Positions 1-64,000 of a stretch of DNA of 64,000 nucleotides are shown here, piece by piece. This DNA comes from a virus (taxonomy: Duplodnaviria > Caudoviricetes). The position numbers were made by a program, and so were the translations under genes. Below the pieces are notes generated by a model, which ran no database searches, was not told the origin of the DNA, and saw only the letters and a list, made by a program, of their open reading frames with translations. Where the stretch lies: IMG/VR virus record IMGVR_UViG_3300021400_001623, positions 1-64,000 of that record; one strand, 5' to 3'. Positions within the stretch are counted from its first letter, which is position 1. Every line of letters begins with the position of its first letter.

Positions 1-69
1 ATTGTAATAACGGTTCTCCAGTTCGCAGATACGAGTATTCTCGTACTCAGTTTTCGTAATCATCAGCAT
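1..69 (-). CDS. Hypothetical protein, 5' part only (runs off window edge)
   Basis: Minus-strand ATG at 69 preceded by AAAGGAGG; open frame MLMITKTEYENTRICELENRYYN to position 1. Confidence 0.5.
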   Translation of the reverse strand, partial: MLMITKTEYENTRICELENRYYN

Positions 70-255
70 CGCAGCTCCCTCCTTTTCCACAATACTTCAG
101 ACGCATTAACGGTCTTGCTCCAACGTTCGCCGGACGTAAATACGCTCCGCACCTTAAACGCTGTTACTAAAAATCAAGCGCGCACTAAACAGTACGCACC
201 TCATTTTGGGTAACAGCAGGGGCAGGCTTACGCCCGCCCCGCTATCTGATATAAC

Positions 256-1026
256 TTACGCTTCTTCTTTGACCGTGACCGCTTCGAGGTCGTAGCCGTA
301 GCCGTTGACCGCCTTCGCCATAATATCGGTCACGATGCTCCAGATGACCTCACCAGTGATAGCACTCATCACGCACGCCTTAGTGCGACCCTTGCCCTTG
401 CCCTTGTAGCCAGACTTCTTCTTCGTCAGCACGCTCCGTGCGAACTCGAAGTCCGCAGGCTCCGCTTCGAATCCTTCGTGAATTGCGTTCATGCAGTTTC
501 CGAGCAGAACGGTCAGGTTGGTGCTTTCGGTGAAATCGACCTTCTCGATTTCCTTCGTGGTTTCCCACGTCAGCGCATCGGTGACCGCCAGCGACTTGTG
601 GATGTAGTCGCTGAACAGATATGCCGCCGCTTCGATCAGATTGTCCGCCTTGACGTCAGCGAACACATGCTTGCCCTTCTTCGTCACTGCAAACGCATCG
701 AACTCGGGCAGATTGACCATTACATCCTTTTCGCGCAGGACGATGGTGGTCTCTTTGGTGTCACGGTTGGTCTGCTTCTTCGTAGCAATCTGGGTAATGT
801 CACGCTGAGTCAGAGCGGTCAGAATCGGGTCTTCAGCCTTGAGCCACTTTGCGAACTCCTCATGACGCAGAGCGGTGTTATAGACCTTGATGGACTCGTC
901 TACTGCTTTCTGTGCCTTGGTCAGTTCTTCTTCTGTGTGCTTCGCTTTCCGCACCTTGTTCAGTGTTTCCAGAGCATCCTCGACGCTCTTCATTAACGTC
1001 TCCAGTGTTACCTTTTTCTTAGCCAT
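256..1026 (-). CDS. Hypothetical phage protein (256 aa, start re-assigned to MAKKKVT)
   Basis: ORF track 256..1137; GAAAGGAGAAAACC-ATG at 1026 is the SD-supported start; no recognisable motif. Confidence 0.8.
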   Translation of the reverse strand: MAKKKVTLETLMKSVEDALETLNKVRKAKHTEEELTKAQKAVDESIKVYNTALRHEEFAKWLKAEDPILTALTQRDITQIATKKQTNRDTKETTIVLREKDVMVNLPEFDAFAVTKKGKHVFADVKADNLIEAAAYLFSDYIHKSLAVTDALTWETTKEIEKVDFTESTNLTVLLGNCMNAIHEGFEAEPADFEFARSVLTKKKSGYKGKGKGRTKACVMSAITGEVIWSIVTDIMAKAVNGYGYDLEAVTVKEEA

Positions 1027-1140
1027 GGTTTTCTCCTTTCGTTTATAGAACATTACATTCAAACGCAAGGACGACCACGCCCGCAGGGACGTGACCGTCC
1101 CTGACACCTTAAAAGGTGGTACATTTAATTGCACCACCTT

Positions 1141-1267
1141 TCACCTTATAGGACACGAGAAATTGAATTTGTACACCAATAATTGAAATCATCCTGTGAT
1201 TTTTATTGGTGTGATTCAATTTATCCTGTCACCTTATAGGACACGAAAAATTGAATTTGTACACCAA
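1141..1267. repeat. Two 39-bp direct repeats flanking an inverted partial copy
   Basis: TCACCTTATAGGACACGA(G/A)AAATTGAATTTGTACACCAA at 1141-1179 and 1229-1267 (1 mismatch); TTGGTGTGATTCAATTT at 1206-1222 resembles the reverse complement of the repeat 3' half. Confidence 0.9.
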
Positions 1268-1272
1268 AAACG

Positions 1273-1304
1273 AAAAAAAAAAAGACGGTCAATAATGACC
1301 GTCT
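1273..1304 (-). terminator. Intrinsic terminator downstream of 1323..2567
   Basis: Stem AGACGGTCA/TGACCGTCT (1283-1304) followed on the minus strand by an 11-T run. Confidence 0.85.
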
Positions 1305-1322
1305 ATTGATTGATGATATTGG

Positions 1323-2567
1323 TTAAAATGTCATAACTTCGCGTCCTGTAATGGGGTCAATGTATACGCTATAATTTGCCGTATTGGTATCATGTACCGA
1401 CTGTGTTTTGATTGCGTGTCCTGCCTTGAATATACTACCTTTGCACTCGATTGCTTTCGGCGTATATTCGTTGATGCTATACGTTACAACGTCGGCGGTC
1501 TCAATTTCGGCGGTTGTATATGTACTTTCCCATTTTGCGAGCTTTTCAGCAATTTCGGTTTCCGTGTAGTCACGTTTCCGCAATAACTTCTCTGCCCGCT
1601 TCATCTGTCCGGCAATGTATGTTTTGCGGTTGACGTTTGGTGTTGTGCAATTATACGGTCGTACGGTCCGCAATGTATTGGTTGCAATATTAGATGTATA
1701 ACCGCTTTCCCTGTCTGCGACTATTTCCACCAACAAGTCATGGTATTTTCCGATTGCCTTTGCAATGCGATTAACCGCTTTATAGTACGACGTACGACTT
1801 GACCATTTCATTGCAGCGCAGATTTCAGTAACCGTCATTTCTGAGTACATGATATATTCTAATACCTGCCCGTCGACCGTACCGACAAGGTTGCTTAATT
1901 GTAGTCTGATTTCCCTTGCGTCCTGTGTATCATCATAACATTCTGCGACAGGTTCAAGCGGTCTGCCGTCTGCGTCCGTTGGTGCGCTTGTCAGATAGTC
2001 TGCGTTGGTGCGTCTGATTTCCCTATGTGCAATGCGGTACATCATACGCAGATAGTCATGTGTGACGTCGTTACCATTGGCAAGGTGATATACTGTGATT
2101 GTGTCTGCGTCTGCGTCGATGTATACGCAGTTATTAACCTCTGCGACCGCTACACAAATTGCGCTTGTCAGGTCGCTATGTAATTCTGTGTTTATCCAAG
2201 GTATATAGGTCTCTGTCCCTGTCTGCGACCACTTGAAGACCATAGCCTTGTGTGCAATACGCTGTGCAATATTGATGATGCGGTTAGTGGTTGCGTCGGT
2301 TGTGTTGTTCAGACGTTCTGCGAGATACTCGAAATAGTCTGCCTTGACTCTGAAATCTACCCATTGCGGTACGTCGTTCTGTATTGCGTCGGCGGTTGTG
2401 CGCTGAATTGCGGTTATTTCGTCGGCGGTCAATACTGGGGCGGTTGCGGTTGCGGTTGCGGTTGTTGTGTTACTCTTAAATGCGTTGTACTTGGCCATTG
2501 CTTTCCCTTCCTTTCCTGTGTTGTTGGTGTTGGTTGTTGCGGTTGTTGTGTGATTGAATTTTGCCAT
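1323..2567 (-). CDS. Putative sigma-factor-like / HTH DNA-binding protein
   Basis: 414-aa ORF with SD AAAGGAAGG; segment GQVLEYIMYSEMTVTEICAAMKWSSRTSYYKAVNRIAKAI resembles a sigma region-4 HTH; product is inference. Confidence 0.55.
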   Translation of the reverse strand: MAKFNHTTTATTNTNNTGKEGKAMAKYNAFKSNTTTATATATAPVLTADEITAIQRTTADAIQNDVPQWVDFRVKADYFEYLAERLNNTTDATTNRIINIAQRIAHKAMVFKWSQTGTETYIPWINTELHSDLTSAICVAVAEVNNCVYIDADADTITVYHLANGNDVTHDYLRMMYRIAHREIRRTNADYLTSAPTDADGRPLEPVAECYDDTQDAREIRLQLSNLVGTVDGQVLEYIMYSEMTVTEICAAMKWSSRTSYYKAVNRIAKAIGKYHDLLVEIVADRESGYTSNIATNTLRTVRPYNCTTPNVNRKTYIAGQMKRAEKLLRKRDYTETEIAEKLAKWESTYTTAEIETADVVTYSINEYTPKAIECKGSIFKAGHAIKTQSVHDTNTANYSVYIDPITGREVMTF

Positions 2568-2640
2568 TGTGATACCTTCCTTTCTGAATCAATGGTTTAA
2601 GTGTATATAATGTAGTGAAAAGTGTTTTTTCACTGTGTCC

Positions 2641-2668
2641 ATTATATCAAATAGGGGAGTATATACAA
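2641..2668 (-). promoter_or_regulatory. Sigma-A-like promoter for the minus-strand genes
   Basis: Minus strand TTGTAT-N16-TATAAT with extended -10 TG (TGATATAAT); tandem CAAGCCTTTT x2 at 2666-2685 overlaps the -35. Confidence 0.55.
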
Positions 2669-3109
2669 GCCTTTTCAAGCCTTTTTTCTGTGTCGGGGAG
2701 TGCCTTTTTTTAATATCCCTATTTTGCAACGGTCTGGCCGTATGATTTCAGTTTGTTCTAATTCAGAAAGTTAAAATTGCCGGGTATTTTTTGATACCAT
2801 GTGCTCCCAGGCAGACAGGAACGTATAATGTCGGTTCCAAAATTTAATACTCCCAAATTTGAGCCTCGAAAACCAGTGTTTCCAATCGATTCGGCGTTTC
2901 GGCCGTCCACGTCGCGATCTATACAGAATGTTGCCTACGCAACGTTTTCTGACAACTTTGGCGCTGATCCGCTTAAAACCTCCGCGCTGTACGCAGATCT
3001 AAAAACCTACATTATATATAGCTCTTATTTTCGCCTTAGATCTTTCCACGAATTTGTACAAAAAAGTTAAAATTCGCCGTTAAAACGTCGCCATTTCGTA
3101 ACCACACCA

Positions 3110-3118
3110 TGTTATAAT
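3110..3118 (+). promoter_or_regulatory. Extended -10 promoter upstream of recombinase
   Basis: TGTTATAAT about 40 nt upstream of ATG 3160; no clear -35. Confidence 0.45.
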
Positions 3119-3159
3119 AGTCGCGTAATCAAAAGTAATTACATTTAAGGGGGTATATT

Positions 3160-3912
3160 ATGTATAGAACTAACCTTGCCGAGCAGCTTCGGCACACTGA
3201 CAACGTGATTCCGTTCACGATTGTAGAGCGCGAAGAGCCAGAGCAGCGCCGCTCCACATCGATTTACAAATCAAACGGCGTCCTGAAGCCCACTGCCGCT
3301 GATCCAATCCGATCCATCGCAGACATTCATGCGATCCAGCAGTACTTTCTAGACCACGACCAGATCCGTAACTACACGCTATTCACTATCGGCATCATGT
3401 TTGGACTGCGTGCAGGAGATCTGCTAGATCTTCGCATCCATCACTTTTTCTTGCCGGATGGCCGCTTCAAGACACATTGCGACTTAATCGAATCCAAAAC
3501 CCGCAAATTCAATAACCCGGCAATTACACCACAGATCCAGCAACTCATAACCAACTATTTAAAGACGCGCACCGACGACTACACGCTTGACAGCCCGCTG
3601 TTCATTTCGCGCAATAAAGATCGTAAAACCGGGCAGCCAAAACCGATCACGATCGCCATGCTCAACACCACACTAAAAAAAGCCGCTGCAGCCTGCAACG
3701 TGCCCGGCCACATTAGCTCCCACTCGCTCCGCAAAACATTTGCCTACCATATGATCAAGTCCAACCCGGACTCTGACAGCGCAAAATTTGCGGTCCAGAC
3801 CATGTTGAACCACGCCGACTTTAAAACCACCCTTTCCTACTGCGGCATTACTCAGGAAGAGGTCGACAGCTTCCGCGTGGGCCTTGGCAGCTATTTCGTG
3901 GAGGCGCGCTAA
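3160..3912 (+). CDS. Small tyrosine recombinase (phage integrase family catalytic domain)
   Basis: Catalytic R-H-R-H-Y motifs: GLRAGDL, SHSLRKTF, MLNH, TLSY. Confidence 0.9.
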   Translation: MYRTNLAEQLRHTDNVIPFTIVEREEPEQRRSTSIYKSNGVLKPTAADPIRSIADIHAIQQYFLDHDQIRNYTLFTIGIMFGLRAGDLLDLRIHHFFLPDGRFKTHCDLIESKTRKFNNPAITPQIQQLITNYLKTRTDDYTLDSPLFISRNKDRKTGQPKPITIAMLNTTLKKAAAACNVPGHISSHSLRKTFAYHMIKSNPDSDSAKFAVQTMLNHADFKTTLSYCGITQEEVDSFRVGLGSYFVEAR

Positions 3913-4259
3913 TGGACCAGCTAATTAACTTAAACACGACATATTGGGCGCGCATCAAGGCGCCAAACGGTTATCCTACCTATCTCGCGCTATGGGTAGA
4001 CCGCGTGAGCCGCTCCATGGCGGATCGATATCCGATACTGCACACAACAACGACCAATGGGCGCAGCGAATCCTTCTATTATAAAGGTTATGTGCCGCCG
4101 CAAGATATGCCGCGCGACCTGCAATTAGTTGGGTGTATTGTGTTGGATCTTGAGCCGTTAGACATTCACCGCGGCATTGCGGCCGGCGCTGAAATGCCCA
4201 GCCCCGCTGCTTGCTGTCCCGCCATTGACCCCGCCGCGCTTTATGATTTTTTATCTTAA
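3912..4259 (+). CDS. Hypothetical protein
   Basis: 115-aa ORF overlapping the stop codon of the recombinase (TAATG coupling). Confidence 0.7.
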   Translation: MDQLINLNTTYWARIKAPNGYPTYLALWVDRVSRSMADRYPILHTTTTNGRSESFYYKGYVPPQDMPRDLQLVGCIVLDLEPLDIHRGIAAGAEMPSPAACCPAIDPAALYDFLS

Positions 4260-4296
4260 ATCTTTAATAACCCATTTAAATTATTCCTGAACTAAT

Positions 4297-4375
4297 CATG
4301 CGCGTAGCGCATGCTGCGGGCTTTAATGCCCGCACCTGCCGCGCAAGCGGCGTCCTGAGTGTGGCGCAGCCACAC
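4297..4375. repeat. Cluster of four GC-rich hairpins
   Basis: CATGCGC-GTA-GCGCATG, TGCGGGC-TTTAAT-GCCCGCA, GCCGC-GCAA-GCGGC, GTGTGGC-GCA-GCCACAC in an AT-rich intergenic region. Confidence 0.85.
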
Positions 4376-4403
4376 GAAGTAAATATAGAAAGGAGATGAT
4401 TTT

Positions 4404-4628
4404 ATGTGCGATGAACAGGAACGCATCATTGAAGGCACATTGATATACACCGACCCCAAAACCGGCAAGAGATATATGTCTATAAAACCACATTATTACA
4501 GCAGCAATGCCGCGCAGATCATATTATATTTCAACTTAGATGAAAGCAAATATATTACAGGTACGATCACAGAAGAGCCAGACGTTATTGAACTTGACCC
4601 ACTTGAATTGGAGGAATTTCTTAAATGA
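4404..4628 (+). CDS. Hypothetical protein
   Basis: 74-aa ORF with SD GAAAGGAG. Confidence 0.75.
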   Translation: MCDEQERIIEGTLIYTDPKTGKRYMSIKPHYYSSNAAQIILYFNLDESKYITGTITEEPDVIELDPLELEEFLK

Positions 4629-4894
4629 AAAATATTACAATCGGTATCCCGCCTTACTTTTGTCCAAAGTGCGGACAGTTCCGTACCGCGCCGCAAACTG
4701 AGCGCAGTTATACTATTTGCGATTCATATGGATACAGGCCGGATCCTAAACTAGCTACCAAAATTGAGGGGGTCGTACGCACCTGTTTATTATGTGGCAC
4801 AAAAGTACATGATACAGATAATTTAGTTTTTGATTTACTGCGGCGAAATATTATACAAAATTATGGCGTACAACCTTATATTGACCCCACTTAA
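4625..4894 (+). CDS. Zn-ribbon protein
   Basis: CPKCG ... CLLCG motifs; ATGA overlap with previous gene. Confidence 0.75.
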   Translation: MKNITIGIPPYFCPKCGQFRTAPQTERSYTICDSYGYRPDPKLATKIEGVVRTCLLCGTKVHDTDNLVFDLLRRNIIQNYGVQPYIDPT

Positions 4895-5039
4895 TCATTA
4901 TACGACCCCGTAGCGCGCCGTAGAGCGATCACTCCCGGATTTTTATAGTAAAGTCAAATAACTAATCAAAATAAGTGAAATTATCTTTAAATCGCGTTCT
5001 ACGCTTAATTATAAAAATAATATCTATAAAGGAGAGAAA

Positions 5040-5270
5040 ATGTATTATACGACAGGCACAACAACCAGAGAGTCGTGGACATCATGGGCCAGTAATTATA
5101 TCTACAATCAAACGGCTGTTAATACAGAAGACCCGGTGGTTTATGTGACATATCCAACATATGAAGATGAATTTTCTAAGATGCGAAATACTCAATTGAG
5201 ATGGATGTCTCAGCAAAGTAAAGAAATACAGCCTAATATTAACCACGATGAATTAATGGAGTTTTTATAA
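5040..5270 (+). CDS. Hypothetical protein
   Basis: 76-aa ORF with SD AAAGGAG. Confidence 0.7.
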   Translation: MYYTTGTTTRESWTSWASNYIYNQTAVNTEDPVVYVTYPTYEDEFSKMRNTQLRWMSQQSKEIQPNINHDELMEFL

Positions 5271-5321
5271 GTTTATAGTGCGCATCTTAATAACTGAAAT
5301 AAATAAAAACAAAATAAAGAA

Positions 5322-5381
5322 ATGCGCCGCAAGGCGCATAAGCGACGACTGGCTGGGCGGCAGCCCACCGCCAGTCAGTCG
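5322..5381. repeat. Second GC-rich hairpin cluster
   Basis: ATGCGCC-GCAA-GGCGCAT and GACTGGC-TGGGC-GGCA-GCCCA-CC-GCCAGTC. Confidence 0.8.
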
Positions 5382-5403
5382 GAGCGCTTTATTTAAATCT
5401 AAT

Positions 5404-5451
5404 AATAATTATTTATATATAGAGTTTTATTACTCTATATAAATAATTATT
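5404..5451. repeat. Long AT-rich inverted repeat
   Basis: AATAATTATTTATATATAGAGT / ACTCTATATAAATAATTATT, near-perfect with a 2-nt bulge. Confidence 0.8.
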
Positions 5452-5484
5452 AATATTAATTTGTTCTTTGAATGGTTAATTTAC

Positions 5485-5675
5485 TTAACGTTTCGAAGAA
5501 CGGGATGTTGAGCAAATTAACACTTTGAAGAACAGGATGTTGAGTAAATTAACACTTTGAAGAACGGAGGGTTCATGAAAGCGTAAGTTGGGTTGAGTAA
5601 ATTAACGTTTTGAAGAACGGTGATTTTAAGCCAGGTTCATGAGAGCGTTAAATAAATTAACACTTTGAAGAACGG
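5485..5675 (+). repeat. Five 19-bp iteron-like direct repeats (candidate replication origin)
   Basis: TTAAC(A/G)(C/T)TT(T/C)GAAGAAC(G/A)G at 5485, 5517, 5549, 5602, 5657; spacings 32, 32, 53, 55 bp. Confidence 0.9.
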
Positions 5676-5690
5676 GAAAGGAGTGATGCA

Positions 5691-6827
5691 TTGTATAAAT
5701 TTTCTATCAGGAGCCACTTTGTGAAAGATGTAGATCCGCTTCATGATACTACGCTATCGTATCAATATGAGCCGGATCTCGACCCTGAAATTATAGAGGG
5801 GCGACTTTTAATGACTGTATTTCTATATACTCATAAAACGCCACTACATACCGTAACAACCAATATCCATCAGTTATTATCATTCTGTCATATGAAATAT
5901 GGGATAACACATTGGAAAGGAAGCGCCGGGATAAGGATACTTCAAAAGGGTTTAGACTGGTTAAGTGAAAATGGTTATGTTGTATTTATATATGAAGGCG
6001 ATGAATGTTTGGAGCAGCGGCGTTATCGTGATGTCATAGAGTGGCGCGTTGATCCTTCGCTGTTTGATATGTCGCTTGAGAATAAATGTTTTGACCCATT
6101 CATACAGATGTATGAACGAGATGTTACAGCTTTATTTGAATCAGATGTGCCGCATTTAGAGAAGGTGCTGCGGATATACTGTTATATACGGGCGTGCTTA
6201 AAAAGTAAGTCGCCGTTTGTGAGTATGGTTGCCGCGCGGGATATAGTGGATGGAACCGGATATTCTGCAGGATATATCAGCAAGGTCACGCGTTTTCTAT
6301 GTGACGAACTTGGCGTATTGCATAGGGTGGCGCTTAACCGGACGTCGGAACAATATCCCCCATATATGTATATCGCCAACATTCCTAATTGGGAGCAGTA
6401 TCTCAAGGAAGAATCCGCGGCGATCAATGACAGTCGTGGTGGTGTTCCGGTTAAACAGCGGACTGATCCGGCTCCAGCGCCAGCATCACCGCCTGAACCA
6501 CCCGCTACACAACAGTCATCAGTTATAGATCAACAACCAGACCCGCCATCTAAGCCGCCATTTATTAGTGAGGGCGATCCAATACTTGTATTAAGCCAGG
6601 ATATTTCCAACCCGGATGACCTTATGACCGCGTTTAAGTATGTATGGATGAATGGGCTTACACTTGAGTTATCGGATTATAAGCGGGAGAAGCTCACTGA
6701 TGAAATCAATCAGAATATGAAGGATTTAGCAATCAGTTTTGGTATAGACCCGGCGCGGTTAGACGATAAAGTCAAGGAACAGATAAAAAATGTTGTATTA
6801 GCAAGGAGGAATTTAGGGATCAATTAG
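5691..6827 (+). CDS. Putative replication initiator / winged-HTH protein
   Basis: TTG start after AAAGGAG; HTH-like ARDIVDGTGYSAGYISKVTRFLCDELG; Pro-rich linker; lies directly downstream of iterons (function is inference). Confidence 0.55.
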   Translation: MYKFSIRSHFVKDVDPLHDTTLSYQYEPDLDPEIIEGRLLMTVFLYTHKTPLHTVTTNIHQLLSFCHMKYGITHWKGSAGIRILQKGLDWLSENGYVVFIYEGDECLEQRRYRDVIEWRVDPSLFDMSLENKCFDPFIQMYERDVTALFESDVPHLEKVLRIYCYIRACLKSKSPFVSMVAARDIVDGTGYSAGYISKVTRFLCDELGVLHRVALNRTSEQYPPYMYIANIPNWEQYLKEESAAINDSRGGVPVKQRTDPAPAPASPPEPPATQQSSVIDQQPDPPSKPPFISEGDPILVLSQDISNPDDLMTAFKYVWMNGLTLELSDYKREKLTDEINQNMKDLAISFGIDPARLDDKVKEQIKNVVLARRNLGIN

Positions 6828-7058
6828 ATGGATAACTACATAAATGAATACTGCGCGGGCTGCTTCTGGGCGGACCTGTGCAGTGCAGCCGACATGGAGA
6901 AGGCGCTCAATGAAGGCTGCGATCATCTTGATACTGGCACTATGGATGCCAGCTTAGAAGAATTAATGCAGTGGCGCGATGAGCTTGTGGATTTTCAAGG
7001 GGAATGGCAGGAATATATAGAATGCCGTGAAGATCCGCAGGAAAACGCAATGTACTAA
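6828..7058 (+). CDS. Small acidic Cys-containing hypothetical protein
   Basis: 76-aa ORF abutting upstream stop; CAGC..C motif. Confidence 0.65.
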   Translation: MDNYINEYCAGCFWADLCSAADMEKALNEGCDHLDTGTMDASLEELMQWRDELVDFQGEWQEYIECREDPQENAMY

Positions 7059-7079
7059 GGATTAGAGAAAAGAGGTTAT

Positions 7080-7337
7080 ATGAACAAAGAAACTTTCGTT
7101 ATTGTCATGCGCGCGGTTCATGACGCGCTATTTAAGTTACATACTCCAAACGAAAAAGATGAAGTTGAAATCTTAAATCATTTTATCAATACTTACATAT
7201 CCATGATCGCCGGGTTTCATCAATACTTATATGAGAGCCTGCGAGTGTTTCTGCTCTCACATCAAGATGCAACAGATGAGGATTTTGAAGAGTTATACGA
7301 TGCGCTAACTATTATGCCGGAGCGCGATGATCAGTAG
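7080..7337 (+). CDS. Hypothetical protein
   Basis: 85-aa ORF with SD AAGAGG. Confidence 0.65.
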   Translation: MNKETFVIVMRAVHDALFKLHTPNEKDEVEILNHFINTYISMIAGFHQYLYESLRVFLLSHQDATDEDFEELYDALTIMPERDDQ

Positions 7338-7348
7338 GTGGTGATCGT

Positions 7349-9411
7349 ATAGCTTTAGATAAACAAATTCATATGTACAGTGTTGACACCACCGCCTTTC
7401 TTACGCGCAAGGAATATAAGCTGAATTATAAGAAGCAAGAGCTTGAACGCGAGAAGGAACGTATCGACGAGCTTATTGAGCATCTAAAGATTGAAGTCGG
7501 CGGCATTGTGCACGATCAAGACCTGGCCCATCAGATACGGGAGCATATTGGCTATATGGAACTGTTCTTTTATGAGAATGGTGGATGCTTCACTGTCGGG
7601 CAGATCGACAAGCTGCTTCGGCTTAATGAGCGCTATAATATGCTTTGTCATTATAAGCAGCTCAAGAATGAGAAAATCAAAGATGTAAAAGAACGAATTC
7701 ACGACTTGCTTAACCTCGCTATTGAGAAAAATGAGTGGCGGCAGCATAAGGTGCTTCGCCAGCTCCGGCAGAGTGCACTGGTTGAGAAGAATGTGATCTC
7801 TAATTTTGAGTCAACCTTGACTCGTATTCTTGGCATTGAAACTAATACACTCACCATGGATCTAATCACGGTTGAAGTATTCTATGAGGAGTGTGCGCAG
7901 CAGCTTATCAATGATGGCTTCTTATATAACGGCGAAAAATATGTGTTCTTTGCCGCTTCAGCCGGGCAGATACGCACTAAGCGGACGGTGTTCATTAAAG
8001 AATCCGTACTACGGGAACATGAAGATACGCTGACCTGTGGTCTGTCAATTGACGAGATTAACGCATGCGGCGGCATTAATGTAAATAAATACTTGGCTTA
8101 CTATTCTCTTAGTAGCAGTGCTACTGACTGGTGGGAGGATTTTGACATTGATCGCTGCATAGTGGTACCGGACTTTGCATCTACAGTGCATGGTCTTGTG
8201 GATCACGTTGATGATGTGACGTATACCGTAGAGCGTAAGGCAATGGATATCGAGATTGAGCATACGGATGGTTGTGGGATGATGCTGCCGTCCGTAAGTC
8301 AGCACAACTTTATGATTCGCATGCCGTGGGTTAAAGGGTTGCTTGCAGTGTTTGACTTCCGCCGCTTCATTAATGAGCATGGATGCGAGCCAGTCATTAC
8401 TGATGTTTGGGGTTTGGAACACAATATTATTGATGAAGATATACAGGTAATACTGACCAAGAGTCAAATGAAGATGAGTAAGTATTACCCAAGCTGGCAA
8501 GCCTATAAGGATAATTTTAAGAAGTATCATTGTCAGGCCGGGCGATGCAAAGAGGAAGAAGATTACATACCAGACGCGCAGATCAATTACCAGATGCTTC
8601 AAACCTTAACTGATATCAAGCCGGAGGAACTTGAAAGAATAGCCGGGCCAGCAATTCAGCGCATTGATGATGCAACAAAGAGTATTGCTGGGATGCTTGA
8701 TATCATGCGGGCCACAAAGGATAATCATCATAAGTCGCCGCTTGAAGAAGCACTTTATCTATGTCCTGAGTTGCTTACCGATAATCATTGCAAGGAGACG
8801 ATCACCGAGATCAAGCGCAAAATGGTGAATGAGTATCGTGCGGGCAAATTACCTGTAAACGGTAAATACACATTTGTTGTTCCGGATCTTTACGCCGCTT
8901 GTGAACATTGGTTCTTACATGAAGAACATCCGCGTGGATTATTGGATGACGGTGAGGTATTCTGCGCGCTCTACCCTACTGCTCGTAAACTTGATTGTTT
9001 GCGTGCCCCGCACCTGTATCGGGAGCATGCTGTTAGGCGTAATGTGATTGATAATATGACGGCAGATTGGTTCAGCACCGGGGCATTATATATTAGTTGC
9101 CATGATTTAATCAGTCGTATTGTGCAATGTGATTGGGACGGAGATACGCTTTTAGTAGTAAATGATAAGACTTTGATTAAAGTGGCCGAGCGTAATATGC
9201 AAGGTGTGGTACCGTTATATTATGAGATGAAAAAGGCCGAACCGGATATAATTGATCGCAGCAAGTTCTATGAAGGTATGAAGCTGGCATGGGCTGGTGG
9301 CAAGATTGGAGAGCCAAGTAACAATATAACTAAGATTTGGAACGAGGATGAAATTGGAGAAGACGAAGAGTTGGCGGTTAAGCTTCTATGCATGGAGGTC
9401 AACTTTACGAT
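7349..9411 (+). CDS. yonO: YonO-like single-subunit DNA-dependent RNA polymerase, exon 1
   Basis: ORF track 7373..9430; motifs DGCGM, FMIRMPWVKG, CLRAPHL and catalytic CDWDGD; SPbeta-like position; SD AGGTGGTG points to an in-frame ATA start at 7349. Confidence 0.85.
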
Positions 9412-10480
9412 ACGGAGATCTGTCGCCTAGTACAGCAATGTACTAGTGAAAAGGTGGTGAACCGGTAAATGCCGGGTGTGCAGCATATGCTGTGCTAACA
9501 GGGAAAGCTAAGGCATTTCATATACTTGGAGGTATATGAAGTTTATAAATAAAAAGACATATTGTGATAATTTTGGAATATATCAGATTAAAAATATATC
9601 GAATAATTGCGTTTATGTTGGACAGACAAAAGCTAGTTTTCAAAAACGATTTTGGCAACATAATAATTTATTATCACAAAATAGGCATTTTAATAAACAA
9701 CTACAATATACATGGAATATATATGGGTCAGAATCATTTGTATTTGAAGTATTATATGTATGTAATGACGACGACGATATTGATGCTCTTGAAGAACAAT
9801 ATATACTGGACGCAAGAAATCGTACAACGTGCTTTAATATATTAAATGGCTCGTCTTTTAAGAACTCAAACGTTGGTGAGTTGAACCGCAGACGTTTGCT
9901 TGGTACTCAACTATCTGAGCAAACAAAACAAAAAATGTCTAAATCAAGAACTGGAAAGCGGCAGTATAAAAAACGGGATCGACTAACAGACGAACAAGCT
10001 ATTCATGTTAAACAGCTACTCATCGATGGATATTCATCAAAAGAAATAATGAATTTAACTGGCATAGAATATAAAGTTATAAACAATATTATTTCATGCG
10101 ATGCATATAAAACACTTTATGTAGATGGTTGGGATAAGTATCGTGAGAAGCATGATACTGATGTAAAAAAGAAAAAGGCTATAACACAAAAGTTACACAG
10201 TGATATAGTTGAACTGTTTGTAAAATATCAGATGCCAAAATCTAAAATTGCAGATTATCTATCTGTGTCATGGCATACTGTTGATGATCATTTGAAAAAT
10301 GAAATGCTATGCTAATCCTGTGCTAAGCCTCATATGAGGAAAGTGCAACGACTATCCTAATTTTAGGAGTAGATTAGTGGTGAAAATCCACTTTTCGAAG
10401 TGCCACCCACCCTATTTAATCTAGGGTGATGATATAGTCTAAACCCCTTATAAATATCGGGAAACCGAGGGTATTATTTG
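9412..10480 (+). mobile_element. Group I intron (IA2-like) with homing endonuclease, in RNAP gene
   Basis: P1 exon CGAU/GUCG(9422-9425) with U9411.G9422; P4 ACAGG/CCTGT; P7 GACTA(10350)/TAGTC(10435); P3 GGTGGTG/TGCCACC; P7.1 and P7.2 present; terminal G10480; splicing gives in-frame FTI|DFAKTLYKP. Confidence 0.92.
9536..10315 (+). CDS. Intron-encoded GIY-YIG homing endonuclease
   Basis: GIYQI...VYVGQ motif, KRFWQH, conserved EEQY; NUMOD3-like LSEQTKQKMSKSRTGK; SD GGAGG. Confidence 0.92.
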   Translation: MKFINKKTYCDNFGIYQIKNISNNCVYVGQTKASFQKRFWQHNNLLSQNRHFNKQLQYTWNIYGSESFVFEVLYVCNDDDDIDALEEQYILDARNRTTCFNILNGSSFKNSNVGELNRRRLLGTQLSEQTKQKMSKSRTGKRQYKKRDRLTDEQAIHVKQLLIDGYSSKEIMNLTGIEYKVINNIISCDAYKTLYVDGWDKYREKHDTDVKKKKAITQKLHSDIVELFVKYQMPKSKIADYLSVSWHTVDDHLKNEMLC

Positions 10481-11141
10481 TGACTTCGCTAAAACTCTTT
10501 ATAAACCTCAGCGTCCAGATTGGGTTGATGATTTTCTTGGTCGCTACACGCGGAAGAAAGTCCCATATTTCTTCCAAGAGGCAAAGGGGAAAGAAAAAAA
10601 TCAAGTCTCCCCTATTACCGAGTCTCTTGTTAATCAGCTGCGCAGTTTAATTAAGAACAAACGTATCAGCTACCATAATCTCGCGCCGTTTGATTATACG
10701 CTGTTAATGCATGACCGTACTGTTGATTATTGTGATATGCGGCTGGCTAAAACCTATGACGATCTAGCGCAGAAATACCATTTTAAGCTCGCACATACAT
10801 ATGACGAGGATGAAACGAATATCAGCTACATAATAACAGTGTGTATGGATCAGTTGAATGATTTAAATATCACTGTTGAAGAGATGATCGATCAACTTAC
10901 TTATTATTTATTCAATAAGCGCAGTAAGAAGTCCCTATTCTGGTGCTGTTTTGGGGACAAGTTGATTGATAATCTGAAAACTAATCTTGACCGTTCGACC
11001 CGCTGCTGTAAAAAGTGCGGTCGGAGATTTAAACCGAGTGGTAATCATCAGCATTACTGCGGCGAATGTGCGGCTGAAATGAAGCGTGAAAAGGCAAAAA
11101 TGCGTAAAAGAAAACAGCGTGAAAAAGCAAAAATAGCTTAA
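10481..11141 (+). CDS. yonO: YonO-like RNA polymerase, exon 2 (C-terminal Zn ribbon)
   Basis: Open frame from 10481 continues into ORF-track 10707..11141; CKKCG...CGEC; exons total 2724 nt from 7349 (907 aa). Confidence 0.88.
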
Positions 11142-11159
11142 ATGTGTCACGCTTTAGAG

Positions 11160-11223
11160 AACGTTGGAATTTCAACGATTCGGGCGATTTCCGAAAAATA
11201 AAACGTTGAAATTTCAACGTTTT
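11160..11223. promoter_or_regulatory. Pair of palindromic operator-like sites
   Basis: Perfect 24-bp palindrome AAAACGTTGAAATTTCAACGTTTT (11200-11223) and near-identical AACGTTGGAATTTCAACGATT (11160-11180). Confidence 0.7.
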
Positions 11224-11346
11224 TAATTTTTCTTACCACGCTTATGGGAAGAAGGTATAAAACTCTTAAAATATATACCCCTTTTTATCCCCCTTCTTTC
11301 TGATCCTTTTTCTCGATCACACCTTCTTCCCTTTTCTATTTATTAT

Positions 11347-11420
11347 CGCGAGATGATCTAATGGTAAGAGGATGGCCTCATAAGCCTTCAGTCCGGGTTC
11401 AACTCCCGGTCTCGCAACCA
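11347..11420 (+). tRNA. tRNA-Met (CAT), initiator-like acceptor stem
   Basis: Acceptor CGCGAGA/TCTCGCA with C1:A72 mismatch, anticodon loop CTCATAA (CAT 11379-11381), T arm CCGGG-TTCAACT-CCCGG, encoded CCA. Confidence 0.9.
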
Positions 11421-11479
11421 TAATCTATTAGGGATATATGATGTTATATCCCTATTTCATATTTTGAAAGGAAATGAAC

Positions 11480-11595
11480 ATGATTGAGAATATCACAATT
11501 GGAGATATCTCGGCTGTTTTAATATTTGCTGTTGCATTTATTGGTGTGGTATGAACAACAAGGTTGAGAAGCTCCAGCGAGAGAGAAAGATTTAA
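11480..11595 (+). pseudogene. Possible deleted remnant of a small membrane (holin-like) gene
   Basis: SD GAAAGGA + 24-aa hydrophobic ORF MIENITIGDISAVLIFAVAFIGVV (11480-11554), overlapped by a 14-codon basic frame (11551-11595). Confidence 0.35.
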
Positions 11596-11668
11596 CACGG
11601 TGATTCCGTATTAAATATATCGCCTATTTTTATATAGGTAAATTTTTACATGTAAAGGAGAAAATGCT

Positions 11669-11845
11669 ATTTTAAGAATTACTAAAGATGAAGCACAATT
11701 CATTAGAGAACATGCGTCTGTTCCGCGCATCACGACAGTTGGTCGTAAGAAAAAGGCGCGGCGTAAGTCCCGTTATGTAGATGAATCAAGAGAGACGCTG
11801 AGTCTTCTTGAAGAGTATTATCGTATTCATCGCGGACAGAACTGA
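11669..11845 (+). CDS. Small basic hypothetical protein (ATT start)
   Basis: SD AAAGGAG then ATT TTA AGA ATT ACT AAA..., 58 codons open; below the ORF-track cutoff. Confidence 0.6.
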   Translation: MLRITKDEAQFIREHASVPRITTVGRKKKARRKSRYVDESRETLSLLEEYYRIHRGQN

Positions 11846-11883
11846 CCATTTGGTCAAATTTAGAGAAAAGGAGATAGAGAAAA

Positions 11884-13107
11884 ATTAGTTTTGAAATTAA
11901 ACGACTTCCTGGCGAAAATGAACGGCAATATATTTGGCGGCTTGGTAATGCGAAGGATTCTGGCCTGATTAATTTGGATTGGGAGACTATTGCCGCGCTG
12001 GTCAACCGTGAATTTCGCGAGGATGAGAACTCATATTATGGTGAATCCGCATATAGGAAACCATATTTATGTGCGAAAAAATACTATAATGACGTATTTT
12101 CGCAGTTAGAATCAGACGAATTTATTGAAGAAATGCAGCTTCAAAAGCGTGAATTAGAAAAAGAGCGCAAGAAACTGCAAACGGAAAAGCTTGAGTATAA
12201 TAGGTGGCTGCGCGAGGAAGCGCGTGATGAAATGATCGCAGAGCGCATTGGGGACGCAATCCATGATTTGCCGCGGCTAGATCCGCCATGTGGATCGCTG
12301 CAAAAGGTATCGCAATCAGAAAATAGTGCTTGGATTTTAGCATTTGGTGATGCTCATTTTGGAGCTGAATTTGAAATTCGCGGTTTATATAACGAGATTA
12401 TCAATGCATATAATCCAGAGATTTTTTATGATCGTATGGACAATCTGTTTGCGCAGACACTCCATATTATTCAGAAGGAAAACATTACAGATTTATATGT
12501 GTTTGATCTCGGTGATCAAATCGATGGCCTACTTCGTATCAGTCAATTAATGAAGCTGCGTTTTGGTGTTGTTGAATCTACTATTAAGTATGCCGATTAT
12601 TTAGCAAATTGGTTGAATGAATTATCAAAACACGTAAATGTCTATTTCAGACAATGTTCTGGAAACCACTCTGAGCTACGTTTAATTAACAACAAGAAGA
12701 ATACTTTTGAAGATGAGAATATGGCGGCGGTCATCTATCAATTTTTAAAGATTAGACTGGCTGATAATCCACGTTTTCATATTGATCAAAATCAAACCGG
12801 TATGATATTTGAAACGCTGGCGGGCAATAACGTTATGGCGTTTCATGGTGAGGCTAAAGATATGGAGTCCGCTATGAAGGACTTTGTGCAGATATATGGT
12901 ATTGATATCGATATATTAATTGCCGGACATTTGCATCATGCGTATAGCGAAACAGTTGGTGTTAATACTGATGTTATGCGTACGCCGAGCTTGATAGGTG
13001 TTGATGATTACTCATTGAAGTTACATAAAACATCAAACCCTGGTGCTACATTATTCAAAATTGAGAATGGCGCTGGGAAAACAATGGAATATCATATCAA
13101 ATTGTAA
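11884..13107 (+). CDS. Metallophosphoesterase (calcineurin-like; SPbeta YonJ-like)
   Basis: Motifs GDAHFG, GDQIDG, GNH, FHG, GHLHH; ORF track starts at 11974 but the frame is open to an SD-backed ATT at 11884. Confidence 0.88.
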   Translation: MSFEIKRLPGENERQYIWRLGNAKDSGLINLDWETIAALVNREFREDENSYYGESAYRKPYLCAKKYYNDVFSQLESDEFIEEMQLQKRELEKERKKLQTEKLEYNRWLREEARDEMIAERIGDAIHDLPRLDPPCGSLQKVSQSENSAWILAFGDAHFGAEFEIRGLYNEIINAYNPEIFYDRMDNLFAQTLHIIQKENITDLYVFDLGDQIDGLLRISQLMKLRFGVVESTIKYADYLANWLNELSKHVNVYFRQCSGNHSELRLINNKKNTFEDENMAAVIYQFLKIRLADNPRFHIDQNQTGMIFETLAGNNVMAFHGEAKDMESAMKDFVQIYGIDIDILIAGHLHHAYSETVGVNTDVMRTPSLIGVDDYSLKLHKTSNPGATLFKIENGAGKTMEYHIKL

Positions 13108-13124
13108 ATAAAGGAGAAAATGAG

Positions 13125-13400
13125 ATGATGACTAGAAGCGAAGTGGTCCGCGAAACTGCTCGACGGACCAATTATACGATCGCTGTATGTAATGAAATCA
13201 TTAGGGAGATGTTTGATATTATCGCGGACGAATTAGAGGGTCATGGTGAAGTAATAGTGCCCAATTTTGGTAAATTTCAATGCAAAAGAGTTGGAGCGCG
13301 GACAATTACTCTGCCCTCTGGCGAACGTGTTCAACGTGAAGAGCATTTAGAACCAAAATTTAAGGCATCCGATTCATTGCGAAGAAGGGTGAGATCATAA
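13125..13400 (+). CDS. hup: HU/IHF-family DNA-binding protein
   Basis: 91 aa with EVIVPNFGKF and PKFKASDSLR HU signatures. Confidence 0.9.
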   Translation: MMTRSEVVRETARRTNYTIAVCNEIIREMFDIIADELEGHGEVIVPNFGKFQCKRVGARTITLPSGERVQREEHLEPKFKASDSLRRRVRS

Positions 13401-14176
13401 TGAAATCCAAATATACGAGTGTGCTCCCAGTATTGCCTAAACGTAAATACTTTAAAATTGGTGATACTGGTAACGAAGTTAAGTTAGTGCAGGCGTTTAT
13501 TAACTGGGCGAATAATGGAACAATTCGCAAAAAACTGAAATTAGATGGTGACTATGGAAAATTAACAGCACAGGCAGTTTCGTTCTTTGAAGAAGTACAT
13601 GGCTTAAAGCAGGATGGCGAGTTCGGAAAGAAATGTCGCAAATTAGCTGCTAAGCTTGTTATGGATGATGCTTGGATGGCTGTTAATTGGGCGGTCAGTA
13701 TTGCTAAAAATAATAGCTTTGCATACGGTACTGGCGATCGCGCTCATCATAATGGATGCTATTTCTGCGGAACTAATATTACAGGTCCAAAGAAGGCTAA
13801 GAAGGGTTCACGTTGGGAGAAGACTTATTGTTGTAATCCATTTATTCACGCTGCATATGCTCACGGCGCTGGTGTTCCAAAGATGCTCAGGGACTGCAAG
13901 CGAGCTAATGCTGCCGGGATGAATCCGTCTGATTGGACAAAATATGGATTTATTAAAGTTGGCAAATGTAAGAATGTGAAGTTTGCCGATCTCAAACACG
14001 GCGATGTAATTATTAGATCGAGTCATGTCTTTATGTATGTTGGTGGTAATCGTTTTGTCGAAGCGACCAGCAGCGGTGGTTTTGGCGCAGATTCAATTAT
14101 CCATAAAAAAGGCATGAAAAGCAGATATAGAGAATATCAGAAAGTTTCATCCGCATATGTTATGCGGTTTAAATAA
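13400..14176 (+). CDS. Cell-wall hydrolase: peptidoglycan-binding domain plus NlpC/P60-like catalytic domain
   Basis: N-term GDTGNEVKLVQ...DGDYGKLTAQAVSFF...LKQDGEFG; C-term YCCNPFI and GDVIIRSSHVFMYVGG (Cys/His). Confidence 0.75.
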   Translation: MKSKYTSVLPVLPKRKYFKIGDTGNEVKLVQAFINWANNGTIRKKLKLDGDYGKLTAQAVSFFEEVHGLKQDGEFGKKCRKLAAKLVMDDAWMAVNWAVSIAKNNSFAYGTGDRAHHNGCYFCGTNITGPKKAKKGSRWEKTYCCNPFIHAAYAHGAGVPKMLRDCKRANAAGMNPSDWTKYGFIKVGKCKNVKFADLKHGDVIIRSSHVFMYVGGNRFVEATSSGGFGADSIIHKKGMKSRYREYQKVSSAYVMRFK

Positions 14177-14196
14177 TGATATAGCGAAAAGGAGGT

Positions 14197-15369
14197 GTGA
14201 CGGTGCCACCTAAGAAAAAGGCCGTAAAGAAAGGTAGTATTGGGAAGAACGATAGCGGTGCGACTATTATCTACCGTTGCACGTGTTGTGGAAAAGAAAA
14301 AGAAGACCCGCGAAGGAATTTTTATAAAGTAAGCTACTCTATTACTCATCGCGGCAATAATGGCTATTCGCATATATGTGTTGATTGTATCAATGAGATA
14401 TTTGATATGTATAAAAAACAGTATGATCAACAGGAAGCGGTTAAAATTTGTTGCGCATTATTGGATATTCCATACTATCGTAGCCTATATGAGTCAGTTG
14501 CGCGCCAAAATGATAAGTTCGCATTTGGCTTATATATCCGTCAAATTAATGGCACTCAGTATAACAACAAGACTTTCGCTCTAACGTTACACCAGGGTGA
14601 ACTTGAAGTCACTAAAAAGGAAGCCGAAGAAGAAGCGGAAGAATTGTCTGAACGCAATTGGACGGTTGAAGAACGGCGTGCTAAGAATGAGGTAAAGAAC
14701 TTGCTTGGCTATGATCCGTTTGACGGCTACGCGCCTAAAGTACGGCGAAAATTATTTACAGAATTACTTGGGTATCTGGATGACGATGAGGTGATCAGCG
14801 ATAATTATAAGATCGCACAAATTGTCCAGATTATTAATAATAATGAACAAATCAATAATTATGATATCGCTATCTCTCGTATAGATATGAAGCGCGATGT
14901 TGATGATATCAAAACACTTAGTGGATTAAAAAAGGAATTGGTACTTGCCAATGAAAAGATTGCTAAGGAAAATGGCATCTCAGTTAAGTCGCGTGGTGAT
15001 ACACGGGCTGGAAAAGGCACCTTGACTGGTTTGATGCGTGATATGAGAGAGAAAGATATTCATGAGGCTGAGGTTAATTTCTATAATCAGCTTCAATCAG
15101 ATTCATCTCGATGGGCTGTTGATGTAAGCATGCGAAGCATGTTGGACAATATTCAGCTTGGAGAGAATGATGTAAACGATATCATTGAGGATCAACGCAG
15201 CAGATTATTAAGTCTGCAGGACGAAAATGATATCCTAAAAGAAGAAAAGCGACTTGCTAAAATACGAGAAAATAAACTAAATGAAGATATTGAAAAGTTG
15301 AAAGGTCTGCTTGGTGATGACTTGCCAGCGGATTTTTTAGATGGCGGTGATGGCGATGGCGAAACGTAA
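14197..15369 (+). CDS. YonG-like protein, probable terminase small subunit
   Basis: N-terminal CTCC...CVDC Zn finger; overlaps TerL start; SPbeta synteny; likely start GTG 14203. Confidence 0.6.
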   Translation: MTVPPKKKAVKKGSIGKNDSGATIIYRCTCCGKEKEDPRRNFYKVSYSITHRGNNGYSHICVDCINEIFDMYKKQYDQQEAVKICCALLDIPYYRSLYESVARQNDKFAFGLYIRQINGTQYNNKTFALTLHQGELEVTKKEAEEEAEELSERNWTVEERRAKNEVKNLLGYDPFDGYAPKVRRKLFTELLGYLDDDEVISDNYKIAQIVQIINNNEQINNYDIAISRIDMKRDVDDIKTLSGLKKELVLANEKIAKENGISVKSRGDTRAGKGTLTGLMRDMREKDIHEAEVNFYNQLQSDSSRWAVDVSMRSMLDNIQLGENDVNDIIEDQRSRLLSLQDENDILKEEKRLAKIRENKLNEDIEKLKGLLGDDLPADFLDGGDGDGET

Positions 15370-17197
15370 TACCCTTACCCACGCCCGCCTTATGATGTAT
15401 CTGAATGATGCTAAAACGATTGACTTTTGGCGGCGTAATCCAGTGATTGCTGCTGAGGACCTTCTTGGCATATACTTATCTGATGCTCAGGCTTGGGTTT
15501 TAGCTTCAAGTTGGAATACAGAAAAAGCGATTTGGTCGTGCTCCCGTAACTGGGGAAAGAGTTTTATCATTGCAGTTTATTGTATTTTAAGGGCGCTTTT
15601 ATATCCAAACCAAAACATTTATATTATCAGTTCGGTTGGAAACCAAGCGAAGGAGACATTCAGTAAGATTGAAGAGATTGTGCTCCGTCAAGGACGAACA
15701 AGTGAATCAATCCCCGATTTGAAGGACATCGCTATGGGAGAGACGGCGGCTGGTAATAAAAATCCAACCGGATTCAAACACGATCCGTCAAGTTATACAG
15801 TGTCATTTCATAATGGGTCTAAGATTATGACGCTGAATAGTAAACCAGATAACGTTAGAGGTAAACGTGCTAATCTACTGGTTTACGATGAATGCGCATT
15901 TGTTGATGAGGAACTCATCGTTGCAACAACCCCGTTTGTAACACAGGATGCTACGGCGAAATACGGTAAGGATGCGGCGCGTGATAAAGATATAATGACG
16001 CGGCAACCATATAACCAAATCATTATGGCATCTTCACAAAATACTGTGGATGTCATGTTTTATACTGAATATAAATCGTGTGCCAAGCGAATGCTGGCTG
16101 GAGATAAACGAGTATTCGTTGCGGATATGCCTTGTGATACTGCAATGCAAATGTATCATCATGGCGAAGAGATTCCGGCCCTACTCTCGCAATCTGTAGT
16201 AGATGCAGAAATGGCTAAGAATCCAGATAAGGCACGGCGGGAATATTATAATAAACCGGATTTAACTGGCGGCGATAATCAAATCGTGTCATGGGTCACT
16301 ATGCGGCGTGCTGAAAGACAGATACTGCCCTATCAAGAATGCCGCGGGAATAAGATTATACTTGCTTTTGACCCGGCGCGAACCAATGATAACTCAATAC
16401 TGGGGGCTATGGAACTGGTTGATGACTCAGAATACGGTCTTTGCGGCAACGTGATCGGTTGTACGAACTTTGTTGATGTTGCTTCGGAGCGTAAATTTAA
16501 GCTTGATTCAAAGCTGCAACTCGAAGGAATTCGCGATATTATAGCGGATTATAACGGCGATAACCCGGATTTTGAGTATATTGATCAAATTTTAATTGAT
16601 TCCGGTTCCGGTGGCGGCGGTAATCTATATGCTGATGCACTATTGGATGATTGGGTAGATCACAATGGAAAATCTCATCATGGTCTTATAGATATGACAA
16701 ATGAGATGTATATCCCCTATCGTAGTCGCTATCCAAATGCGGTCGATAAACTGCGAATGATAAGTCCGCGTAAATATAGAACCCAAATGGTTGAAGAATT
16801 TATCGAGTTGATGAATTTAGGGGTTATACGCTTCCCATATGAATATAACGGGCAGGAATTTCTGCAGCTAATTGATGGTATAGACCCAAAAACTAAAGAA
16901 GAAGTATTAAAAACTTATCAACTATCTCAGTTTGAAATGGTACATCTGGATCAGATCGACCGTATGAAAACTGAGATTTGTTATATACATAAGAGTACGA
17001 ATGCGGAAGGAACGAGTGCGAGTTATGCACTGGCACGCGAGAAGCAGAATACTATGCATGACGATAGATTCTATGTCATGATCCTAATGGCCCATCGTCT
17101 TTTTGAATTGCGCCGTGGAAAAGCGATGCGCACGTCCAGAGAGCAGGCGCCAAACTCTTCTGCATTTATTCAATTTAGAAAACCAAAATTATTTTAA
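15341..17197 (+). CDS. terL: Terminase large subunit
   Basis: Walker A SRNWGKS, Walker B LLVYDEC, nuclease FDPARTND and HDDR. Confidence 0.92.
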   Translation: MAVMAMAKRNTLTHARLMMYLNDAKTIDFWRRNPVIAAEDLLGIYLSDAQAWVLASSWNTEKAIWSCSRNWGKSFIIAVYCILRALLYPNQNIYIISSVGNQAKETFSKIEEIVLRQGRTSESIPDLKDIAMGETAAGNKNPTGFKHDPSSYTVSFHNGSKIMTLNSKPDNVRGKRANLLVYDECAFVDEELIVATTPFVTQDATAKYGKDAARDKDIMTRQPYNQIIMASSQNTVDVMFYTEYKSCAKRMLAGDKRVFVADMPCDTAMQMYHHGEEIPALLSQSVVDAEMAKNPDKARREYYNKPDLTGGDNQIVSWVTMRRAERQILPYQECRGNKIILAFDPARTNDNSILGAMELVDDSEYGLCGNVIGCTNFVDVASERKFKLDSKLQLEGIRDIIADYNGDNPDFEYIDQILIDSGSGGGGNLYADALLDDWVDHNGKSHHGLIDMTNEMYIPYRSRYPNAVDKLRMISPRKYRTQMVEEFIELMNLGVIRFPYEYNGQEFLQLIDGIDPKTKEEVLKTYQLSQFEMVHLDQIDRMKTEICYIHKSTNAEGTSASYALAREKQNTMHDDRFYVMILMAHRLFELRRGKAMRTSREQAPNSSAFIQFRKPKLF

Positions 17198-17214
17198 GGA
17201 AGGAGGAAATATGC

Positions 17215-18762
17215 TTGGCTAAACGTAATGCTGCGGTAAACAGGCGTAAACAGTCAACACAACGTATTGTTAAGCAGAATGATCAAGCTTTTGCGCAAGC
17301 TCAACAACAGTTTTATGAAGCATTAAATGGCTTGCAGTTTGCAAATCTGATTAAGCAGACCAGTGTTACTTATACGCAATATACCAAGGAGAATTATCGT
17401 ACATATATCCAAAACCCGCAGCGAAATGAGAAACAAATGCGCGAAATGTCGCAGTTTCTTGCTCGTGTATCGACTCCTTATGTGCGTATATTGAGATACT
17501 TTAGTGATCTGTATGCGTTTTATTGGAATTTAACTCCTAAGATTGATCCATTAGAAAAGCCGGATAGTGATGAGTTAATTACAAAATACACTGAGATGTG
17601 TAACACGATTGAGAATCTTGACCTTCCAGTTGAGATGCGTAACGTGATTTACTTCACATTGCGTGATGGTGCTTTCTATGGATATCTTTATGAGGATGAT
17701 GATTCTATTTTTATTCATAGATTAAATCCGGATTATTGTAAGCCAGTTGCTATTGAAGATGGCGTATTCAATTTTGCTTTTGATTTGTCGTATTTTGATA
17801 AATATAAGGAAGCGCTTGAAACCTGGGATGCGGAATTTACGACTATGTATAACGCATATCAGAATGATAAGACTAATATGCGATGGCAAATAGTTAACCC
17901 GGAACGATCAATTTGTATGAAAGCTTATCCCGACTTAGATGAGGTCATTCCATTCTTTGTTGGTATGTTTGAGGCATTGCTTGATCTGATTGATGCCAGA
18001 ACATTACAGAGGAATAAGGATGTTATCCAGAATTATAAGCTAATCTTGCAAAAGATTCCGTTTTTTGAGGCTGGCAGCGCTAAAGATTTAGATGACTTCC
18101 GGCTGCGTTTACAAACGGTACAGAAGTTCGCGGCTGAAATGGCCGATAGTGTACCAGAGGCAGTCGGTGTTGCTACTACTCCGATGGAAGTTGACACAGT
18201 TGACTTTAAGCCGGATGACAACTCTAATGATCTTGTGGCTACATCTATGAAGAACGTTTTTAATGATTCCGGCGTTTCGATGATGCTCTTCAATTCGCAG
18301 ACATCTGGCTCAACTGGGGTTGAAATGTCGGTGAAGGTTGATACATCATTGGCATGGACATATGTACAATACCTTGAGCGTTGGGTGCGCCGTTTCATAT
18401 CTTATCGTACATCTTCTATTGATTTCAATTTTGAAATCTTAGATGTTCATATCTTTAACAAAGATGCTGCGGTTGATCGCGAGGTAAAGCTTGCGCAATC
18501 CGGTGTACCTAACAAAATGAAGTTAGCCGCTTCATCTGGCATGTCTCCTGTTGAAGTTATCTCTAATCAGATTTGGGAGAATGAGTATCTGCAGATCCAT
18601 ATGAATTGGATTCCGCTTCAAACTTCCTACACCCTTTCTGGCGATCAAGGTCGTCCAGCAGATGGTGAGACTGATGATGTAACAGCGACAGATACGAACG
18701 GGACTACAAAAGATTCCGGCGAACAGCCGACTGATGAGCCAGTTGAAGGTGCTGATGAATAA
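17215..18762 (+). CDS. Portal protein (YonE-like)
   Basis: 515 aa directly after TerL; SPbeta synteny; TTG start after GGAGG. Confidence 0.8.
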   Translation: MAKRNAAVNRRKQSTQRIVKQNDQAFAQAQQQFYEALNGLQFANLIKQTSVTYTQYTKENYRTYIQNPQRNEKQMREMSQFLARVSTPYVRILRYFSDLYAFYWNLTPKIDPLEKPDSDELITKYTEMCNTIENLDLPVEMRNVIYFTLRDGAFYGYLYEDDDSIFIHRLNPDYCKPVAIEDGVFNFAFDLSYFDKYKEALETWDAEFTTMYNAYQNDKTNMRWQIVNPERSICMKAYPDLDEVIPFFVGMFEALLDLIDARTLQRNKDVIQNYKLILQKIPFFEAGSAKDLDDFRLRLQTVQKFAAEMADSVPEAVGVATTPMEVDTVDFKPDDNSNDLVATSMKNVFNDSGVSMMLFNSQTSGSTGVEMSVKVDTSLAWTYVQYLERWVRRFISYRTSSIDFNFEILDVHIFNKDAAVDREVKLAQSGVPNKMKLAASSGMSPVEVISNQIWENEYLQIHMNWIPLQTSYTLSGDQGRPADGETDDVTATDTNGTTKDSGEQPTDEPVEGADE

Positions 18763-18765
18763 GGG

Positions 18766-18948
18766 GTGATGATATTGTTTGTATATACGAAAAACCCGGA
18801 TGTAATTGAGCGATTAGAAAAAGATGGCGCTCAATTACTACAAACAAAACAAGATGGAACCAAAGTGTTCGCTCTCTCCCCTACTTCGAATTATTGGTTC
18901 TTTGAGAATAAATCAGAGACCATAATTTCAGATAGATTGACATTTTAG
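18766..18948 (+). CDS. Small hypothetical protein
   Basis: 60-aa ORF between portal and scaffold genes. Confidence 0.65.
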   Translation: MMILFVYTKNPDVIERLEKDGAQLLQTKQDGTKVFALSPTSNYWFFENKSETIISDRLTF

Positions 18949-18970
18949 CCAGCATTAGCTGGTCTTTTTA
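18948..18970 (+). terminator. Intrinsic terminator
   Basis: GCCAGC-ATTA-GCTGGT followed by CTTTTTT. Confidence 0.7.
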
Positions 18971-18971
18971 T

Positions 18972-20600
18972 TTGACTTTGAAGAAGGGAGGGAAACGAGA
19001 AACCTTGGAAAAGCAAAAAATGTCTATCCAGTTTAGCTCTGCCCTCTCCGATATTATTGAGATTAACCCGTCTTTTGACGCGGCTAAGCTGAGGGTTGCG
19101 TATACTGGAAAGAATCGCAACAATACTTTTATTTCCAAAGAGACGTTTGAGCGCGCTATTCCAACTATGTTTAACGTTCCTGTCGTTGCTAATTATATGC
19201 GCGATAAGGATGAGATCGGTTCACATGATGGTGAATGGGTTAAAGATGAAAATGGTGATAGTAAGTATGTAATGATTACACAACCCGTTGGCGTTGTGCC
19301 CGAATCCGCACAGTGGTATTGGGAAGATGTGTCTGATAATGGCGTAATGCATCAATACTTCTGCACTGAGGTAGTGTTGTGGAAGCGCCAGGAAGCATAT
19401 CAGAAAATAAAAGACAATGGCGTTACAAGTCATTCTATGGAGATTGAAGTAACGGACGGCAAGATGCTGGACGATTATTATAATATTAAGGATTTCAATT
19501 ATACGGCGTTTTGTCTGCTTGGCAGCGCAAAGCCGTGTTTTGAAAGCAGCGCGTTATTCACCTTCTCTGATGAAGAGCAGGAGAATTTCAAGCTGGAATA
19601 TACGCAGATGCTGAAAGAATTGAAGGAGCTTGGCGGCTCTTTCTCTGAAGAAGATAAGGAGGCTAACTTGAAGCTGAAAGAACTTCTTGAACAGTATTCT
19701 GTATCAATTGAGGATGTTACTTTCGACACTGATGGCCTGTCTGACGAAGAGCTTGAAGCCAAGTTCGCGGAAATGTTTGACGGCGAATCTGATGGTGAAG
19801 GCGCTGATGATCCCGCAGCTGATGATCCCGCAGCTGATGATGCTTCGGCTGAGGATGATCAAACCGAAGATCCTGCGCCAGCAGATGATGAAGGTGACGA
19901 TATCGACTATGACAATGAGGAAGATGGCGGCGAAGGTGAAACCTCCATTAAGAAACCGGAAGAATTTGTTCTGGATTCCCAGATGAGAGATACACTTTAT
20001 GCAGCTGTTCGCGACATCGCATCTCTGGAAGATGACTGGGGCGCTTATCCGCGCTACTTTGTTGCCGACTATGATGCTGAGGCAAGCGAGGTCTACTTTA
20101 TTGATATGGCTGATGGCAAGCTGTATGGATGTGGATACACATTTGACGGCGATGATATCGTAATTGATGCGGAAAATATCGTACGCAAAAAGTACGAAAT
20201 TGTTGATTATGTTGAAGGCAGTGGTGAGCAGATGTTTGCGTTTGATGGTCTGTTTGAAGCATTTAAGAATGCTTATGTTGCAGATCCGATCGATGCTGAT
20301 GAATTTAAGCGTCTGCAGGATTTTGAAGCCAGCACGCTGAAGGCGGCGCGTGAGGCCGAAGAGTCTAAGCTCTTTGCTGAATTCGAAGATCAACTAAAAG
20401 AAAATGACAACTTTACAGACCTGAAAGAGCATGCTTCTGATTATACAATCGAAGAGCTTCGTAAGGAACTGTTTGCTTTGGTCGGTCAGATGAATTTTGC
20501 GGCTAAGAATGATAAGAAGTTCGCGCCGGGAATCATTTTTGAAGACAAACCAAAGAATTCATCCATGAGAAAATTGTTCGCATGGAAGGATAACGAATAA
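18972..20600 (+). CDS. Prohead protease/scaffold protein (YonD-like)
   Basis: N-term VAYTGKNRN, IGSH, HSMEI protease-like motifs; acidic coiled-coil C-term with 15-bp tandem repeats (ADDPA) at 19803-19856. Confidence 0.7.
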   Translation: MTLKKGGKRETLEKQKMSIQFSSALSDIIEINPSFDAAKLRVAYTGKNRNNTFISKETFERAIPTMFNVPVVANYMRDKDEIGSHDGEWVKDENGDSKYVMITQPVGVVPESAQWYWEDVSDNGVMHQYFCTEVVLWKRQEAYQKIKDNGVTSHSMEIEVTDGKMLDDYYNIKDFNYTAFCLLGSAKPCFESSALFTFSDEEQENFKLEYTQMLKELKELGGSFSEEDKEANLKLKELLEQYSVSIEDVTFDTDGLSDEELEAKFAEMFDGESDGEGADDPAADDPAADDASAEDDQTEDPAPADDEGDDIDYDNEEDGGEGETSIKKPEEFVLDSQMRDTLYAAVRDIASLEDDWGAYPRYFVADYDAEASEVYFIDMADGKLYGCGYTFDGDDIVIDAENIVRKKYEIVDYVEGSGEQMFAFDGLFEAFKNAYVADPIDADEFKRLQDFEASTLKAAREAEESKLFAEFEDQLKENDNFTDLKEHASDYTIEELRKELFALVGQMNFAAKNDKKFAPGIIFEDKPKNSSMRKLFAWKDNE

Positions 20601-20621
20601 TTAATTTATTTATAATCGCCT

Positions 20622-20648
20622 ATCGCTCATTCATGTGAGCGATTTTTT
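20622..20648 (+). terminator. Intrinsic terminator
   Basis: ATCGCTCA-TTCATG-TGAGCGAT then T run. Confidence 0.75.
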
Positions 20649-20666
20649 ATTGGAGGAAATTAAAAA

Positions 20667-21200
20667 ATGGCAAGAACTAAGTATGGTTATGCCGAGAGTT
20701 CTGAGATTAAGGCCACGAATGCTGGTCATATTGTCAGCGGTGTAAACGCTGATAATGCGATTGAGAATGGTACGCTCTGGATTCTTGGCGAAAAGACTTC
20801 CGGTAGTGATGAAATTTATAAGGTTACAAAGCCTACAGCTACATCTGCCGGAGTATGGCTGGCTCTGTCCGCTCTGTATGCTTATGATACTTCTACAACT
20901 CTTGGACAGCATGAAATGTATCTTAGAAAAGAAGCAGGTGAAGCTGCAAGAATGTATGAGCTGGTTAAGTATGATAGATATGCTATCGCGGATTATATGA
21001 TCACTGCTCTGAGCAGCACAACTGGTCCTGTTGTTGGAAATTATCTGATTCCGAAGACGGATGGAACTTATACTGAAGTTTCTAAGGGAACTGATCAGAG
21101 TCCGACCGATATTTCTAGTTACGGTTTCGTTGCGAAGATCAACAGTATTGAACACAAGTCCAATCTGACGATCGTTCGTATCGAAGTGGTGAAGAACTAA
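20667..21200 (+). CDS. Head decoration / capsid-associated protein (YonC-like)
   Basis: 177 aa between scaffold and capsid genes; synteny. Confidence 0.6.
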   Translation: MARTKYGYAESSEIKATNAGHIVSGVNADNAIENGTLWILGEKTSGSDEIYKVTKPTATSAGVWLALSALYAYDTSTTLGQHEMYLRKEAGEAARMYELVKYDRYAIADYMITALSSTTGPVVGNYLIPKTDGTYTEVSKGTDQSPTDISSYGFVAKINSIEHKSNLTIVRIEVVKN

Positions 21201-21227
21201 GGCTAAGAGCAGAAGGAGGTAAACATA

Positions 21228-22250
21228 ATGAAAGAAATTACGATTCTTATGACCAACACTGCTCTTGGTAAGCAGGTTGAGAATTATAGCCTGGAAGATT
21301 CCAACACAGCTATTAGAAAGTATTTTGAGACTGAGCTGGGTATTCCGGAAGGCTGCAAGGATATGCGCGTTATTAAGAAGGCGCTAAGAAGGAATAAGGT
21401 TAGATTCTTTGAAATTATTGAAGAGACAGTTGAAAATCTACTGGTTTCTGGCTGGAGAGAGAATGAGTTCTTCCAGAGCTTCGTAGAGTTTAGAAATCTG
21501 GCTCTGGGCGAGACTAACCTGTTCTATGTGCCGGATGAGTCTATTCTGACTGTATCTGAGTTTTCTGGAGATCACAATGAGCTGATTAGACAGAAGCTTG
21601 GAGCTGGCAGAGAGTATCCGGTTGCTACAAGAGCATACGGCATCAAGATTTATGATGAGTATGTTAGATTCCAGATGGGAATCATTGACTGGGCTGGCTT
21701 CACCAACAAGATGTATGAGGCTATTGACAAGAAGATTAATGATGATATCTACGCTTCTTTCCTGCAGCTGGATCAGATCGTTCCGGCAAGCTTTGGCAAG
21801 ACTGGCGCGCTGACAAAGGCTAATGTGCTGGATCTGGCTGAGGCTGTTAGCATTGCTAATGGTGGCGAGAATGTTATGATTTGCGGCACAAGAACTGCAA
21901 TCAGTAAGCTGATGGGGCTGACTGAGGCTGGATGGATTTCAAACCAGATGAAGGAGCAGAGAAACACAACTGGTTCTGTTGCTTACTTTGAAGGAATCCA
22001 GACCATGGTAGTTCCAAACGTCTTTGAACAGGGAACAACCACTAAGAAGTACCAGGATGACACCCTGTTCTTCCTGCCGATGTCTGATGTTAAGCCGATC
22101 AAGTTCGTCTATGAGGGCGACATGGAATATACTGAGGATACTGAAAGAACTACAAGACGTGATCAGACCATCGAGGCTATGATTCAGTTCAGAGCTGGTA
22201 TGACCACTGTATTTGGCAGATACTTCGGTACCTACAAGTTCACCAGCTAA
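21228..22250 (+). CDS. Major capsid protein (YonB-like)
   Basis: 340 aa, strong SD AAGGAGGT, biased codon use, followed by terminator; synteny. Confidence 0.85.
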   Translation: MKEITILMTNTALGKQVENYSLEDSNTAIRKYFETELGIPEGCKDMRVIKKALRRNKVRFFEIIEETVENLLVSGWRENEFFQSFVEFRNLALGETNLFYVPDESILTVSEFSGDHNELIRQKLGAGREYPVATRAYGIKIYDEYVRFQMGIIDWAGFTNKMYEAIDKKINDDIYASFLQLDQIVPASFGKTGALTKANVLDLAEAVSIANGGENVMICGTRTAISKLMGLTEAGWISNQMKEQRNTTGSVAYFEGIQTMVVPNVFEQGTTTKKYQDDTLFFLPMSDVKPIKFVYEGDMEYTEDTERTTRRDQTIEAMIQFRAGMTTVFGRYFGTYKFTS

Positions 22251-22267
22251 TTGAATTTATATATTGC

Positions 22268-22291
22268 GGGCGGGGTCTTCCCCGCCCTTTT
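22268..22291 (+). terminator. Intrinsic terminator after capsid gene
   Basis: GGGCGGGG-TCTT-CCCCGCCC then TTTT. Confidence 0.85.
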
Positions 22292-22315
22292 AATAGAGAA
22301 AAGGAGTTAATATAA

Positions 22316-22885
22316 ATGGCCGAAGAGAAAAAGACTAAGGCAAAGAAGTCAACCGCAAAGAAACCGGCGGCGAAGAAGGCGCCAGCTAAAAAAACTGCCA
22401 CGAAGCCTTCTGAGCCAAAGCTAGCCGAAAAAAGCTTTGATATGAATACACCAATTCGTTGTCGCAGTGTTAGACAGAATGATCTGATTTACGTTGCATC
22501 TAACGGAATTACCTATACGTGGAATGGATTTGGCGATCTGCGCGAGCTTCCATATCAGGAAGTTGTGTCTATGAAAAGTAGACGTTCTAAATTCCTATAT
22601 GAGCCATGGCTGATTATTGAGGATGATGATCTGTTAAACAGTAAAATGTTTGCTGGCGAATTCGATGATATGTATAAAATCTATAAAGAATTCGAAGATC
22701 CTAAGACGTTCTTTAGTAAGAAGCCGAGTGAGATCAAAGAAGTGCTAAAAAACGCACCAAATGGTCTGCGTGACTTAATCGTCTATAATGCTGGTAGGTA
22801 TATTGACGAAGGTGTACTTGATAGTATCGGAGTAGTTAATGCGATTGATGATGTTCTTGGTACTCAATTAAGAATGTTACTGTAA
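22316..22885 (+). CDS. Head-associated protein (YonA-like)
   Basis: 189 aa with K/A-rich N-terminus; synteny. Confidence 0.6.
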   Translation: MAEEKKTKAKKSTAKKPAAKKAPAKKTATKPSEPKLAEKSFDMNTPIRCRSVRQNDLIYVASNGITYTWNGFGDLRELPYQEVVSMKSRRSKFLYEPWLIIEDDDLLNSKMFAGEFDDMYKIYKEFEDPKTFFSKKPSEIKEVLKNAPNGLRDLIVYNAGRYIDEGVLDSIGVVNAIDDVLGTQLRMLL

Positions 22886-22891
22886 GGAGGT

Positions 22892-23830
22892 GTGGCGCTT
22901 TTGAGCACTTCCTACAATACAATTTATACGTCTTTTTTATCAAAGATTGTTGATTTTGATTTGCCGGAGTTAACAGATGATGAGTTGAAAACATATTGCA
23001 ATCGCTTTATGGAGTCTGCCATTATTAAGTTGCCGGAGATTGTAAATGATTTATCCGAGCGTGAGGTGCTTGAGCCTGAGATTATTACTGAGGTGGAGCC
23101 GACTGAGGAAGAAGAGCCTACAGTTGAGACGCCGGAGGAGCCTGAAGAAAATGGTGGAGAGCAGACAGAGACTATCGAGAAAACAACTTATGTTCTTTAT
23201 TTAGACGAGTCTGCTTATGGTCGTTTTACATATACAGTGCCGGACTTAAAGAAGTTAGTTGCGAATGAATCAAGCTTCACGTTATTTATACGTGTTAGTA
23301 ATTTTATTAAATTAATCACATTTACACGTGGTACTACAGAAACAAAAGATTGTGTGATTCATAATAATTTCTCTTGCACGATTGCTTATGATGGTGTCGA
23401 TCAATTGGTGTTTTCCAATTTAAGCTCAAATGCGGTGAATTATAAGTTACTTTATATTACTTATGATACGCCAAATACCGAGCCAGTTGAAGAGCCAGTT
23501 GTTGATCCTACCCCCATTACCATTAATGACGAGATGCAGAATGTTATTGATAACGAGGGCGTTATTGAGGCAGAAGAAGTATTTACTGCCGATTTGACTG
23601 GCCTCGAAATAGAGATTATTGCATCTCAGATGGTCGTTGAGTGGATCAATAATGAGCTAAATAATACTCAATTAACTCGGATGTTTGTTGGTACCAAAGA
23701 TGAATCAATGTCTTCTCAGGCTAATCATATTGAGAAATTAACAACTTTGAAAGAAAAGCGTCGCGCGGATGTATCTATGATGATCCGTGATTATGCTTAT
23801 CGAGAATGGGTTAAGGAGGCGGTACAGTAA
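22892..23830 (+). CDS. Head-tail adaptor-like protein with internal insertion
   Basis: N-term TSYNTIYTSFLSKIVD and C-term FTADLTGLEIEIIASQM...SQANH separated by a ~170-aa segment bounded by E/P-rich linkers. Confidence 0.6.
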   Translation: MALLSTSYNTIYTSFLSKIVDFDLPELTDDELKTYCNRFMESAIIKLPEIVNDLSEREVLEPEIITEVEPTEEEEPTVETPEEPEENGGEQTETIEKTTYVLYLDESAYGRFTYTVPDLKKLVANESSFTLFIRVSNFIKLITFTRGTTETKDCVIHNNFSCTIAYDGVDQLVFSNLSSNAVNYKLLYITYDTPNTEPVEEPVVDPTPITINDEMQNVIDNEGVIEAEEVFTADLTGLEIEIIASQMVVEWINNELNNTQLTRMFVGTKDESMSSQANHIEKLTTLKEKRRADVSMMIRDYAYREWVKEAVQ

Positions 23831-24138
23831 TGCACACAAAATATGGAAATTACTCAAACCTCTCATTCTCTGATTATAAGAAATCCCTTATTGACCGTAT
23901 ATGGTGTTTAATTCCTTTGCGCGAAGAGCATTGCAAAACGATAGATCGCAATGTTGAACGTATTAATCGTGAACTTAATGGTCTACTTACTGTAAGCGGC
24001 GTAGAGGATAAATATATTATCACTGTTATTCATCTATTAGAGCATTCGGTACATGAAGAAGACTTCTCTGTGTATCGTTCAGACATCCTTCGCTGCTGTG
24101 AACTTGTTAAGAAGATCGGCGGTGATGATAATGTTTGA
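23830..24138 (+). CDS. Hypothetical virion/neck-region protein
   Basis: 102-aa ORF translationally coupled (TAATG). Confidence 0.7.
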   Translation: MHTKYGNYSNLSFSDYKKSLIDRIWCLIPLREEHCKTIDRNVERINRELNGLLTVSGVEDKYIITVIHLLEHSVHEEDFSVYRSDILRCCELVKKIGGDDNV

Positions 24139-25186
24139 GGAATATAGAAATCGCATGGATCGTCGTGGCGGAAATATTCGTCAAGCAAATCGTAATCAAT
24201 CCATTAAGATTATGGAAAATAGTTTTGATATATCACAAACATATCGCCAGGTTTTTATTGGCAGTGAAGATGGTGAGCCTGTAGATGCACGGATTACTGG
24301 AGGTTCAGCGACTACTATTCGTGGTGGTACTGGTAACTATGAAATTATGTTCCGTGATGGAGTTTATTATCCGGCTGGCACATATGTTTTTGTTGAAGAT
24401 GCTGAAGGCAAACCGGAACCATGGATGATTATGTACATTTCAGATGATGCTATGTTTCCACGACATATTTTGCGCAAATGCAACTATCTACTCAAATGGA
24501 AGAATAGTAGCGGCGACATTATTGAGCGTTGGTGTGTATTCTCAGATAATCAGCGGCTCATTAACGGCGAGCGAAATGTAGATTGGAACAGGTTAATTCT
24601 GTCGTCTTATTCTACTGTAATTTACTTACCGTGTGATCCTGAGACGATTAATGTGAGAATGGATAAACGATTCCTCATCGACCATCCAGATGCTGAAGGT
24701 AATCCAGAGGCATGGATTGTCCGTAATAGGAATGTTAATTCGAAAATCTTTGATGGATATGATGGTGTAATCGAATTAGCGATTGCACGACATCAATTCA
24801 ATCATAACACTGATAGCAAGGAATTAATGGTTGCTAATTATTATAGCGAAACGCCAATACCAGAAGAGTTTGACGATGATAATGAATATGAGATTAGAAT
24901 TACATATAAAAACTCGCCTGATTTAAAAATGGATACTCCATTTAAGAATTATAAAGCGGAATTTCAAGTTAATGGTGAGCCAGATGATACGTTAACGGCT
25001 ACTTGGGATGTGATTCTAAATGACGAATTTGCCGATAAATTCACATATGAGTCGGTTGGCAATATATTTAAAATTAAATGTTCATATGATGGGTTGATGA
25101 TGGGTTCATTCATAAGAATTATTGCTGCCAATGAAGAACATGGCATTTCTGCTGAATTGCCCGTAAAGGTGGTGAGTAGTATCTAA
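24131..25186 (+). CDS. Head closure/neck-like structural protein
   Basis: ORF track 24053..25186; likely start ATG 24131 (MFEEY) after GGTGATG; SPbeta synteny. Confidence 0.65.
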   Translation: MFEEYRNRMDRRGGNIRQANRNQSIKIMENSFDISQTYRQVFIGSEDGEPVDARITGGSATTIRGGTGNYEIMFRDGVYYPAGTYVFVEDAEGKPEPWMIMYISDDAMFPRHILRKCNYLLKWKNSSGDIIERWCVFSDNQRLINGERNVDWNRLILSSYSTVIYLPCDPETINVRMDKRFLIDHPDAEGNPEAWIVRNRNVNSKIFDGYDGVIELAIARHQFNHNTDSKELMVANYYSETPIPEEFDDDNEYEIRITYKNSPDLKMDTPFKNYKAEFQVNGEPDDTLTATWDVILNDEFADKFTYESVGNIFKIKCSYDGLMMGSFIRIIAANEEHGISAELPVKVVSSI

Positions 25187-25677
25187 TGGCAAGTCATGAT
25201 AAAAAAGTTGCTATGAATACAGAGCTTTACAATTATAAACGTAAAGTGATTGCCGCCATACTGAGCCAAGATGAGATTGTCGAGGCTTTAAATTCAGAAG
25301 AAGATCCAAGTGAACTTGTATACACCTGCGTATTCCCATATGGTGTTATCCCAGATACACAAATGGATGCCAAGTGTTATATAACGGTTGAAATAACAAT
25401 GCCGCAGGTTTCCACGGTAAATTACTTCTTTAAGGATGTCCTGCTAGTCATCAATGTAGTCTGCCATAACGATTTAATGCGTACTGATTATGGAATTCCA
25501 AGGCATGATTATATTTCAGCTAAGATTTGTGAGCTGTTGAATTTCTCAACAGACCTTGGATACGGTGAACTTCAGCTTGTGTCTAATACTGAAGGCGCAT
25601 TTTCAGAACGTCATTCTGGGCGTACAATGCGTTTTAAGACTTCCGAACAGGCGGCAGCTGCTGGATACTGCGCATAG
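25186..25677 (+). CDS. Tail completion/terminator-like protein
   Basis: 163 aa upstream of the major tail gene; synteny. Confidence 0.55.
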   Translation: MASHDKKVAMNTELYNYKRKVIAAILSQDEIVEALNSEEDPSELVYTCVFPYGVIPDTQMDAKCYITVEITMPQVSTVNYFFKDVLLVINVVCHNDLMRTDYGIPRHDYISAKICELLNFSTDLGYGELQLVSNTEGAFSERHSGRTMRFKTSEQAAAAGYCA

Positions 25678-25685
25678 GTGGCTAT

Positions 25686-26417
25686 ATGGATCAGCTGCTT
25701 TTAATGCGCGGGAATCCGTATCATATTTCAAAATATATCTGCATTAACAACCCTACAATTGGTCAAATAGCAGAATATGGCGAAGAAAATTATTGGAGCA
25801 TGGTTACTGAAATATGTTCAACTTCTTACGATTATCGACTAATGCTTGAAGAGGCAGGAATCGACTATTTGGAAATTGATGATTATACCATGTTCCGTAC
25901 TACATGTCATGGTTTAACACCTGATATGACAAGTATCTTAATCCCAGATTTGGATTTTACAAAATTAATAGCTGCACAAAATACTGATGGACGTATTGTG
26001 ATGATCAATCAAGAAGGTGAAATCGTTCTCGATGAATTTATCTATCAGCTTATGGTTGATTACATCCGTAGTGTACACAGTATCGAGCGCAATTTTGAGA
26101 TCCCAGGTAATAAAGCAGCGCGTGATGTTTTTATGTGGGAGGCACGTGAAGCACGGCAAAATGCCGGACGTAAAAAGTTTAAATCAATGCTTGCCCCACT
26201 TGTATCTGCGATGTGTAATTGTGAAGGATTCAAGTATAATTTTGATACTGTCTGGGATTTAAATATATATGTATTTATGGATGCGGTTAAACGTATTCAG
26301 AAAATAAATGCAGCAAATCACTTCTTGAATGGCATGTACTCAGGAATGATGGATGTTTCTAAGATGGGTAAGGCTGCTATTAAAAAGGAAACTGATTGGT
26401 TAGGCGAGCTTAAATAG
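25686..26417 (+). CDS. Conserved phage tail-region protein (YomV-like)
   Basis: 243 aa immediately upstream of major tail protein; synteny. Confidence 0.55.
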   Translation: MDQLLLMRGNPYHISKYICINNPTIGQIAEYGEENYWSMVTEICSTSYDYRLMLEEAGIDYLEIDDYTMFRTTCHGLTPDMTSILIPDLDFTKLIAAQNTDGRIVMINQEGEIVLDEFIYQLMVDYIRSVHSIERNFEIPGNKAARDVFMWEAREARQNAGRKKFKSMLAPLVSAMCNCEGFKYNFDTVWDLNIYVFMDAVKRIQKINAANHFLNGMYSGMMDVSKMGKAAIKKETDWLGELK

Positions 26418-26430
26418 CTCGTTATTTTTT
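26403..26430 (+). terminator. Intrinsic terminator
   Basis: GGCGAGCT-TAAAT-AGCTCGTT then ATTTTTTT. Confidence 0.7.
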
Positions 26431-26450
26431 TAGAAAGGAAGAGATTTAAT

Positions 26451-27233
26451 ATGGCTCTGAATATTGATAACCTTATTATCGATAGAGCGCTGTCTGGCTC
26501 CATGATCGATAGATCGACAGGCGAAGCACTGTACTCCCTGAACCAGATCGCTGATCCTTCGCTCGAATGTACTGGTGAACAGGTTTATGTAACTGACGCT
26601 GTTGGTGTTAGAGTTGCTGCGTTTGACCGTTCTAAGGAAGCTACACTGAGCGGAACCAATGCATTCTTCAACCTGGGTCTGGCTGCTACACAGTTTGGTA
26701 CAAAGAAGAAGACTGCTGATTCTACAAATACTATTATCGTTCCGGTTAGAGAAGCGCACACTGTTGCTGCAAATCATACTGTGGAACTCGATAATACTCC
26801 GATTTTAACTGAAGTTCTGTCTGTAAACCTTGCTACTAAGGATGGTGGTATTACACAGACATTAACAAAGGCTGATACAGCTGCTGCTGGTAAATTCTCC
26901 ATTAACGGTAAAGTAATCACTTTCCATACTGATATTGAGGAAGGCCAGAGCGTCATCGTTCTATACAGAAAGAATTCTGAGTCTGCTATTCAGATCGACA
27001 ACCAGGCTGATGCTTTCACGAAGGGTGGAGAGTTCTGGCTTGAAGTTCTGTTCTGTGACATCTGCGATACTAACACTAAGTATCATGGATTCCTCGTCTT
27101 CCCGAATGGTAAGATGACGAATGAAACAACTATCGACTTCAATAATGAAGCTACTCATGGTTTCACTATCGAAGCTATGCAGGACTACTGCGACGTTGAT
27201 AAGAAGCTTTTCTATATCGTAGTTTCTGAGTAA
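26451..27233 (+). CDS. Major tail (tube) protein (YomU-like)
   Basis: 260 aa, beta-rich, biased codon use, strong SD; synteny. Confidence 0.78.
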   Translation: MALNIDNLIIDRALSGSMIDRSTGEALYSLNQIADPSLECTGEQVYVTDAVGVRVAAFDRSKEATLSGTNAFFNLGLAATQFGTKKKTADSTNTIIVPVREAHTVAANHTVELDNTPILTEVLSVNLATKDGGITQTLTKADTAAAGKFSINGKVITFHTDIEEGQSVIVLYRKNSESAIQIDNQADAFTKGGEFWLEVLFCDICDTNTKYHGFLVFPNGKMTNETTIDFNNEATHGFTIEAMQDYCDVDKKLFYIVVSE

Positions 27234-27251
27234 TTTATCACTAGGTGGTGA

Positions 27252-27629
27252 TTGCTCGTGGCTAAGAATGCAACTTGTCTTCTTTGCGGAACAGAGTACG
27301 AAGTTTGTAAATATTGCCAACGGACAAGATTATATACGCCGTGGAAAATCGACTTTGATTCTCCACGGCATTTTCAAATTTATTCTATCGTAACAGATGT
27401 CAGGAATAATATTCTTACGAATGATGAGGCTAAAGAACGGCTAGAGCATCTTGATGTAACACAAGATGAGGTCGCAACATTTGTTGAATCTGTGCAGGCA
27501 ACTTTAAAGCCAGTACTTGGTATTAAAGATCAGCCTGTAAAGGTAGAAAAGATTGTTGTTCAAGATGAACCGCAAGCTGATGTACAACCGCAAAAGAAAT
27601 CAAAGTCCTTCAGAGGACGTAAAAAATAA
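27252..27629 (+). CDS. Hypothetical protein with Cys pairs
   Basis: CLLCG...CKYC; likely start GTG 27258. Confidence 0.7.
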   Translation: MLVAKNATCLLCGTEYEVCKYCQRTRLYTPWKIDFDSPRHFQIYSIVTDVRNNILTNDEAKERLEHLDVTQDEVATFVESVQATLKPVLGIKDQPVKVEKIVVQDEPQADVQPQKKSKSFRGRKK

Positions 27630-27636
27630 ATATTCC

Positions 27637-27699
27637 GAGGAATGGGAAAGGAGGTTTTATAACTTATTATTGGCTACCCTGCCCCATTCCTCATTTTTT
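27637..27699 (+). terminator. Long-stem terminator-like hairpin
   Basis: GAGGAATGGG(27637-46)/CCCATTCCTC(27683-92) then T run. Confidence 0.6.
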
Positions 27700-27713
27700 A
27701 CTTTTTAATTTAT

Positions 27714-28154
27714 ATGGATAAATATATTGAAATTGTCATTGATTCTAAGCTTGTAGCACAATTTAATGAGGAATATTTTATCGAACATCCTCGTGCTCGC
27801 AATCCCAAAATTAAAGCCCCGCAACATCCAAGCATGAATGATTATTATAAAAGCAATTTTCAATCTGCAAATAAAATCAAACAGAACTGGAAAGAGTTTA
27901 TTGTATGGTGTTTGAAAGATACTGACTTGGCTGGTTATAAGATTAATCGTTGTAACATTACATATACAACGTATTTCAAAACTAATCGCCGCCATGATCT
28001 TGATAACATTTCCCCAAAATTCATATTAGATGGATTTGTTGAAGCGGGCTTAATTGTCGATGATGATTATAAACATATTGAGAGCCTCACTATTAAGTGC
28101 GGCATCGATAAAGAAAATCCAAGAATGGAATTTCTGATTGAAATTTTAGATTAG
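27714..28154 (+). CDS. rusA: RusA-family Holliday junction resolvase
   Basis: RRHDLDNISPKFILDGFVEAGLIVDDD signature. Confidence 0.85.
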   Translation: MDKYIEIVIDSKLVAQFNEEYFIEHPRARNPKIKAPQHPSMNDYYKSNFQSANKIKQNWKEFIVWCLKDTDLAGYKINRCNITYTTYFKTNRRHDLDNISPKFILDGFVEAGLIVDDDYKHIESLTIKCGIDKENPRMEFLIEILD

Positions 28155-28166
28155 GAGAATGAGAAT

Positions 28167-28817
28167 ATGAGTGAATTTAATACCGCTCTTGAATATGTAG
28201 AAGCGGCGTTAGCAGATAAAAAGACCATCGAGTTTGGCGATGACGAGTTTGTGCTTACAGTGAATGAAAATATCGATATTAATGACGTGTATAATGCCAT
28301 CAATAATATCGTAGAAAATGTTGTTGAGCGCGAATTTGAATATGAGTTAATCGACCTTATGATCCCCTATTACCTTATTAGTCTTTTTACGGATATTGAT
28401 GTCACGACTATTAAAGATGGGGATGAGGAATATCCAGATTATGAACAGTGCTATAAAATTGCAACAGTATTTAATTTAGAATACGAGCTCACACAGGTAT
28501 CCCCTCTTGTCGCTGGATATATTTATTTAATGAACCAGAATATTTGGCGGCGACTTGATTATCAAAAGTCACAGGGTGCATATTTAAAGCGTGAACTTAT
28601 GGATGCAATCAGCACATTCTATATGATCATGGATGAGCTCGATGAAGTTGCAGAGCAACAGAAGGATATCGATGTTGACGGATTCGTATCACAATTAAAC
28701 GAAATATCAGAAGCTCTACAGGACTTAAACACACAAAAGTCAGAATCGCTGGCGGTTCTTGATGGTGGCAAAACATCTGTTGACCTTGCTCTACCAAAGA
28801 GTGATCAGGAAGAATAG
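28167..28817 (+). CDS. Acidic hypothetical protein (possible tail assembly chaperone)
   Basis: 216 aa, very acidic, located between major tail and tape measure genes. Confidence 0.55.
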   Translation: MSEFNTALEYVEAALADKKTIEFGDDEFVLTVNENIDINDVYNAINNIVENVVEREFEYELIDLMIPYYLISLFTDIDVTTIKDGDEEYPDYEQCYKIATVFNLEYELTQVSPLVAGYIYLMNQNIWRRLDYQKSQGAYLKRELMDAISTFYMIMDELDEVAEQQKDIDVDGFVSQLNEISEALQDLNTQKSESLAVLDGGKTSVDLALPKSDQEE

Positions 28818-28852
28818 TATGACGGTGCCTTATATAGCACTGTCGGGAAGAG

Positions 28853-29176
28853 GTGTTTAAAATGTCACCAGGTGCAACGATTGTATTAGCTATTGTATCG
28901 TCTAATGCCCTCTTCGGATTTATTCAATTTTTGATTACTCGGTTGTTTGACAGCCGCAATGTCATAAAGAAAACACTTTCAGCAGTTTGTTATAATCAAC
29001 TTGCTGAAAAAATTGAGAAAAGTCTGGACCGTGGTTATGCCACACCAGAAGTCCGAAGAGATGTGACAGTGCTATATGAATCTTATAAAGAGAATGGATG
29101 GAATGGAGATATGGATTCGCGCATGACGAAATTCTATGCTCTTCCAACTAAAAATCTTGATGATATTTATCAATAA
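28853..29176 (+). CDS. Membrane-anchored, holin-like protein
   Basis: N-terminal hydrophobic helix ATIVLAIVSSNALFGFIQFLI; C-term LYESYKENGWNG. Confidence 0.55.
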   Translation: MFKMSPGATIVLAIVSSNALFGFIQFLITRLFDSRNVIKKTLSAVCYNQLAEKIEKSLDRGYATPEVRRDVTVLYESYKENGWNGDMDSRMTKFYALPTKNLDDIYQ

Positions 29177-29250
29177 AAAAGCACTGTAATTAATTATAGA
29201 TCAAGGGGCGGTTCCTAGCCGCCCTATTTTTATATATGGAGACAATGTAA

Positions 29251-30261
29251 ATGGTTAAACTTCCCCCAATAACTCAGGAGGAATGGGAAAAGTGTAATGA
29301 ATGGAATAGAAATATTATGGAGGAGTTCCTAGCCAATTCATTCCATTTATCACAAAAAAGCAAAAAGGCGTATCGGTCAAATCTTATGATTTGGTTTAAT
29401 TGGGTGCGGCAAAATTTACATGATAAACCGCAATATGAAATTAAACCGCTGGATTACCTTAAATATCAGAGCTGGCTTCTCTCTATGGGGCACAGTTCAT
29501 CTGATGTGGATAGTAAACGTGCGGCGATTTCATCGTTATGTAATTATATTGAAATGTATTATCTCGATGAATTTCCAAATTTCAGAACTTGTATTGCGCG
29601 CGGTATGAGCCGCCCGGTTAAAAAATTGGTTCATGAAAAAGAACCACCGACTAAAGAAGAAATGGAAATGCTATTCCGCGCTCTTGAAGAACGTGAAGAT
29701 TGGCAAAAGCTCGCATATTTACGCTATACATACGACACTGGATGCAGGCGTGCTGAGAGTATCCAGCTTCTTAAAGAAGTGGTTGATTACAAGCCTATTG
29801 AAAAGGTCGTTAAAGTTAAAGATGAGAATGGCGATGAAAAGGAAGTTGCGATCAAATATTATCGTAGCAATCAAACGCGCTGTAAAGGACGCGGTGAAAC
29901 TGGCAAAGTGCGTCGCTTAATATTCTCTCAAGAAACTATGGACGCTATAAAAAAATGGCTTGAATATCGTGGCGAAGATGATTGCCCTTATGTATTTGTG
30001 TCGCGCCAGAATGGAGAAGTCCAACAATTGAGTGAGAGCGCATTAAATAAGTGGTCTTCTGGTTTATTTACTCAACTATTAGGACGCAGATTTCATCCGC
30101 ATATTTTGCGCGAAGCTCGCGCTACTATTGGTGTTGTTGAAGATGGTAAATCTGCTGAAGCTATGCAAAAGCTTTTAGGGCATGAATCCGTTGAAACTAC
30201 TGTGAACCATTATATTATCAAAGAAGATGACGATGATGATATCGATGAGCTTTTCGTCTGA
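29251..30261 (+). CDS. Tyrosine recombinase (SPbeta YomM-like)
   Basis: DTGCRRAE, HPHILR, LLGHESVETTVNHY. Confidence 0.9.
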   Translation: MVKLPPITQEEWEKCNEWNRNIMEEFLANSFHLSQKSKKAYRSNLMIWFNWVRQNLHDKPQYEIKPLDYLKYQSWLLSMGHSSSDVDSKRAAISSLCNYIEMYYLDEFPNFRTCIARGMSRPVKKLVHEKEPPTKEEMEMLFRALEEREDWQKLAYLRYTYDTGCRRAESIQLLKEVVDYKPIEKVVKVKDENGDEKEVAIKYYRSNQTRCKGRGETGKVRRLIFSQETMDAIKKWLEYRGEDDCPYVFVSRQNGEVQQLSESALNKWSSGLFTQLLGRRFHPHILREARATIGVVEDGKSAEAMQKLLGHESVETTVNHYIIKEDDDDDIDELFV

Positions 30262-30288
30262 CAACAAATTTTTTCGTGAGGACATTAT

Positions 30289-30906
30289 ATGGAAAATATC
30301 ATTGTTCCTATTCCGGAGAATGTGGAGAATATGCAACTCCCCTCCCCTGAGTTGGTTACATTTTATAAAAATTGTGAGAACCGCATTATCTGGCTGGATG
30401 ATGAGGTGGCTGATTATTGTTTGGAATATGGCAGGATGATTATTAATTGGAATCTTGAAGATAAGGGTAAACCAGTTGATGAGCGCCGTCCTATCCGCAT
30501 TATGATTATGTCGCCCGGTGGTTCGTTAGAAATAAATAACGCTCTTATTGATATTATCAAAATGAGCAAAACCCCTGTTTATGGCTACAATATTGGTATG
30601 GCCGCATCTGCAGCCTGCTTTATTTTTATGTCGTGCCATAAACGATTTGCGATGCCACAATCTACTTTCTTACTTCATAAAGGATCAAGTCAGATGGGTG
30701 GCACATACGACCAGGTTGCCGCAGAGATGGATGAATATGAGCGTCAAATTGGTGAACTTGCTGTATTTATTATGAATAATAGTAAGATTAGCGAAGAGAC
30801 ACTTTCAAAATATCTTGGTGGCGAATGGTATGTTACAGCAAAGAAGGCGTATGAAGAATATGGTTTTGTAGATGAAATTATCACAGATATAGATCAACTG
30901 TATTAG
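30289..30906 (+). CDS. clpP: ClpP-family serine protease
   Basis: SPGGS, MAASAA (Ser), LLH (His), YGFVDEII. Confidence 0.88.
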   Translation: MENIIVPIPENVENMQLPSPELVTFYKNCENRIIWLDDEVADYCLEYGRMIINWNLEDKGKPVDERRPIRIMIMSPGGSLEINNALIDIIKMSKTPVYGYNIGMAASAACFIFMSCHKRFAMPQSTFLLHKGSSQMGGTYDQVAAEMDEYERQIGELAVFIMNNSKISEETLSKYLGGEWYVTAKKAYEEYGFVDEIITDIDQLY

Positions 30907-30917
30907 GTGGTGATTTC

Positions 30918-32336
30918 TTGTCTAAAGATAAAAACAAAATACGAGTTTCTTTTGTTGGCGAAAATGCGCGGGATGTTACTGGATCAATGACGCATATAGA
31001 AACGAGTCATTATGAATTGCTTCTTGAATGTGGGCTTTATCAGTCAAATTCACCGCGCGAAGATTATAAGATAAATAGTGCTAAATTTCCTTTTAAGCCA
31101 CGCAATATAGATTATATCTTTTTGAATCATGTGCATATAGATCATAGTGGGCGTATCCCCTCCCTATTTGCTCAAGGTTGTGAAGGGCGTATTATCTGTC
31201 CGCGTGGTACCAAAGAATTGTTTAGAATTCTTGCTTTAGATTCTGCATACATTATCGACCGAGATTGTGAATGGCTTACTCGCACTGGTATGAAGGCGAG
31301 TCCGTTTTACGGATCTGCAGATGTGTATGCTGCACTTGAACATATAGATGAATATGATTTTGGCGAAGTCATAAAATTAAACGATGATATATCATTTCGT
31401 TTTGTGTCATCTGGCCATATTATCAATTCAGCACAACTTGAACTCTGGATTACTGAGGGTAATCAAACTAAGAAAATCCTTTATACTAGCGATTTAGGTA
31501 GTTCAATTCCTAAATATTATATCTCACCATTTGAACCAGTTGCTAAAGCAAATCTTGCAATTTGTGAGTCAACGTATTCAGATGATATGCGCAACGTCAC
31601 ACTCAAAGATCGCGAGACTGATTTGGCAAAGATAGAAACAGTGGTGCGTGAGATTTGCTTGGAGAAAAAAGGCAAGGTACTCTTCCCAACTTTTTCATTA
31701 GACAGAACGCAGAATATATTAACGTTTTTGTATGAAATGTTCGCTGGTGATAATGACTTCCATATTCCAATATTGATAGATTCGCCACTTGCCATTAAAG
31801 TCACGGCAGCTTATTTAAGATTATTGCCGGATGATGATAGGCGGCGACTTGAATCGGTGTTGAGTTGGGAGAATGTGCATATAATAAAAGATTTTCAGGA
31901 AAGTCTGCAATATCAGCAGTCTGGTAAGCCGATGATCGTTCTTGCGGCTAGCGGTTTTATGCAAGCCGGTCGTTCTAGGGCGTGGGTAAAAACGATACTC
32001 CCAAGTTCAAAGTCACATATTGTATTTATTGGTTTTGCATCTGAAGGTAGTTTGGCTGGCAAGTTGAAAACTACTTCTGCGCATACTATTACAATTGATA
32101 AGAAGCGTTATGCTTGTAGATGTGGAATCAGTAATTTACACTCATTCTCTTCACATATACAGCATGATGATATGTTGAAATATTATAGCGATATTGTGTG
32201 CGATAAACTGTGTTTAGTTCATGGTGAGTATAAATCTAAGCGTGTGTTTGCAAAACAATTACAGGAGGAAATTAGTCGTAAGAATAAAACTAATAAGGTG
32301 ATTGTAGCGAATAAGTCTACGTCATTATTGATTTAA
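30918..32336 (+). CDS. Metallo-beta-lactamase / beta-CASP nuclease
   Basis: HVHIDH, SGHIINS, TSDLG, FSSH, LVHGE motifs. Confidence 0.9.
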   Translation: MSKDKNKIRVSFVGENARDVTGSMTHIETSHYELLLECGLYQSNSPREDYKINSAKFPFKPRNIDYIFLNHVHIDHSGRIPSLFAQGCEGRIICPRGTKELFRILALDSAYIIDRDCEWLTRTGMKASPFYGSADVYAALEHIDEYDFGEVIKLNDDISFRFVSSGHIINSAQLELWITEGNQTKKILYTSDLGSSIPKYYISPFEPVAKANLAICESTYSDDMRNVTLKDRETDLAKIETVVREICLEKKGKVLFPTFSLDRTQNILTFLYEMFAGDNDFHIPILIDSPLAIKVTAAYLRLLPDDDRRRLESVLSWENVHIIKDFQESLQYQQSGKPMIVLAASGFMQAGRSRAWVKTILPSSKSHIVFIGFASEGSLAGKLKTTSAHTITIDKKRYACRCGISNLHSFSSHIQHDDMLKYYSDIVCDKLCLVHGEYKSKRVFAKQLQEEISRKNKTNKVIVANKSTSLLI

Positions 32337-32346
32337 ATAGAAAGGA

Positions 32347-32886
32347 ATGGTGGTGCTTATGGCATTACCGAGTAGTTGGCAGAGAGCACTCAGTAAAGTT
32401 GTTGGTGAGTCTTTAAGAAATAATTCTGCTGGCGGTGACGGCTTAACTACACCAATGGATATCGGCACATTCACATCGTTAGTTCATGGTTTATTAATAC
32501 AAAATATTATGGCTTCGGTAATGCCGGAAGGTGCTAAGCAGGCTATTATTAGTGCTGTTTCTGGGCCAATGGTTACTAGCGCTACCACTGGAATAATTCA
32601 TATAGATCACGTAATAAGACCATCTGTGTTTGCTAATGGTGCTGGTGGTAAAACAAAGCATGGATCATTTAGTCCTAAATTTACTTCCGCTGATCTTGTG
32701 ATGGTGTATAACCAAAGAGGTGCCCCAGGACATGGCTATTATCCGGTCGGTGTTTATGATACTGGGCGTGTTAAATGGGCACGTATGATTGGCATTATGA
32801 GTGTTGCTATTAATAATAATTTTTTAGAGCGTACTGTTGCTGAAGGAAATGCTTTAAGTCCTTATGGCATTGTAACAATGGTGTAA
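32347..32886 (+). CDS. Hypothetical protein preceding tape measure
   Basis: ORF with SD GGTGGTG favouring ATG 32359. Confidence 0.7.
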   Translation: MVVLMALPSSWQRALSKVVGESLRNNSAGGDGLTTPMDIGTFTSLVHGLLIQNIMASVMPEGAKQAIISAVSGPMVTSATTGIIHIDHVIRPSVFANGAGGKTKHGSFSPKFTSADLVMVYNQRGAPGHGYYPVGVYDTGRVKWARMIGIMSVAINNNFLERTVAEGNALSPYGIVTMV

Positions 32887-32902
32887 AGTGAGGTGAGGGA
32901 AA

Positions 32903-35669
32903 ATGCCAGATATTAAAACAAGAGTGTTGGCCGATACTTCACAAGCCGCTAAAACTATAGAAGATTTTTTATCAAAATATAATAATCGTGTTATTAATTT
33001 AAGAGTTAACGCGATTACAAAGGGTTCACTTGCTGGTGTTACAAAAGGTCTGAAACCTATTAAGAAGATGGTGGCTGAGGCTGGTAAATTTAAAGTTCAG
33101 CCAATGATGGATAGTAGATCTGTAAAATCAGTACGAAAAGGGTTAAAAGAACTTCAGGGTGCACAAGTTAGATTATTTAAGGATCGTGAAACGCAGCGTA
33201 AATATCACGAGACTATGGATCGTGCAGCCGCCAAGGATGCTAATAGAATTGCAGATCAGCAAACCAAGCATTATAGAAACAATCTTAAAGAAAGGGTTAA
33301 GGATCATAAACAGGCTGCAGCTCAACAGGCTAAAATAACTGAGGCGTCTGAAAAAAAACAAGCTAAAATATCTGAACAAATTCAAGAGCAATCAGATAAG
33401 AAGAAAAGCAAAAAACGTAAGGCAGCAGCCAAGGCTGAAGCTAAGCAAGCTGAGCCAAAAGCAAAAAGTAAAAATGCCGCAGAACAAAAAAGAAGTTCTG
33501 CCAAACAAGTAAATGAAAAGGCTGCAGCAGCAAGACGCTTAAAGGAAGTTGAATCTGCTTGGGCTGAGCGAAGAAAAATTTTAGAGGCAGAGTATGCCGC
33601 TCGTACAAAAGCTGAAAGTAAAGCGGCTGAACAAAGCATTAAAACAAATCGCAAGAAAAATGAACAAATAGCTCGTGATAATAAAAAGGCGGCTACAGCC
33701 GCAGCTGCTGCTCCACCGGGAGGCGGTGGCCCTTCAGAACCACCTAATAAAACTGTTGCTAAAGCGCGTCAGGAAGTTAATAAAACTCTTAAAGATCTGG
33801 ATAATGAAATAGCTCGATATGACAAAATGCTGGAAGGCCCGCATCGTGATTTTATGAATCCTGATGCGAAACGAGCACTAAAAGAAGAACGTCAAGCGTT
33901 GCGTAATCGTAGGCGCAATGCTAGAAATTTACGCAAGGAACTTCTTGGTAGACCAGATGACACTGTTATTGATAGTAAACTTGCGAGACGGGTTGATCGT
34001 CATACTGGACGTACTAAGACTGGTATTAGTGACGCTAGCACAGTTCGTGCTGAAAACGCTGATTATGTAAAAAGTGCTATTGGCACGCAAAAGGCGCGAG
34101 CTGCTGAAGCAAAAGCAGCACAGAAAGCAGCAGAAGATGCAGCGGCAGCTGAGAGGAAAACCGAACGTAAGGCTTTTGAGGATCGTTTGGCTAGACACGC
34201 TGCTGAAAAAAAAGAACGTGAAAAAGCGATTCAAGAGCGTTCAAAGCAAGCACAGAAAGAAGGTTGGGCTGAATATCATGCTGCTGAGCAGCGCATGAAA
34301 CGTCAGCAGAAACTCACACAAAATGCGGCTGATGAAGAACGTGCTCAACAAAAGCAGCGTAATCGTGATGCGGAAAATATTCGCAAGCAAGCTGAAAAGG
34401 ATGCTCGCTCTATTTATAATCGTGGGAATGAGTTAGATAGACGGACTGGAAAAGGCGGCGAATGGGCTGGGTTATTATCTGATAAAGATATTGCTAAGCA
34501 GAAAAAGCTTGTTTCTGATACCCTTGAATTAGATAAAAAGCTTGCCACTTTAAGAAACGCAACAGCTGGTCGAAATGTTACAGCGGCCGAATATCAAGAA
34601 ATGGAGCGTCTTGGTGCCGCTATTAGTAATAATAATGCTTTGATGAAGCATTATGATAAAACTAATCAAAGTCATATAAAGACTGCTAAGGCCGAGCTTA
34701 AAGTACAAGAACAGAATCAAAAGGCATGGGATAAACAGGCTGAAACATATCGCAAACAGGCTGTGACCAATGCGCGCAATATTCAATCGATGTCGCGCAC
34801 GTTTAGTAATAATACTGGGCGTGGTGGTGCATGGGAGAATATGCTTACGGAGCAGCAAAGACAATCTTGGCAAAAGCAAATGGCTAGTGCGACTCAAGCC
34901 AGACAGGAGCTTGCTCGGTTAAACACACAGACTCAAGGCCGGAATGTTACGCAGTCACAAGCCGATGAATATAAGAAGTGGGCAACACAACTTAATACTG
35001 CAAAAACAAATCTTCAAGGTTTAACTAAAGTATATACCGATCATGTCAAGGCTTTGAACGGCCCGCAAAACGCGGCGATTTTCTACGATAAGTTGGCTGC
35101 TAAGATGTCCGATTATAATGCAAAATTCGGGCATAATTTACAACGCAACCAGCGCTTAATGGATCAATTCAATACCTTGCAGATGCGCGCGAATAATGGC
35201 GACTTCGCAAATATTGGAGAGGCTAATCGTCAATGGGCTACATTCCGTACCGAAGCGCGTAAGGCTGGCGTTGAAATCGATTCTTTTGGTTCTAAACTTC
35301 AAAGGACATTTGGTTCCAGAGTGAGATCCGCTACGGCGGGTATGGGCGTTTATATGATTCAAAGCGCATTGCGCGGAATTGTAGAGAATGCCAAAGAAGT
35401 CGATACGGCGATGACCGAGTTAAAGAAGGTTACTACTGGAACTGATAAGACTTACGAAGATTTCTTAACTAATGCTGGAACGCGCGCACAAACTCTTGGT
35501 GCGACGCTTCAGGAAACGGTAAGTGCAACAGCAGATTTTGGTCGTCTCGGATATAACATTGAGGATGCGACAAAGTTAGCGGATAATGCGCTTATCTATC
35601 AAAATGTCGGTGACGATATTGAAAGCATCGATGAGGCGTCAAAGGCGCTTATTTCAACGATGCAAGGGT
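32903..35669 (+). CDS. Tape measure protein, exon 1
   Basis: ORF track 32903..35716; TP901-like motif VDTAMTELKKVT...ATADFGRLGY; ends MQG-T at intron. Confidence 0.88.
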
Positions 35670-36733
35670 TAATTAAAGCTCTTGTAAAACAGGGTGAATT
35701 GCTGGAACATCCTTAGAGCTCTAATACTACAACGTGGTTGGAAACGACGAGCGTGACAGTGTGAAAAATTAGAGATTGGACAATCAGCAGCCAAGGGCCG
35801 TATAGGTCAAGGTTCAACGACTAAAGCAGATGCTTGTAGGGTGGAAGTCCACTCGAAGTGCCCTGCTCTTTTTATTTTAAAGAGAAGATATAGTCTAATC
35901 TCGCATGAAAATGTGAGCAGTATATATATCATGGGAAGGAGTATATGTGGATAATTATTGTGTTTATATGCATATCTTCCCCAACGGTAAAAAATACATT
36001 GGTATTGCTAAAGAGGATAGATTGTTAAAAAGATGGGGGTCTAATGGTGACGGATATCTCAATAATAGACAATATGCTATTGAAAATGCAATACGTAAGT
36101 ATGGTTGGGAGAATGTGCGTCATGAAATTTTATTATCAGGTCTTTCAAAATCTGAAAGTAAAATAGCTGAAATTCAATTAATTAAAAAATATAACACTTT
36201 TGGTGTTAATGGTTACAACATGACACCTGGTGGTGATGATCGCACGTTTATGTATGGAGCTAATAATCCATCGTCTCGGCCAGTCATATATCAGAATAAA
36301 GAATATGCAACTATGAATGATTTTTGCAAAACATTCAATCTCAAGATGCCTACGGTATCAATGTGGTTAAATGGGAAAGAGCCAATGCCAAAGATATATT
36401 ACGAAAACGGACTACATTTTAAAGGCGAAGGAATGAATCATTTATATGTGCAGAACGGACATCCATCTGGGAAAAATTCACCAACTGCAAAAGCTATATA
36501 TTTTAATGGCGTGAGATATGACACATTAAAAGAATTTTGTAAGCATTATGGTGTTACAAAAGATACAGTACGCGGATGGACTATTGGTAGGACGGCTATG
36601 CCACGTTATTTTTATGATGGTAACTTGCATTATGAGGGTGGCGATCTATCTTTAGCTAAGCGTAGTAAAGTTAAAAATAAATTTGATGATATATATACGA
36701 GGCTGAATTAACGACTCAGCCTGAATATACATG
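35670..36733 (+). mobile_element. Group I intron (IA2-like) 1 of tape measure gene, with homing endonuclease
   Basis: 7-bp P1 CAAGGGU/GCUCUUG(35678-84) with U.G; AATTGCTGGAA(35697), AATCAGCAGC(35782), P7 GACTA(35819)/TAGTC(35891); P7.1 and P7.2; terminal G36733; splice restores QG-F-GIEAE. Confidence 0.93.
35947..36711 (+). CDS. Intron-encoded GIY-YIG homing endonuclease
   Basis: YCVY...KYIGI, AIRKYGWEN, GYNMTPGG; two C-terminal repeated DNA-binding modules (GANNPSSRPV.. / GKNSPTAKAI..). Confidence 0.9.
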   Translation: MDNYCVYMHIFPNGKKYIGIAKEDRLLKRWGSNGDGYLNNRQYAIENAIRKYGWENVRHEILLSGLSKSESKIAEIQLIKKYNTFGVNGYNMTPGGDDRTFMYGANNPSSRPVIYQNKEYATMNDFCKTFNLKMPTVSMWLNGKEPMPKIYYENGLHFKGEGMNHLYVQNGHPSGKNSPTAKAIYFNGVRYDTLKEFCKHYGVTKDTVRGWTIGRTAMPRYFYDGNLHYEGGDLSLAKRSKVKNKFDDIYTRLN

Positions 36734-37195
36734 TTGGTATAGAAGCTGAGAATAGTACTTCTATTGTAGATAAATTTAATGAGGTTGCGAATAACTATGC
36801 TTCCTCAGCCGGAGATATCGGCCAAATCACTCAGCGAAGTGCTGCGGCTATGTCGGCGGCAGGCAACTCCTTAGACCAGACAATAGCTTTGGGAGTTGCT
36901 GCGAACGAAGTTCAGCAGGATGCTGATACAGTGGGTACGGCTTTAAAAACCATGAGCATGCGGCTAAGAGGTTCTAAGACTGACATGGAGTCCATGGGCC
37001 TCGACACGGAGGGTATGGCAACATCCGTATCTAAACTTCGTGATGAAATATTAAATTTATCCGGCGTTGATATAATGCTGGACGAAAATACATTTAAATC
37101 CTCTTACGATATCCTTATGGGTATCGGAGAGGTGTGGGATGGTCTAACAGATATTAATAGAGCGAATATCACCGAATTGTTGTTTGGCAAGAGAC
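36734..37195 (+). CDS. Tape measure protein, exon 2
   Basis: Open frame GIEAENSTSIVDKFNEVANNY...LFGKR; includes ORF-track 36850..37335. Confidence 0.88.
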
Positions 37196-37544
37196 GAACA
37201 ATTGTCTCGATATACGGTGACGTATATTGTAAAACACATCTAATTGCAGGAACCTCCTTTTGGGACAATCTGCAGCGAAGCAAGCTACGGCTTGAACGTT
37301 CAACGACTAGGGAAATGTCATCCCGTACAGCATAAGCTAATGATGCTGGAAATGGTGTGCCCAGCTTAACGCTGGTGAAGAAATAGTCTGATCTGCGGCG
37401 AAAGTCGTAGGAGTTAATGATTTATATATACTGATACAGATTCTTGCGCGCCTCTTAACAATGCGTACCATGTGAGGGTTGCTATAAGATATTTTATTAA
37501 ATCATTGACCGGCGTGGATTTGCGAACCACGTTGAACATAAATG
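37196..37544 (+). ncRNA. Group I intron 2 of tape measure gene (ORF-less, 349 nt)
   Basis: AATTGCAGGAA(37242), AATCTGCAGC(37267), P7 GACTA(37305)/TAGTC(37384), P3 CACATC/GGTGTG; P1 GAGAC/GTCTC; terminal G37544; splice restores GKR-Q-ANIG. Confidence 0.88.
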
Positions 37545-37861
37545 AAGCCAATATCGGTACAGCCATCCTACAAAACTATGAGCGTGCTCAAGAAATTCTT
37601 GAGACCTCGCAAAATTCTGAAGGTAGTGCCCTCCGCGAAAACGAGGTCTATCTGAACTCTATTCAGGGTCACATTGATCAGTTGATCGCTAAGTGGCAGA
37701 CATTCTCTGTTGCCCTTGCCGACTCTTCCGGCTTCAAGGCGATCATTGACGGCATTGGCGGCGTAGCCAATGTTCTTACTGGATTGATCAACGCTTTTGG
37801 CCCTGGGACCATGTTAGCAACGCCGCTTATGGCGATGCTATCCAAAACTTCAAACTCTGGT
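37545..37861 (+). CDS. Tape measure protein, exon 3
   Basis: ANIGTAILQNYERAQEIL...SKTSNSG; part of ORF-track 37472..37915. Confidence 0.85.
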
Positions 37862-38288
37862 AAAGTTTTAAATATGCCCTCTTACGGTGTAAACCGTAGG
37901 ATGTGGGCGGCTTAATATCGGCCGCCTAAGAGAACTCTCAAATTGCTGGAAAAAGCTAAAGCTCGCGAGCCAAAGCGGAGTTGGAAACGACAAACGTAAT
38001 GGCGTGGAAACACGAAAAAATCGCGAGATGGTATATGCTGAGAAAAAAGCGTATTCTATTTCCTCCAATAGTACTTATATTTTGATACTATTGGAGGGAA
38101 TAAAGTATCGTGCTAAGTACCATTCAACAATGCTTAATCAGCAGCCAAGTCCCCTACCCCATCGGGTTCGCGGAAAGGTTCAACGACTGTAAGGGAGTTA
38201 CCAGCTGGTCACTGGTTAATAGACAGTCTGACCTATAGCGAAAGCTATAGAGGGTAGTTAAATGCTACCCCGCCATAATTGAGTATAT

Positions 38289-38329
38289 AAAAAAGGAAGG
38301 CGTTGCACGGGAGGTTCCGATCAACGCCT
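38289..38329 (-). terminator. Terminator for the nested antisense gene
   Basis: Stem AGGCGTTG/CAACGCCT followed on minus strand by TCCTTTTTT. Confidence 0.7.
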
Positions 38330-38395
38330 AATATATTGTTCATGAAAACAATTCATGATGTGGATATTATACAGCATAAAGATTACAAAAGCAAA

Positions 38396-38941
38396 TTACT
38401 TGCCGGGCTCCCATTGGTGACCGCAGTTTTGGCAGACGTTGAGGACTTTATTCGCCCCTACTGCTCCAGCCAAAGCACCTTCGGGACCAGCAGCAATTAC
38501 GCCAGCGACAGCTTTGCCTACACCAAAACCTTGTTTCACTGTGGATATGGATTGAGAGCCACATTTGGGGCAAGAGACTATACCTTGTTGCTTATTCATA
38601 TATGATTGAACTGCAGTTGAACCAGGGTTTGGTTCCATGCCGCATGCGCGACGAGCAATGCGTTTTTCATCTTCATATTTCGCAGGAATAAGCTTGGTAT
38701 TGTTTGGATTTTCGACATATTGTTCCCAAACAGCTTTATACATGTCATAAGTTAGAGCTCTAATGGTATCTGGTCGTCTTCCATGAATTTTATATGAATC
38801 TAATTCTTCATATGTGATTGTTGTTGGCAATAATTTAGGCCCTATAATTGGTGTACTTTTACAAATACAATGTTTTTGTTGCATGTAGTCACTGCGATCT
38901 ACAACGCGCCCACAGTATGGGCAATAATACAAATATCCCAT
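38396..38941 (-). CDS. Double Zn-ribbon protein with glycine-zipper segment (intron-nested accessory gene)
   Basis: ORF track 38396..38956; GGAGG (38950-54) favours ATG 38941; CPYCG..CIC, CPKCG..CQNCG, GFGVGKAVAGVIAAGPEGALAGAVG. Confidence 0.85.
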   Translation of the reverse strand: MGYLYYCPYCGRVVDRSDYMQQKHCICKSTPIIGPKLLPTTITYEELDSYKIHGRRPDTIRALTYDMYKAVWEQYVENPNNTKLIPAKYEDEKRIARRACGMEPNPGSTAVQSYMNKQQGIVSCPKCGSQSISTVKQGFGVGKAVAGVIAAGPEGALAGAVGANKVLNVCQNCGHQWEPGK

Positions 38942-38962
38942 TTTATATACCTCCATATATAT

Positions 38963-38971
38963 ATTATATCA
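38963..38971 (-). promoter_or_regulatory. Extended -10 sigma-A promoter for nested gene
   Basis: Minus strand TGATATAAT just upstream of the GGAGG SD. Confidence 0.6.
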
Positions 38972-39009
38972 TATGGTATTTGAGTTATGGTTATTAAAGT
39001 AACAGTGTG

Positions 39010-42000
39010 TTATTTCAAACTGTAGAACAGATTAATGCAAAAACCGGAGATTCAAGGCAAGTATCTCAAAACTTTATTTCTGCTAGAAAAACAAAGGCAG
39101 CAACAAATGCATATTATTCAGACAAGAATAATCAATATGCTTTGCAAGATATGTCTCGTGCTAGACGAGATATGGAGCATGCGGAACGTCTAAGGGCTAG
39201 AGGTAATGCGGCTGGTGCAGCTGAAATTGAAGCTAAAGCCATTAAGGATTTAGATACTGCTTATCAAAAATTAGATGATACTGGTAAAAAATATGGTAAT
39301 CAGATAAAGGATCGTAATACAGATTTATCAAAGCATCAAAAAATTATAGCAGACTGCAGTGAAGCAACTGATAGAATGGCGCAATCTCAGGGCAAATTAA
39401 GGAGTGGATTTGCAGCATCTACTATCTCAATGGCTAAAAATATTGGCGCAACAATGGCTATTGGGACTGCTATTGACCTAACTATGAAGGGTTTTGATAC
39501 GCTTGATAAACATTTCCTTCTTACTGCCAATGCACAGAAAACTGCAATGAAAGATGTTGTAAGTGAGTATAAGGCCAGTACTGATACTTACACAGAAAAT
39601 ATAAACACAATTAATTCATTATCTGATGAATTTACAACTCTTTCTAAAGGCGTTGATGCGCATGGTAAAAATATTAGCCTTACAGCCGAACAATATGCTC
39701 GGTACAATGAGATTGTCAGCCAACTCGTTGCTACTTCGCCACAATTAGTTAAGGAGTATACTGCGGAGGGCAATGCTGTCGTAGATCGCAACAAGGCTAT
39801 TCAAGAGGCTATTGATCTGCAAGAGTCTTATCGTCGCAGCGCTGTTGCAAAATATACTTCTGATGATAGCATGCGAGCAATTCGTCTTGGATCTGCTGCA
39901 GAACGTCGTGAGATTCAGGCTGACATGCAATCCGCGGCAACTGAGCTCGATAAGCTTATGGGCGAAGGGACTGGTCAACGACGCACCACTTCTGCTTTTG
40001 GCTTAACTAAAGCTGGCGCTTCTACAGAAATTAAAGCAGTTAAGGAAATTAACGATGTTTTAGGTGAAAATGTTGATTTAGAAAATGCTTCTGCGGCTAC
40101 GTTATTGCGTATCGCTGAGCGTCGCGATGAGATAATCGGGAAAGTGGAAAAATCAACACAATATACCGATAAAGAAAAGCAATCTATTAAAGATTCCTTG
40201 TCGACCATTTCAACTTTAGCTCCGGATTTAGAGGCAACATATCAAAGCACTATAGACGCATTACAGACATATGTGTCTAGTGCAGATGAAACAGGCGTTT
40301 CTATCGCATCCTCTTTGCCAGAAAGTATGCAGGAAAGTTATGCTGCTGGTTTAAAGAAAATAGCGATGTCTGGTCTTGGAGATGCAGAAATGAAAACTGC
40401 TGCCAAGGATTTGGTGACGGATTTACAAAAAATCTATTCATCAAATGAAGGCGGCTTTAGAGATGCTGAACAAAACGTTGAGAATGCAAAAGAAAAATTC
40501 CTTGGTAGCGCAAGAGATAAAAATGCGGTTAAGGAATATAATGATAGTATTAAAGAATCTATAGGTACAATTGATCAGTTAGCGGAAAGCTATCGAGCTG
40601 CTGGCAATGATTTTCTTGCTGATGCATTAGATGCGCGTTCATTAGAACTTGCTGATTTTGGGCAAGAAAACATCCTCACCCTTGCAGACGCCTTCAACCC
40701 CCTCATCGACAAAATAACAGAAGCGCGTACCGTCAAAGAAAAATTTGACGCAGCGATGGCTGGCGGTGACTATGATACCACCGTTAATAGCTATAAAGAA
40801 ATGTACGACTCCATGATGGATGGTTACAACAATGCTGGTAACGGTACACAAGGTTTCTGGAATTTTGCTGAGCTGACTCTTGGACAAACAGCGCTTAAAG
40901 ATTTTGGCTATGACATAGATGCTGTTAATGCGCGACTCAAAGAGCTTGCTCCTGTCATGGAGAAAACTGAATCTGGAACAAATGCCTTCTTCGATCTTCT
41001 TGCGGCTAATCGCGATAAACTTAATGAGATCGAAGGCGTAACGATTGCGGAAGATGGATCGTGGGATATTCCAGCTGAAAAGTATGGTGAAGTTGCACGA
41101 CAGCTTGGTATTGCCGAAGACCTTTTAGTTGGTTGTGTTGATAACGCTCGCCACTGGGCGGACGTTAAGCTTTGGGATAGTCCTCAGAAAGCTGTTAAAG
41201 CCATCAAAGATATGGATACCACCTTCGAAAGTGCCGAAGGCAAAGCTTATGCATTTTACGATACCGTGGCGCAGCAGGCGCAACAAGCTGGTTTAAGTGG
41301 ACAAGAGTTTACCGAATATATGGACGAAATCGGTAAAAAGGTTGAACTTATTGATCTTAGCGCTCTTGATTTTGATCCAAATACCACAGAGGGCACTAAA
41401 AAGATCAACGCATTAGCTAATCAACTCACAAATATGAGTGATTTGGTCGGCACCAATGGCAAGCTCGATTTAACAGGCACCATAGCTATGTTTAAGCAGA
41501 TGGGTGCAACTGCCGATCAAACAACGCACGCCCTTGAAAAATTCCGTGAGAACGGTAATTTAGATATTGGCGAAGGTGTTGATATCGGTGATACGGTTAC
41601 CCAGGCATATGGAGAGTTAGAGGCTAACGATCCATTCGCTAAAATGACAAGTTCAGTTGATGGCTTACATAATGCTATTAACCAGTTGATTTCGGCCATG
41701 GGGATGGTGCCTGAAGACTGGATGAATTTAGATGGTATTAACCAGCAAATTAAAGGTCTAGAAGCTGCTGGCGACAAAATCAAACAATCAGATATTGATG
41801 CTGCCCAAGCAGAAATTGATGAGAAAAGAGCTAACTTGGAAGCTGCAAGGTCATCAACGACAGACACTGATGAACTTACTAAGATTAATAATACAATTGC
41901 AGCCCTAAATCAACAGCAAATTGCTTTAGATCAATTACGTGCACCATTAGAAGGATACACGAATTTACTGCAACATGCTGCGGAGACCGGAGATCAAATA

Positions 42001-45000
42001 GGTTCTGACGGTCAGTTAGATCAAACACTTCGAGATATTGGTGAAGCAGCACAAAAGAGCGGCCAAGATGTTGATCAATATATTGGTTCGATTGCGAAAA
42101 ATCGGCAAGAAGCTGACAAACTTCGTCAGGCATATCATCAACTTGAATCTCAAACAGCTGTAACTGATGCCACTTCTTCTGTTGCTAATGGAGCCAAACA
42201 AGCAGTTGATTCTGCGAAAACTGCTGTACAAGGTTTAATGTCTGGCTTTGGACGTACTGAAGCCGACGTAGATGTCAATGTTGATGACTCTGAAGTTGAT
42301 GACGCCGAGGAAAAAGTTGATGATCTTGATGGCAAAGATGTCGATGTTAATGTTGAGGCTAGTGCAAGAGGACTTGATAGCACCTTGAAGCAGATTGATG
42401 GGCTTAGTGATGAAGATCGTAAGACTGTTGTGGATGCTTATGTTAAGGTACATCAAGAAGGTGAAGACCCTCAAGTTTTACAAGATGCTATTAATGCGTT
42501 GCCGGACAATAAACAGACTATTGTCGGTGTTACGGTTAATGATGCTTCCGCTAGTTTAGAGGCAGTGCAAAGTGGATTGGATAATGTTGAAGCAACTACT
42601 CCGTCTCCGACAATTGCTGCAACAGATAATGCGACAAGCGTTATTAATAGCGTACTAGGTGCTTTGGCTGCTGCTAACGGACGAACAGCAACTACCACAA
42701 TTACTACTCGTCATGTCACTAGTTATGAAACTACAGGGACTCCTCCTAGTAAATACGCTGGAACTCCGAATCGTCGCGTCCCCTCTTTATACTCTGGTTC
42801 TGATAATCGTCGCCGTGCTGGTTCAGCAGCTAAGGGCGGTAAACTTGGCCCTCACGGTAAAGGTGGCCTTACCCTCACTGGAGAACTCGGCCCAGAATTA
42901 GTCTGGCTGCCGGATGAAGATACTTCATTCCTTACTGGTGTTCGTGGACCAGAAATGCGGGTACTTCCTGGCAATGCGGTTGTCTGGCCTTATGAAGAGA
43001 CCAAACGCATCTTTGGCGGAACGGTATCTGCCGGGTATTTAAATACGCGGAATGCTTGGTCTAAGAAGCAGCTTAATAATTATTTAGGCGGTTCTTCTGC
43101 TCGTGGCGCAAATTATCAATTTGGATCGGCTAAAAAGGGCAGCAAGAAGAAAAAATCTTGGAGCGACTATTCGGATAGAATAGATTTTAACTATGATATC
43201 GAGAAAATTAGCGAAGAAACGTATTATAAGCAGTTAGTTAAAAAATATAAAAAAGTAAAAAAGAAATTAACTGGATCAGAGAGACGTAACGCCAGAAAAG
43301 CTATTCACGATGCTTATGCTCAGATGCTTGATGCAAAAGTTGAGAATTTGGACTTTGCACAAGATATGGATAACATCGATGCCGCACAATATTATACAAA
43401 ATTGGCGGCATTAGCTTCTAAATATAAAAGAAAAAGTAAAAGAGACGGTAAATATACCAAAGAATATCGTGATTATCAGCTTAAACTTAAAGAAGCTGCC
43501 GATGCAATCTATGAGCGTGAAAAGTCTCAAATTGACTTTATGCTCAATCTCGGGGTTAATAAATCTGGTACGAAAACCTATAACGCCGTCGATGCATATA
43601 AAGATCTGCAAAATTATTTAAGAAAAGCAATTTCCGGTAAAGTAACTTCCAATACAAGTACAAAAACTTTAACTAGCGCAAGCTATGCAAAGAAATTCTT
43701 ATATACCGGGACATCTAACCGTCGTCAGCCAATTCGCTCGATGGCACGCGGTAGTGGTAGAATTGGTCCTGCTGGTCGTGGCGGATTAACATTAACTGGT
43801 GAATTAGGTCCTGAATTAGTATGGCTTCCGGATGATAATTTGTCGTTCGTAGTTGGGCTTTATGGGCCAGAAATGGTGGATTTACCAAGTAATGCAGTTG
43901 TGTGGCCTAACGATGAAACACAAGCTATTTTTGGTGACACTGTTAATTCTAGTTATCTTGAGCCAACAGATGCACTTACTTATGAAGAGTTGGAATACTT
44001 AGAATCATTATTATCTGGATCAGTTGCCAATGGCGCTAATCTTTTTGGTTCTTTGTCTACTGGTAAACGTAAAAAGACAACAACTAAAACAACTAAAACA
44101 ACTAAACGACCAGCGAAGTCAACTAAAAAGCCAAAGAAAAAGAAGAAGAAAACTAAGAAGAAAAAAACTAAGAAGAAAAATAAAGCTAAAACTGGAATCA
44201 TTAGCTCGATTAAAACATCGTCAAAACTTATATCTGGTGTTAATAAGGGAAAATCATCTAGTTCAAAGAGTAATACAGACAATACTTGGAATGCTATGTC
44301 CGAGGAAGAGCGTCAGCAATTACTCGAAGATCTTAAAGAGGCGCGACAAGACGCATATGATTATCAAAATGATACTTTTGAGCGTATTCTTAACAATTCA
44401 TTCTCAGATGATTGGAACGCATTGAATAAATATTTAGTCGATGCACAGAAGAATTTAAAGACACTAAACGAGCTACAGGATTCAGATAAAATCATTGAAG
44501 CACGTCAACAAATTGTTGATACTTTCTTTGATAATTTAAATGAAAAGTTTGATGATGTTAAAGAAAAGATTTCTGACAATGATCTGTTTAATTCTTGGGG
44601 CGATGGCGAATCTGCGCTTACTTTATTAATGCAATATAAGGCGCAATTAGAAACTATTTACGCCGCAAATAAAGATGCACTAGGAAAAGATACTGATGCA
44701 GCAAAACAATATTTGAAACTCATCAAGGAAGTGAATCGTGAATTAGTTAACGCTAAAGCGGAGGCTAAAGATAAGTACGATGATATTTTCCAATTAGTTG
44801 AACAGTTAGTTCGTCAGGAAAAGAAAGATCTTATTGATGCCTTAGAAAAGCAGAAGGATAAGTATGATGACATCATTGCTAAGAAAAAAGAGAGTTTACA
44901 GTTAACTGAAAATGAGCTTGATTATCAAGATCAGTTATCTGATTATGCAAAGCAAGAGGCTAAACTTCGTACGCAAATAGCATCTCTTTCGCGCGATACG

Positions 45001-46746
45001 AGCCGCGAGGCCAAGGCGAAGCGCGCCGAGCTTCAAGAACAGCTTGATCAGTTATTGGTCGAGAAGAACCGTACTGTGCGGCAGGAAACTATCTCTCGTA
45101 CGAATGATGCGCTTGACAAACAGCAAGAATCTTATGGTGATTTTATTGATAAATTAACGGAATCAATAAATGCTGTTTTAGATAATCAGGAAGCTGTAAA
45201 TGCACTTGTATATGATGCATTGGATAATCGCGATACGAATAATTTATTACAAAGATTATATGATTATAACGCTGAATATGGTGACGGTTTAATCCAAACG
45301 GTTGAAGAGTGGCAGATGGATCTGAATGATATCGTTGAGAACGAAATTTATAAGGAACTGAAATATCAAACAGAAGCATTGCGTGCAAGCCTAATTAATG
45401 AAGTTGGCTATGGCGATGATGAACACAAGGGCAAGTTTACCGACGACGTTACTTCCTGGAATAATGAGACTATTAGTAGGTTCTTATATTCGTTCGATCA
45501 GCTGTCTGATAAGTATTTCGATGAAGCGAAGTTGTTAGACACTATTATTGAGAAGTACGAAGAATTAATTAAAAAGTTTGACGCGCTATGGTTTGGTGAT
45601 TCTTCTGGCCAAGTTGATGCGACATCTAAGATTCGTATGGCAAATGCTTATAAAGCTCAGGTTGAAAGTGCTGAAGCAACTGTGCAAACTGCAGCTGGAC
45701 AGGCTGATGATGCATTAATTGCTGCTAATACTGCTAAAGCGCAGGCTGAGGCAGCAAAGTCGGAAGCCGACGCAAAGAAGGCGGAGGCAGATGTCGCAAA
45801 TGCAAATTTAGATGCAGCAAAACAAAAAGTAGCAAATGCACAAAAACAACTTCAAAGCGATAAAGCGGCATATAGTAATGCGGAAAAGAACGTTGTTAAT
45901 GCTAATAAAGCTTTAGATAGTGCACTTAATGCAAGGGATAAGGCCGCAAGTAAAGTGGCAAAGATGCAGAACGCTTTGGAGACGGCTAAGGCAAAAAGTT
46001 ATAAGAGTAAAGAAGCGCGAAGTAAAGCTATTGCTAAGGCAAAAGACAATCTTGCCGCTGCAAAATCAGCTTATACAACAGCTAATAAAAATGTAACAAC
46101 TGCAAATGATAATGTAAAAAAGCAGCATCAAAATCTCGTAGAAATTGATAAGAAAATCGGTAACGACATTAAATCAATTGAAAGTGCACAGGCTGCAGCC
46201 GCAATTGCTGAAAAAGAAGCTGCAGCTGCTACGCAAGTATGGGAATCTTTCTTAGCGGCGCAACGTGAGGCCGAAGTGAACGCAAAGTTAGCCATGTACC
46301 AATATGATGCTATGGCTCAAAATCTTGCTAATGCGACACAGGAGCTTGAGATAGCTAGGGAGCGCTTTGAATCAGCTAATACTGCGTTATTGAACGCAAT
46401 GGATAATGACGTTATTGTTCCATCATACAATATTTTAAGTGATGCGGCGCAATCACTTGATGGTGTATTATCGACTTTTGCAAATACTAATCTAGTTTCT
46501 GATGAAATTATGGCTGGGATTGCATCGTTGGGTGCAAGTGTAAATACTACGAATCAAGCTAATAATTCACCACAAACTTATTCGTTTAATATGCCATTCA
46601 CAGTTACTGTAAATGGTAATATGTCTCAAGCAGATCAGGCTAAATTACAGTCTGACTTATCCAATGCCGTTTATAATGGTTTGTATAATGCATTACAGAT
46701 GAATGGATTAGCAACTTCTACATCTGCGAATGCCTTAAAGAATTAA
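39010..46746 (+). CDS. Tape measure protein, exon 4
   Basis: ORF track 39007..46746 lacks an SD and is open only from 38998; four exons total 11283 nt = 3760 aa, in frame. Confidence 0.85.
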   Translation, partial: LFQTVEQINAKTGDSRQVSQNFISARKTKAATNAYYSDKNNQYALQDMSRARRDMEHAERLRARGNAAGAAEIEAKAIKDLDTAYQKLDDTGKKYGNQIKDRNTDLSKHQKIIADCSEATDRMAQSQGKLRSGFAASTISMAKNIGATMAIGTAIDLTMKGFDTLDKHFLLTANAQKTAMKDVVSEYKASTDTYTENINTINSLSDEFTTLSKGVDAHGKNISLTAEQYARYNEIVSQLVATSPQLVKEYTAEGNAVVDRNKAIQEAIDLQESYRRSAVAKYTSDDSMRAIRLGSAAERREIQADMQSAATELDKLMGEGTGQRRTTSAFGLTKAGASTEIKAVKEINDVLGENVDLENASAATLLRIAERRDEIIGKVEKSTQYTDKEKQSIKDSLSTISTLAPDLEATYQSTIDALQTYVSSADETGVSIASSLPESMQESYAAGLKKIAMSGLGDAEMKTAAKDLVTDLQKIYSSNEGGFRDAEQNVENAKEKFLGSARDKNAVKEYNDSIKESIGTIDQLAESYRAAGNDFLADALDARSLELADFGQENILTLADAFNPLIDKITEARTVKEKFDAAMAGGDYDTTVNSYKEMYDSMMDGYNNAGNGTQGFWNFAELTLGQTALKDFGYDIDAVNARLKELAPVMEKTESGTNAFFDLLAANRDKLNEIEGVTIAEDGSWDIPAEKYGEVARQLGIAEDLLVGCVDNARHWADVKLWDSPQKAVKAIKDMDTTFESAEGKAYAFYDTVAQQAQQAGLSGQEFTEYMDEIGKKVELIDLSALDFDPNTTEGTKKINALANQLTNMSDLVGTNGKLDLTGTIAMFKQMGATADQTTHALEKFRENGNLDIGEGVDIGDTVTQAYGELEANDPFAKMTSSVDGLHNAINQLISAMGMVPEDWMNLDGINQQIKGLEAAGDKIKQSDIDAAQAEIDEKRANLEAARSSTTDTDELTKINNTIAALNQQQIALDQLRAPLEGYTNLLQHAAETGDQIGSDGQLDQTLRDIGEAAQKSGQDVDQYIGSIAKNRQEADKLRQAYHQLESQTAVTDATSSVANGAKQAVDSAKTAVQGLMSGFGRTEADVDVNVDDSEVDDAEEKVDDLDGKDVDVNVEASARGLDSTLKQIDGLSDEDRKTVVDAYVKVHQEGEDPQVLQDAINALPDNKQTIVGVTVNDASASLEAVQSGLDNVEATTPSPTIAATDNATSVINSVLGALAAANGRTATTTITTRHVTSYETTGTPPSKYAGTPNRRVPSLYSGSDNRRRAGSAAKGGKLGPHGKGGLTLTGELGPELVWLPDEDTSFLTGVRGPEMRVLPGNAVVWPYEETKRIFGGTVSAGYLNTRNAWSKKQLNNYLGGSSARGANYQFGSAKKGSKKKKSWSDYSDRIDFNYDIEKISEETYYKQLVKKYKKVKKKLTGSERRNARKAIHDAYAQMLDAKVENLDFAQDMDNIDAAQYYTKLAALASKYKRKSKRDGKYTKEYRDYQLKLKEAADAIYEREKSQIDFMLNLGVNKSGTKTYNAVDAYKDLQNYLRKAISGKVTSNTSTKTLTSASYAKKFLYTGTSNRRQPIRSMARGSGRIGPAGRGGLTLTGELGPELVWLPDDNLSFVVGLYGPEMVDLPSNAVVWPNDETQAIFGDTVNSSYLEPTDALTYEELEYLESLLSGSVANGANLFGSLSTGKRKKTTTKTTKTTKRPAKSTKKPKKKKKKTKKKKTKKKNKAKTGIISSIKTSSKLISGVNKGKSSSSKSNTDNTWNAMSEEERQQLLEDLKEARQDAYDYQNDTFERILNNSFSDDWNALNKYLVDAQKNLKTLNELQDSDKIIEARQQIVDTFFDNLNEKFDDVKEKISDNDLFNSWGDGESALTLLMQYKAQLETIYAANKDALGKDTDAAKQYLKLIKEVNRELVNAKAEAKDKYDDIFQLVEQLVRQEKKDLIDALEKQKDKYDDIIAKKKESLQLTENELDYQDQLSDYAKQEAKLRTQIASLSRDTSREAKAKRAELQEQLDQLLVEKNRTVRQETISRTNDALDKQQESYGDFIDKLTESINAVLDNQEAVNALVYDALDNRDTNNLLQRLYDYNAEYGDGLIQTVEEWQMDLNDIVENEIYKELKYQTEALRASLINEVGYGDDEHKGKFTDDVTSWNNETISRFLYSFDQLSDKYFDEAKLLDTIIEKYEELIKKFDALWFGDSSGQVDATSKIRMANAYKAQVESAEATVQTAAGQADDALIAANTAKAQAEAAKSEADAKKAEADVANANLDAAKQKVANAQKQLQSDKAAYSNAEKNVVNANKALDSALNARDKAASKVAKMQNALETAKAKSYKSKEARSKAIAKAKDNLAAAKSAYTTANKNVTTANDNVKKQHQNLVEIDKKIGNDIKSIESAQAAAAIAEKEAAAATQVWESFLAAQREAEVNAKLAMYQYDAMAQNLANATQELEIARERFESANTALLNAMDNDVIVPSYNILSDAAQSLDGVLSTFANTNLVSDEIMAGIASLGASVNTTNQANNSPQTYSFNMPFTVTVNGNMSQADQAKLQSDLSNAVYNGLYNALQMNGLATSTSANALKN

Positions 46747-46759
46747 TATATCTATTAAC

Positions 46760-46794
46760 GGGCGGCCAGTTATTATGGCCGCCCACTTTTATTT
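46760..46794 (+). terminator. Intrinsic terminator after tape measure gene
   Basis: GGGCGGCCA/TGGCCGCCC then ACTTTTATTTT. Confidence 0.8.
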
Positions 46795-46809
46795 TGGAGA
46801 GGAAAATCA

Positions 46810-47679
46810 ATGTTCAAAGAAATAGCTTTTAATTTTGACGGGACCTCCTGCGATGAATACGGACTGATGATTTATTTTCTTGACGATACATCTGTCCGCG
46901 AGCAGGATTTTGGAACGTCAATAGAGATTATAGAGGATAGACTCTCTAAGAGAATTGATCCGATTACCTATGGTGTCGATATGAACCAGTCAATGAGTTT
47001 TCCTCTTACGTTCGGCAGCCGGACGACTTTAACAGAGGACCAAGTTGACGAAGTACTTTCGTGGTTGACCGGACACCAAGACTATAAGTGGTTAGAATTA
47101 TATGATTATGAATCATATTGTGATCCTGTAACTAAACAACCGCTTGATGATCCGCAGCCACAATACAAACAAACGCGGATACGTTATCGCTGTCACATTA
47201 CAGATGTGACGGTGCAATATATTAGTGGTTTGCCATTTGCATTTGATGCGACAGTCGAATGCGACGGGCAATGGGGTTACGTATACCCTCCTGCTGTTTT
47301 TGAATTTGAAGCATCTTCAGAAGAAGGTGTTGAGGTTATTAATAATCAAAGTTCATATAACGGATATTTGATGCCTAAAATGCATTTAGAGTTTACTGGG
47401 CCAGTTACTCAACTCAGCATTATAAATGCTACTGATAATAATCGCGAATTCAAAATCGATGCAACTGATTTAGAAAATGGACTTGAAAACATGGTGGTGG
47501 ATATTGATCATCAGAACGGGATCATTACTGTTGCTGATAGTACGGTCAATCTATATCCGTATTTTAATAAGAGATTCCTCCGCCTTGTTAAAGGTGATAA
47601 TAGATTACAATTTTCAACTGATGACGGCACATGCGCGATCACGATGACGTGCGAGTGGCGACGGAAAGTGAGTGATTAA
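46810..47679 (+). CDS. Distal tail protein (Dit)
   Basis: 289 aa directly after TMP; FNFDGTSCDEYGL N-term and YFNKRFLRLVKGDN C-term typical of siphophage Dit. Confidence 0.82.
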   Translation: MFKEIAFNFDGTSCDEYGLMIYFLDDTSVREQDFGTSIEIIEDRLSKRIDPITYGVDMNQSMSFPLTFGSRTTLTEDQVDEVLSWLTGHQDYKWLELYDYESYCDPVTKQPLDDPQPQYKQTRIRYRCHITDVTVQYISGLPFAFDATVECDGQWGYVYPPAVFEFEASSEEGVEVINNQSSYNGYLMPKMHLEFTGPVTQLSIINATDNNREFKIDATDLENGLENMVVDIDHQNGIITVADSTVNLYPYFNKRFLRLVKGDNRLQFSTDDGTCAITMTCEWRRKVSD

Positions 47680-47681
47680 AT

Positions 47682-50600
47682 ATGTTAGTAGATTTCTCGT
47701 CAATATCGCGAGATTACTATGGCAATATTGAGCAGCCGGTCGTCACATTAAAGACGCCGCATGGCTCTGTCATTTCAGTTATTCCGGCCAATTCAATCTC
47801 CATGACATGTCGTTACAACGATGTTTCTGAGGTGCAATTTACTGTCCCCGCATATATTGAGGGTCAGAAAGTTCCGAGTTATGATGAGATATCCGGTTTG
47901 CGGCTTGTTGAGATTGGAGATTTTGGCGACTTCGTTCTCATCAATCCAGAAAAGACGAACGAGGGCGGGATTAAAGAAACGCTACAATGTACGGCATATT
48001 CTCTTGAATATGTTTTTAATTATAAAAAAGTCGACCTCGGAATTGAAGAGGACGTAAATACATATGAGTTCTATAATCAGACTGATAATACAGATACTAT
48101 TATGGGTATGATTATAGAAGCGGCACCAGATTGGTCAATTGGTTATGTTGATCAGGAGTTAATTGGCAGGTATCGATATTTTGATAATACAGATGATAAC
48201 TGGTATTCATTTATGATGAATACTTTGCAAGAAGCATATAATTGTGTGTTCTTGTTTGATACTAAGAATAAGTCAATTAACGTTATTAGTACGTCACATG
48301 AGAATACTAATTTACCGATTTTCTTATCGTATAATAATTTATTAAAAACAGTAAATGTTACTGAATTATCAGAGGAAATTGTTACATCACTGGCTGGATA
48401 TGGATCTGGTGATGAAGTAAGTATCCGCGATGTTAATCCAAATGGAACTGATAAAATATATAACTTGGATTTCTTCTTAGCACGTGGTGATCTAACTGGT
48501 GAGTTGGCAGATAAATGGAGACGTTATAAGGAATCATGTAAGACCAATTATGAGGTCTATTCTGTTTTAAATGCCGCATATCGCGAAAAATATAGTCAGT
48601 TATTAACAGCGGAAGCTGAATTGATTGCATTGCAAACAGACTATGAAGCAGTTGATGCTCCATTAAAAATCAATCAAGAATTAGTTTTATCTGAGACCGA
48701 TGAAATTAATAAAGAGATTCTTGAGAATCAAATTGCGCAGCAAAAGGTCGAACGCAATACGCTTGCGGCAAAAATTACTAATGCGCAAAATGTTATTAAT
48801 GATGGTAATGGGCATGGACTTGAGATTGATGTAGAGCAGATTAACAGTCAATTAGATGATATTGTGGATCAATGTAGCTTGTCATCATTTTTTACTCATG
48901 AAGAGTTAACTATTCTATCTCAATATTTTATTGAAGATGCAATTACAGAAAGCTCTTTTGTATTATCAGAATACGGTTCTGCTACATCTGAGGATTTATA
49001 TCAAAGCTTAGACTCTACTGCAGTACCAATATTAACCGTTACGGATTCATATGTATATGCAAGCGACGCTTATACGATCATTGAAGACCCGGAAGGGTTG
49101 GATCTAGATCCGGCAATGCAGGCTACAATTATTGAACAATTAAATAATGACCGTAATAAAAGTTCGCTTGAAATGCGCGGTGGTAAATTTCAATTTAGTT
49201 ATGCGACTATAGATAGTGCAGGATTTCAGGAGCATATTATTAGTGGCGATATTGTTAATGTAGATTTCCAATATAACGTAACTAATTTACCAACTTATGT
49301 CGATGAAGATTCGTCCGATATGACGAAGAAGGGTTATTTTATTATAACGGCTGATATAATTAATGGCTCGATTGATGATACGCCCTACCCTTCTATTCAC
49401 CTGGTTATGGATGGAATGCTTGGCGAGAATGATCCGGTGAGCACCGACACTTCTTTGCGCGTTGAAATGGATCACGTCGTTTATTCATGTACTGGATCTG
49501 TTACAGAATTACAAAAGCAAGATGTGTTAAAGGAGCTGTACGATTATACTGAGACTGAATTAAAAAAGCTCTCTGAGCCGTCTTACGAATTTAATATAGA
49601 TTCAGCGAACTTTTTATTTGCAGATAAGTTTGAGCCATTTAAGGACGCATTAAAACTTGGTGATACTATTAACCTTGTCATTGATAACGAAGAGGAAGAG
49701 GTTTTAGAACCGATCTTAATTGAAGTATCTTTTGACTTTGAAGACGAAACTAAACTAGAATTAACTTTCAGTGACAAATATAAAAAATCATCTCCACAAT
49801 TCAAATTGGCTGATTTAATCACTGAAGCCTCGCATTCAGCACGAAGTGTAAATCTAAATAAGGCTTCATATTCATCATACAAAGATAGCAATACTGGGTC
49901 ACAAGTGCGTAAGATGCGCGATTCCGCTCTAGATGTTTCAAAAAATAAAATTCAAAATGCTGTAAATCAGAATTTAGAGTGGAACCAAGCAGGCATGTTC
50001 CTACGCAAAACGAATGCTAATGGCACCGTCGACCCCAAACAGATTGGTTTTATTAATGACGCGATTGTATTTACCAGAGATAATTGGGACACAATCGAAA
50101 TGGCTATTGGATCGATTTATGATCCAAATCTTATTGGCGCATCCGGCGACAATGATGACGGTGTACGGTATGGTATAGCTGCACCTGCTATTTATGGTAC
50201 ACTGTTGGCTGGTGAAAATTTGGTTATTGAAAACACTATCCTTGATCCGCAAGGTGGTGAAATATTAAAACAATTTAAGGTTGATGCAACTGGTGCTTGG
50301 CTCAACAATTCGTCTCTAGTGCTTGCCAATGATAGCGAAAATGGCGGAAAAATGTTTCTTGATCCTAAGTATGGATTCGCTGCTGGTACTCAAGATTTAT
50401 ATACATTACAAGGTACTGAGATAAAACCCAGTTTTATCGATGAAGATGGCGAAATCATCATGGATGAAACTGAGACTATCACTTTACCCGATGGGACATA
50501 TTATTATGTTCCAAAAAATGCGCAGTTTTATTTCGACATAAATACAGGTAATGCATACTTTGCTGGTAATATTAATGCGCGGAATATTATGGCTGGCACG

Positions 50601-53600
50601 CTAAATGGTATGGCTATTACTGCGAACACTCTTGATGGTTCCGCTTTGATTGCAAATACTGTTAATGGTGATAAGATTACCACCAATACATTGAGTGGCG
50701 AAAAGTTGCAAGACTTAGCTATTACAAGTTCTAAAATTGCAAACAGTACTATCACAGGGTCAAAAATAGCTAATAGTACTATTACTGGCAGCAACATAGC
50801 TAATACAACTATTACCGCGTCTAATATCGTAGACGGCACCATTACTGGCACTAAGATCGCTGATGCGACTATTACTGGAGAAAATGTTTTAACCGGAACA
50901 ATTACTGGTGGACATTTGGCTCAAAACACCATTACAGATGCCAATATTGAGCGTGGTACAATTACTGGTGCAGCAATTGCTAGCGGCACCATAACTGGTA
51001 CCAATATTCAAGGCGGTTCAATTACCGGAACAGAGATCGACGATTCGACAATTACCAGTTCTCATATCGTTGATGGTACGATTACGGGTACTGATATTGA
51101 TAATGCGACAATCACTGGTGGCAATATTGCGCAGACTACTATTACAGATTCCAATATCGTTCGCGGCACTATTACTGGAGCTGCGGTTGCATCTGCAACA
51201 ATTACAGGTTCAAATATTGCTGGTAGTACGATAACTGGTACAAATATTGATTTCTCAACATTTTCTAATGGTGTGATCTCCGGTACAGCTATCGATACAT
51301 CTACATTTACGAACGGCAGTATTGATGCAAGCGCTATTGATGCTTCTTCATTTACCAATGGTAGCATCTCTGGATCTGCTATTGATACATCAACATTTAC
51401 GAATGGTCAAATCAGTGGTACAAAGATTGACACATCTACATTCACAAATGGCTCTATCTCTGGCTCAGTAATTGACTCTTCTACCCTTACCAACATTCCA
51501 TATGCAGGAATAGCGTGGGCGGATATTACGGCGGCAGATATCGATGTTGCGTGGATCGATACTGGCATGATTAAAGATGCTGCTATTACCGATGCGCAAA
51601 TCCTTGGTGTATCAGCTAATAAACTCACCGCCGGAACAATAGATGCAAACAAAATTACAGTAGCTAATTTGAATGCCAAAAACCTCATTGTTGAAACAAT
51701 TAATGGGCAGGCGCTTCTTGGCGGCTCATATAATGCCGTTGATAAGACATCCGCTGGCTATGCATCAAAAGTTCCTTCTGCGGAAAATTGGTATGAGATT
51801 ATTGATGGCGAATTTGTCAAATCATCTGATGCGTCCGTACAGGCCAATAAGACATATTATACGCTTGGCCAGACTAGCGTAACCACTACTGGATACGTAG
51901 ATGGTCTAGTCGATGATTTGAATGATCGTATCGATGGAGCTATTCAGACATTTACAACTGATGTTGTACCTACCTTAAATAATTATCCGGCGGAAGACTG
52001 GACTACAACTGACCTGCTTGATGAACATGTGGGCGACGTATGTTATGTTGTTAATGCAGAAAGTCAGGCCGACGGATATTGCTATAGATTTACAAAGAAA
52101 CAAAATAATACTTATGAGTGGACGTTAATTAAAGACTCTGATGTCACTAAGGCATTGCAGGATTTAATTACTGTGCAAGGCGACATATCCGGCTTGAAGT
52201 CATTTGAGACTTCTACTACCGCTTGGATCACAAATACGGATGATGAGTTGTCGAGCTTAAAGCAGCGTACATCTACTCTTGAAACGGATATGGGCACTAA
52301 GGTAGATTCAACGACCTTTAACACCCTATCACAGACAGTCGATGAAAATAGTGCATCTATCACCTCATTATCAACTACAGTGGCAAGTAAAGCTGACAGC
52401 TCTACAGTAACCACACTATCAAATACCGTGAATACTGTGAGCCAAAAAGCAGATGCGAATGAATCTGCTATCAGCCAGCTCACGCAAACTGTATCCGATA
52501 ATGAAACTGATATTGAACAAAAGTACTCAACACTATCACAAGATTTGAATGGATTCAAAACGACTGTTGGAACAACTTATGCTACTAAAACAGCGCTGGG
52601 CGATCTATCGGATGATGTTGATGCCATTGATACGCGTGTAACTAGCGCCGAGTCATCTATTACCCAGAACGCAAATAATATCGCGCTTAAGGTAAGTCAG
52701 GACGGTGTAATTGCATCCATTAATGCTTCGCCGGAATCTGTAACGATTAATGCTAATCGCGTTAATATTGCTGGCGCGGCTATTTTCAGCGAATATACAA
52801 AGACGGATGATCTCGATGATACTATTGCCGGACTTGGATATGCGCAAACATCTGATGCGGTAGCAGAAACGCAGAGAATCTATATCTCAAAGACTACGAC
52901 TGGTTCTTATACTGGTCCGACAACTTGGGTAACGGCAACTACTTATACCGCAAATACATGGACGACGAAACGCCCTGCATATGATTCGAGCTATCCTTAT
53001 CTTTACACTTGCCTCCAAAAGAAGACGGTGAATGGTACGGTGACATGTACTCCAGTATTGCTTGATGATACGACAACCGTTATCGATGGTGGGAAAATCA
53101 TTACTGGATCTATTACTGCAAATCAGCTGGCGGCAGATGCTGTTAAGTCAACTAATTATGATGCAGCTGACAGTGATGAGTCTCCGTACTCCGTTGCTGG
53201 CACATTACTTGATCTCAACAGCGGTAATATTTATTCGCCAAATTTTGGCGTAATTAATAATGGCGTTGTCGATCCCATTACTGGTGATGTAGTTTTATAC
53301 CCAGGTGCATATATTAATGGTAATATTGTTGCCACATCAGGTATGATCGGTGACGATGAAAATACTGCATGGGAAATCGGCTCATTTACAGATTACGATG
53401 CTAATACATATGGCTCGCTTATTTCACATGGTAAGGCTTTTCTTCAATCTGGTAAGTGGATGCTGAGCGAGGATTTGCTTGATACACGTTGGTATGCACT
53501 TGATAATGTTTCTGGTGGGCAAAAAATCACTTATCCATACGCCTCGTCTACATATTGGGACTTTGGCTTACATGCGCCGGATGTTACTAAGACTACGAAT

Positions 53601-56600
53601 CGCACTACATTAGACGATTCGTTTTTATATATAAGAAATCATGCATCTACGATTCCAAGCCTTGACTCTGAGTGGAATTATGTATTCAGGGTTGATAAAT
53701 CTGGAATGATTTATATGAATGGGCAATCGCTGAATGATTTGTATGCATCCAAGAGTGACGTTGGCAGCGACTATCTACCCAAGACTGGCGGCACTATTAC
53801 TGGCAATCTTACAGTTACTGGGACCATTACAGGAACAGCGAGCAATGCGGCAAAGACTACTGGAACGTTGTCAATTAACGGTAAGACGTTTAATGGATCG
53901 GCAGATGTCTCTGTTGGTACGCTTGGCGTTGCTTACGGTGGTACTGGACAAACGACGGCAAATGCCGCTGGTAATGCTTTGATAGGCGCTATAACTCGTG
54001 CAACTGTTGGTGATGTTACTGATAATACAACGATTCTAACAAGTACATCGACTGGTGATGTGGGAGAGTATTTCAGAAGACCTGCAACATTCTTATGGAA
54101 TTATATTAGTAGTAAATTATCCTCAGAAGATATCTATATGCCAAAGACTGGCGGTACATTTAGCGGTGAAGTCACCTTTAACTCCCCCATCTCTATTAAT
54201 GACGAATTGTATGTAGACTCCGCAAGTGTTGGTAATCTGGTTGTTAGTGGTGCGGGGCGGTTTACGAACGGCCTATATGGAGATTTAACAGGTGACGTTA
54301 CTGGTAATGTTACAGGCAATCTCACTGGTAATGTGACTGGCAATGTAGTTGGTAATGTATCTGGTTACTCAACGAAAGTATTGGATTCCGGTAATAATAC
54401 AAGCGAGATTACTTTTGCATACTCTAAATCGGGATTATCAACGACATCTTGGCTAGCGGCATGGAGTGGTTATGAGTTGAGAGCCATATCTCCTACGAGA
54501 GTCAAAGAAACGCTTGCGCTTACAAAATCTGATGTTGGTCTTAACAATGTAGATAATACAGCGGATGCTGCTAAGTATGTTAAGGGCGCAAGTATTACAA
54601 CAGAACTTAATTCTGTCGCCAAATACTCTGATACATCTGGTACGTTTACAGATTCCGGGATTTATATTGATGAGAATAATAATTTGGTAATTGGTGCTAC
54701 AGATGCATCAACAAACACAGTGCTTCATACCGGAAATCTTAAAATAGGTGTGCGAAATGATAGCTATGGTCTGATGCCATATGCAAACAACTGGAATACT
54801 ATTGGCGCATCCAATATGCGTTGGTATCACATTTGGGGGAGCACTATTCACGCTACTCATAGTGATATTACAAATTGGTGGTCTAATAATAATATTGGCT
54901 CACCTGTAACATCAAGTGCGGCGGCTACTAAGGGTAAGTTTAATTTATATAATGTTTGTGCTGTTGGTGGAACTCAGACTAAAACATCAATTGAGGCAAA
55001 TGATGCAACGAATAGTAATATCTCGCTCATTTTGCCATCTGAATCCGGCACATTCGCTTTGACTAAAAATTACCAACCTTATGCGCATTATAGCAATATG
55101 AATGGTAATAATACTGGCAAGTATTACAAGATTAGCATCAATTCGACTGTGAGTTGGATGTTGAATTTTACCGTAAAATTATATCACGCTTATAGAGCGT
55201 ATGACCTACAGATTAGTGGTTATAATTATGGTAGTAATTATTGGTATGACCCAGCAGCCATCATATTGGGATCTTCTGTAACAGATGCAATAGATGTTTT
55301 GTTTGGCTATGATAGCGCCTATCATTTATGGGTAGCCATTCCAGCACATCAGTATACTGGCATTGATGTTGTTAATGTATCAAATGGGTATGCGCAAATA
55401 GATTCTCTTGAAGGGTTATTTACTATTGAAATGGTCGATGGAGAGCCGTCTACTGTTCAGCAAACTATAACTGCTTATCGCCCATGGTATCGTAACGAAA
55501 CTGTTACAAATGCAACAAATGCGGTAAATGCATCTAAGGTTAACAATCACACTGTCAATGCAGACGTACCATCGAATGCAAAATTCACAGATACAACATA
55601 CGTAGTGGCAACGAATACCGCTGACGGTTTAATGTCTTCCGATGATAAAAAGAAACTGGATCAGATCAACATATCTGATATCGGCACTATTGGCGCGAAC
55701 ACAATCGTTGGAGAAAAAGATATCAAAGTCACTATCACTGATGGTGTCGCAACGGTTGGTCATGCTAATACAGCAATTACAGCTGGAACAGCAAGCGGCA
55801 CATCGAGCACTACCAATTTAGCATTTGGTGCAACGGTTACATTGCCGTCTGTGACATATGATGCATATGGTCATATTACAGGGGCGAGCACAACTACGTT
55901 TAAACTTCCGGCTGCTCCAACTAGTGTTAGTGGTAATGCTGGAACGGCGACGCAATTTAGTTCTGCAGCAAGTGTGACTCTGACAGGTGATACGACTGGT
56001 TCTGCGAGTAGTGCTAAAGGATGGTCGATTGCGACTACCACGAAGACGATTACACCGACTTCGCTGACAAATGTAGATTTAAATAATTACAAAACAACAC
56101 AGAAAAACGAGTTCTATTTTGGTGGCGGATCAAATGGTTGTACGAATCATCCTAAAGCAAATGGGCTGCAGTTTGGTTTACATACATATGCATCCGCGGC
56201 TGGTCATGTAACGCAAGAGCTATCAAGCTTTGGCGATAGTGGCTCAGCAAATCACGGCAAATGGATTCGCTGGTATAATAGTAGCTCGTGGAGCGGTTGG
56301 GAGAAATTCTTAACATCCAGTAATTATAACGACTATGCTCCGTCTAAAACTGGTACTGGCGCTACTGGTACATGGAATATTAATGCGGCGGGAGCATCTA
56401 AGATTGTACCTAAAATCAGTAAAACTTACGCAAGTACGTCGTATTATGCAACATCTACTGGTTCATGGGAAACATCTACGTGGTATTTCATGTCTGTGAA
56501 GCCAGATTCATGGTATAAGCCATGGCGTGTTAAGTTCAAAGTGCATTCATTCTGTCCCGGCTACGCTAATGTAGATAGCACATCATATTGTACGGTTAGT

Positions 56601-58121
56601 GGTCGTGCTGGAGCAGTTATATATTCTAACTGGAACGAACGATACGATCCAGCACATTATTATATGACATGTTATCCGCTGAAAAAAGCTGGCTTTGATG
56701 CTGGTTACGGCAACGCAATTGGTGTATCTATCCTATATGGAACAGGCTATAACACCGCAGCTTATTACAGAACATTTGAGGTTGATTATTTTGAATGTGA
56801 GGGTTGTACGGTTACAATACTTGATACGCCTGTGCAATGGGCTAATTGGACTGGTAAAGGCACTGATAACTATGAGAGCATTTCAAGTTTCAATGCTGTT
56901 GATCGTGGCATGAAAGAGTCTGGCGATAGTGATACCATTGAGGACAGACAGAGTTATTTTGCGGGCAAAACCAGCTCTTCGAAAGGTATTTGGGCCGCCT
57001 CACTCTTCATGGAAGATGGGTCTGGTACATACCAGAATATTTGTGCGGCATCAGACGGTACGATTACTGGAAGTAATAGAACGACTGCCACAACCAAGGT
57101 GGCAAATACTAGTGGTTTCAGAATAGGTAGCCCTATATTTTATTGTAATACAAATTATAATGCCAATACCAATATTGCTGGTTGGGGAGTTGTTTATAAT
57201 CATATTAGTGCCTTTGATTCACGATATGCGTTTAATACGACGTTGACGGCAAATAATCTAACACCTTACGCTCCGGTCTATTTGGTTGGCACTATTAAGA
57301 GTGATAATTTATTTTATCTTGATACGGTATGGTGGACTCAAACACCAACGGTAACTGGTAAGATATATATCTTAGTCGGCGGTTGTTATGATAGTACAAC
57401 GTCAAATTGTAGGGTTAGTTTACATCAACATAATCCGTGGTATTACTATGACGGGACAAGACTAGTTCCATATATTCATCATGCTAAAACTGCAGATACG
57501 GCGACAAGTGCAACCACAGCAACTACGGCGACAAATGCTAATTATGTTAATTTTGTAGGTGGTCGCCCTGCTTCTGCAGATATTATGCCTAGTACTATGC
57601 AAAATAAAGTCCAATTTTCCTTAGCGAGTAGCTCAATGACTACAAATAAGCCACCCGCTGGCGATGGATATATTACCACATATGCATGGGATAATTCTAA
57701 TTGGGGTGCTCAATTCTACATCCGTCATAATCAAACAGATCCAGATGTTATGGTACGTGGAACAAATGGTTCTGTTTGGGGAAATTGGAAATACTTACTT
57801 GGCGAATGGAACTATACAGATTATACCGTTACCAAAACTGGTACAGGAGCTTCTGGCACATGGGGTATTTCCGTTTCTGGTAATGCTGCTACGGCTACTG
57901 CGATTAGTAGCAGTACATGGACAGCAGCTTCAGTTACAAATGTAGATCGCTATATATGGGTATCATGGAGTGGTAATGATGGTAAACCTTGCTATACGAC
58001 AGATATAACTTATAACACTAGCACCAAAACTCTTAAAACACCTGGCGTTAAAATGACACACTGGGATGTACGCGAAGATACTACAACTGGTGTATTAACA
58101 TTCAAATATGTTGCAAGTTAA
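47682..58121 (+). CDS. Tal/tail-fibre megaprotein (baseplate hub plus fibre, 3479 aa)
   Basis: Follows Dit; N-terminal hub-like region, decapeptide repeat block, coiled coil, TGNVTG repeats and repeated TGTGASGTWGI-type fibre motifs. Confidence 0.85.
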   Translation: MLVDFSSISRDYYGNIEQPVVTLKTPHGSVISVIPANSISMTCRYNDVSEVQFTVPAYIEGQKVPSYDEISGLRLVEIGDFGDFVLINPEKTNEGGIKETLQCTAYSLEYVFNYKKVDLGIEEDVNTYEFYNQTDNTDTIMGMIIEAAPDWSIGYVDQELIGRYRYFDNTDDNWYSFMMNTLQEAYNCVFLFDTKNKSINVISTSHENTNLPIFLSYNNLLKTVNVTELSEEIVTSLAGYGSGDEVSIRDVNPNGTDKIYNLDFFLARGDLTGELADKWRRYKESCKTNYEVYSVLNAAYREKYSQLLTAEAELIALQTDYEAVDAPLKINQELVLSETDEINKEILENQIAQQKVERNTLAAKITNAQNVINDGNGHGLEIDVEQINSQLDDIVDQCSLSSFFTHEELTILSQYFIEDAITESSFVLSEYGSATSEDLYQSLDSTAVPILTVTDSYVYASDAYTIIEDPEGLDLDPAMQATIIEQLNNDRNKSSLEMRGGKFQFSYATIDSAGFQEHIISGDIVNVDFQYNVTNLPTYVDEDSSDMTKKGYFIITADIINGSIDDTPYPSIHLVMDGMLGENDPVSTDTSLRVEMDHVVYSCTGSVTELQKQDVLKELYDYTETELKKLSEPSYEFNIDSANFLFADKFEPFKDALKLGDTINLVIDNEEEEVLEPILIEVSFDFEDETKLELTFSDKYKKSSPQFKLADLITEASHSARSVNLNKASYSSYKDSNTGSQVRKMRDSALDVSKNKIQNAVNQNLEWNQAGMFLRKTNANGTVDPKQIGFINDAIVFTRDNWDTIEMAIGSIYDPNLIGASGDNDDGVRYGIAAPAIYGTLLAGENLVIENTILDPQGGEILKQFKVDATGAWLNNSSLVLANDSENGGKMFLDPKYGFAAGTQDLYTLQGTEIKPSFIDEDGEIIMDETETITLPDGTYYYVPKNAQFYFDINTGNAYFAGNINARNIMAGTLNGMAITANTLDGSALIANTVNGDKITTNTLSGEKLQDLAITSSKIANSTITGSKIANSTITGSNIANTTITASNIVDGTITGTKIADATITGENVLTGTITGGHLAQNTITDANIERGTITGAAIASGTITGTNIQGGSITGTEIDDSTITSSHIVDGTITGTDIDNATITGGNIAQTTITDSNIVRGTITGAAVASATITGSNIAGSTITGTNIDFSTFSNGVISGTAIDTSTFTNGSIDASAIDASSFTNGSISGSAIDTSTFTNGQISGTKIDTSTFTNGSISGSVIDSSTLTNIPYAGIAWADITAADIDVAWIDTGMIKDAAITDAQILGVSANKLTAGTIDANKITVANLNAKNLIVETINGQALLGGSYNAVDKTSAGYASKVPSAENWYEIIDGEFVKSSDASVQANKTYYTLGQTSVTTTGYVDGLVDDLNDRIDGAIQTFTTDVVPTLNNYPAEDWTTTDLLDEHVGDVCYVVNAESQADGYCYRFTKKQNNTYEWTLIKDSDVTKALQDLITVQGDISGLKSFETSTTAWITNTDDELSSLKQRTSTLETDMGTKVDSTTFNTLSQTVDENSASITSLSTTVASKADSSTVTTLSNTVNTVSQKADANESAISQLTQTVSDNETDIEQKYSTLSQDLNGFKTTVGTTYATKTALGDLSDDVDAIDTRVTSAESSITQNANNIALKVSQDGVIASINASPESVTINANRVNIAGAAIFSEYTKTDDLDDTIAGLGYAQTSDAVAETQRIYISKTTTGSYTGPTTWVTATTYTANTWTTKRPAYDSSYPYLYTCLQKKTVNGTVTCTPVLLDDTTTVIDGGKIITGSITANQLAADAVKSTNYDAADSDESPYSVAGTLLDLNSGNIYSPNFGVINNGVVDPITGDVVLYPGAYINGNIVATSGMIGDDENTAWEIGSFTDYDANTYGSLISHGKAFLQSGKWMLSEDLLDTRWYALDNVSGGQKITYPYASSTYWDFGLHAPDVTKTTNRTTLDDSFLYIRNHASTIPSLDSEWNYVFRVDKSGMIYMNGQSLNDLYASKSDVGSDYLPKTGGTITGNLTVTGTITGTASNAAKTTGTLSINGKTFNGSADVSVGTLGVAYGGTGQTTANAAGNALIGAITRATVGDVTDNTTILTSTSTGDVGEYFRRPATFLWNYISSKLSSEDIYMPKTGGTFSGEVTFNSPISINDELYVDSASVGNLVVSGAGRFTNGLYGDLTGDVTGNVTGNLTGNVTGNVVGNVSGYSTKVLDSGNNTSEITFAYSKSGLSTTSWLAAWSGYELRAISPTRVKETLALTKSDVGLNNVDNTADAAKYVKGASITTELNSVAKYSDTSGTFTDSGIYIDENNNLVIGATDASTNTVLHTGNLKIGVRNDSYGLMPYANNWNTIGASNMRWYHIWGSTIHATHSDITNWWSNNNIGSPVTSSAAATKGKFNLYNVCAVGGTQTKTSIEANDATNSNISLILPSESGTFALTKNYQPYAHYSNMNGNNTGKYYKISINSTVSWMLNFTVKLYHAYRAYDLQISGYNYGSNYWYDPAAIILGSSVTDAIDVLFGYDSAYHLWVAIPAHQYTGIDVVNVSNGYAQIDSLEGLFTIEMVDGEPSTVQQTITAYRPWYRNETVTNATNAVNASKVNNHTVNADVPSNAKFTDTTYVVATNTADGLMSSDDKKKLDQINISDIGTIGANTIVGEKDIKVTITDGVATVGHANTAITAGTASGTSSTTNLAFGATVTLPSVTYDAYGHITGASTTTFKLPAAPTSVSGNAGTATQFSSAASVTLTGDTTGSASSAKGWSIATTTKTITPTSLTNVDLNNYKTTQKNEFYFGGGSNGCTNHPKANGLQFGLHTYASAAGHVTQELSSFGDSGSANHGKWIRWYNSSSWSGWEKFLTSSNYNDYAPSKTGTGATGTWNINAAGASKIVPKISKTYASTSYYATSTGSWETSTWYFMSVKPDSWYKPWRVKFKVHSFCPGYANVDSTSYCTVSGRAGAVIYSNWNERYDPAHYYMTCYPLKKAGFDAGYGNAIGVSILYGTGYNTAAYYRTFEVDYFECEGCTVTILDTPVQWANWTGKGTDNYESISSFNAVDRGMKESGDSDTIEDRQSYFAGKTSSSKGIWAASLFMEDGSGTYQNICAASDGTITGSNRTTATTKVANTSGFRIGSPIFYCNTNYNANTNIAGWGVVYNHISAFDSRYAFNTTLTANNLTPYAPVYLVGTIKSDNLFYLDTVWWTQTPTVTGKIYILVGGCYDSTTSNCRVSLHQHNPWYYYDGTRLVPYIHHAKTADTATSATTATTATNANYVNFVGGRPASADIMPSTMQNKVQFSLASSSMTTNKPPAGDGYITTYAWDNSNWGAQFYIRHNQTDPDVMVRGTNGSVWGNWKYLLGEWNYTDYTVTKTGTGASGTWGISVSGNAATATAISSSTWTAASVTNVDRYIWVSWSGNDGKPCYTTDITYNTSTKTLKTPGVKMTHWDVREDTTTGVLTFKYVAS
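50575..51495 (+). repeat. About 30 tandem 10-residue coding repeats in tail fibre
   Basis: Repeating ITGxxIxxxT / ISGSAIDTSTF units. Confidence 0.85.
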
Positions 58122-58132
58122 TCATATTTCTC

Positions 58133-58161
58133 AGGGAGCATCGTTGTTGGTGCTCCCTTTT
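58133..58161 (+). terminator. Intrinsic terminator
   Basis: AGGGAGCAT/GTGCTCCCT then TTTT. Confidence 0.8.
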
Positions 58162-58187
58162 ATTATACATGGAGGTAACGATAAAAT

Positions 58188-59942
58188 ATGAGTTTACAGG
58201 TTTGGTTGCCTCTAACGGGCAATCTGCATAATCAGGGGTTAAGTGATGCCACTATAATAAACGGTGATATAACTGCAAATGATAATGGTAAAATCGGCAA
58301 ATGTGTCAAGACTGGGAATTCGGCAATTGATTTACGATATGATGGGGCTACCACTAATACTGAAAGCCTATCAATTGGCGGTTGGTTTAAATTTAATCAG
58401 AGTGAAATTGCAACAAGATTACAATCTGCTACTATTAATGAAATCGGACATTCTCCCGTAGGAAACTTAATAGGTAATAATAGTTATGGTGGCATTGGGT
58501 TAATCTGGGAAACCAATAACATGTATCAAGATGGTACATTAAATGAACTTCATGTTTTTGGCAATATGAGATCTTCTACGCTCGGATATAGAAGTACTGG
58601 CACATATTCTATCAATTTTGATCAATGGACACATATATTTTTAATATTCGATAAGTCATTAAATACCGAAACCTTATATGTAAATGGTGTTGTGATATCT
58701 CAAGTCACATCATTAGCGAGTTTTTCAGATATGCCTACAAGAAATGTGCAAATTAATGCCGCTTTAGTATGTGGTGGCAATGGGCCAGGCGTCAATATAC
58801 CTTTTTATTGTAACGACGTACGGCTATATAACCACGCTTTAACGGAAAAAGAGGTCAAAGATATTAGCCGTGGATTAGTCTTGCACTATCCATTAAGTAA
58901 TAATGGGTTTGGTAATGAGAATTTAATATTAAATTCTGATGTAGAAAAAAATACACGAGCTGGTATTGTGCAATGGGATTTATCAGATAGTGCGAAAGCA
59001 GATATTAAAGGTAAAAGTTATACAATTTCAGCTGATATCAAGAGTACCGAAGATAACTCTGTCATAGATTGTTATGTGCGCTCACCATCTACATCGCAAA
59101 GTATGTCTACAAGTACCATTTTTCGTAATATTACTACTGAATATAAACGATACTCTTTACAATCTATTTGTAACGTAGCTCAGTCAGGTACTCCAGAGAC
59201 ATTTTGTTTTCGTGCTAACGGTTCAAATGGTACTACATCAAGCGCACTCTTTACTATTAAGAATTTAAAGCTCGAATATTCTGATGAGGCTACTGCTTGG
59301 TGCCCTAATCCAAATGATTCAATTAAAGCCGGATATAATGATGATATTATTCGTGATATTAGTGGTTTTGGAAATGACGGTATTGTAACTGGTGTCCTAA
59401 ATATACTAAGTGATACGCCGAGATACAAGGTATCAACTTACTTTGACGGATCGAGTTATGCATTAACTGATGCCAGTTCTTTCTCGTGGTTCAACTTTGA
59501 TCAATGTACCTTATCTATATGGATGAATCCTACTACAACACCATCCTCATGGGCGGGTACATTTGGAATAGCACATGATAATTCATCTGGTAATAAATCA
59601 TTTGTTATCGGTAATTATGGTGGAAAATTTACAGTACAAAGCGCTAATGGTGGTTGGGTAAATATTCAATCTTCTGATTTACCGATAAATGAATGGCATC
59701 ATTGTGTAGCGACGCTTGACGGTGCAACTATTAAAATGTATTTTGATGGAGAACTCGTTAAGACATATACTACAAATTGGGGAACCACTACGGTAGCTTC
59801 AGATACAAGAATTCAAGTAGGAATTGACTTACCGGGTTCAAATGAAATTTACCAAGGTTATTATTCTGATGCACGTATTTATGTAACCGCCCTCTCTGCC
59901 GCAGATATTGTCGAACTGTATGAAATGGGGGTGAGCGCATAA
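58188..59942 (+). CDS. LamG (ConA-like) / carbohydrate-binding tail protein
   Basis: Two LamG-like blocks (QWTHIFL...LYVNG; WHHCVATLDG...YFDG; SDARIY) flanking a CBM-like block. Confidence 0.8.
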   Translation: MSLQVWLPLTGNLHNQGLSDATIINGDITANDNGKIGKCVKTGNSAIDLRYDGATTNTESLSIGGWFKFNQSEIATRLQSATINEIGHSPVGNLIGNNSYGGIGLIWETNNMYQDGTLNELHVFGNMRSSTLGYRSTGTYSINFDQWTHIFLIFDKSLNTETLYVNGVVISQVTSLASFSDMPTRNVQINAALVCGGNGPGVNIPFYCNDVRLYNHALTEKEVKDISRGLVLHYPLSNNGFGNENLILNSDVEKNTRAGIVQWDLSDSAKADIKGKSYTISADIKSTEDNSVIDCYVRSPSTSQSMSTSTIFRNITTEYKRYSLQSICNVAQSGTPETFCFRANGSNGTTSSALFTIKNLKLEYSDEATAWCPNPNDSIKAGYNDDIIRDISGFGNDGIVTGVLNILSDTPRYKVSTYFDGSSYALTDASSFSWFNFDQCTLSIWMNPTTTPSSWAGTFGIAHDNSSGNKSFVIGNYGGKFTVQSANGGWVNIQSSDLPINEWHHCVATLDGATIKMYFDGELVKTYTTNWGTTTVASDTRIQVGIDLPGSNEIYQGYYSDARIYVTALSAADIVELYEMGVSA

Positions 59943-61819
59943 TGGCATTGCAAGTTTGGTTACCGCTTAACGGTGATTTTACCAATAATGGATTAGATCA
60001 GAGTGGTCAGTTTACAACATCCCATACTTGGCAACCTATCGGTAAGATTGGCTCAAAATCATTTGATTGCAACACAATCACTAATGGTGCTCATTTTGAA
60101 TCGTTGCAAGGGCTTACCTCTTTTACTGTCGCATATTGGTTATATATAGATTCCTCAATTACTGATTTTACCGCATGGAGTGATATGTGGCAGATACAGA
60201 TTACTAATCGTACTGGTACATATGTGTTTAGAGACGAGTTGCGTGCTGTTGCCAATCCTGGTCGCCACAACATTCACTATGTTAAAGAAACAGATGTAGG
60301 ATCGAATACTAACACCTATTACGGTACAGCTGAGCGTGATGATGCGAAAGACAACTGGGTTCATTGTGTAATAACTAAAGATCCAGACTATCTGAAAATA
60401 TATTTTGATGGGGTTAAATTTGGCCAGTGGCCATGTACTAATTTTGAAACGCAGCCGTCACGGATAAATGGGAATGTATATCTTGGCAATAATGGGTGTA
60501 AAAGTGGACGGTTAAATGATTTTAGAATTTATGATGAGGTTCTCGATCCATTTGAAATCAAGCGGATTAGTCAGGGATTAGTTGTTCATTATCCGCTTAA
60601 TAATAATGGTTTCGGAAATGAAAATCTCGCCATTAACACACAAGAAATGACTACAATTAGTAATAAATGTACTTGGGGAATTGGTTCTACCTGCACGATC
60701 TCTGATGGTGTAGCCACTTTAACCGGTGATGGAGCGTGGCGAGATGTTAATGTACATAATGGCTTAAAACTAGCGGATTATAAAGGTAAAACAATTACTG
60801 TAAGCGCCGATATTAAAGCTGTTTCATCTGGTGCGGCATATCGACCAATAATTGAATTTCGTACGAATAACAGCCCTTATTCTACATCGAGAGTATATAG
60901 ATATAAGACAGTAGCGCTAATATGTGTCGACAGTGGCAATATACCAACTGTGTCTTGGCAAAGATTTTACTGCTCCTTAACATTTAATACTGGAGTTTTT
61001 ACAAGTTACGATAATGAAAGCATGAACGTGGAACCTGATTGGGAAAATGGTTATTGGGGTGTGCATGTATATAATCATGGTAGTGTGAGCTATCAAGTGC
61101 GAAATATCAAGGTTGAAGTGGGCTCAAGTCCAACGTCCTATGCACCGTCACCATTAGATTATGGAGATTCCGATATGGAATATGACGTAAGCGGATATAA
61201 CCGTAATTTGACGAGAATTAATAATCCAACAATCGTTGCCGACTCTCCTCGTTATTTGTCATCTACTCAATTTAATGGATCAAATCAATATATCCATTCC
61301 ACTACTGTACGCACTGGTATTTCCGGCGATTGCGAACTTACAATGTCGGCATGGATTTACTGGGATTTAGATTCATGGCGCGCAGATTATGTTGGTATAT
61401 TTGGCTGTGTTTCAATGAGTACCAATCGGAGCGCATGGATGCTAATTAATAATGGCAGACCAGATTTTGATACGTGGAACCAACGATATATGGCTACTAA
61501 TGCAATTAGTGTAAAAACGTGGCATCATATTGCTTTAGTTAAACAACCAGGGGCATTATCCACAACTACTACAATATATGTTGATGGTAAACCTGTCGCT
61601 GGTTCTGGAACGACCACTGACGCACCTGATTATATTGACGGTGGAATAAGAATAGGTTGTCCAAATATAACGGCGAATAGGCACTTCCCCGGTAAAATTT
61701 CAGATGTCCGTATTTACGCTACTGCCCTATCCGCCGACGACGTTAAAGCATTATATGAAGACTCCGCATACATCGCAACAGACGGAACAGCGTATGCGTA
61801 TGAGTTTGTGGAGGAATAG
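59942..61819 (+). CDS. LamG / carbohydrate-binding tail protein, paralog of previous gene
   Basis: Same architecture: MALQVWLPL, NDFRIYD, GLVVHYPL, NIKVEVG, WHHIALV, SDVRIY. Confidence 0.8.
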   Translation: MALQVWLPLNGDFTNNGLDQSGQFTTSHTWQPIGKIGSKSFDCNTITNGAHFESLQGLTSFTVAYWLYIDSSITDFTAWSDMWQIQITNRTGTYVFRDELRAVANPGRHNIHYVKETDVGSNTNTYYGTAERDDAKDNWVHCVITKDPDYLKIYFDGVKFGQWPCTNFETQPSRINGNVYLGNNGCKSGRLNDFRIYDEVLDPFEIKRISQGLVVHYPLNNNGFGNENLAINTQEMTTISNKCTWGIGSTCTISDGVATLTGDGAWRDVNVHNGLKLADYKGKTITVSADIKAVSSGAAYRPIIEFRTNNSPYSTSRVYRYKTVALICVDSGNIPTVSWQRFYCSLTFNTGVFTSYDNESMNVEPDWENGYWGVHVYNHGSVSYQVRNIKVEVGSSPTSYAPSPLDYGDSDMEYDVSGYNRNLTRINNPTIVADSPRYLSSTQFNGSNQYIHSTTVRTGISGDCELTMSAWIYWDLDSWRADYVGIFGCVSMSTNRSAWMLINNGRPDFDTWNQRYMATNAISVKTWHHIALVKQPGALSTTTTIYVDGKPVAGSGTTTDAPDYIDGGIRIGCPNITANRHFPGKISDVRIYATALSADDVKALYEDSAYIATDGTAYAYEFVEE

Positions 61820-61824
61820 AGAAA

Positions 61825-63102
61825 ATGAGTGATAGAACAAACTTAATCTATAATGGCGACTTTTCGAAGGGTGTGGCGACTTGGACCACTACTGCTGGGG
61901 CAAGCAATATATCCGCATCGAATGGTGTATTAACTGTGAATACTGGTGATATGTACCAGTCGGACAAAACATATATGTTTCCTGTAGCATCTGGTCGCAC
62001 ATACAAGATTACTTTTGATTTAAAGATCAATACAAAAGATACACATCCGTGGTATATCGCACTACGTCCATATGATGCTGCAAAAAATGCAATTTCTCGT
62101 TCAAGCGTATACAAACCTGTTAGTGCTACAGGTTGTGATACAACATTGGCCGCGGAATTAAAAAATGGAGACACTACTGTTACATTAACTAACGCATCTT
62201 CGTGGCCAACATCGCGTACAAATCAACTTATAGGCATATGCAATAGACTTGCATGGGGTTATAATCGTGCCTACGCATGGCAACCATATGCATCAAAAAG
62301 TGGCAATGTATTAACTCTTAAATCGGCATGGAATCAGGGCACGTTTGCTGCTGGTACAAAAGTATCAGAATTTGAATATGGTTCAACATATGATTATCCG
62401 CTAATTATAAGCAACGCAAATTTACCAACAGAGTGGACGACATATGAATGTACGTTTGATACTTCTAATTTAATGTATTCGTGCAAATATGTACAATTTG
62501 GTACATTGGGTTATTCTATGAATTACTCCATGCGCAACATCCGCATCGAATGTATCGATGAGATTCAGCTTAGCCATTGGGAAGATGATTCACCAGAGTT
62601 GACGAAACAAGGAGTATTAACATCACCCGAATTTAATGATATTGGAATGCCAATACGATATGTGCGAGATACAACTGAGGGGTCAACAGCCAATGGCAGC
62701 AATCATTGGAATGAAATTGAGATTTATAATTATGTTGGTGAGAATATTGCTTTTGGGAAAACAATAGTTGGCTCCAATGGAACTACATATTCTAACAGCG
62801 TTGCTACTGATGGTGTTATTAATAATAAATATATCGATCTAAGCGCAGGTACTAAAACAGTTACGCTTGACCTCGGCTATATAGAAAATATCCATAAAAT
62901 TAAGATTTGGCATTACTACCCCGATGGACGTACTTACTACAATAACGTGACAGAGGTGTCATCGGATGGCACAAACTGGATCACTGTTTATAAAGGCCAG
63001 AAGCCAGAAACGGCCGCTGGTAATGAAATTATATTAACCTCTCCAACTGCACAAATGCAGAAGAATGGTGAGGTTTTTTGTAATAATATTATCGAGTTAT
63101 AA
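61825..63102 (+). CDS. Carbohydrate-binding tail accessory protein (CBM-like plus discoidin/F5-8-like)
   Basis: NLIYNGDFSKG N-term; NHWNEIE, VTLDLG, EVSSDGTNWITV C-term. Confidence 0.7.
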   Translation: MSDRTNLIYNGDFSKGVATWTTTAGASNISASNGVLTVNTGDMYQSDKTYMFPVASGRTYKITFDLKINTKDTHPWYIALRPYDAAKNAISRSSVYKPVSATGCDTTLAAELKNGDTTVTLTNASSWPTSRTNQLIGICNRLAWGYNRAYAWQPYASKSGNVLTLKSAWNQGTFAAGTKVSEFEYGSTYDYPLIISNANLPTEWTTYECTFDTSNLMYSCKYVQFGTLGYSMNYSMRNIRIECIDEIQLSHWEDDSPELTKQGVLTSPEFNDIGMPIRYVRDTTEGSTANGSNHWNEIEIYNYVGENIAFGKTIVGSNGTTYSNSVATDGVINNKYIDLSAGTKTVTLDLGYIENIHKIKIWHYYPDGRTYYNNVTEVSSDGTNWITVYKGQKPETAAGNEIILTSPTAQMQKNGEVFCNNIIEL

Positions 63103-63111
63103 GGAGAAGAA

Positions 63112-63987
63112 ATGTCTTTAATTGTAAAAATTAATTCAACAACAGAGTTGCCGCTCGTGGAGTGGGATGCCGTGGCATTCGTCTCTACTCCGCGCTTAAA
63201 GATCGCTTCTGATGATCTGGCAACCGTTAAAACAACATTCAGCGAGATTAATAAGTTGGAAATTTTTAAAGATGACAATCTCGTTGGTATTGCAACAGAA
63301 TACGACAAGTATTCGTCGATTCAGTATCTTGGCACAGTATTCAGTCCGGCAATGAATACATTTGTAGAATGTTTACAGGTAGATCTACAAAAGACCAGTC
63401 TTGCAGAACAAGTGGAGAGATTAACAGCTGAAATCTTTCCTGTGACAGATTTTGATCATATGACAACCGAGGAATATAGGACGTGGCTCCTCAATAAGAT
63501 TGCCGAAGATTGTCAAAACGATGTGTATGCTGGCACCAGCGTGCAGATTTCGACTGGCGTAAAGCATTTTAGATATACCATGGAAGACCAACAGAATCTA
63601 GGCAGCATCGTTGCTCTACTGATGAGCGTGCCGGAACTCCCTGCTATGCCCTATCATGCGGATGGCGAATTTTGTTACTTAATGCCAAAAGCTGATATTT
63701 TATTAGTATATTTGACACTACACATGAGACTGCTAGCAATTACTACGCGGTGCAACCATATGAATATGTGGATCAAGAGTATTCAGACTAAGGAAGAATT
63801 GATGAATATTGATTACTCTACCCCACTTCCTCAAGAATATCAGGATCAGGTCGATGCTATCATGGCACGGGCTATTGAGATGGAAGAATTACTGATTGCA
63901 CATTACCTGCCAGTACGTGCAGAATCTGGTACGACTGAGCCGGAAGAAGAACCGGAGGTAGTTCCGGATGAAGGCGGCGCTGAGTAG
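63112..63987 (+). CDS. Tail-fibre-associated protein (DUF4376-like chaperone candidate)
   Basis: HFRYTMEDQQNL, PYHADGEFC motifs typical of fibre-assembly-like proteins; terminal position in tail module. Confidence 0.55.
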   Translation: MSLIVKINSTTELPLVEWDAVAFVSTPRLKIASDDLATVKTTFSEINKLEIFKDDNLVGIATEYDKYSSIQYLGTVFSPAMNTFVECLQVDLQKTSLAEQVERLTAEIFPVTDFDHMTTEEYRTWLLNKIAEDCQNDVYAGTSVQISTGVKHFRYTMEDQQNLGSIVALLMSVPELPAMPYHADGEFCYLMPKADILLVYLTLHMRLLAITTRCNHMNMWIKSIQTKEELMNIDYSTPLPQEYQDQVDAIMARAIEMEELLIAHYLPVRAESGTTEPEEEPEVVPDEGGAE

Positions 63988-64000
63988 GCTGCTTCAAGTA

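Follow-up and report, generated by a model that had tools for sequence, protein, structure and literature searches.

The td, nrdB and sunY introns of phage T4 are IA2 group I introns with GIY-YIG endonucleases of the I-TevI type. Tape-measure genes are known hosts as well: in prophages of the Bacillus cereus group, IA1/IA2 introns named TMP-IVS1, IVS2 and IVS3 occupy three sites of the tape-measure gene, with at most two introns per gene (Tourasse and Kolsto 2008, PMC2504315). This precedent was understated in the original prediction for the locus described here, which held that phage group I introns are mostly reported in DNA-metabolism genes and some structural or lysis genes. According to PMC11878797, orf142 of Staphylococcus phage Twort contains three group I introns and undergoes exon skipping (Landthaler and Shub 1999), and polymerase genes of the Bastillevirinae carry up to three introns.

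The gene under study lies in the window, the 64,000-nt stretch that was analysed, which makes up positions 1 to 64,000 of an IMG/VR virus contig of 80,432 nt (estimated to be 50% complete) from an uncultured SPbeta/Sundance-like phage. It is very probably a tape-measure gene of the late transcript that was invaded three times by unrelated group I introns and is spliced to yield a 3760-aa protein. Like the B. cereus introns, those of the window, of which introns 1 and 2 are IA-like, occupy several sites of the conserved tape-measure region with more than one possible per gene, carry endonuclease genes in some cases only and have guides adapted to each site. The B. cereus genes contain at most two introns and encode proteins of >1200 aa, whereas the window gene contains three and would encode 3760 aa; the C-G splice site, the antisense cargo and the apparently split guide of the window introns are not described in PMC2504315. 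Like Twort orf142, as that gene is presented in PMC11878797, it contains three group I introns with short exons between them; the Twort host gene is a different one and its splicing was shown, whereas splicing in the window is predicted. Exon skipping in the window gene would lead to an immediate or early stop on direct reading, for example T|AA when exon 2 is skipped. Because tape-measure introns as such are already known, the main finding matters chiefly for annotation, and two of the three introns have unusual features. Without intron-aware calling, the 3760-aa tail protein would be listed as four fragments plus stray ORFs, so that any inference of tail length would be wrong. The expectation that automated pipelines call broken genes was borne out by Thomasclavelia phage TR-TP1 and Streptococcus phage Str-PAP-1, both deposited with split tape-measure CDSs and endonuclease genes between them.

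Four long open segments in differing frames were found on the + strand between 32903 and 46746 (Table 1). Joined, they amount to 11283 nt, and the translation of 3760 aa contains the terminal stop only. When left unspliced, the exon frames each run into an intronic stop, at 35716, 37335 and 37915. The junction peptides after joining are STMQG|FGIEAE, LLFGKR|QANIG and KTSNSG|LFQTVE, and the insertion sites correspond to residues 922, 1076 and 1182, inside and just past the one region of the protein that is well conserved. In codon phase the exon breaks are 1, 1 and 0, and they lie within conserved motifs. Identification of the product as a tape measure was based on its PhageMin_Tail core and on the position of the gene in the tail module, just upstream of Dit (phrog_33) and of the Tal-like gene for a 3479-aa minor tail protein (phrog_6211). 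In agreement with this, residues 782-921 in exon 1 match PHROG 4211, 'tail length tape measure protein' (E 2.6e-23), exon 4 matches the same family (E 9.4e-17), and the protein is homologous to the Sundance tape measure YP_009194085. Exon 2 is 82% identical to L009 and 52% to MT837120; its last base is C37195 and not U, a detail absent from the original prediction. By the rule of thumb of 0.15 nm per residue, 3760 aa suggests a tail of ~560 nm.

Table 1. Coordinates of the exons, introns and intron-borne genes of the tape-measure locus (positions in the window).
Feature	Position	Strand	Size and details
Tape-measure exon 1	32903..35669	+	2767 nt; aa 1-922 and base 1 of codon 923; ATG at 32903
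Intron 1, group I, IA-like with P7.1/P7.2	35670..36733	+	1064 nt; RF00028 79.4 bits, E 1.5e-18
GIY-YIG homing endonuclease gene of intron 1	35947..36711	+	254 aa; GTG start
Tape-measure exon 2	36734..37195	+	462 nt; Pfam PF10145 (PhageMin_Tail) over profile positions 69-201, E 1.1e-16
Intron 2, group I, IA-like with P7.1/P7.2	37196..37544	+	349 nt; no ORF; RF00028 63.0 bits
Tape-measure exon 3	37545..37861	+	317 nt; collinear with L015, L063, L009 and Sundance
Intron 3, group I without P7.1/P7.2	37862..39009	+	1148 nt; core 37862-38250; RF00028 71.1 bits
Antisense gene in intron 3	38396..38941	-	181 aa from second ATG; GGAGG upstream
Tape-measure exon 4	39010..46746	+	7737 nt; 2578 codons and stop; frame open 39007-46746

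The covariance model of Rfam for group I introns (RF00028) was matched in all three gaps, at 35583-35917, 37176-37410 and 37858-38250. Each match runs over the full model (positions 1-253) and all scores (Table 1) exceed the gathering score of 50 bits, so that the three group I introns of the original prediction are upheld. The alignments also reproduced the predicted distribution of the P7.1/P7.2 two-hairpin insertion, which is located between P7 and P3′ and measures 33 nt in intron 1 and 41 nt in intron 2; intron 3 lacks it and has instead P2, P2.1 and a large P5 extension. The three introns all end in G (36733, 37544 and 39009). The P1 helix has a U.G pair at the 5′ splice site in introns 1 and 3 and a C-G pair in intron 2. 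P10 is weak in introns 1 and 2, with 2 bp each, and comprises 5 of 6 bp in intron 3. On these sequence features the three gaps are genuine group I introns, whose excision would give one 3760-residue protein. An intein reading was dismissed, since the inserts do not keep the reading frame and contain many stop codons.

Tape-measure homologues were present in Brevibacillus phage Sundance, in gut-phage contigs and at 54 IMG/VR loci (tblastn). Both MT837120 (L005) and Sundance (L006) are uninterrupted over junctions 1 and 2. The protein sequence of MT837120 is STLQGFGL at junction 1 and GGKRNAN at junction 2, and that of Sundance is STIKGFGV and GGKHQGN, respectively, consistent with the earlier claim that these junctions restore tape-measure text. 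Empty sites were seen at the nucleotide level in the closest relatives, L015 and L009. In L015 the 30 nt upstream of junction 1 are identical to the window and the sequence continues without the insert. L009 is contiguous at junctions 1 and 2, and its DNA at junction 2, GGCAAGAGACAAGC, equals the predicted ligation of exon 2 to exon 3 in 14 of 14 nt. Over junction 3, L015 reads ...TCTGGATTATTT... contiguously (protein KTSNSGLF), and the L015 and L063 proteins run ...SNSG LF/IF K T... across it. Because the empty-site relatives match the ligated junctions and all introns end in G, the proposed gene structure is correct to the base; the four exons and their exact junctions stood as predicted, with uninterrupted relatives collinear at every junction. 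A megablast comparison of positions 35000-39500 with GenBank phages gave no match, and a tblastn search of IMG/VR with the N-terminal 400 aa encoded by exon 4 returned no relatives.

Pairwise, the three cores are 47-50% identical and share only the universal segments. The occupancy of the sites also varies among close relatives: L015 has none of the window's three introns but two others in tandem, L009 has the intron 3 type only, and L063 combines the intron 3 type with one intron at a different site. Both observations support the independent acquisition of the three introns that had been proposed from the P7.1/P7.2 pattern. The core of the tape-measure gene was interrupted in ~35 of 58 related loci, with clusters at residues 882/883, 940/942, ~973-1002, 1049/1050, 1071-1075 and ~1182. 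Rfam confirmed introns among the interrupted relatives in L009, L010, L015 (two introns) and L063 (two introns) only; the remaining interruptions, judged by eye, are probable group I introns. With either the gathering score or E <= 0.001 as threshold, RF00028 overlooked most interruptions of the relatives, including a clear intron 3 homologue in L064, and simple core-motif regular expressions were too strict for these introns. Three interruptions in this region were found in no relative, except possibly in L007. The conserved tape-measure core of this phage group is interrupted at ~8 sites and therefore offers a useful system for studying how introns and endonucleases compete over one gene.

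In L009, L010, L063 and L064, the identical site, which follows a GGT codon for Gly, is occupied by introns homologous to intron 3. Across the five lineages the P1 helix GGUA/UGCC with its U.G pair is invariant, P2 is shared with compensatory changes, and the family has a common 3′ end that consists of AAAGUAACAG, then 2-3 nt, then G. A pattern scan of IMG/VR for the 5′ motif of intron 3 gave the L009 contig only. RNAalifold revealed a second guide segment, AGAG (37939-37942), formed by the four nt just 5′ of P3, which pairs with exon positions -7 to -4. The pairs of exon and intron segments are CUCU with AGAG in the window and L064, CACU with AGUG in L063, CGUC with GAUG in L009, and UGUA with UACA (with a one-nt spacer) in L010. 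Counted by hand, since MAFFT had shifted the distal guide of L010 by one base, 8 exon/guide positions are changed on both sides and none is broken, for which a rough estimate of the chance probability is ~1e-3. Because the pairing with exon -7 to -4 covaries, the exon guide seems to be split, with GCC before P2 and the four-nt segment after P2.1 next to P3, so that P2 and P2.1 lie between the two halves. Intron 3 thus adds a split guide sequence with covariation support; a quick full-text literature search gave no description of such an arrangement, a weak sign of novelty. P10 of the window intron pairs AAAUAU with UUAUUU of the 3′ exon, and this helix covaries as well: AAAUAU faces (U/A)UAUUU in four lineages, with 6 of 6 bp in the relatives, and L010 has the guide GAAUGU with ACAUUC, a partner that was predicted before the 3′ end had been located. 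RNAalifold drew P3 wrongly because the core is a pseudoknot, and the P3 of Rfam, which has two compensatory changes in L009, was kept.

In the proposed mechanism, one late transcript would contain the tape-measure gene, then Dit, then the giant Tal-like gene. Three unrelated group I introns would have inserted within 780 nt of its coding sequence, in or just after the PF10145 core, which is the most conserved part of the gene. Each ribozyme would fold so that P1 places the 5′ splice site, and two GTP-initiated transesterifications would release the intron after its terminal G and leave the 11283-nt reading frame. Intron 1 would home through its GIY-YIG endonuclease, intron 2 would have lost a former endonuclease gene, and intron 3 would have its guide in two segments and a long post-P9 loop with an antisense gene and, in relatives, further cargo. 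We infer from these features that both splicing and homing occur. The original prediction went further and proposed that three serial splicing events gate tail assembly; nothing supports such gating, which is speculation.

We considered it improbable that the insertions are decayed, non-splicing relics in a dead tape-measure gene of a defective element. Intron 2 has no endonuclease gene and a non-canonical C-G pair, and the contig is incomplete, as would suit such decay, yet all three cores span the whole RF00028 model above threshold and the 11.3 kb of exon sequence are still open and collinear with relatives. In addition, the guides of the intron 3 family track the changes of the exon, which argues for selection for splicing.

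Of the three introns, intron 2 is the one that departs from the conserved U.G pair. In the minimum-energy structure of RNAfold, P1 pairs GAGAC|GA with UUGUCUC and puts a C-G pair at the 5′ splice site. The intron sits one base into a conserved Gln codon (C|AA), and since U as that base would turn the codon into the stop TAA, C-G would be used in place of U.G. Such a pair is a rare published exception, reported for mitochondrial group I introns of Aspergillus nidulans (Hur and Waring 1995, Nucleic Acids Res 23:4466), where C.G likewise replaces the conserved U.G and the title of the paper attributes the cause to selection at the protein level. The A. nidulans introns are organellar, whereas intron 2 comes from a phage and its constraint is explicit, U giving TAA; intron 2 would be a natural C-G splice-site variant forced by codon constraint.

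The alignment of Rfam favours a competing hairpin with the U.G pair ten nt upstream, a P1 of 7 bp formed by UUGUUUG and CGAACAA. On this basis intron 2 could instead be cut at a canonical U.G after U37185, with the 3′ site after G37531, to give the in-frame product ...ELLF-LNINE-ANIG... and not ...ELLFGKRQANIG.... We regard this as very improbable, for this alternative is without P10 and the RNAfold minimum-energy structure is the GAGAC|GA pairing. Moreover, all homologues examined have G-K-(R/H)-(Q/N), the closest read ELLFGKRQANIG exactly, and the DNA of L009 equals the C|AA junction over 14 nt. That the four segments are instead a truly split gene, translated into separate polypeptides with no RNA splicing, is barely credible: related phages are publicly annotated with split tape-measure CDSs, but exons 2-4 have no 5′ start codon with a ribosome-binding site (exon 4 was likewise found to have no start signal of its own), the breaks fall at mixed codon phases inside conserved motifs and ribozyme cores occupy the gaps.

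Returning to intron 2 with its C-G splice site, the same 3′ end and 3′ exon were found in L064, where they follow an HNH-like ORF; of intron 2, only this 3′ end is present in L064. The window copy thus has the look of a derivative from which the endonuclease gene was deleted. Other introns lie 7 to ~20 nt from the intron 2 site in L034, L010, L007 and L008, and exact-pattern scans for the 3′ junction of intron 2 had no hits in IMG/VR or in JGI metagenomes.

The core of intron 1 extends to ~35917 and the endonuclease gene is looped out past P9. Its P1 pairs exon CAAGGGU with intron GCUCUUG. None of ~58 relatives is interrupted at this site, and L015, L009, MT837120 and Sundance are contiguous there. 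A Shine-Dalgarno sequence, GGAAGGAG, is present ~8 nt upstream of the GTG of the endonuclease gene. The ORF matched phrog_314 'homing endonuclease' (4e-22) and phrog_5123 'GIY-YIG' (6.8e-9), the match to the GIY-YIG family of Pfam was weak (0.0034, 18.1 bits, below the cut-off of 22.6), as was one to an HTH, and direct reading of the sequence identified YIG and GYN motifs. The gene is apparently intact, and intron 1 is probably mobile via this GIY-YIG endonuclease. The intron resembles those of T4 in having P7.1/P7.2 and a GIY-YIG gene that is looped out of a peripheral element and has its own ribosome-binding site; unlike them, it resides in a different host gene, shows low sequence similarity and has an endonuclease that is predicted. 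Its core is similar to those of many phage introns, including one in the tape-measure gene of Streptococcus phage Str-PAP-1. The insertion sites are not comparable, because the Str-PAP-1 tape measure is not homologous to that of the window.

The antisense gene of intron 3 encodes a protein with N-terminal and C-terminal zinc ribbons and a Gly-rich hydrophobic insert, and a GC-rich hairpin with a T-run is found 3′ of the gene on the same strand (direct reading). The protein matches phrog_2546, a family of unknown function (1.1e-21), and gave in Pfam only zinc-ribbon matches below the cut-offs; Pfam and PHROG showed no LAGLIDADG, GIY-YIG, HNH, His-Cys, PD-(D/E)XK or EDxHD domain. A Foldseek search of the PDB with an AlphaFold model (mean pLDDT 64.5) gave nothing at E <= 0.001. 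Ten full-length homologues were found, in which the C-terminal 60 aa are almost invariant. The gene occupies the same place in the introns of L009, L010, L063 and L064, and in L065 it lies antisense beside the downstream tape-measure ORF, where the contig stops before the ribozyme. All homologues with context are antisense, between the tape-measure intron core and the downstream exon.

Further genes were found in this loop among the relatives. Between the core and the antisense gene, the L009 intron contains a holin (PF04688) and a CHAP/PG-binding endolysin; by these two queries alone, the 110-kb contig contains no other Holin_SPP1 match and no second full-length copy of that endolysin. The L010 intron carries a GNAT-like ORF in the same post-P9 loop. 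We tentatively raise the possibility, which we rate somewhat below an even chance, that the intron 3 family is a gene-carrying platform fixed at one tape-measure site, beyond a selfish ribozyme with an endonuclease gene. This reading draws on the discontinuous guide, on the antisense zinc-ribbon/Gly-zipper gene in all five lineages, which would be separately expressed, and on the cargo-accepting loop. The family would then stably house non-endonuclease genes, with a lysis cassette in one relative. If so, a self-splicing intron could house and move phage genes, essential or accessory, and the zinc-ribbon protein might represent an intron-associated factor of a new kind. The window genome has its own holin and CHAP lysin at ~69.3-70.1 kb, outside the tape-measure gene. 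Apart from the three introns, RF00028 gave a fourth match of 41 bits, below threshold, at 10197-10461.

Analysis of the tape-measure introns in related phages revealed that the homologue of intron 3 in the relative L009 (IMGVR_UViG_3300031555_005503) extends over 2837 nt (6778-9614) and harbours a holin and an endolysin gene together with the antisense zinc-ribbon gene. Across the 110-kb L009 contig, which is 64% complete, the Holin_SPP1 profile matched the intronic holin alone, and the only full-length copy of the CHAP/PG-binding endolysin was the intronic one. A second intron 3 homologue, in L010 (8611-11173; 2563 nt), carried a GNAT-like ORF, a small zinc-ribbon ORF and a member of the antisense zinc-ribbon family. 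We also found that window positions 38270-38380, which contain the antisense gene's 3′-terminal hairpin, are nearly identical to positions 3250-3150 (reverse complement) of L064, another relative with an intron 3 homologue, while the genes on either side have diverged.

The closest relative, L015, lacked all three of the window's tape-measure introns, and its tape-measure gene contained two tandem group I introns separated by ~80 nt at residues ~973-987. In the deposited annotations of Thomasclavelia phage TR-TP1 (PQ571309), whose tape measure is homologous to that of the window, and of Streptococcus phage Str-PAP-1, whose tape measure is not, this protein is split into at least two CDSs, interspersed with HNH or homing endonuclease genes. 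The interruptions are probably unannotated introns.

Coordinates of ORFs and introns in the window and its relatives
Feature	Locus	Position	Strand	Context or score
SPP1-type holin	L009	7140-7589	sense	within intron 3 homologue
CHAP/PG-binding endolysin	L009	7602-8513	sense	within intron 3 homologue
GNAT-like ORF, 193 aa	L010	9515-10096		within intron 3 homologue
Zinc-ribbon ORF, 87 aa	L010		antisense	within intron 3 homologue
Antisense zinc-ribbon family member, 164 aa	L010	10612-11106	antisense	within intron 3 homologue
Group I intron	L015	4717-4931		62.5 bits
Group I intron	L015	5008-5249		102 bits
I-TevI-like ORF	L015	5328-5978		after tandem introns
Single 3479-aa ORF	window	47682-58121	+	after Dit

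With regard to intron 2, RNAfold paired UUGGC and ACCGA at the end of exon 2 (37170-37190) with GCCAA and UCGGU at the start of exon 3 (37545-37560). Such a pairing would place both splice sites side by side, and it may be due to chance.

Elsewhere in the window, the giant ORF following the tail gene Dit matched phrog_6211 (minor tail protein) exclusively at its N-terminus, and most of its remaining length has no assignment. A fourth group I intron candidate was detected at 10197-10461 (+), with a score of 41.3 bits, under the Rfam threshold.

Follow-up and report, generated by a model that had tools for sequence, protein, structure and literature searches.

The tape-measure protein (TMP) gene of the window examined here, a 64,000-nucleotide stretch of IMG/VR record IMGVR_UViG_3300021400_001623 from an uncultured phage (Duplodnaviria; Caudoviricetes), contains on its plus strand one complete group I intron of 1148 nt at positions 37862-39009, the third intron within this gene, which comprises a ribozyme core and a 3′ cargo loop and was recognised by an Rfam match, P10, a terminal omega-G, and an empty site in a relative. 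Judging from comparisons among related loci, we consider it likely that this is a single TMP intron whose loop carries a conserved accessory-gene unit on the opposite strand instead of a homing endonuclease, and that the loop tolerates accessory genes across the clade.

The ribozyme core (P1-P9.1) occupies 37862-38270 of the plus strand, approximately 410 nt at the intron's 5′ end. A first-pass annotation of the window had placed a full group I core here, and this was borne out by the Rfam family RF00028, with its conserved P3-P9 catalytic core, which matched positions 37858-38250 over model positions 1-253 at 71.1 bits (E 4.7e-16; gathering score 50 bits). Core identity among loci was 92-98%, against 38-73% for the exons of the same loci. 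A comparison of the core in four sequences revealed compensatory changes in eight pairs, each altered on both sides, and the core of a further locus, L028, which is only ~70% identical, showed many additional compensatory pairs, with P2, P2.1, P8, P9, and P9.1 all rebuilt. An optional hairpin insertion of ~50 nt in a peripheral loop of the core (38056-38106, plus strand) was present in the window and L014 and absent from L010 and L013. The Rfam score and the compensatory pairs argue that this intron, of the self-splicing type, is real and under selection.

The splice sites can be read from an internal guide sequence at 37865-37878 (plus strand), in which GUUUUAAAUAU (37865-37875) pairs with the 3′ exon as P10 and GCC (37876-37878) pairs with the exon GGU as P1. 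P1 is short, consisting of three exon pairs with the U.G included, and the P1 part of the Rfam alignment is poor; the U.G (U37861 opposite G37876) and the two G-C pairs that follow it are invariant in the window, L010, L013, and L014. The guide is the exact 11-base reverse complement of AUAUUUAAAAC, the start of the 3′ exon, in L008, L010, L012, L013, and L026. The 5-bp P10 (AAAUA/UAUUU) noticed at first pass proved real and continues past one mismatch to 9 of 11 pairs in the window (11 of 11 in five relatives), and in the distant relative L079, where P10 has 10 bp, position 10 was changed in both guide and exon from A-U to U-A, a compensatory change. The terminal intron G (omega-G, position 39009, plus strand) stands in the context G|(A/U)UAUUU, which was kept in 9/9 intron-bearing loci, and just 5′ of it is the motif AAAGUAACAG (38996-39005, plus strand); every locus has RGYAACA, 6-13 nt ahead of its 3′ splice site. 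We searched for a pairing partner or a promoter role for this conserved GUAACA near the 3′ end and found none. On the sequence comparisons the 3′ splice site is 39009/39010, which agrees with the earlier description of one intron bounded by a P1 U.G and a 3′-terminal G39009, given that U37861 can pair with G37876 and that the frame resumes after G39009. The layout stands above chance because it recurs in eight independent related loci and because the relatives' guide is an exact 11-mer complement of the 3′ exon.

TMP exon 3 (37545-37861, plus strand) ends in ...SKTSNSG with a complete GGT codon, the last base of which, U37861, is the 5′ splice-site U; L010, L013, and L014 share this exon end (CTGGT|AAAG), and TMP homology begins at residue ~41 of the translation of 37421-37861. 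Exon 4 (39010-46746, plus strand) starts with LFQTVEQ, and its first 11 nt, UUAUUUCAAAC, form P10; ligation of the two exons is in frame and gives SKTSNSG + LFQTVEQ. Inspection of the window sequence found no Shine-Dalgarno (SD) sequence upstream of 39010. The first in-frame start codon is at codon 45 of exon 4 in the window and 45-60 codons past the junction across loci, with none among the 80 codons read after the junction in L013, and the first ~25 codons after the junction are conserved as protein. The GTG that the window has at 39007, a single codon ahead of the junction, is not conserved, and a TAG lies directly 5′ of the junction in L010 and L012. The close relative L078 is without the intron: there SKTSNSGLFKTY is read straight through, the frame staying open for at least 2529 codons, and the alignments of ten TMPs that are more distant cross the junction gap-free. 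The first-pass annotation had the TMP frame resuming at 39010 without an SD and predicted splicing to an in-frame SNSG|LFQTV; the missing SD and the in-frame fit of the exons were borne out by the sequence, and L078 reads SKTSNSGLF. It had also named two findings that would speak against it, a start of exon 4's own and intron-less homologs that are split at this point; no conserved start was found, the next one being 45-60 codons on and TAG standing at the junction in L010 and L012, and the TMP is continuous in L078 and gap-free in the ten distant homologs.

Downstream of the core, a 9-bp long-range helix, GCCAUAAUU (38272-38280)/AGUUAUGGU (38983-38991), had been proposed to close the cargo loop, and it is not only present but extends to 11 of 13 pairs over 38272-38284/38979-38991. 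Its 5′ strand, GCCAUAAUUGAGU (38272-38284, plus strand), is nearly invariant in the window, L010, L012, L013, L014, L026, L028, and L079, varying only at base 38281 (G in the window, U elsewhere), and its 3′ strand, UUUGAGUUAUGGU (38979-38991, plus strand), lies 18 nt before omega-G. Pairing rises from 11/13 in the window to 12/13 in L010 and L013 and 13/13 in L028 and L079; in six of eight loci 11-13 of the 13 positions are paired and the helix keeps to a constant place, 15-20 nt ahead of omega-G, and in L028 its 13 pairs stand at 45 nt. This register was uniquely best in five of the eight loci scanned, plus L079. The helix is without true covariation, and several loci have an internal mismatch; since its strands are also 13-bp inverted repeats in the DNA, they could have been left behind by an inserted element.

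Within the loop lies a gene for a 181-aa protein on the minus strand (38396-38941), identified by its match to phrog_2546, full-length homologs, invariant cysteines, and dN/dS. Its SD, GGAGG (38950-38954, minus strand), is 8 nt before the ATG at 38941, and a GGAG-type SD occupies the same place in all loci. The extended -10 element TGATATAAT (38963-38971, minus strand) is identical in L010, L026, and L028, and TATAAT-like hexamers stand at the position of TGATATAAT in L008, L012, L013, and L014. The intrinsic terminator (38288-38329, minus strand), composed of a hairpin at 38298-38329 and a U-run at 38288-38297, is 88-98% conserved across loci; its hairpin has a folding energy of -19.1 kcal/mol (z -5.1), no shuffled sequence was as stable, and it was absent from a simple terminator scan because of that scan's loop-size rule. 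All four elements were thus located where the first-pass annotation had put them. The hairpin is stable on the sense strand too (-17.7 kcal/mol) and is followed there by a U-rich tract, which could hamper read-through to exon 4. A promoter scan returned 13 sites versus 8.6 ± 3.2 in shuffled sequence, which is no excess. The automatic ORF call extends the antisense gene to an ATG at 38956 inside the SD; all homologs start with MGY/MK. This gene is the only sizeable minus-strand ORF in a plus-strand block of ~55 kb that does not overlap a longer plus-strand ORF, and we infer that its expression does not depend on the late operon. With a tyrosine recombinase and a YonO-like RNA polymerase encoded in the record, a temperate or plasmid-like lifestyle is possible. 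As convergent transcription might interfere with TMP expression, the neutrality of the cargo is a prediction only.

The 181-aa protein consists of an N-terminal zinc ribbon, a helical middle, and a C-terminal zinc ribbon split by a Gly/Ala-rich stretch. It matched the phrog_2546 profile over its full length (E 2.1e-21; residues 6-178 on profile positions 16-179 of 180), and its full-length homologs are 40-59% identical. In the homolog alignment Cys 7, 10, 27, 124, 127, 170, and 173 are invariant, and Cys25 is present in 90% of sequences. Between L010 and L026 dN/dS was 0.095 in the N domain and 0.046 in the C domain, and between the window and L008 the C domain had a pN of 0 and a pS of 0.73. 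The C-domain conservation is at the protein level, as synonymous sites are strongly diverged, and the idea that the core and the C domain were transferred recently as one block was rejected on the C-domain pS of 0.47-0.73. By these substitution patterns, the cargo is a real gene under strong purifying selection. No match to nuclease families (LAGLIDADG, GIY-YIG, HNH, His-Cys box, PD-(D/E)xK, and EDxHD) was found in Pfam, PHROGs, or NCBIfam, the search returning zinc-ribbon matches only, below threshold, and in the N-domain part of the homolog alignment no His, Asp, or Glu is invariant; judged by this absence of motifs, the earlier classification of the cargo as non-nuclease holds. The ORF of intron 1, by contrast, matches GIY-YIG and homing-endonuclease PHROGs.

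Neither fold nor family of the cargo protein points to a function. PADLOC reported nothing for the window protein, and tblastn against phages gave two C-domain matches only. The AlphaFold2 model (mean pLDDT 64.5) had no Foldseek match in the PDB at E ≤ 0.001; in BFVD it came closest to a siphovirus protein of 180 aa that bears the name 'RNA polymerase I-like' (E 2e-5, TM 0.33), which is probably a member of the same family. The highest Z from VIA-align against 48,161 chains was 2.9, PDB sequences searched with a profile gave nothing below E 0.2, and the Atlas gave unnamed or zinc-ribbon clusters only. A match to the LITAF-like membrane-dipping zinc ribbon (PF10601), in which a hydrophobic stretch lies between two CxxC knuckles, had an E of 0.017 and 15.7 bits against a cut-off of 23.8; in the LITAF-like comparison the Atlas feature match was 0.86, the stretch between the knuckles had a pLDDT <50, and the hydropathy of the stretch between the CxxC knuckles, calculated by hand, was ~1.4, under the typical transmembrane value. 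This Gly/Ala-rich stretch is the most conserved part of the protein and also occurs in chromosomal proteins and non-intron phage genes, and the neighbourhoods of C-domain relatives in bacterial chromosomes yielded no functional lead. Our best guess is that this small zinc-ribbon protein, which may associate with the membrane, takes part in superinfection exclusion or modulates the host.

The same intron, at the same TMP codon and with the same antisense gene, was found in L008, L010, L012, L013, L014, and L026, and the zinc-ribbon gene is the sole cargo in the window and these six loci. L028 adds a 32-aa transmembrane peptide and two apparently membrane-spanning ORFs without a known family, and L079 adds a holin and a CHAP endolysin; the cargo in these two loci measures 2.4-3.3 kb, most of it on the sense strand. 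The L079 copy of the cargo protein is without the C-terminal knuckles, and the intron there looks intact. One free-standing full-length homolog of the cargo gene was found (L027). Relatives hold one to four genes in the post-P9 loop or are without the intron. The comparison of homologous TMP loci called for at first pass, for the same intron with other cargo or none, thus turned up all three states (six loci alike, L028 and L079 with extra genes, and L078 intron-less), and these loci support the suggestion made there that the intron would serve as a moron slot, letting a non-nuclease gene sit in an essential gene. GenBank phages contained no megablast match to 35400-39400, IMG/VR yielded no relatives of the first 400 aa encoded by exon 4, and exact scans with two invariant intron strings found none in viral, genome, or metagenome contigs; a third intron string was absent from the 400 Clostridia genomes searched, except for that of L028 itself.

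In the mechanism that we propose, the ribozyme core would form from the first ~410 nt of the intron, and the 13-position helix (38272-38284/38979-38991) would loop out ~700 nt and bring the last 18 nt, ending in G39009, back near the core. The guide would pair first with the end of exon 3, placing U37861 opposite G37876, and next, as P10, with the initial 11 nt of exon 4, so that ...SKTSNSG would be joined to LFQTVEQ... and splicing would yield a single tape-measure protein of ~3760 aa. The antisense unit would be driven by the host-type extended -10 promoter, and its terminator would halt the antisense RNA just short of the ribozyme core.

Four other explanations were weighed against this one. 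That the intron ends near 38270-38285 or stays unspliced, the TMP being made as two proteins with the antisense gene between two genes, agrees with the separate ORFs annotated by gene callers and with the window's GTG at 39007; we regard it as extremely improbable, as that GTG is not conserved and gives way to TAG in L010 and L012, the codons ahead of the next start (45-60 codons on) are conserved, a P10 of 9-11 bp falls exactly at 39010, no SD is present, and the TMP is continuous in L078 and ten others. A mainly regulatory antisense unit, whose RNA would base-pair with the intron's 3′ portion in the pre-mRNA and gate TMP splicing or stability, for example by keeping the TMP message off outside late infection, with the protein secondary, is very unlikely: the predicted transcript (~38956 to ~38290) does lie wholly inside the loop, sparing the core and both helix strands, and the promoter and terminator positions are conserved, but the protein must matter, given how strongly purifying selection acts on its sequence, and the cargo of L028 and L079 is mostly on the sense strand. 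It is unlikely, too, that the cargo block is, or derives from, a small DNA element with 13-bp terminal inverted repeats that inserted after P9.1, leaving the helix as a by-product. The inverted repeats GCCATAATT(T/G)AGT and ACT(A)AATTATGGY flank the cargo in every locus, are perfect in L028 and L079, and keep fixed ends while the cargo content varies by locus, and IStrons are a precedent for DNA elements settling at a group I ribozyme's 3′ end (PMC4227781). No cargo contains a transposase or recombinase, however, the free-standing L027 homolog lacks such repeats, and the 3′-strand variation mostly preserves pairing (G.U to A-U, and U to C opposite G); such an origin would in any case be compatible with a present folding role of the helix.

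The remaining alternative, that the antisense zinc-ribbon protein serves the intron itself as a new type of homing endonuclease, a DNA-targeting factor, or a splicing cofactor (maturase), is in our estimation distinctly unlikely. The gene travels with the intron in eight loci, the contrast between core and exon identity (92-98% vs 38-73%) fits past intron mobility, the close relative L078 has an empty site, zinc ribbons often bind nucleic acids, and antisense His-Cys-box homing genes exist in nuclear rDNA introns (PMC9548176). Yet the protein matches no nuclease family, its N domain lacks any invariant His, Asp, or Glu, its conserved Gly/Ala-rich part recurs in chromosomal and non-intron phage proteins, L027 is a full-length free-standing homolog, the L079 copy has lost its C-terminal knuckles though the intron looks intact, and mobility could be provided in trans by the GIY-YIG gene that intron 1 carries 2 kb upstream. 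Beyond the preferred reading of an intron loop with accessory cargo, a wider extension is speculative and, to us, rather doubtful: the post-P9 loop might provide a clade of gut and rumen Bacillota phages with a general 'safe harbour', into which genes from zinc-ribbon and membrane genes to a lysis cassette are swapped harmlessly as they are spliced away, with the zinc-ribbon protein driven by host RNA polymerase while the late operon is silent and acting as a membrane block on the DNA injection of competitors, its N domain diverging with the surrounding TMP region.

Phage group I introns are usually regarded as selfish, with a homing endonuclease as the sole passenger. Here the passenger sits on the opposite strand and is an ordinary gene with its own signals, and the same intron site ranges across relatives from empty to a holin-endolysin pair. 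Were splicing confirmed, introns would amount to insertion-tolerant storage in essential genes and a new route by which phages gain accessory genes, gene callers would be systematically splitting such TMP genes and mislabelling the pieces, and the locus would offer a natural design for nesting one independently regulated gene within another. The locus also makes phrog_2546, a family widespread in phages and without an assigned function, open to test.

Morons, as defined for lambdoid phages, are promoter-gene-terminator units between phage genes. The unit described here resembles them in having its own putative promoter and terminator (TGATATAAT and the intrinsic terminator, together with GGAGG, all conserved across loci), in running against the late operon, and in a gene unneeded for virion assembly; classical morons are intergenic, whereas this unit lies inside an essential coding sequence and would be harmless only via RNA splicing. 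IStrons have a group I ribozyme at the 5′ end and kilobase-sized foreign DNA near the 3′ end. In IStrons (CdISt1 of Clostridioides difficile and BcISt1), as proposed here, splicing renders the insertion harmless to the host gene; their cargo is an IS200/IS605-type transposon with transposase genes, which transposes to many sites (PMC4227781). Unlike IStrons, the intron described here has accessory or lysis cargo and a single conserved site in one gene, and neither the window's cargo nor that of L028 or L079 matched a transposase family, the position of the cargo alone being alike.

Among organellar introns, rps3 is housed in the fungal mitochondrial LSU group I intron. Ordinary genes are likewise housed in the group I intron ND5-717 of hexacorals (PMC6545197). 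Such introns resemble the present one in holding non-nuclease genes useful to the host genome in the intron loop and differ in that theirs are sense-strand, vertically fixed housekeeping genes of organelles. The TMP genes of Bacillus cereus-group prophages contain the introns TMP-IVS1, IVS2, and IVS3 (Tourasse and Kolsto 2008, PMC2504315), which share with ours up to three group I introns (IA1/IA2) per TMP gene, P1/P10-defined splice sites, sites that are occupied or empty, and cores more conserved than the host gene. Unlike the cargo here, those introns carry a homing endonuclease gene, a remnant, or nothing, and the part of that report covered here describes no antisense, own-promoter, non-nuclease gene and no multi-gene cargo (PMC2504315). 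We searched the literature for phage group I introns that contain an antisense gene, or one that does not encode an endonuclease, and found none. There is a likeness in orientation with nuclear rDNA group I introns at position L2066, which carry antisense homing endonuclease genes (PMC9548176) and thus also place a protein gene opposite to the ribozyme strand within a group I intron; those introns are eukaryotic and nucleolar and encode a His-Cys-box enzyme, whereas the gene described here is a phage gene without a nuclease motif, equipped with a predicted bacterial promoter, SD, and terminator.

Rfam places three group I introns inside the tail tape-measure protein (TMP) gene, with plus-strand cores at 35583-35917, 37176-37410, and 37858-38250; downstream of the first core is a GIY-YIG homing endonuclease ORF on the same strand, and downstream of the third an antisense ORF. 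Between ~3.2 and 64 kb of the 80.4-kb IMG/VR virus record that contains the window, all large ORFs not overlapped by a longer one lie on the plus strand, with the single exception of this antisense ORF (38396-38956, minus strand). Intron 1 (35583-36800) shares the layout of intron 3, a core and then a post-P9 ORF, which here is the sense-strand endonuclease (35947-36711); at the corresponding place, the related locus L010 contains a NUMOD3-type ORF. Intron 2 is absent from L010 and from a second relative, L079, and TMP intron content therefore differs from site to site. Two genes upstream of the TMP gene, for a 250-aa tyrosine recombinase (3160-3912; Phage_integrase, 1e-17) and for a YonO-like single-subunit RNA polymerase (7373-9430; RdRP family, 1e-10), fit a putative temperate or plasmid-like phage that supplies a late polymerase of its own.

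The first-pass annotation had described intron 3 as a self-splicing intron carrying an independently expressed, non-nuclease gene; the observation as a whole was confirmed, every listed sequence detail being found at its coordinates. On the minus strand, an extended -10 element (TGATATAAT, 38963-71), a GGAGG ribosome-binding site (SD, 38950-54), and an ATG start codon (38941) could be read from the sequence, and the gene is followed by a terminator at 38288-38329 (-19.1 kcal/mol, z -5.1). On the plus strand, the long-range helix (38272-80 with 38983-91) and the splice-site bases U37861 and G39009 are present, and the TMP frame picks up at 39010, in frame and without an SD.

Five lines of evidence place the predicted 3' splice site 740 nt beyond the core. 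All loci encoding a homolog that spans the whole antisense protein were retrieved; read in TMP orientation, L008, L010, L012, L013, L014, and L026 each have the motif G-AUAUUUAA(A/G)AC, with the junction after its first G, at the very point where the TMP frame opens again downstream. The invariant guide at 37865-75 (GUUUUAAAUAU), directly 5' of G37876, the partner of the splice-site U, is the exact reverse complement of AUAUUUAAAAC, and with the start of the 3' exon it would form a canonically placed P10 of 11 bp (9/11 pairs in the window); L079, a more distant locus, has AUUUAAAUAU as guide and AUAUUUAAAU as exon sequence, P10 position 10 being altered on both sides. In every locus, the 45-60 codons that follow the junction are free of in-frame ATG, GTG, and TTG, a TAG stands directly upstream of the junction in L010 and L012, and the GTG at 39007 in the window is not conserved; the first ~25 codons past the junction are kept as protein (IFKTY..L...KTG.TEQRVG) despite the missing start codon. 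An exhaustive HMMER search with exon 3 recovered long TMPs uninterrupted across the site, and ten distant TMPs align gap-free (...LS.KN.G[FIL]F[KS]...) to the spliced window sequence. L078, a related TMP (exon 3 76% identical), came from screening IMG/VR with an exon 3 profile; it has no intron at the site, and its frame stays open for at least 2529 codons across this point, reading ...AAMSKTSNSGLFKTYNKLVNAETG..., the predicted spliced window junction being ...AMLSKTSNSG followed by LFQTVEQINAKTG. Given the shared motif, the P10 at the junction, the lack of a nearby in-frame start, and the continuity of both L078 and the ten distant TMPs, a TMP that is naturally split at this point is very unlikely. 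Comparison of the related loci instead supports the reading of a spliced intron with an independent non-nuclease gene.

The distal 3' end would be brought in by a closing helix. The 13-nt string GCCAUAAUU(U/G)AGU after P9.1 is nearly invariant, including in the distant relatives L028 and L079, and in 6 of 8 loci its best downstream partner within the intron lies 15-20 nt upstream of the terminal intron G (omega-G) and makes 11-13 of the 13 pairs; of the 700-3300 registers, this one alone scores best in five of the 8 loci, and so too in L079. All 13 pairs can form in L028 (loop of 3.2 kb) and L079 (loop of 2.4 kb). The predicted helix is well supported by position and conservation; with one strand almost fixed, there is no true covariation. 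At the DNA level, these bases form terminal inverted repeats that bracket the cargo, and the cargo block may therefore have begun as an inserted element. An RGYAACA motif (AAAGUAACAG in the window, 38996-39005) was also observed 6-13 nt upstream of omega-G in all intron-bearing loci, twice in L028 and L079; a pairing partner and a promoter role were looked for and none was found.

Core identity among the window, L010, L013, and L014 is 92-94%, versus 66-73% for exon 3 and 38-64% for exon 4, and eight core pairs show compensatory changes. The L028 core is ~70% identical, with P2, P2.1, P8, P9, and P9.1 all rebuilt through paired substitutions. Cmscan against Rfam gave no group I match for the cores L013:3239-3613 and L028:4711-5118, yet the former shares 93% identity with the 71-bit core of the window, and compensatory structure is clear in the latter; Rfam-only intron counts will miss members of this lineage. 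A ~50-nt perfect hairpin (38056-38106), an insertion in one of the core's peripheral loops, is common to the window and L014 and missing in L010 and L013, and L015 has a far bigger insertion at about the same place. L015 and L016, more diverged TMP genes (exon 3 60% and 48% identical), have homologous introns at the same N-x-G codon; their guides (AGACUACAAUAUGCC and AAAGAAUAUGCC) differ from the window type, implying co-adapted 3' exons, and both contigs end before the cargo.

The 181-aa antisense protein matches phrog_2546 (function unknown) over its full length (E 2e-21). Across ten homologs, an N-terminal ribbon (Cys7, 10, and 27 invariant, Cys25 in 90%; no invariant His, Asp, or Glu) and a C-terminal ribbon (Cys124, 127, 170, and 173 invariant) flank a variable middle, and the Gly/Ala-rich stretch between the C-terminal knuckles is almost invariant. 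The gene is under strongly purifying selection: dN/dS was 0.095 and 0.046 between L010 and L026, and the C domains of the window and L008 have zero amino-acid changes at pS 0.73. Every locus keeps the -10 element and SD in the same position, the -10 sequence is identical in four, and the terminator is conserved in loci with a window-type core. The protein matched no nuclease, transposase, or defence family and no fold; hints of a LITAF-like membrane-dipping ribbon were weak and below threshold. The family is not restricted to introns: L027 encodes a free-standing full-length homolog, and the C domain also occurs in chromosomal genes of Clostridia and, as a Gly/Ala-rich zinc-ribbon domain, at the end of a 335-aa hypothetical protein of Clostridium phage Maintenon (L017:3209-4216), whose gene directly precedes the TMP gene in the same orientation, hinting at a link to the tail or TMP. 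The C domain is likewise found in a gene between an HTH gene and the integrase of Solobacterium phage SMO_1P, a position occupied in lactic-acid-bacteria phages by superinfection-exclusion genes, which is a lead and not evidence.

Comparing cargo at homologous TMP loci, a test that the first-pass annotation had named for its proposal of the intron as a slot, gave a result in support of that proposal. L078 is an empty site; the window, L008, L010, L012, L013, L014, and L026 carry the antisense zinc-ribbon gene only. The 3716-nt intron of L028, from a Clostridia MAG, holds in sense a 32-aa TM peptide and two ORFs (241 and 240 aa), both with SDs, that are apparently membrane-spanning, and in antisense a zinc-ribbon gene with an added SHOCT domain. 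The 2837-nt intron of L079 (IMGVR_UViG_3300031555_005503) holds a sense-strand SPP1-type holin (PF04688, 4e-14) and CHAP + PG_binding_1 endolysin, an antisense 88-aa ORF, and a 165-aa ORF related to the zinc-ribbon gene at 28% identity. The holin and endolysin (L079:7681-9054) sit between closing-helix strands 7691-7703 and 10100-10112; it is unusual for a virion gene to carry a lysis cassette within an intron. Identity between L013 and L014 falls from 97% in exon 3 and 92% in the core to 51-77% in the antisense ORF and 50% in exon 4, so the intron marks a recombination boundary joining differing N- and C-terminal TMP modules.

Taken together, sequence and comparisons show one predicted intron whose splice sites are defined, selection on both the ribozyme and the antisense gene, which has signals of its own, and cargo that varies. 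A late transcript would run through the whole region, with ribosomes halting 54 nt inside the intron at a TAA; the closing helix would carry the 3' end to the core, where P1 and then P10 would align the exons for splicing. Host RNA polymerase would read the antisense unit from its extended -10, and antisense RNA would never reach the core because the terminator sits just outside the helix. The YonO-like polymerase and recombinase would fit a separation in time of host- and phage-polymerase transcription.

In the open-access literature, we found no description of a phage group I intron with an antisense, independently signalled, non-nuclease gene or with swappable multi-gene cargo. Individual features have likenesses elsewhere: several group I introns are published for TMP genes of Bacillus cereus-group prophages (PMC2504315), as in this TMP gene; IStrons likewise carry cargo at the 3' end of group I introns (PMC4227781); nuclear rDNA introns contain antisense homing genes (PMC9548176), resembling intron 3 in having an antisense gene; and organellar introns can house ordinary genes (PMC6545197), a further likeness in content.
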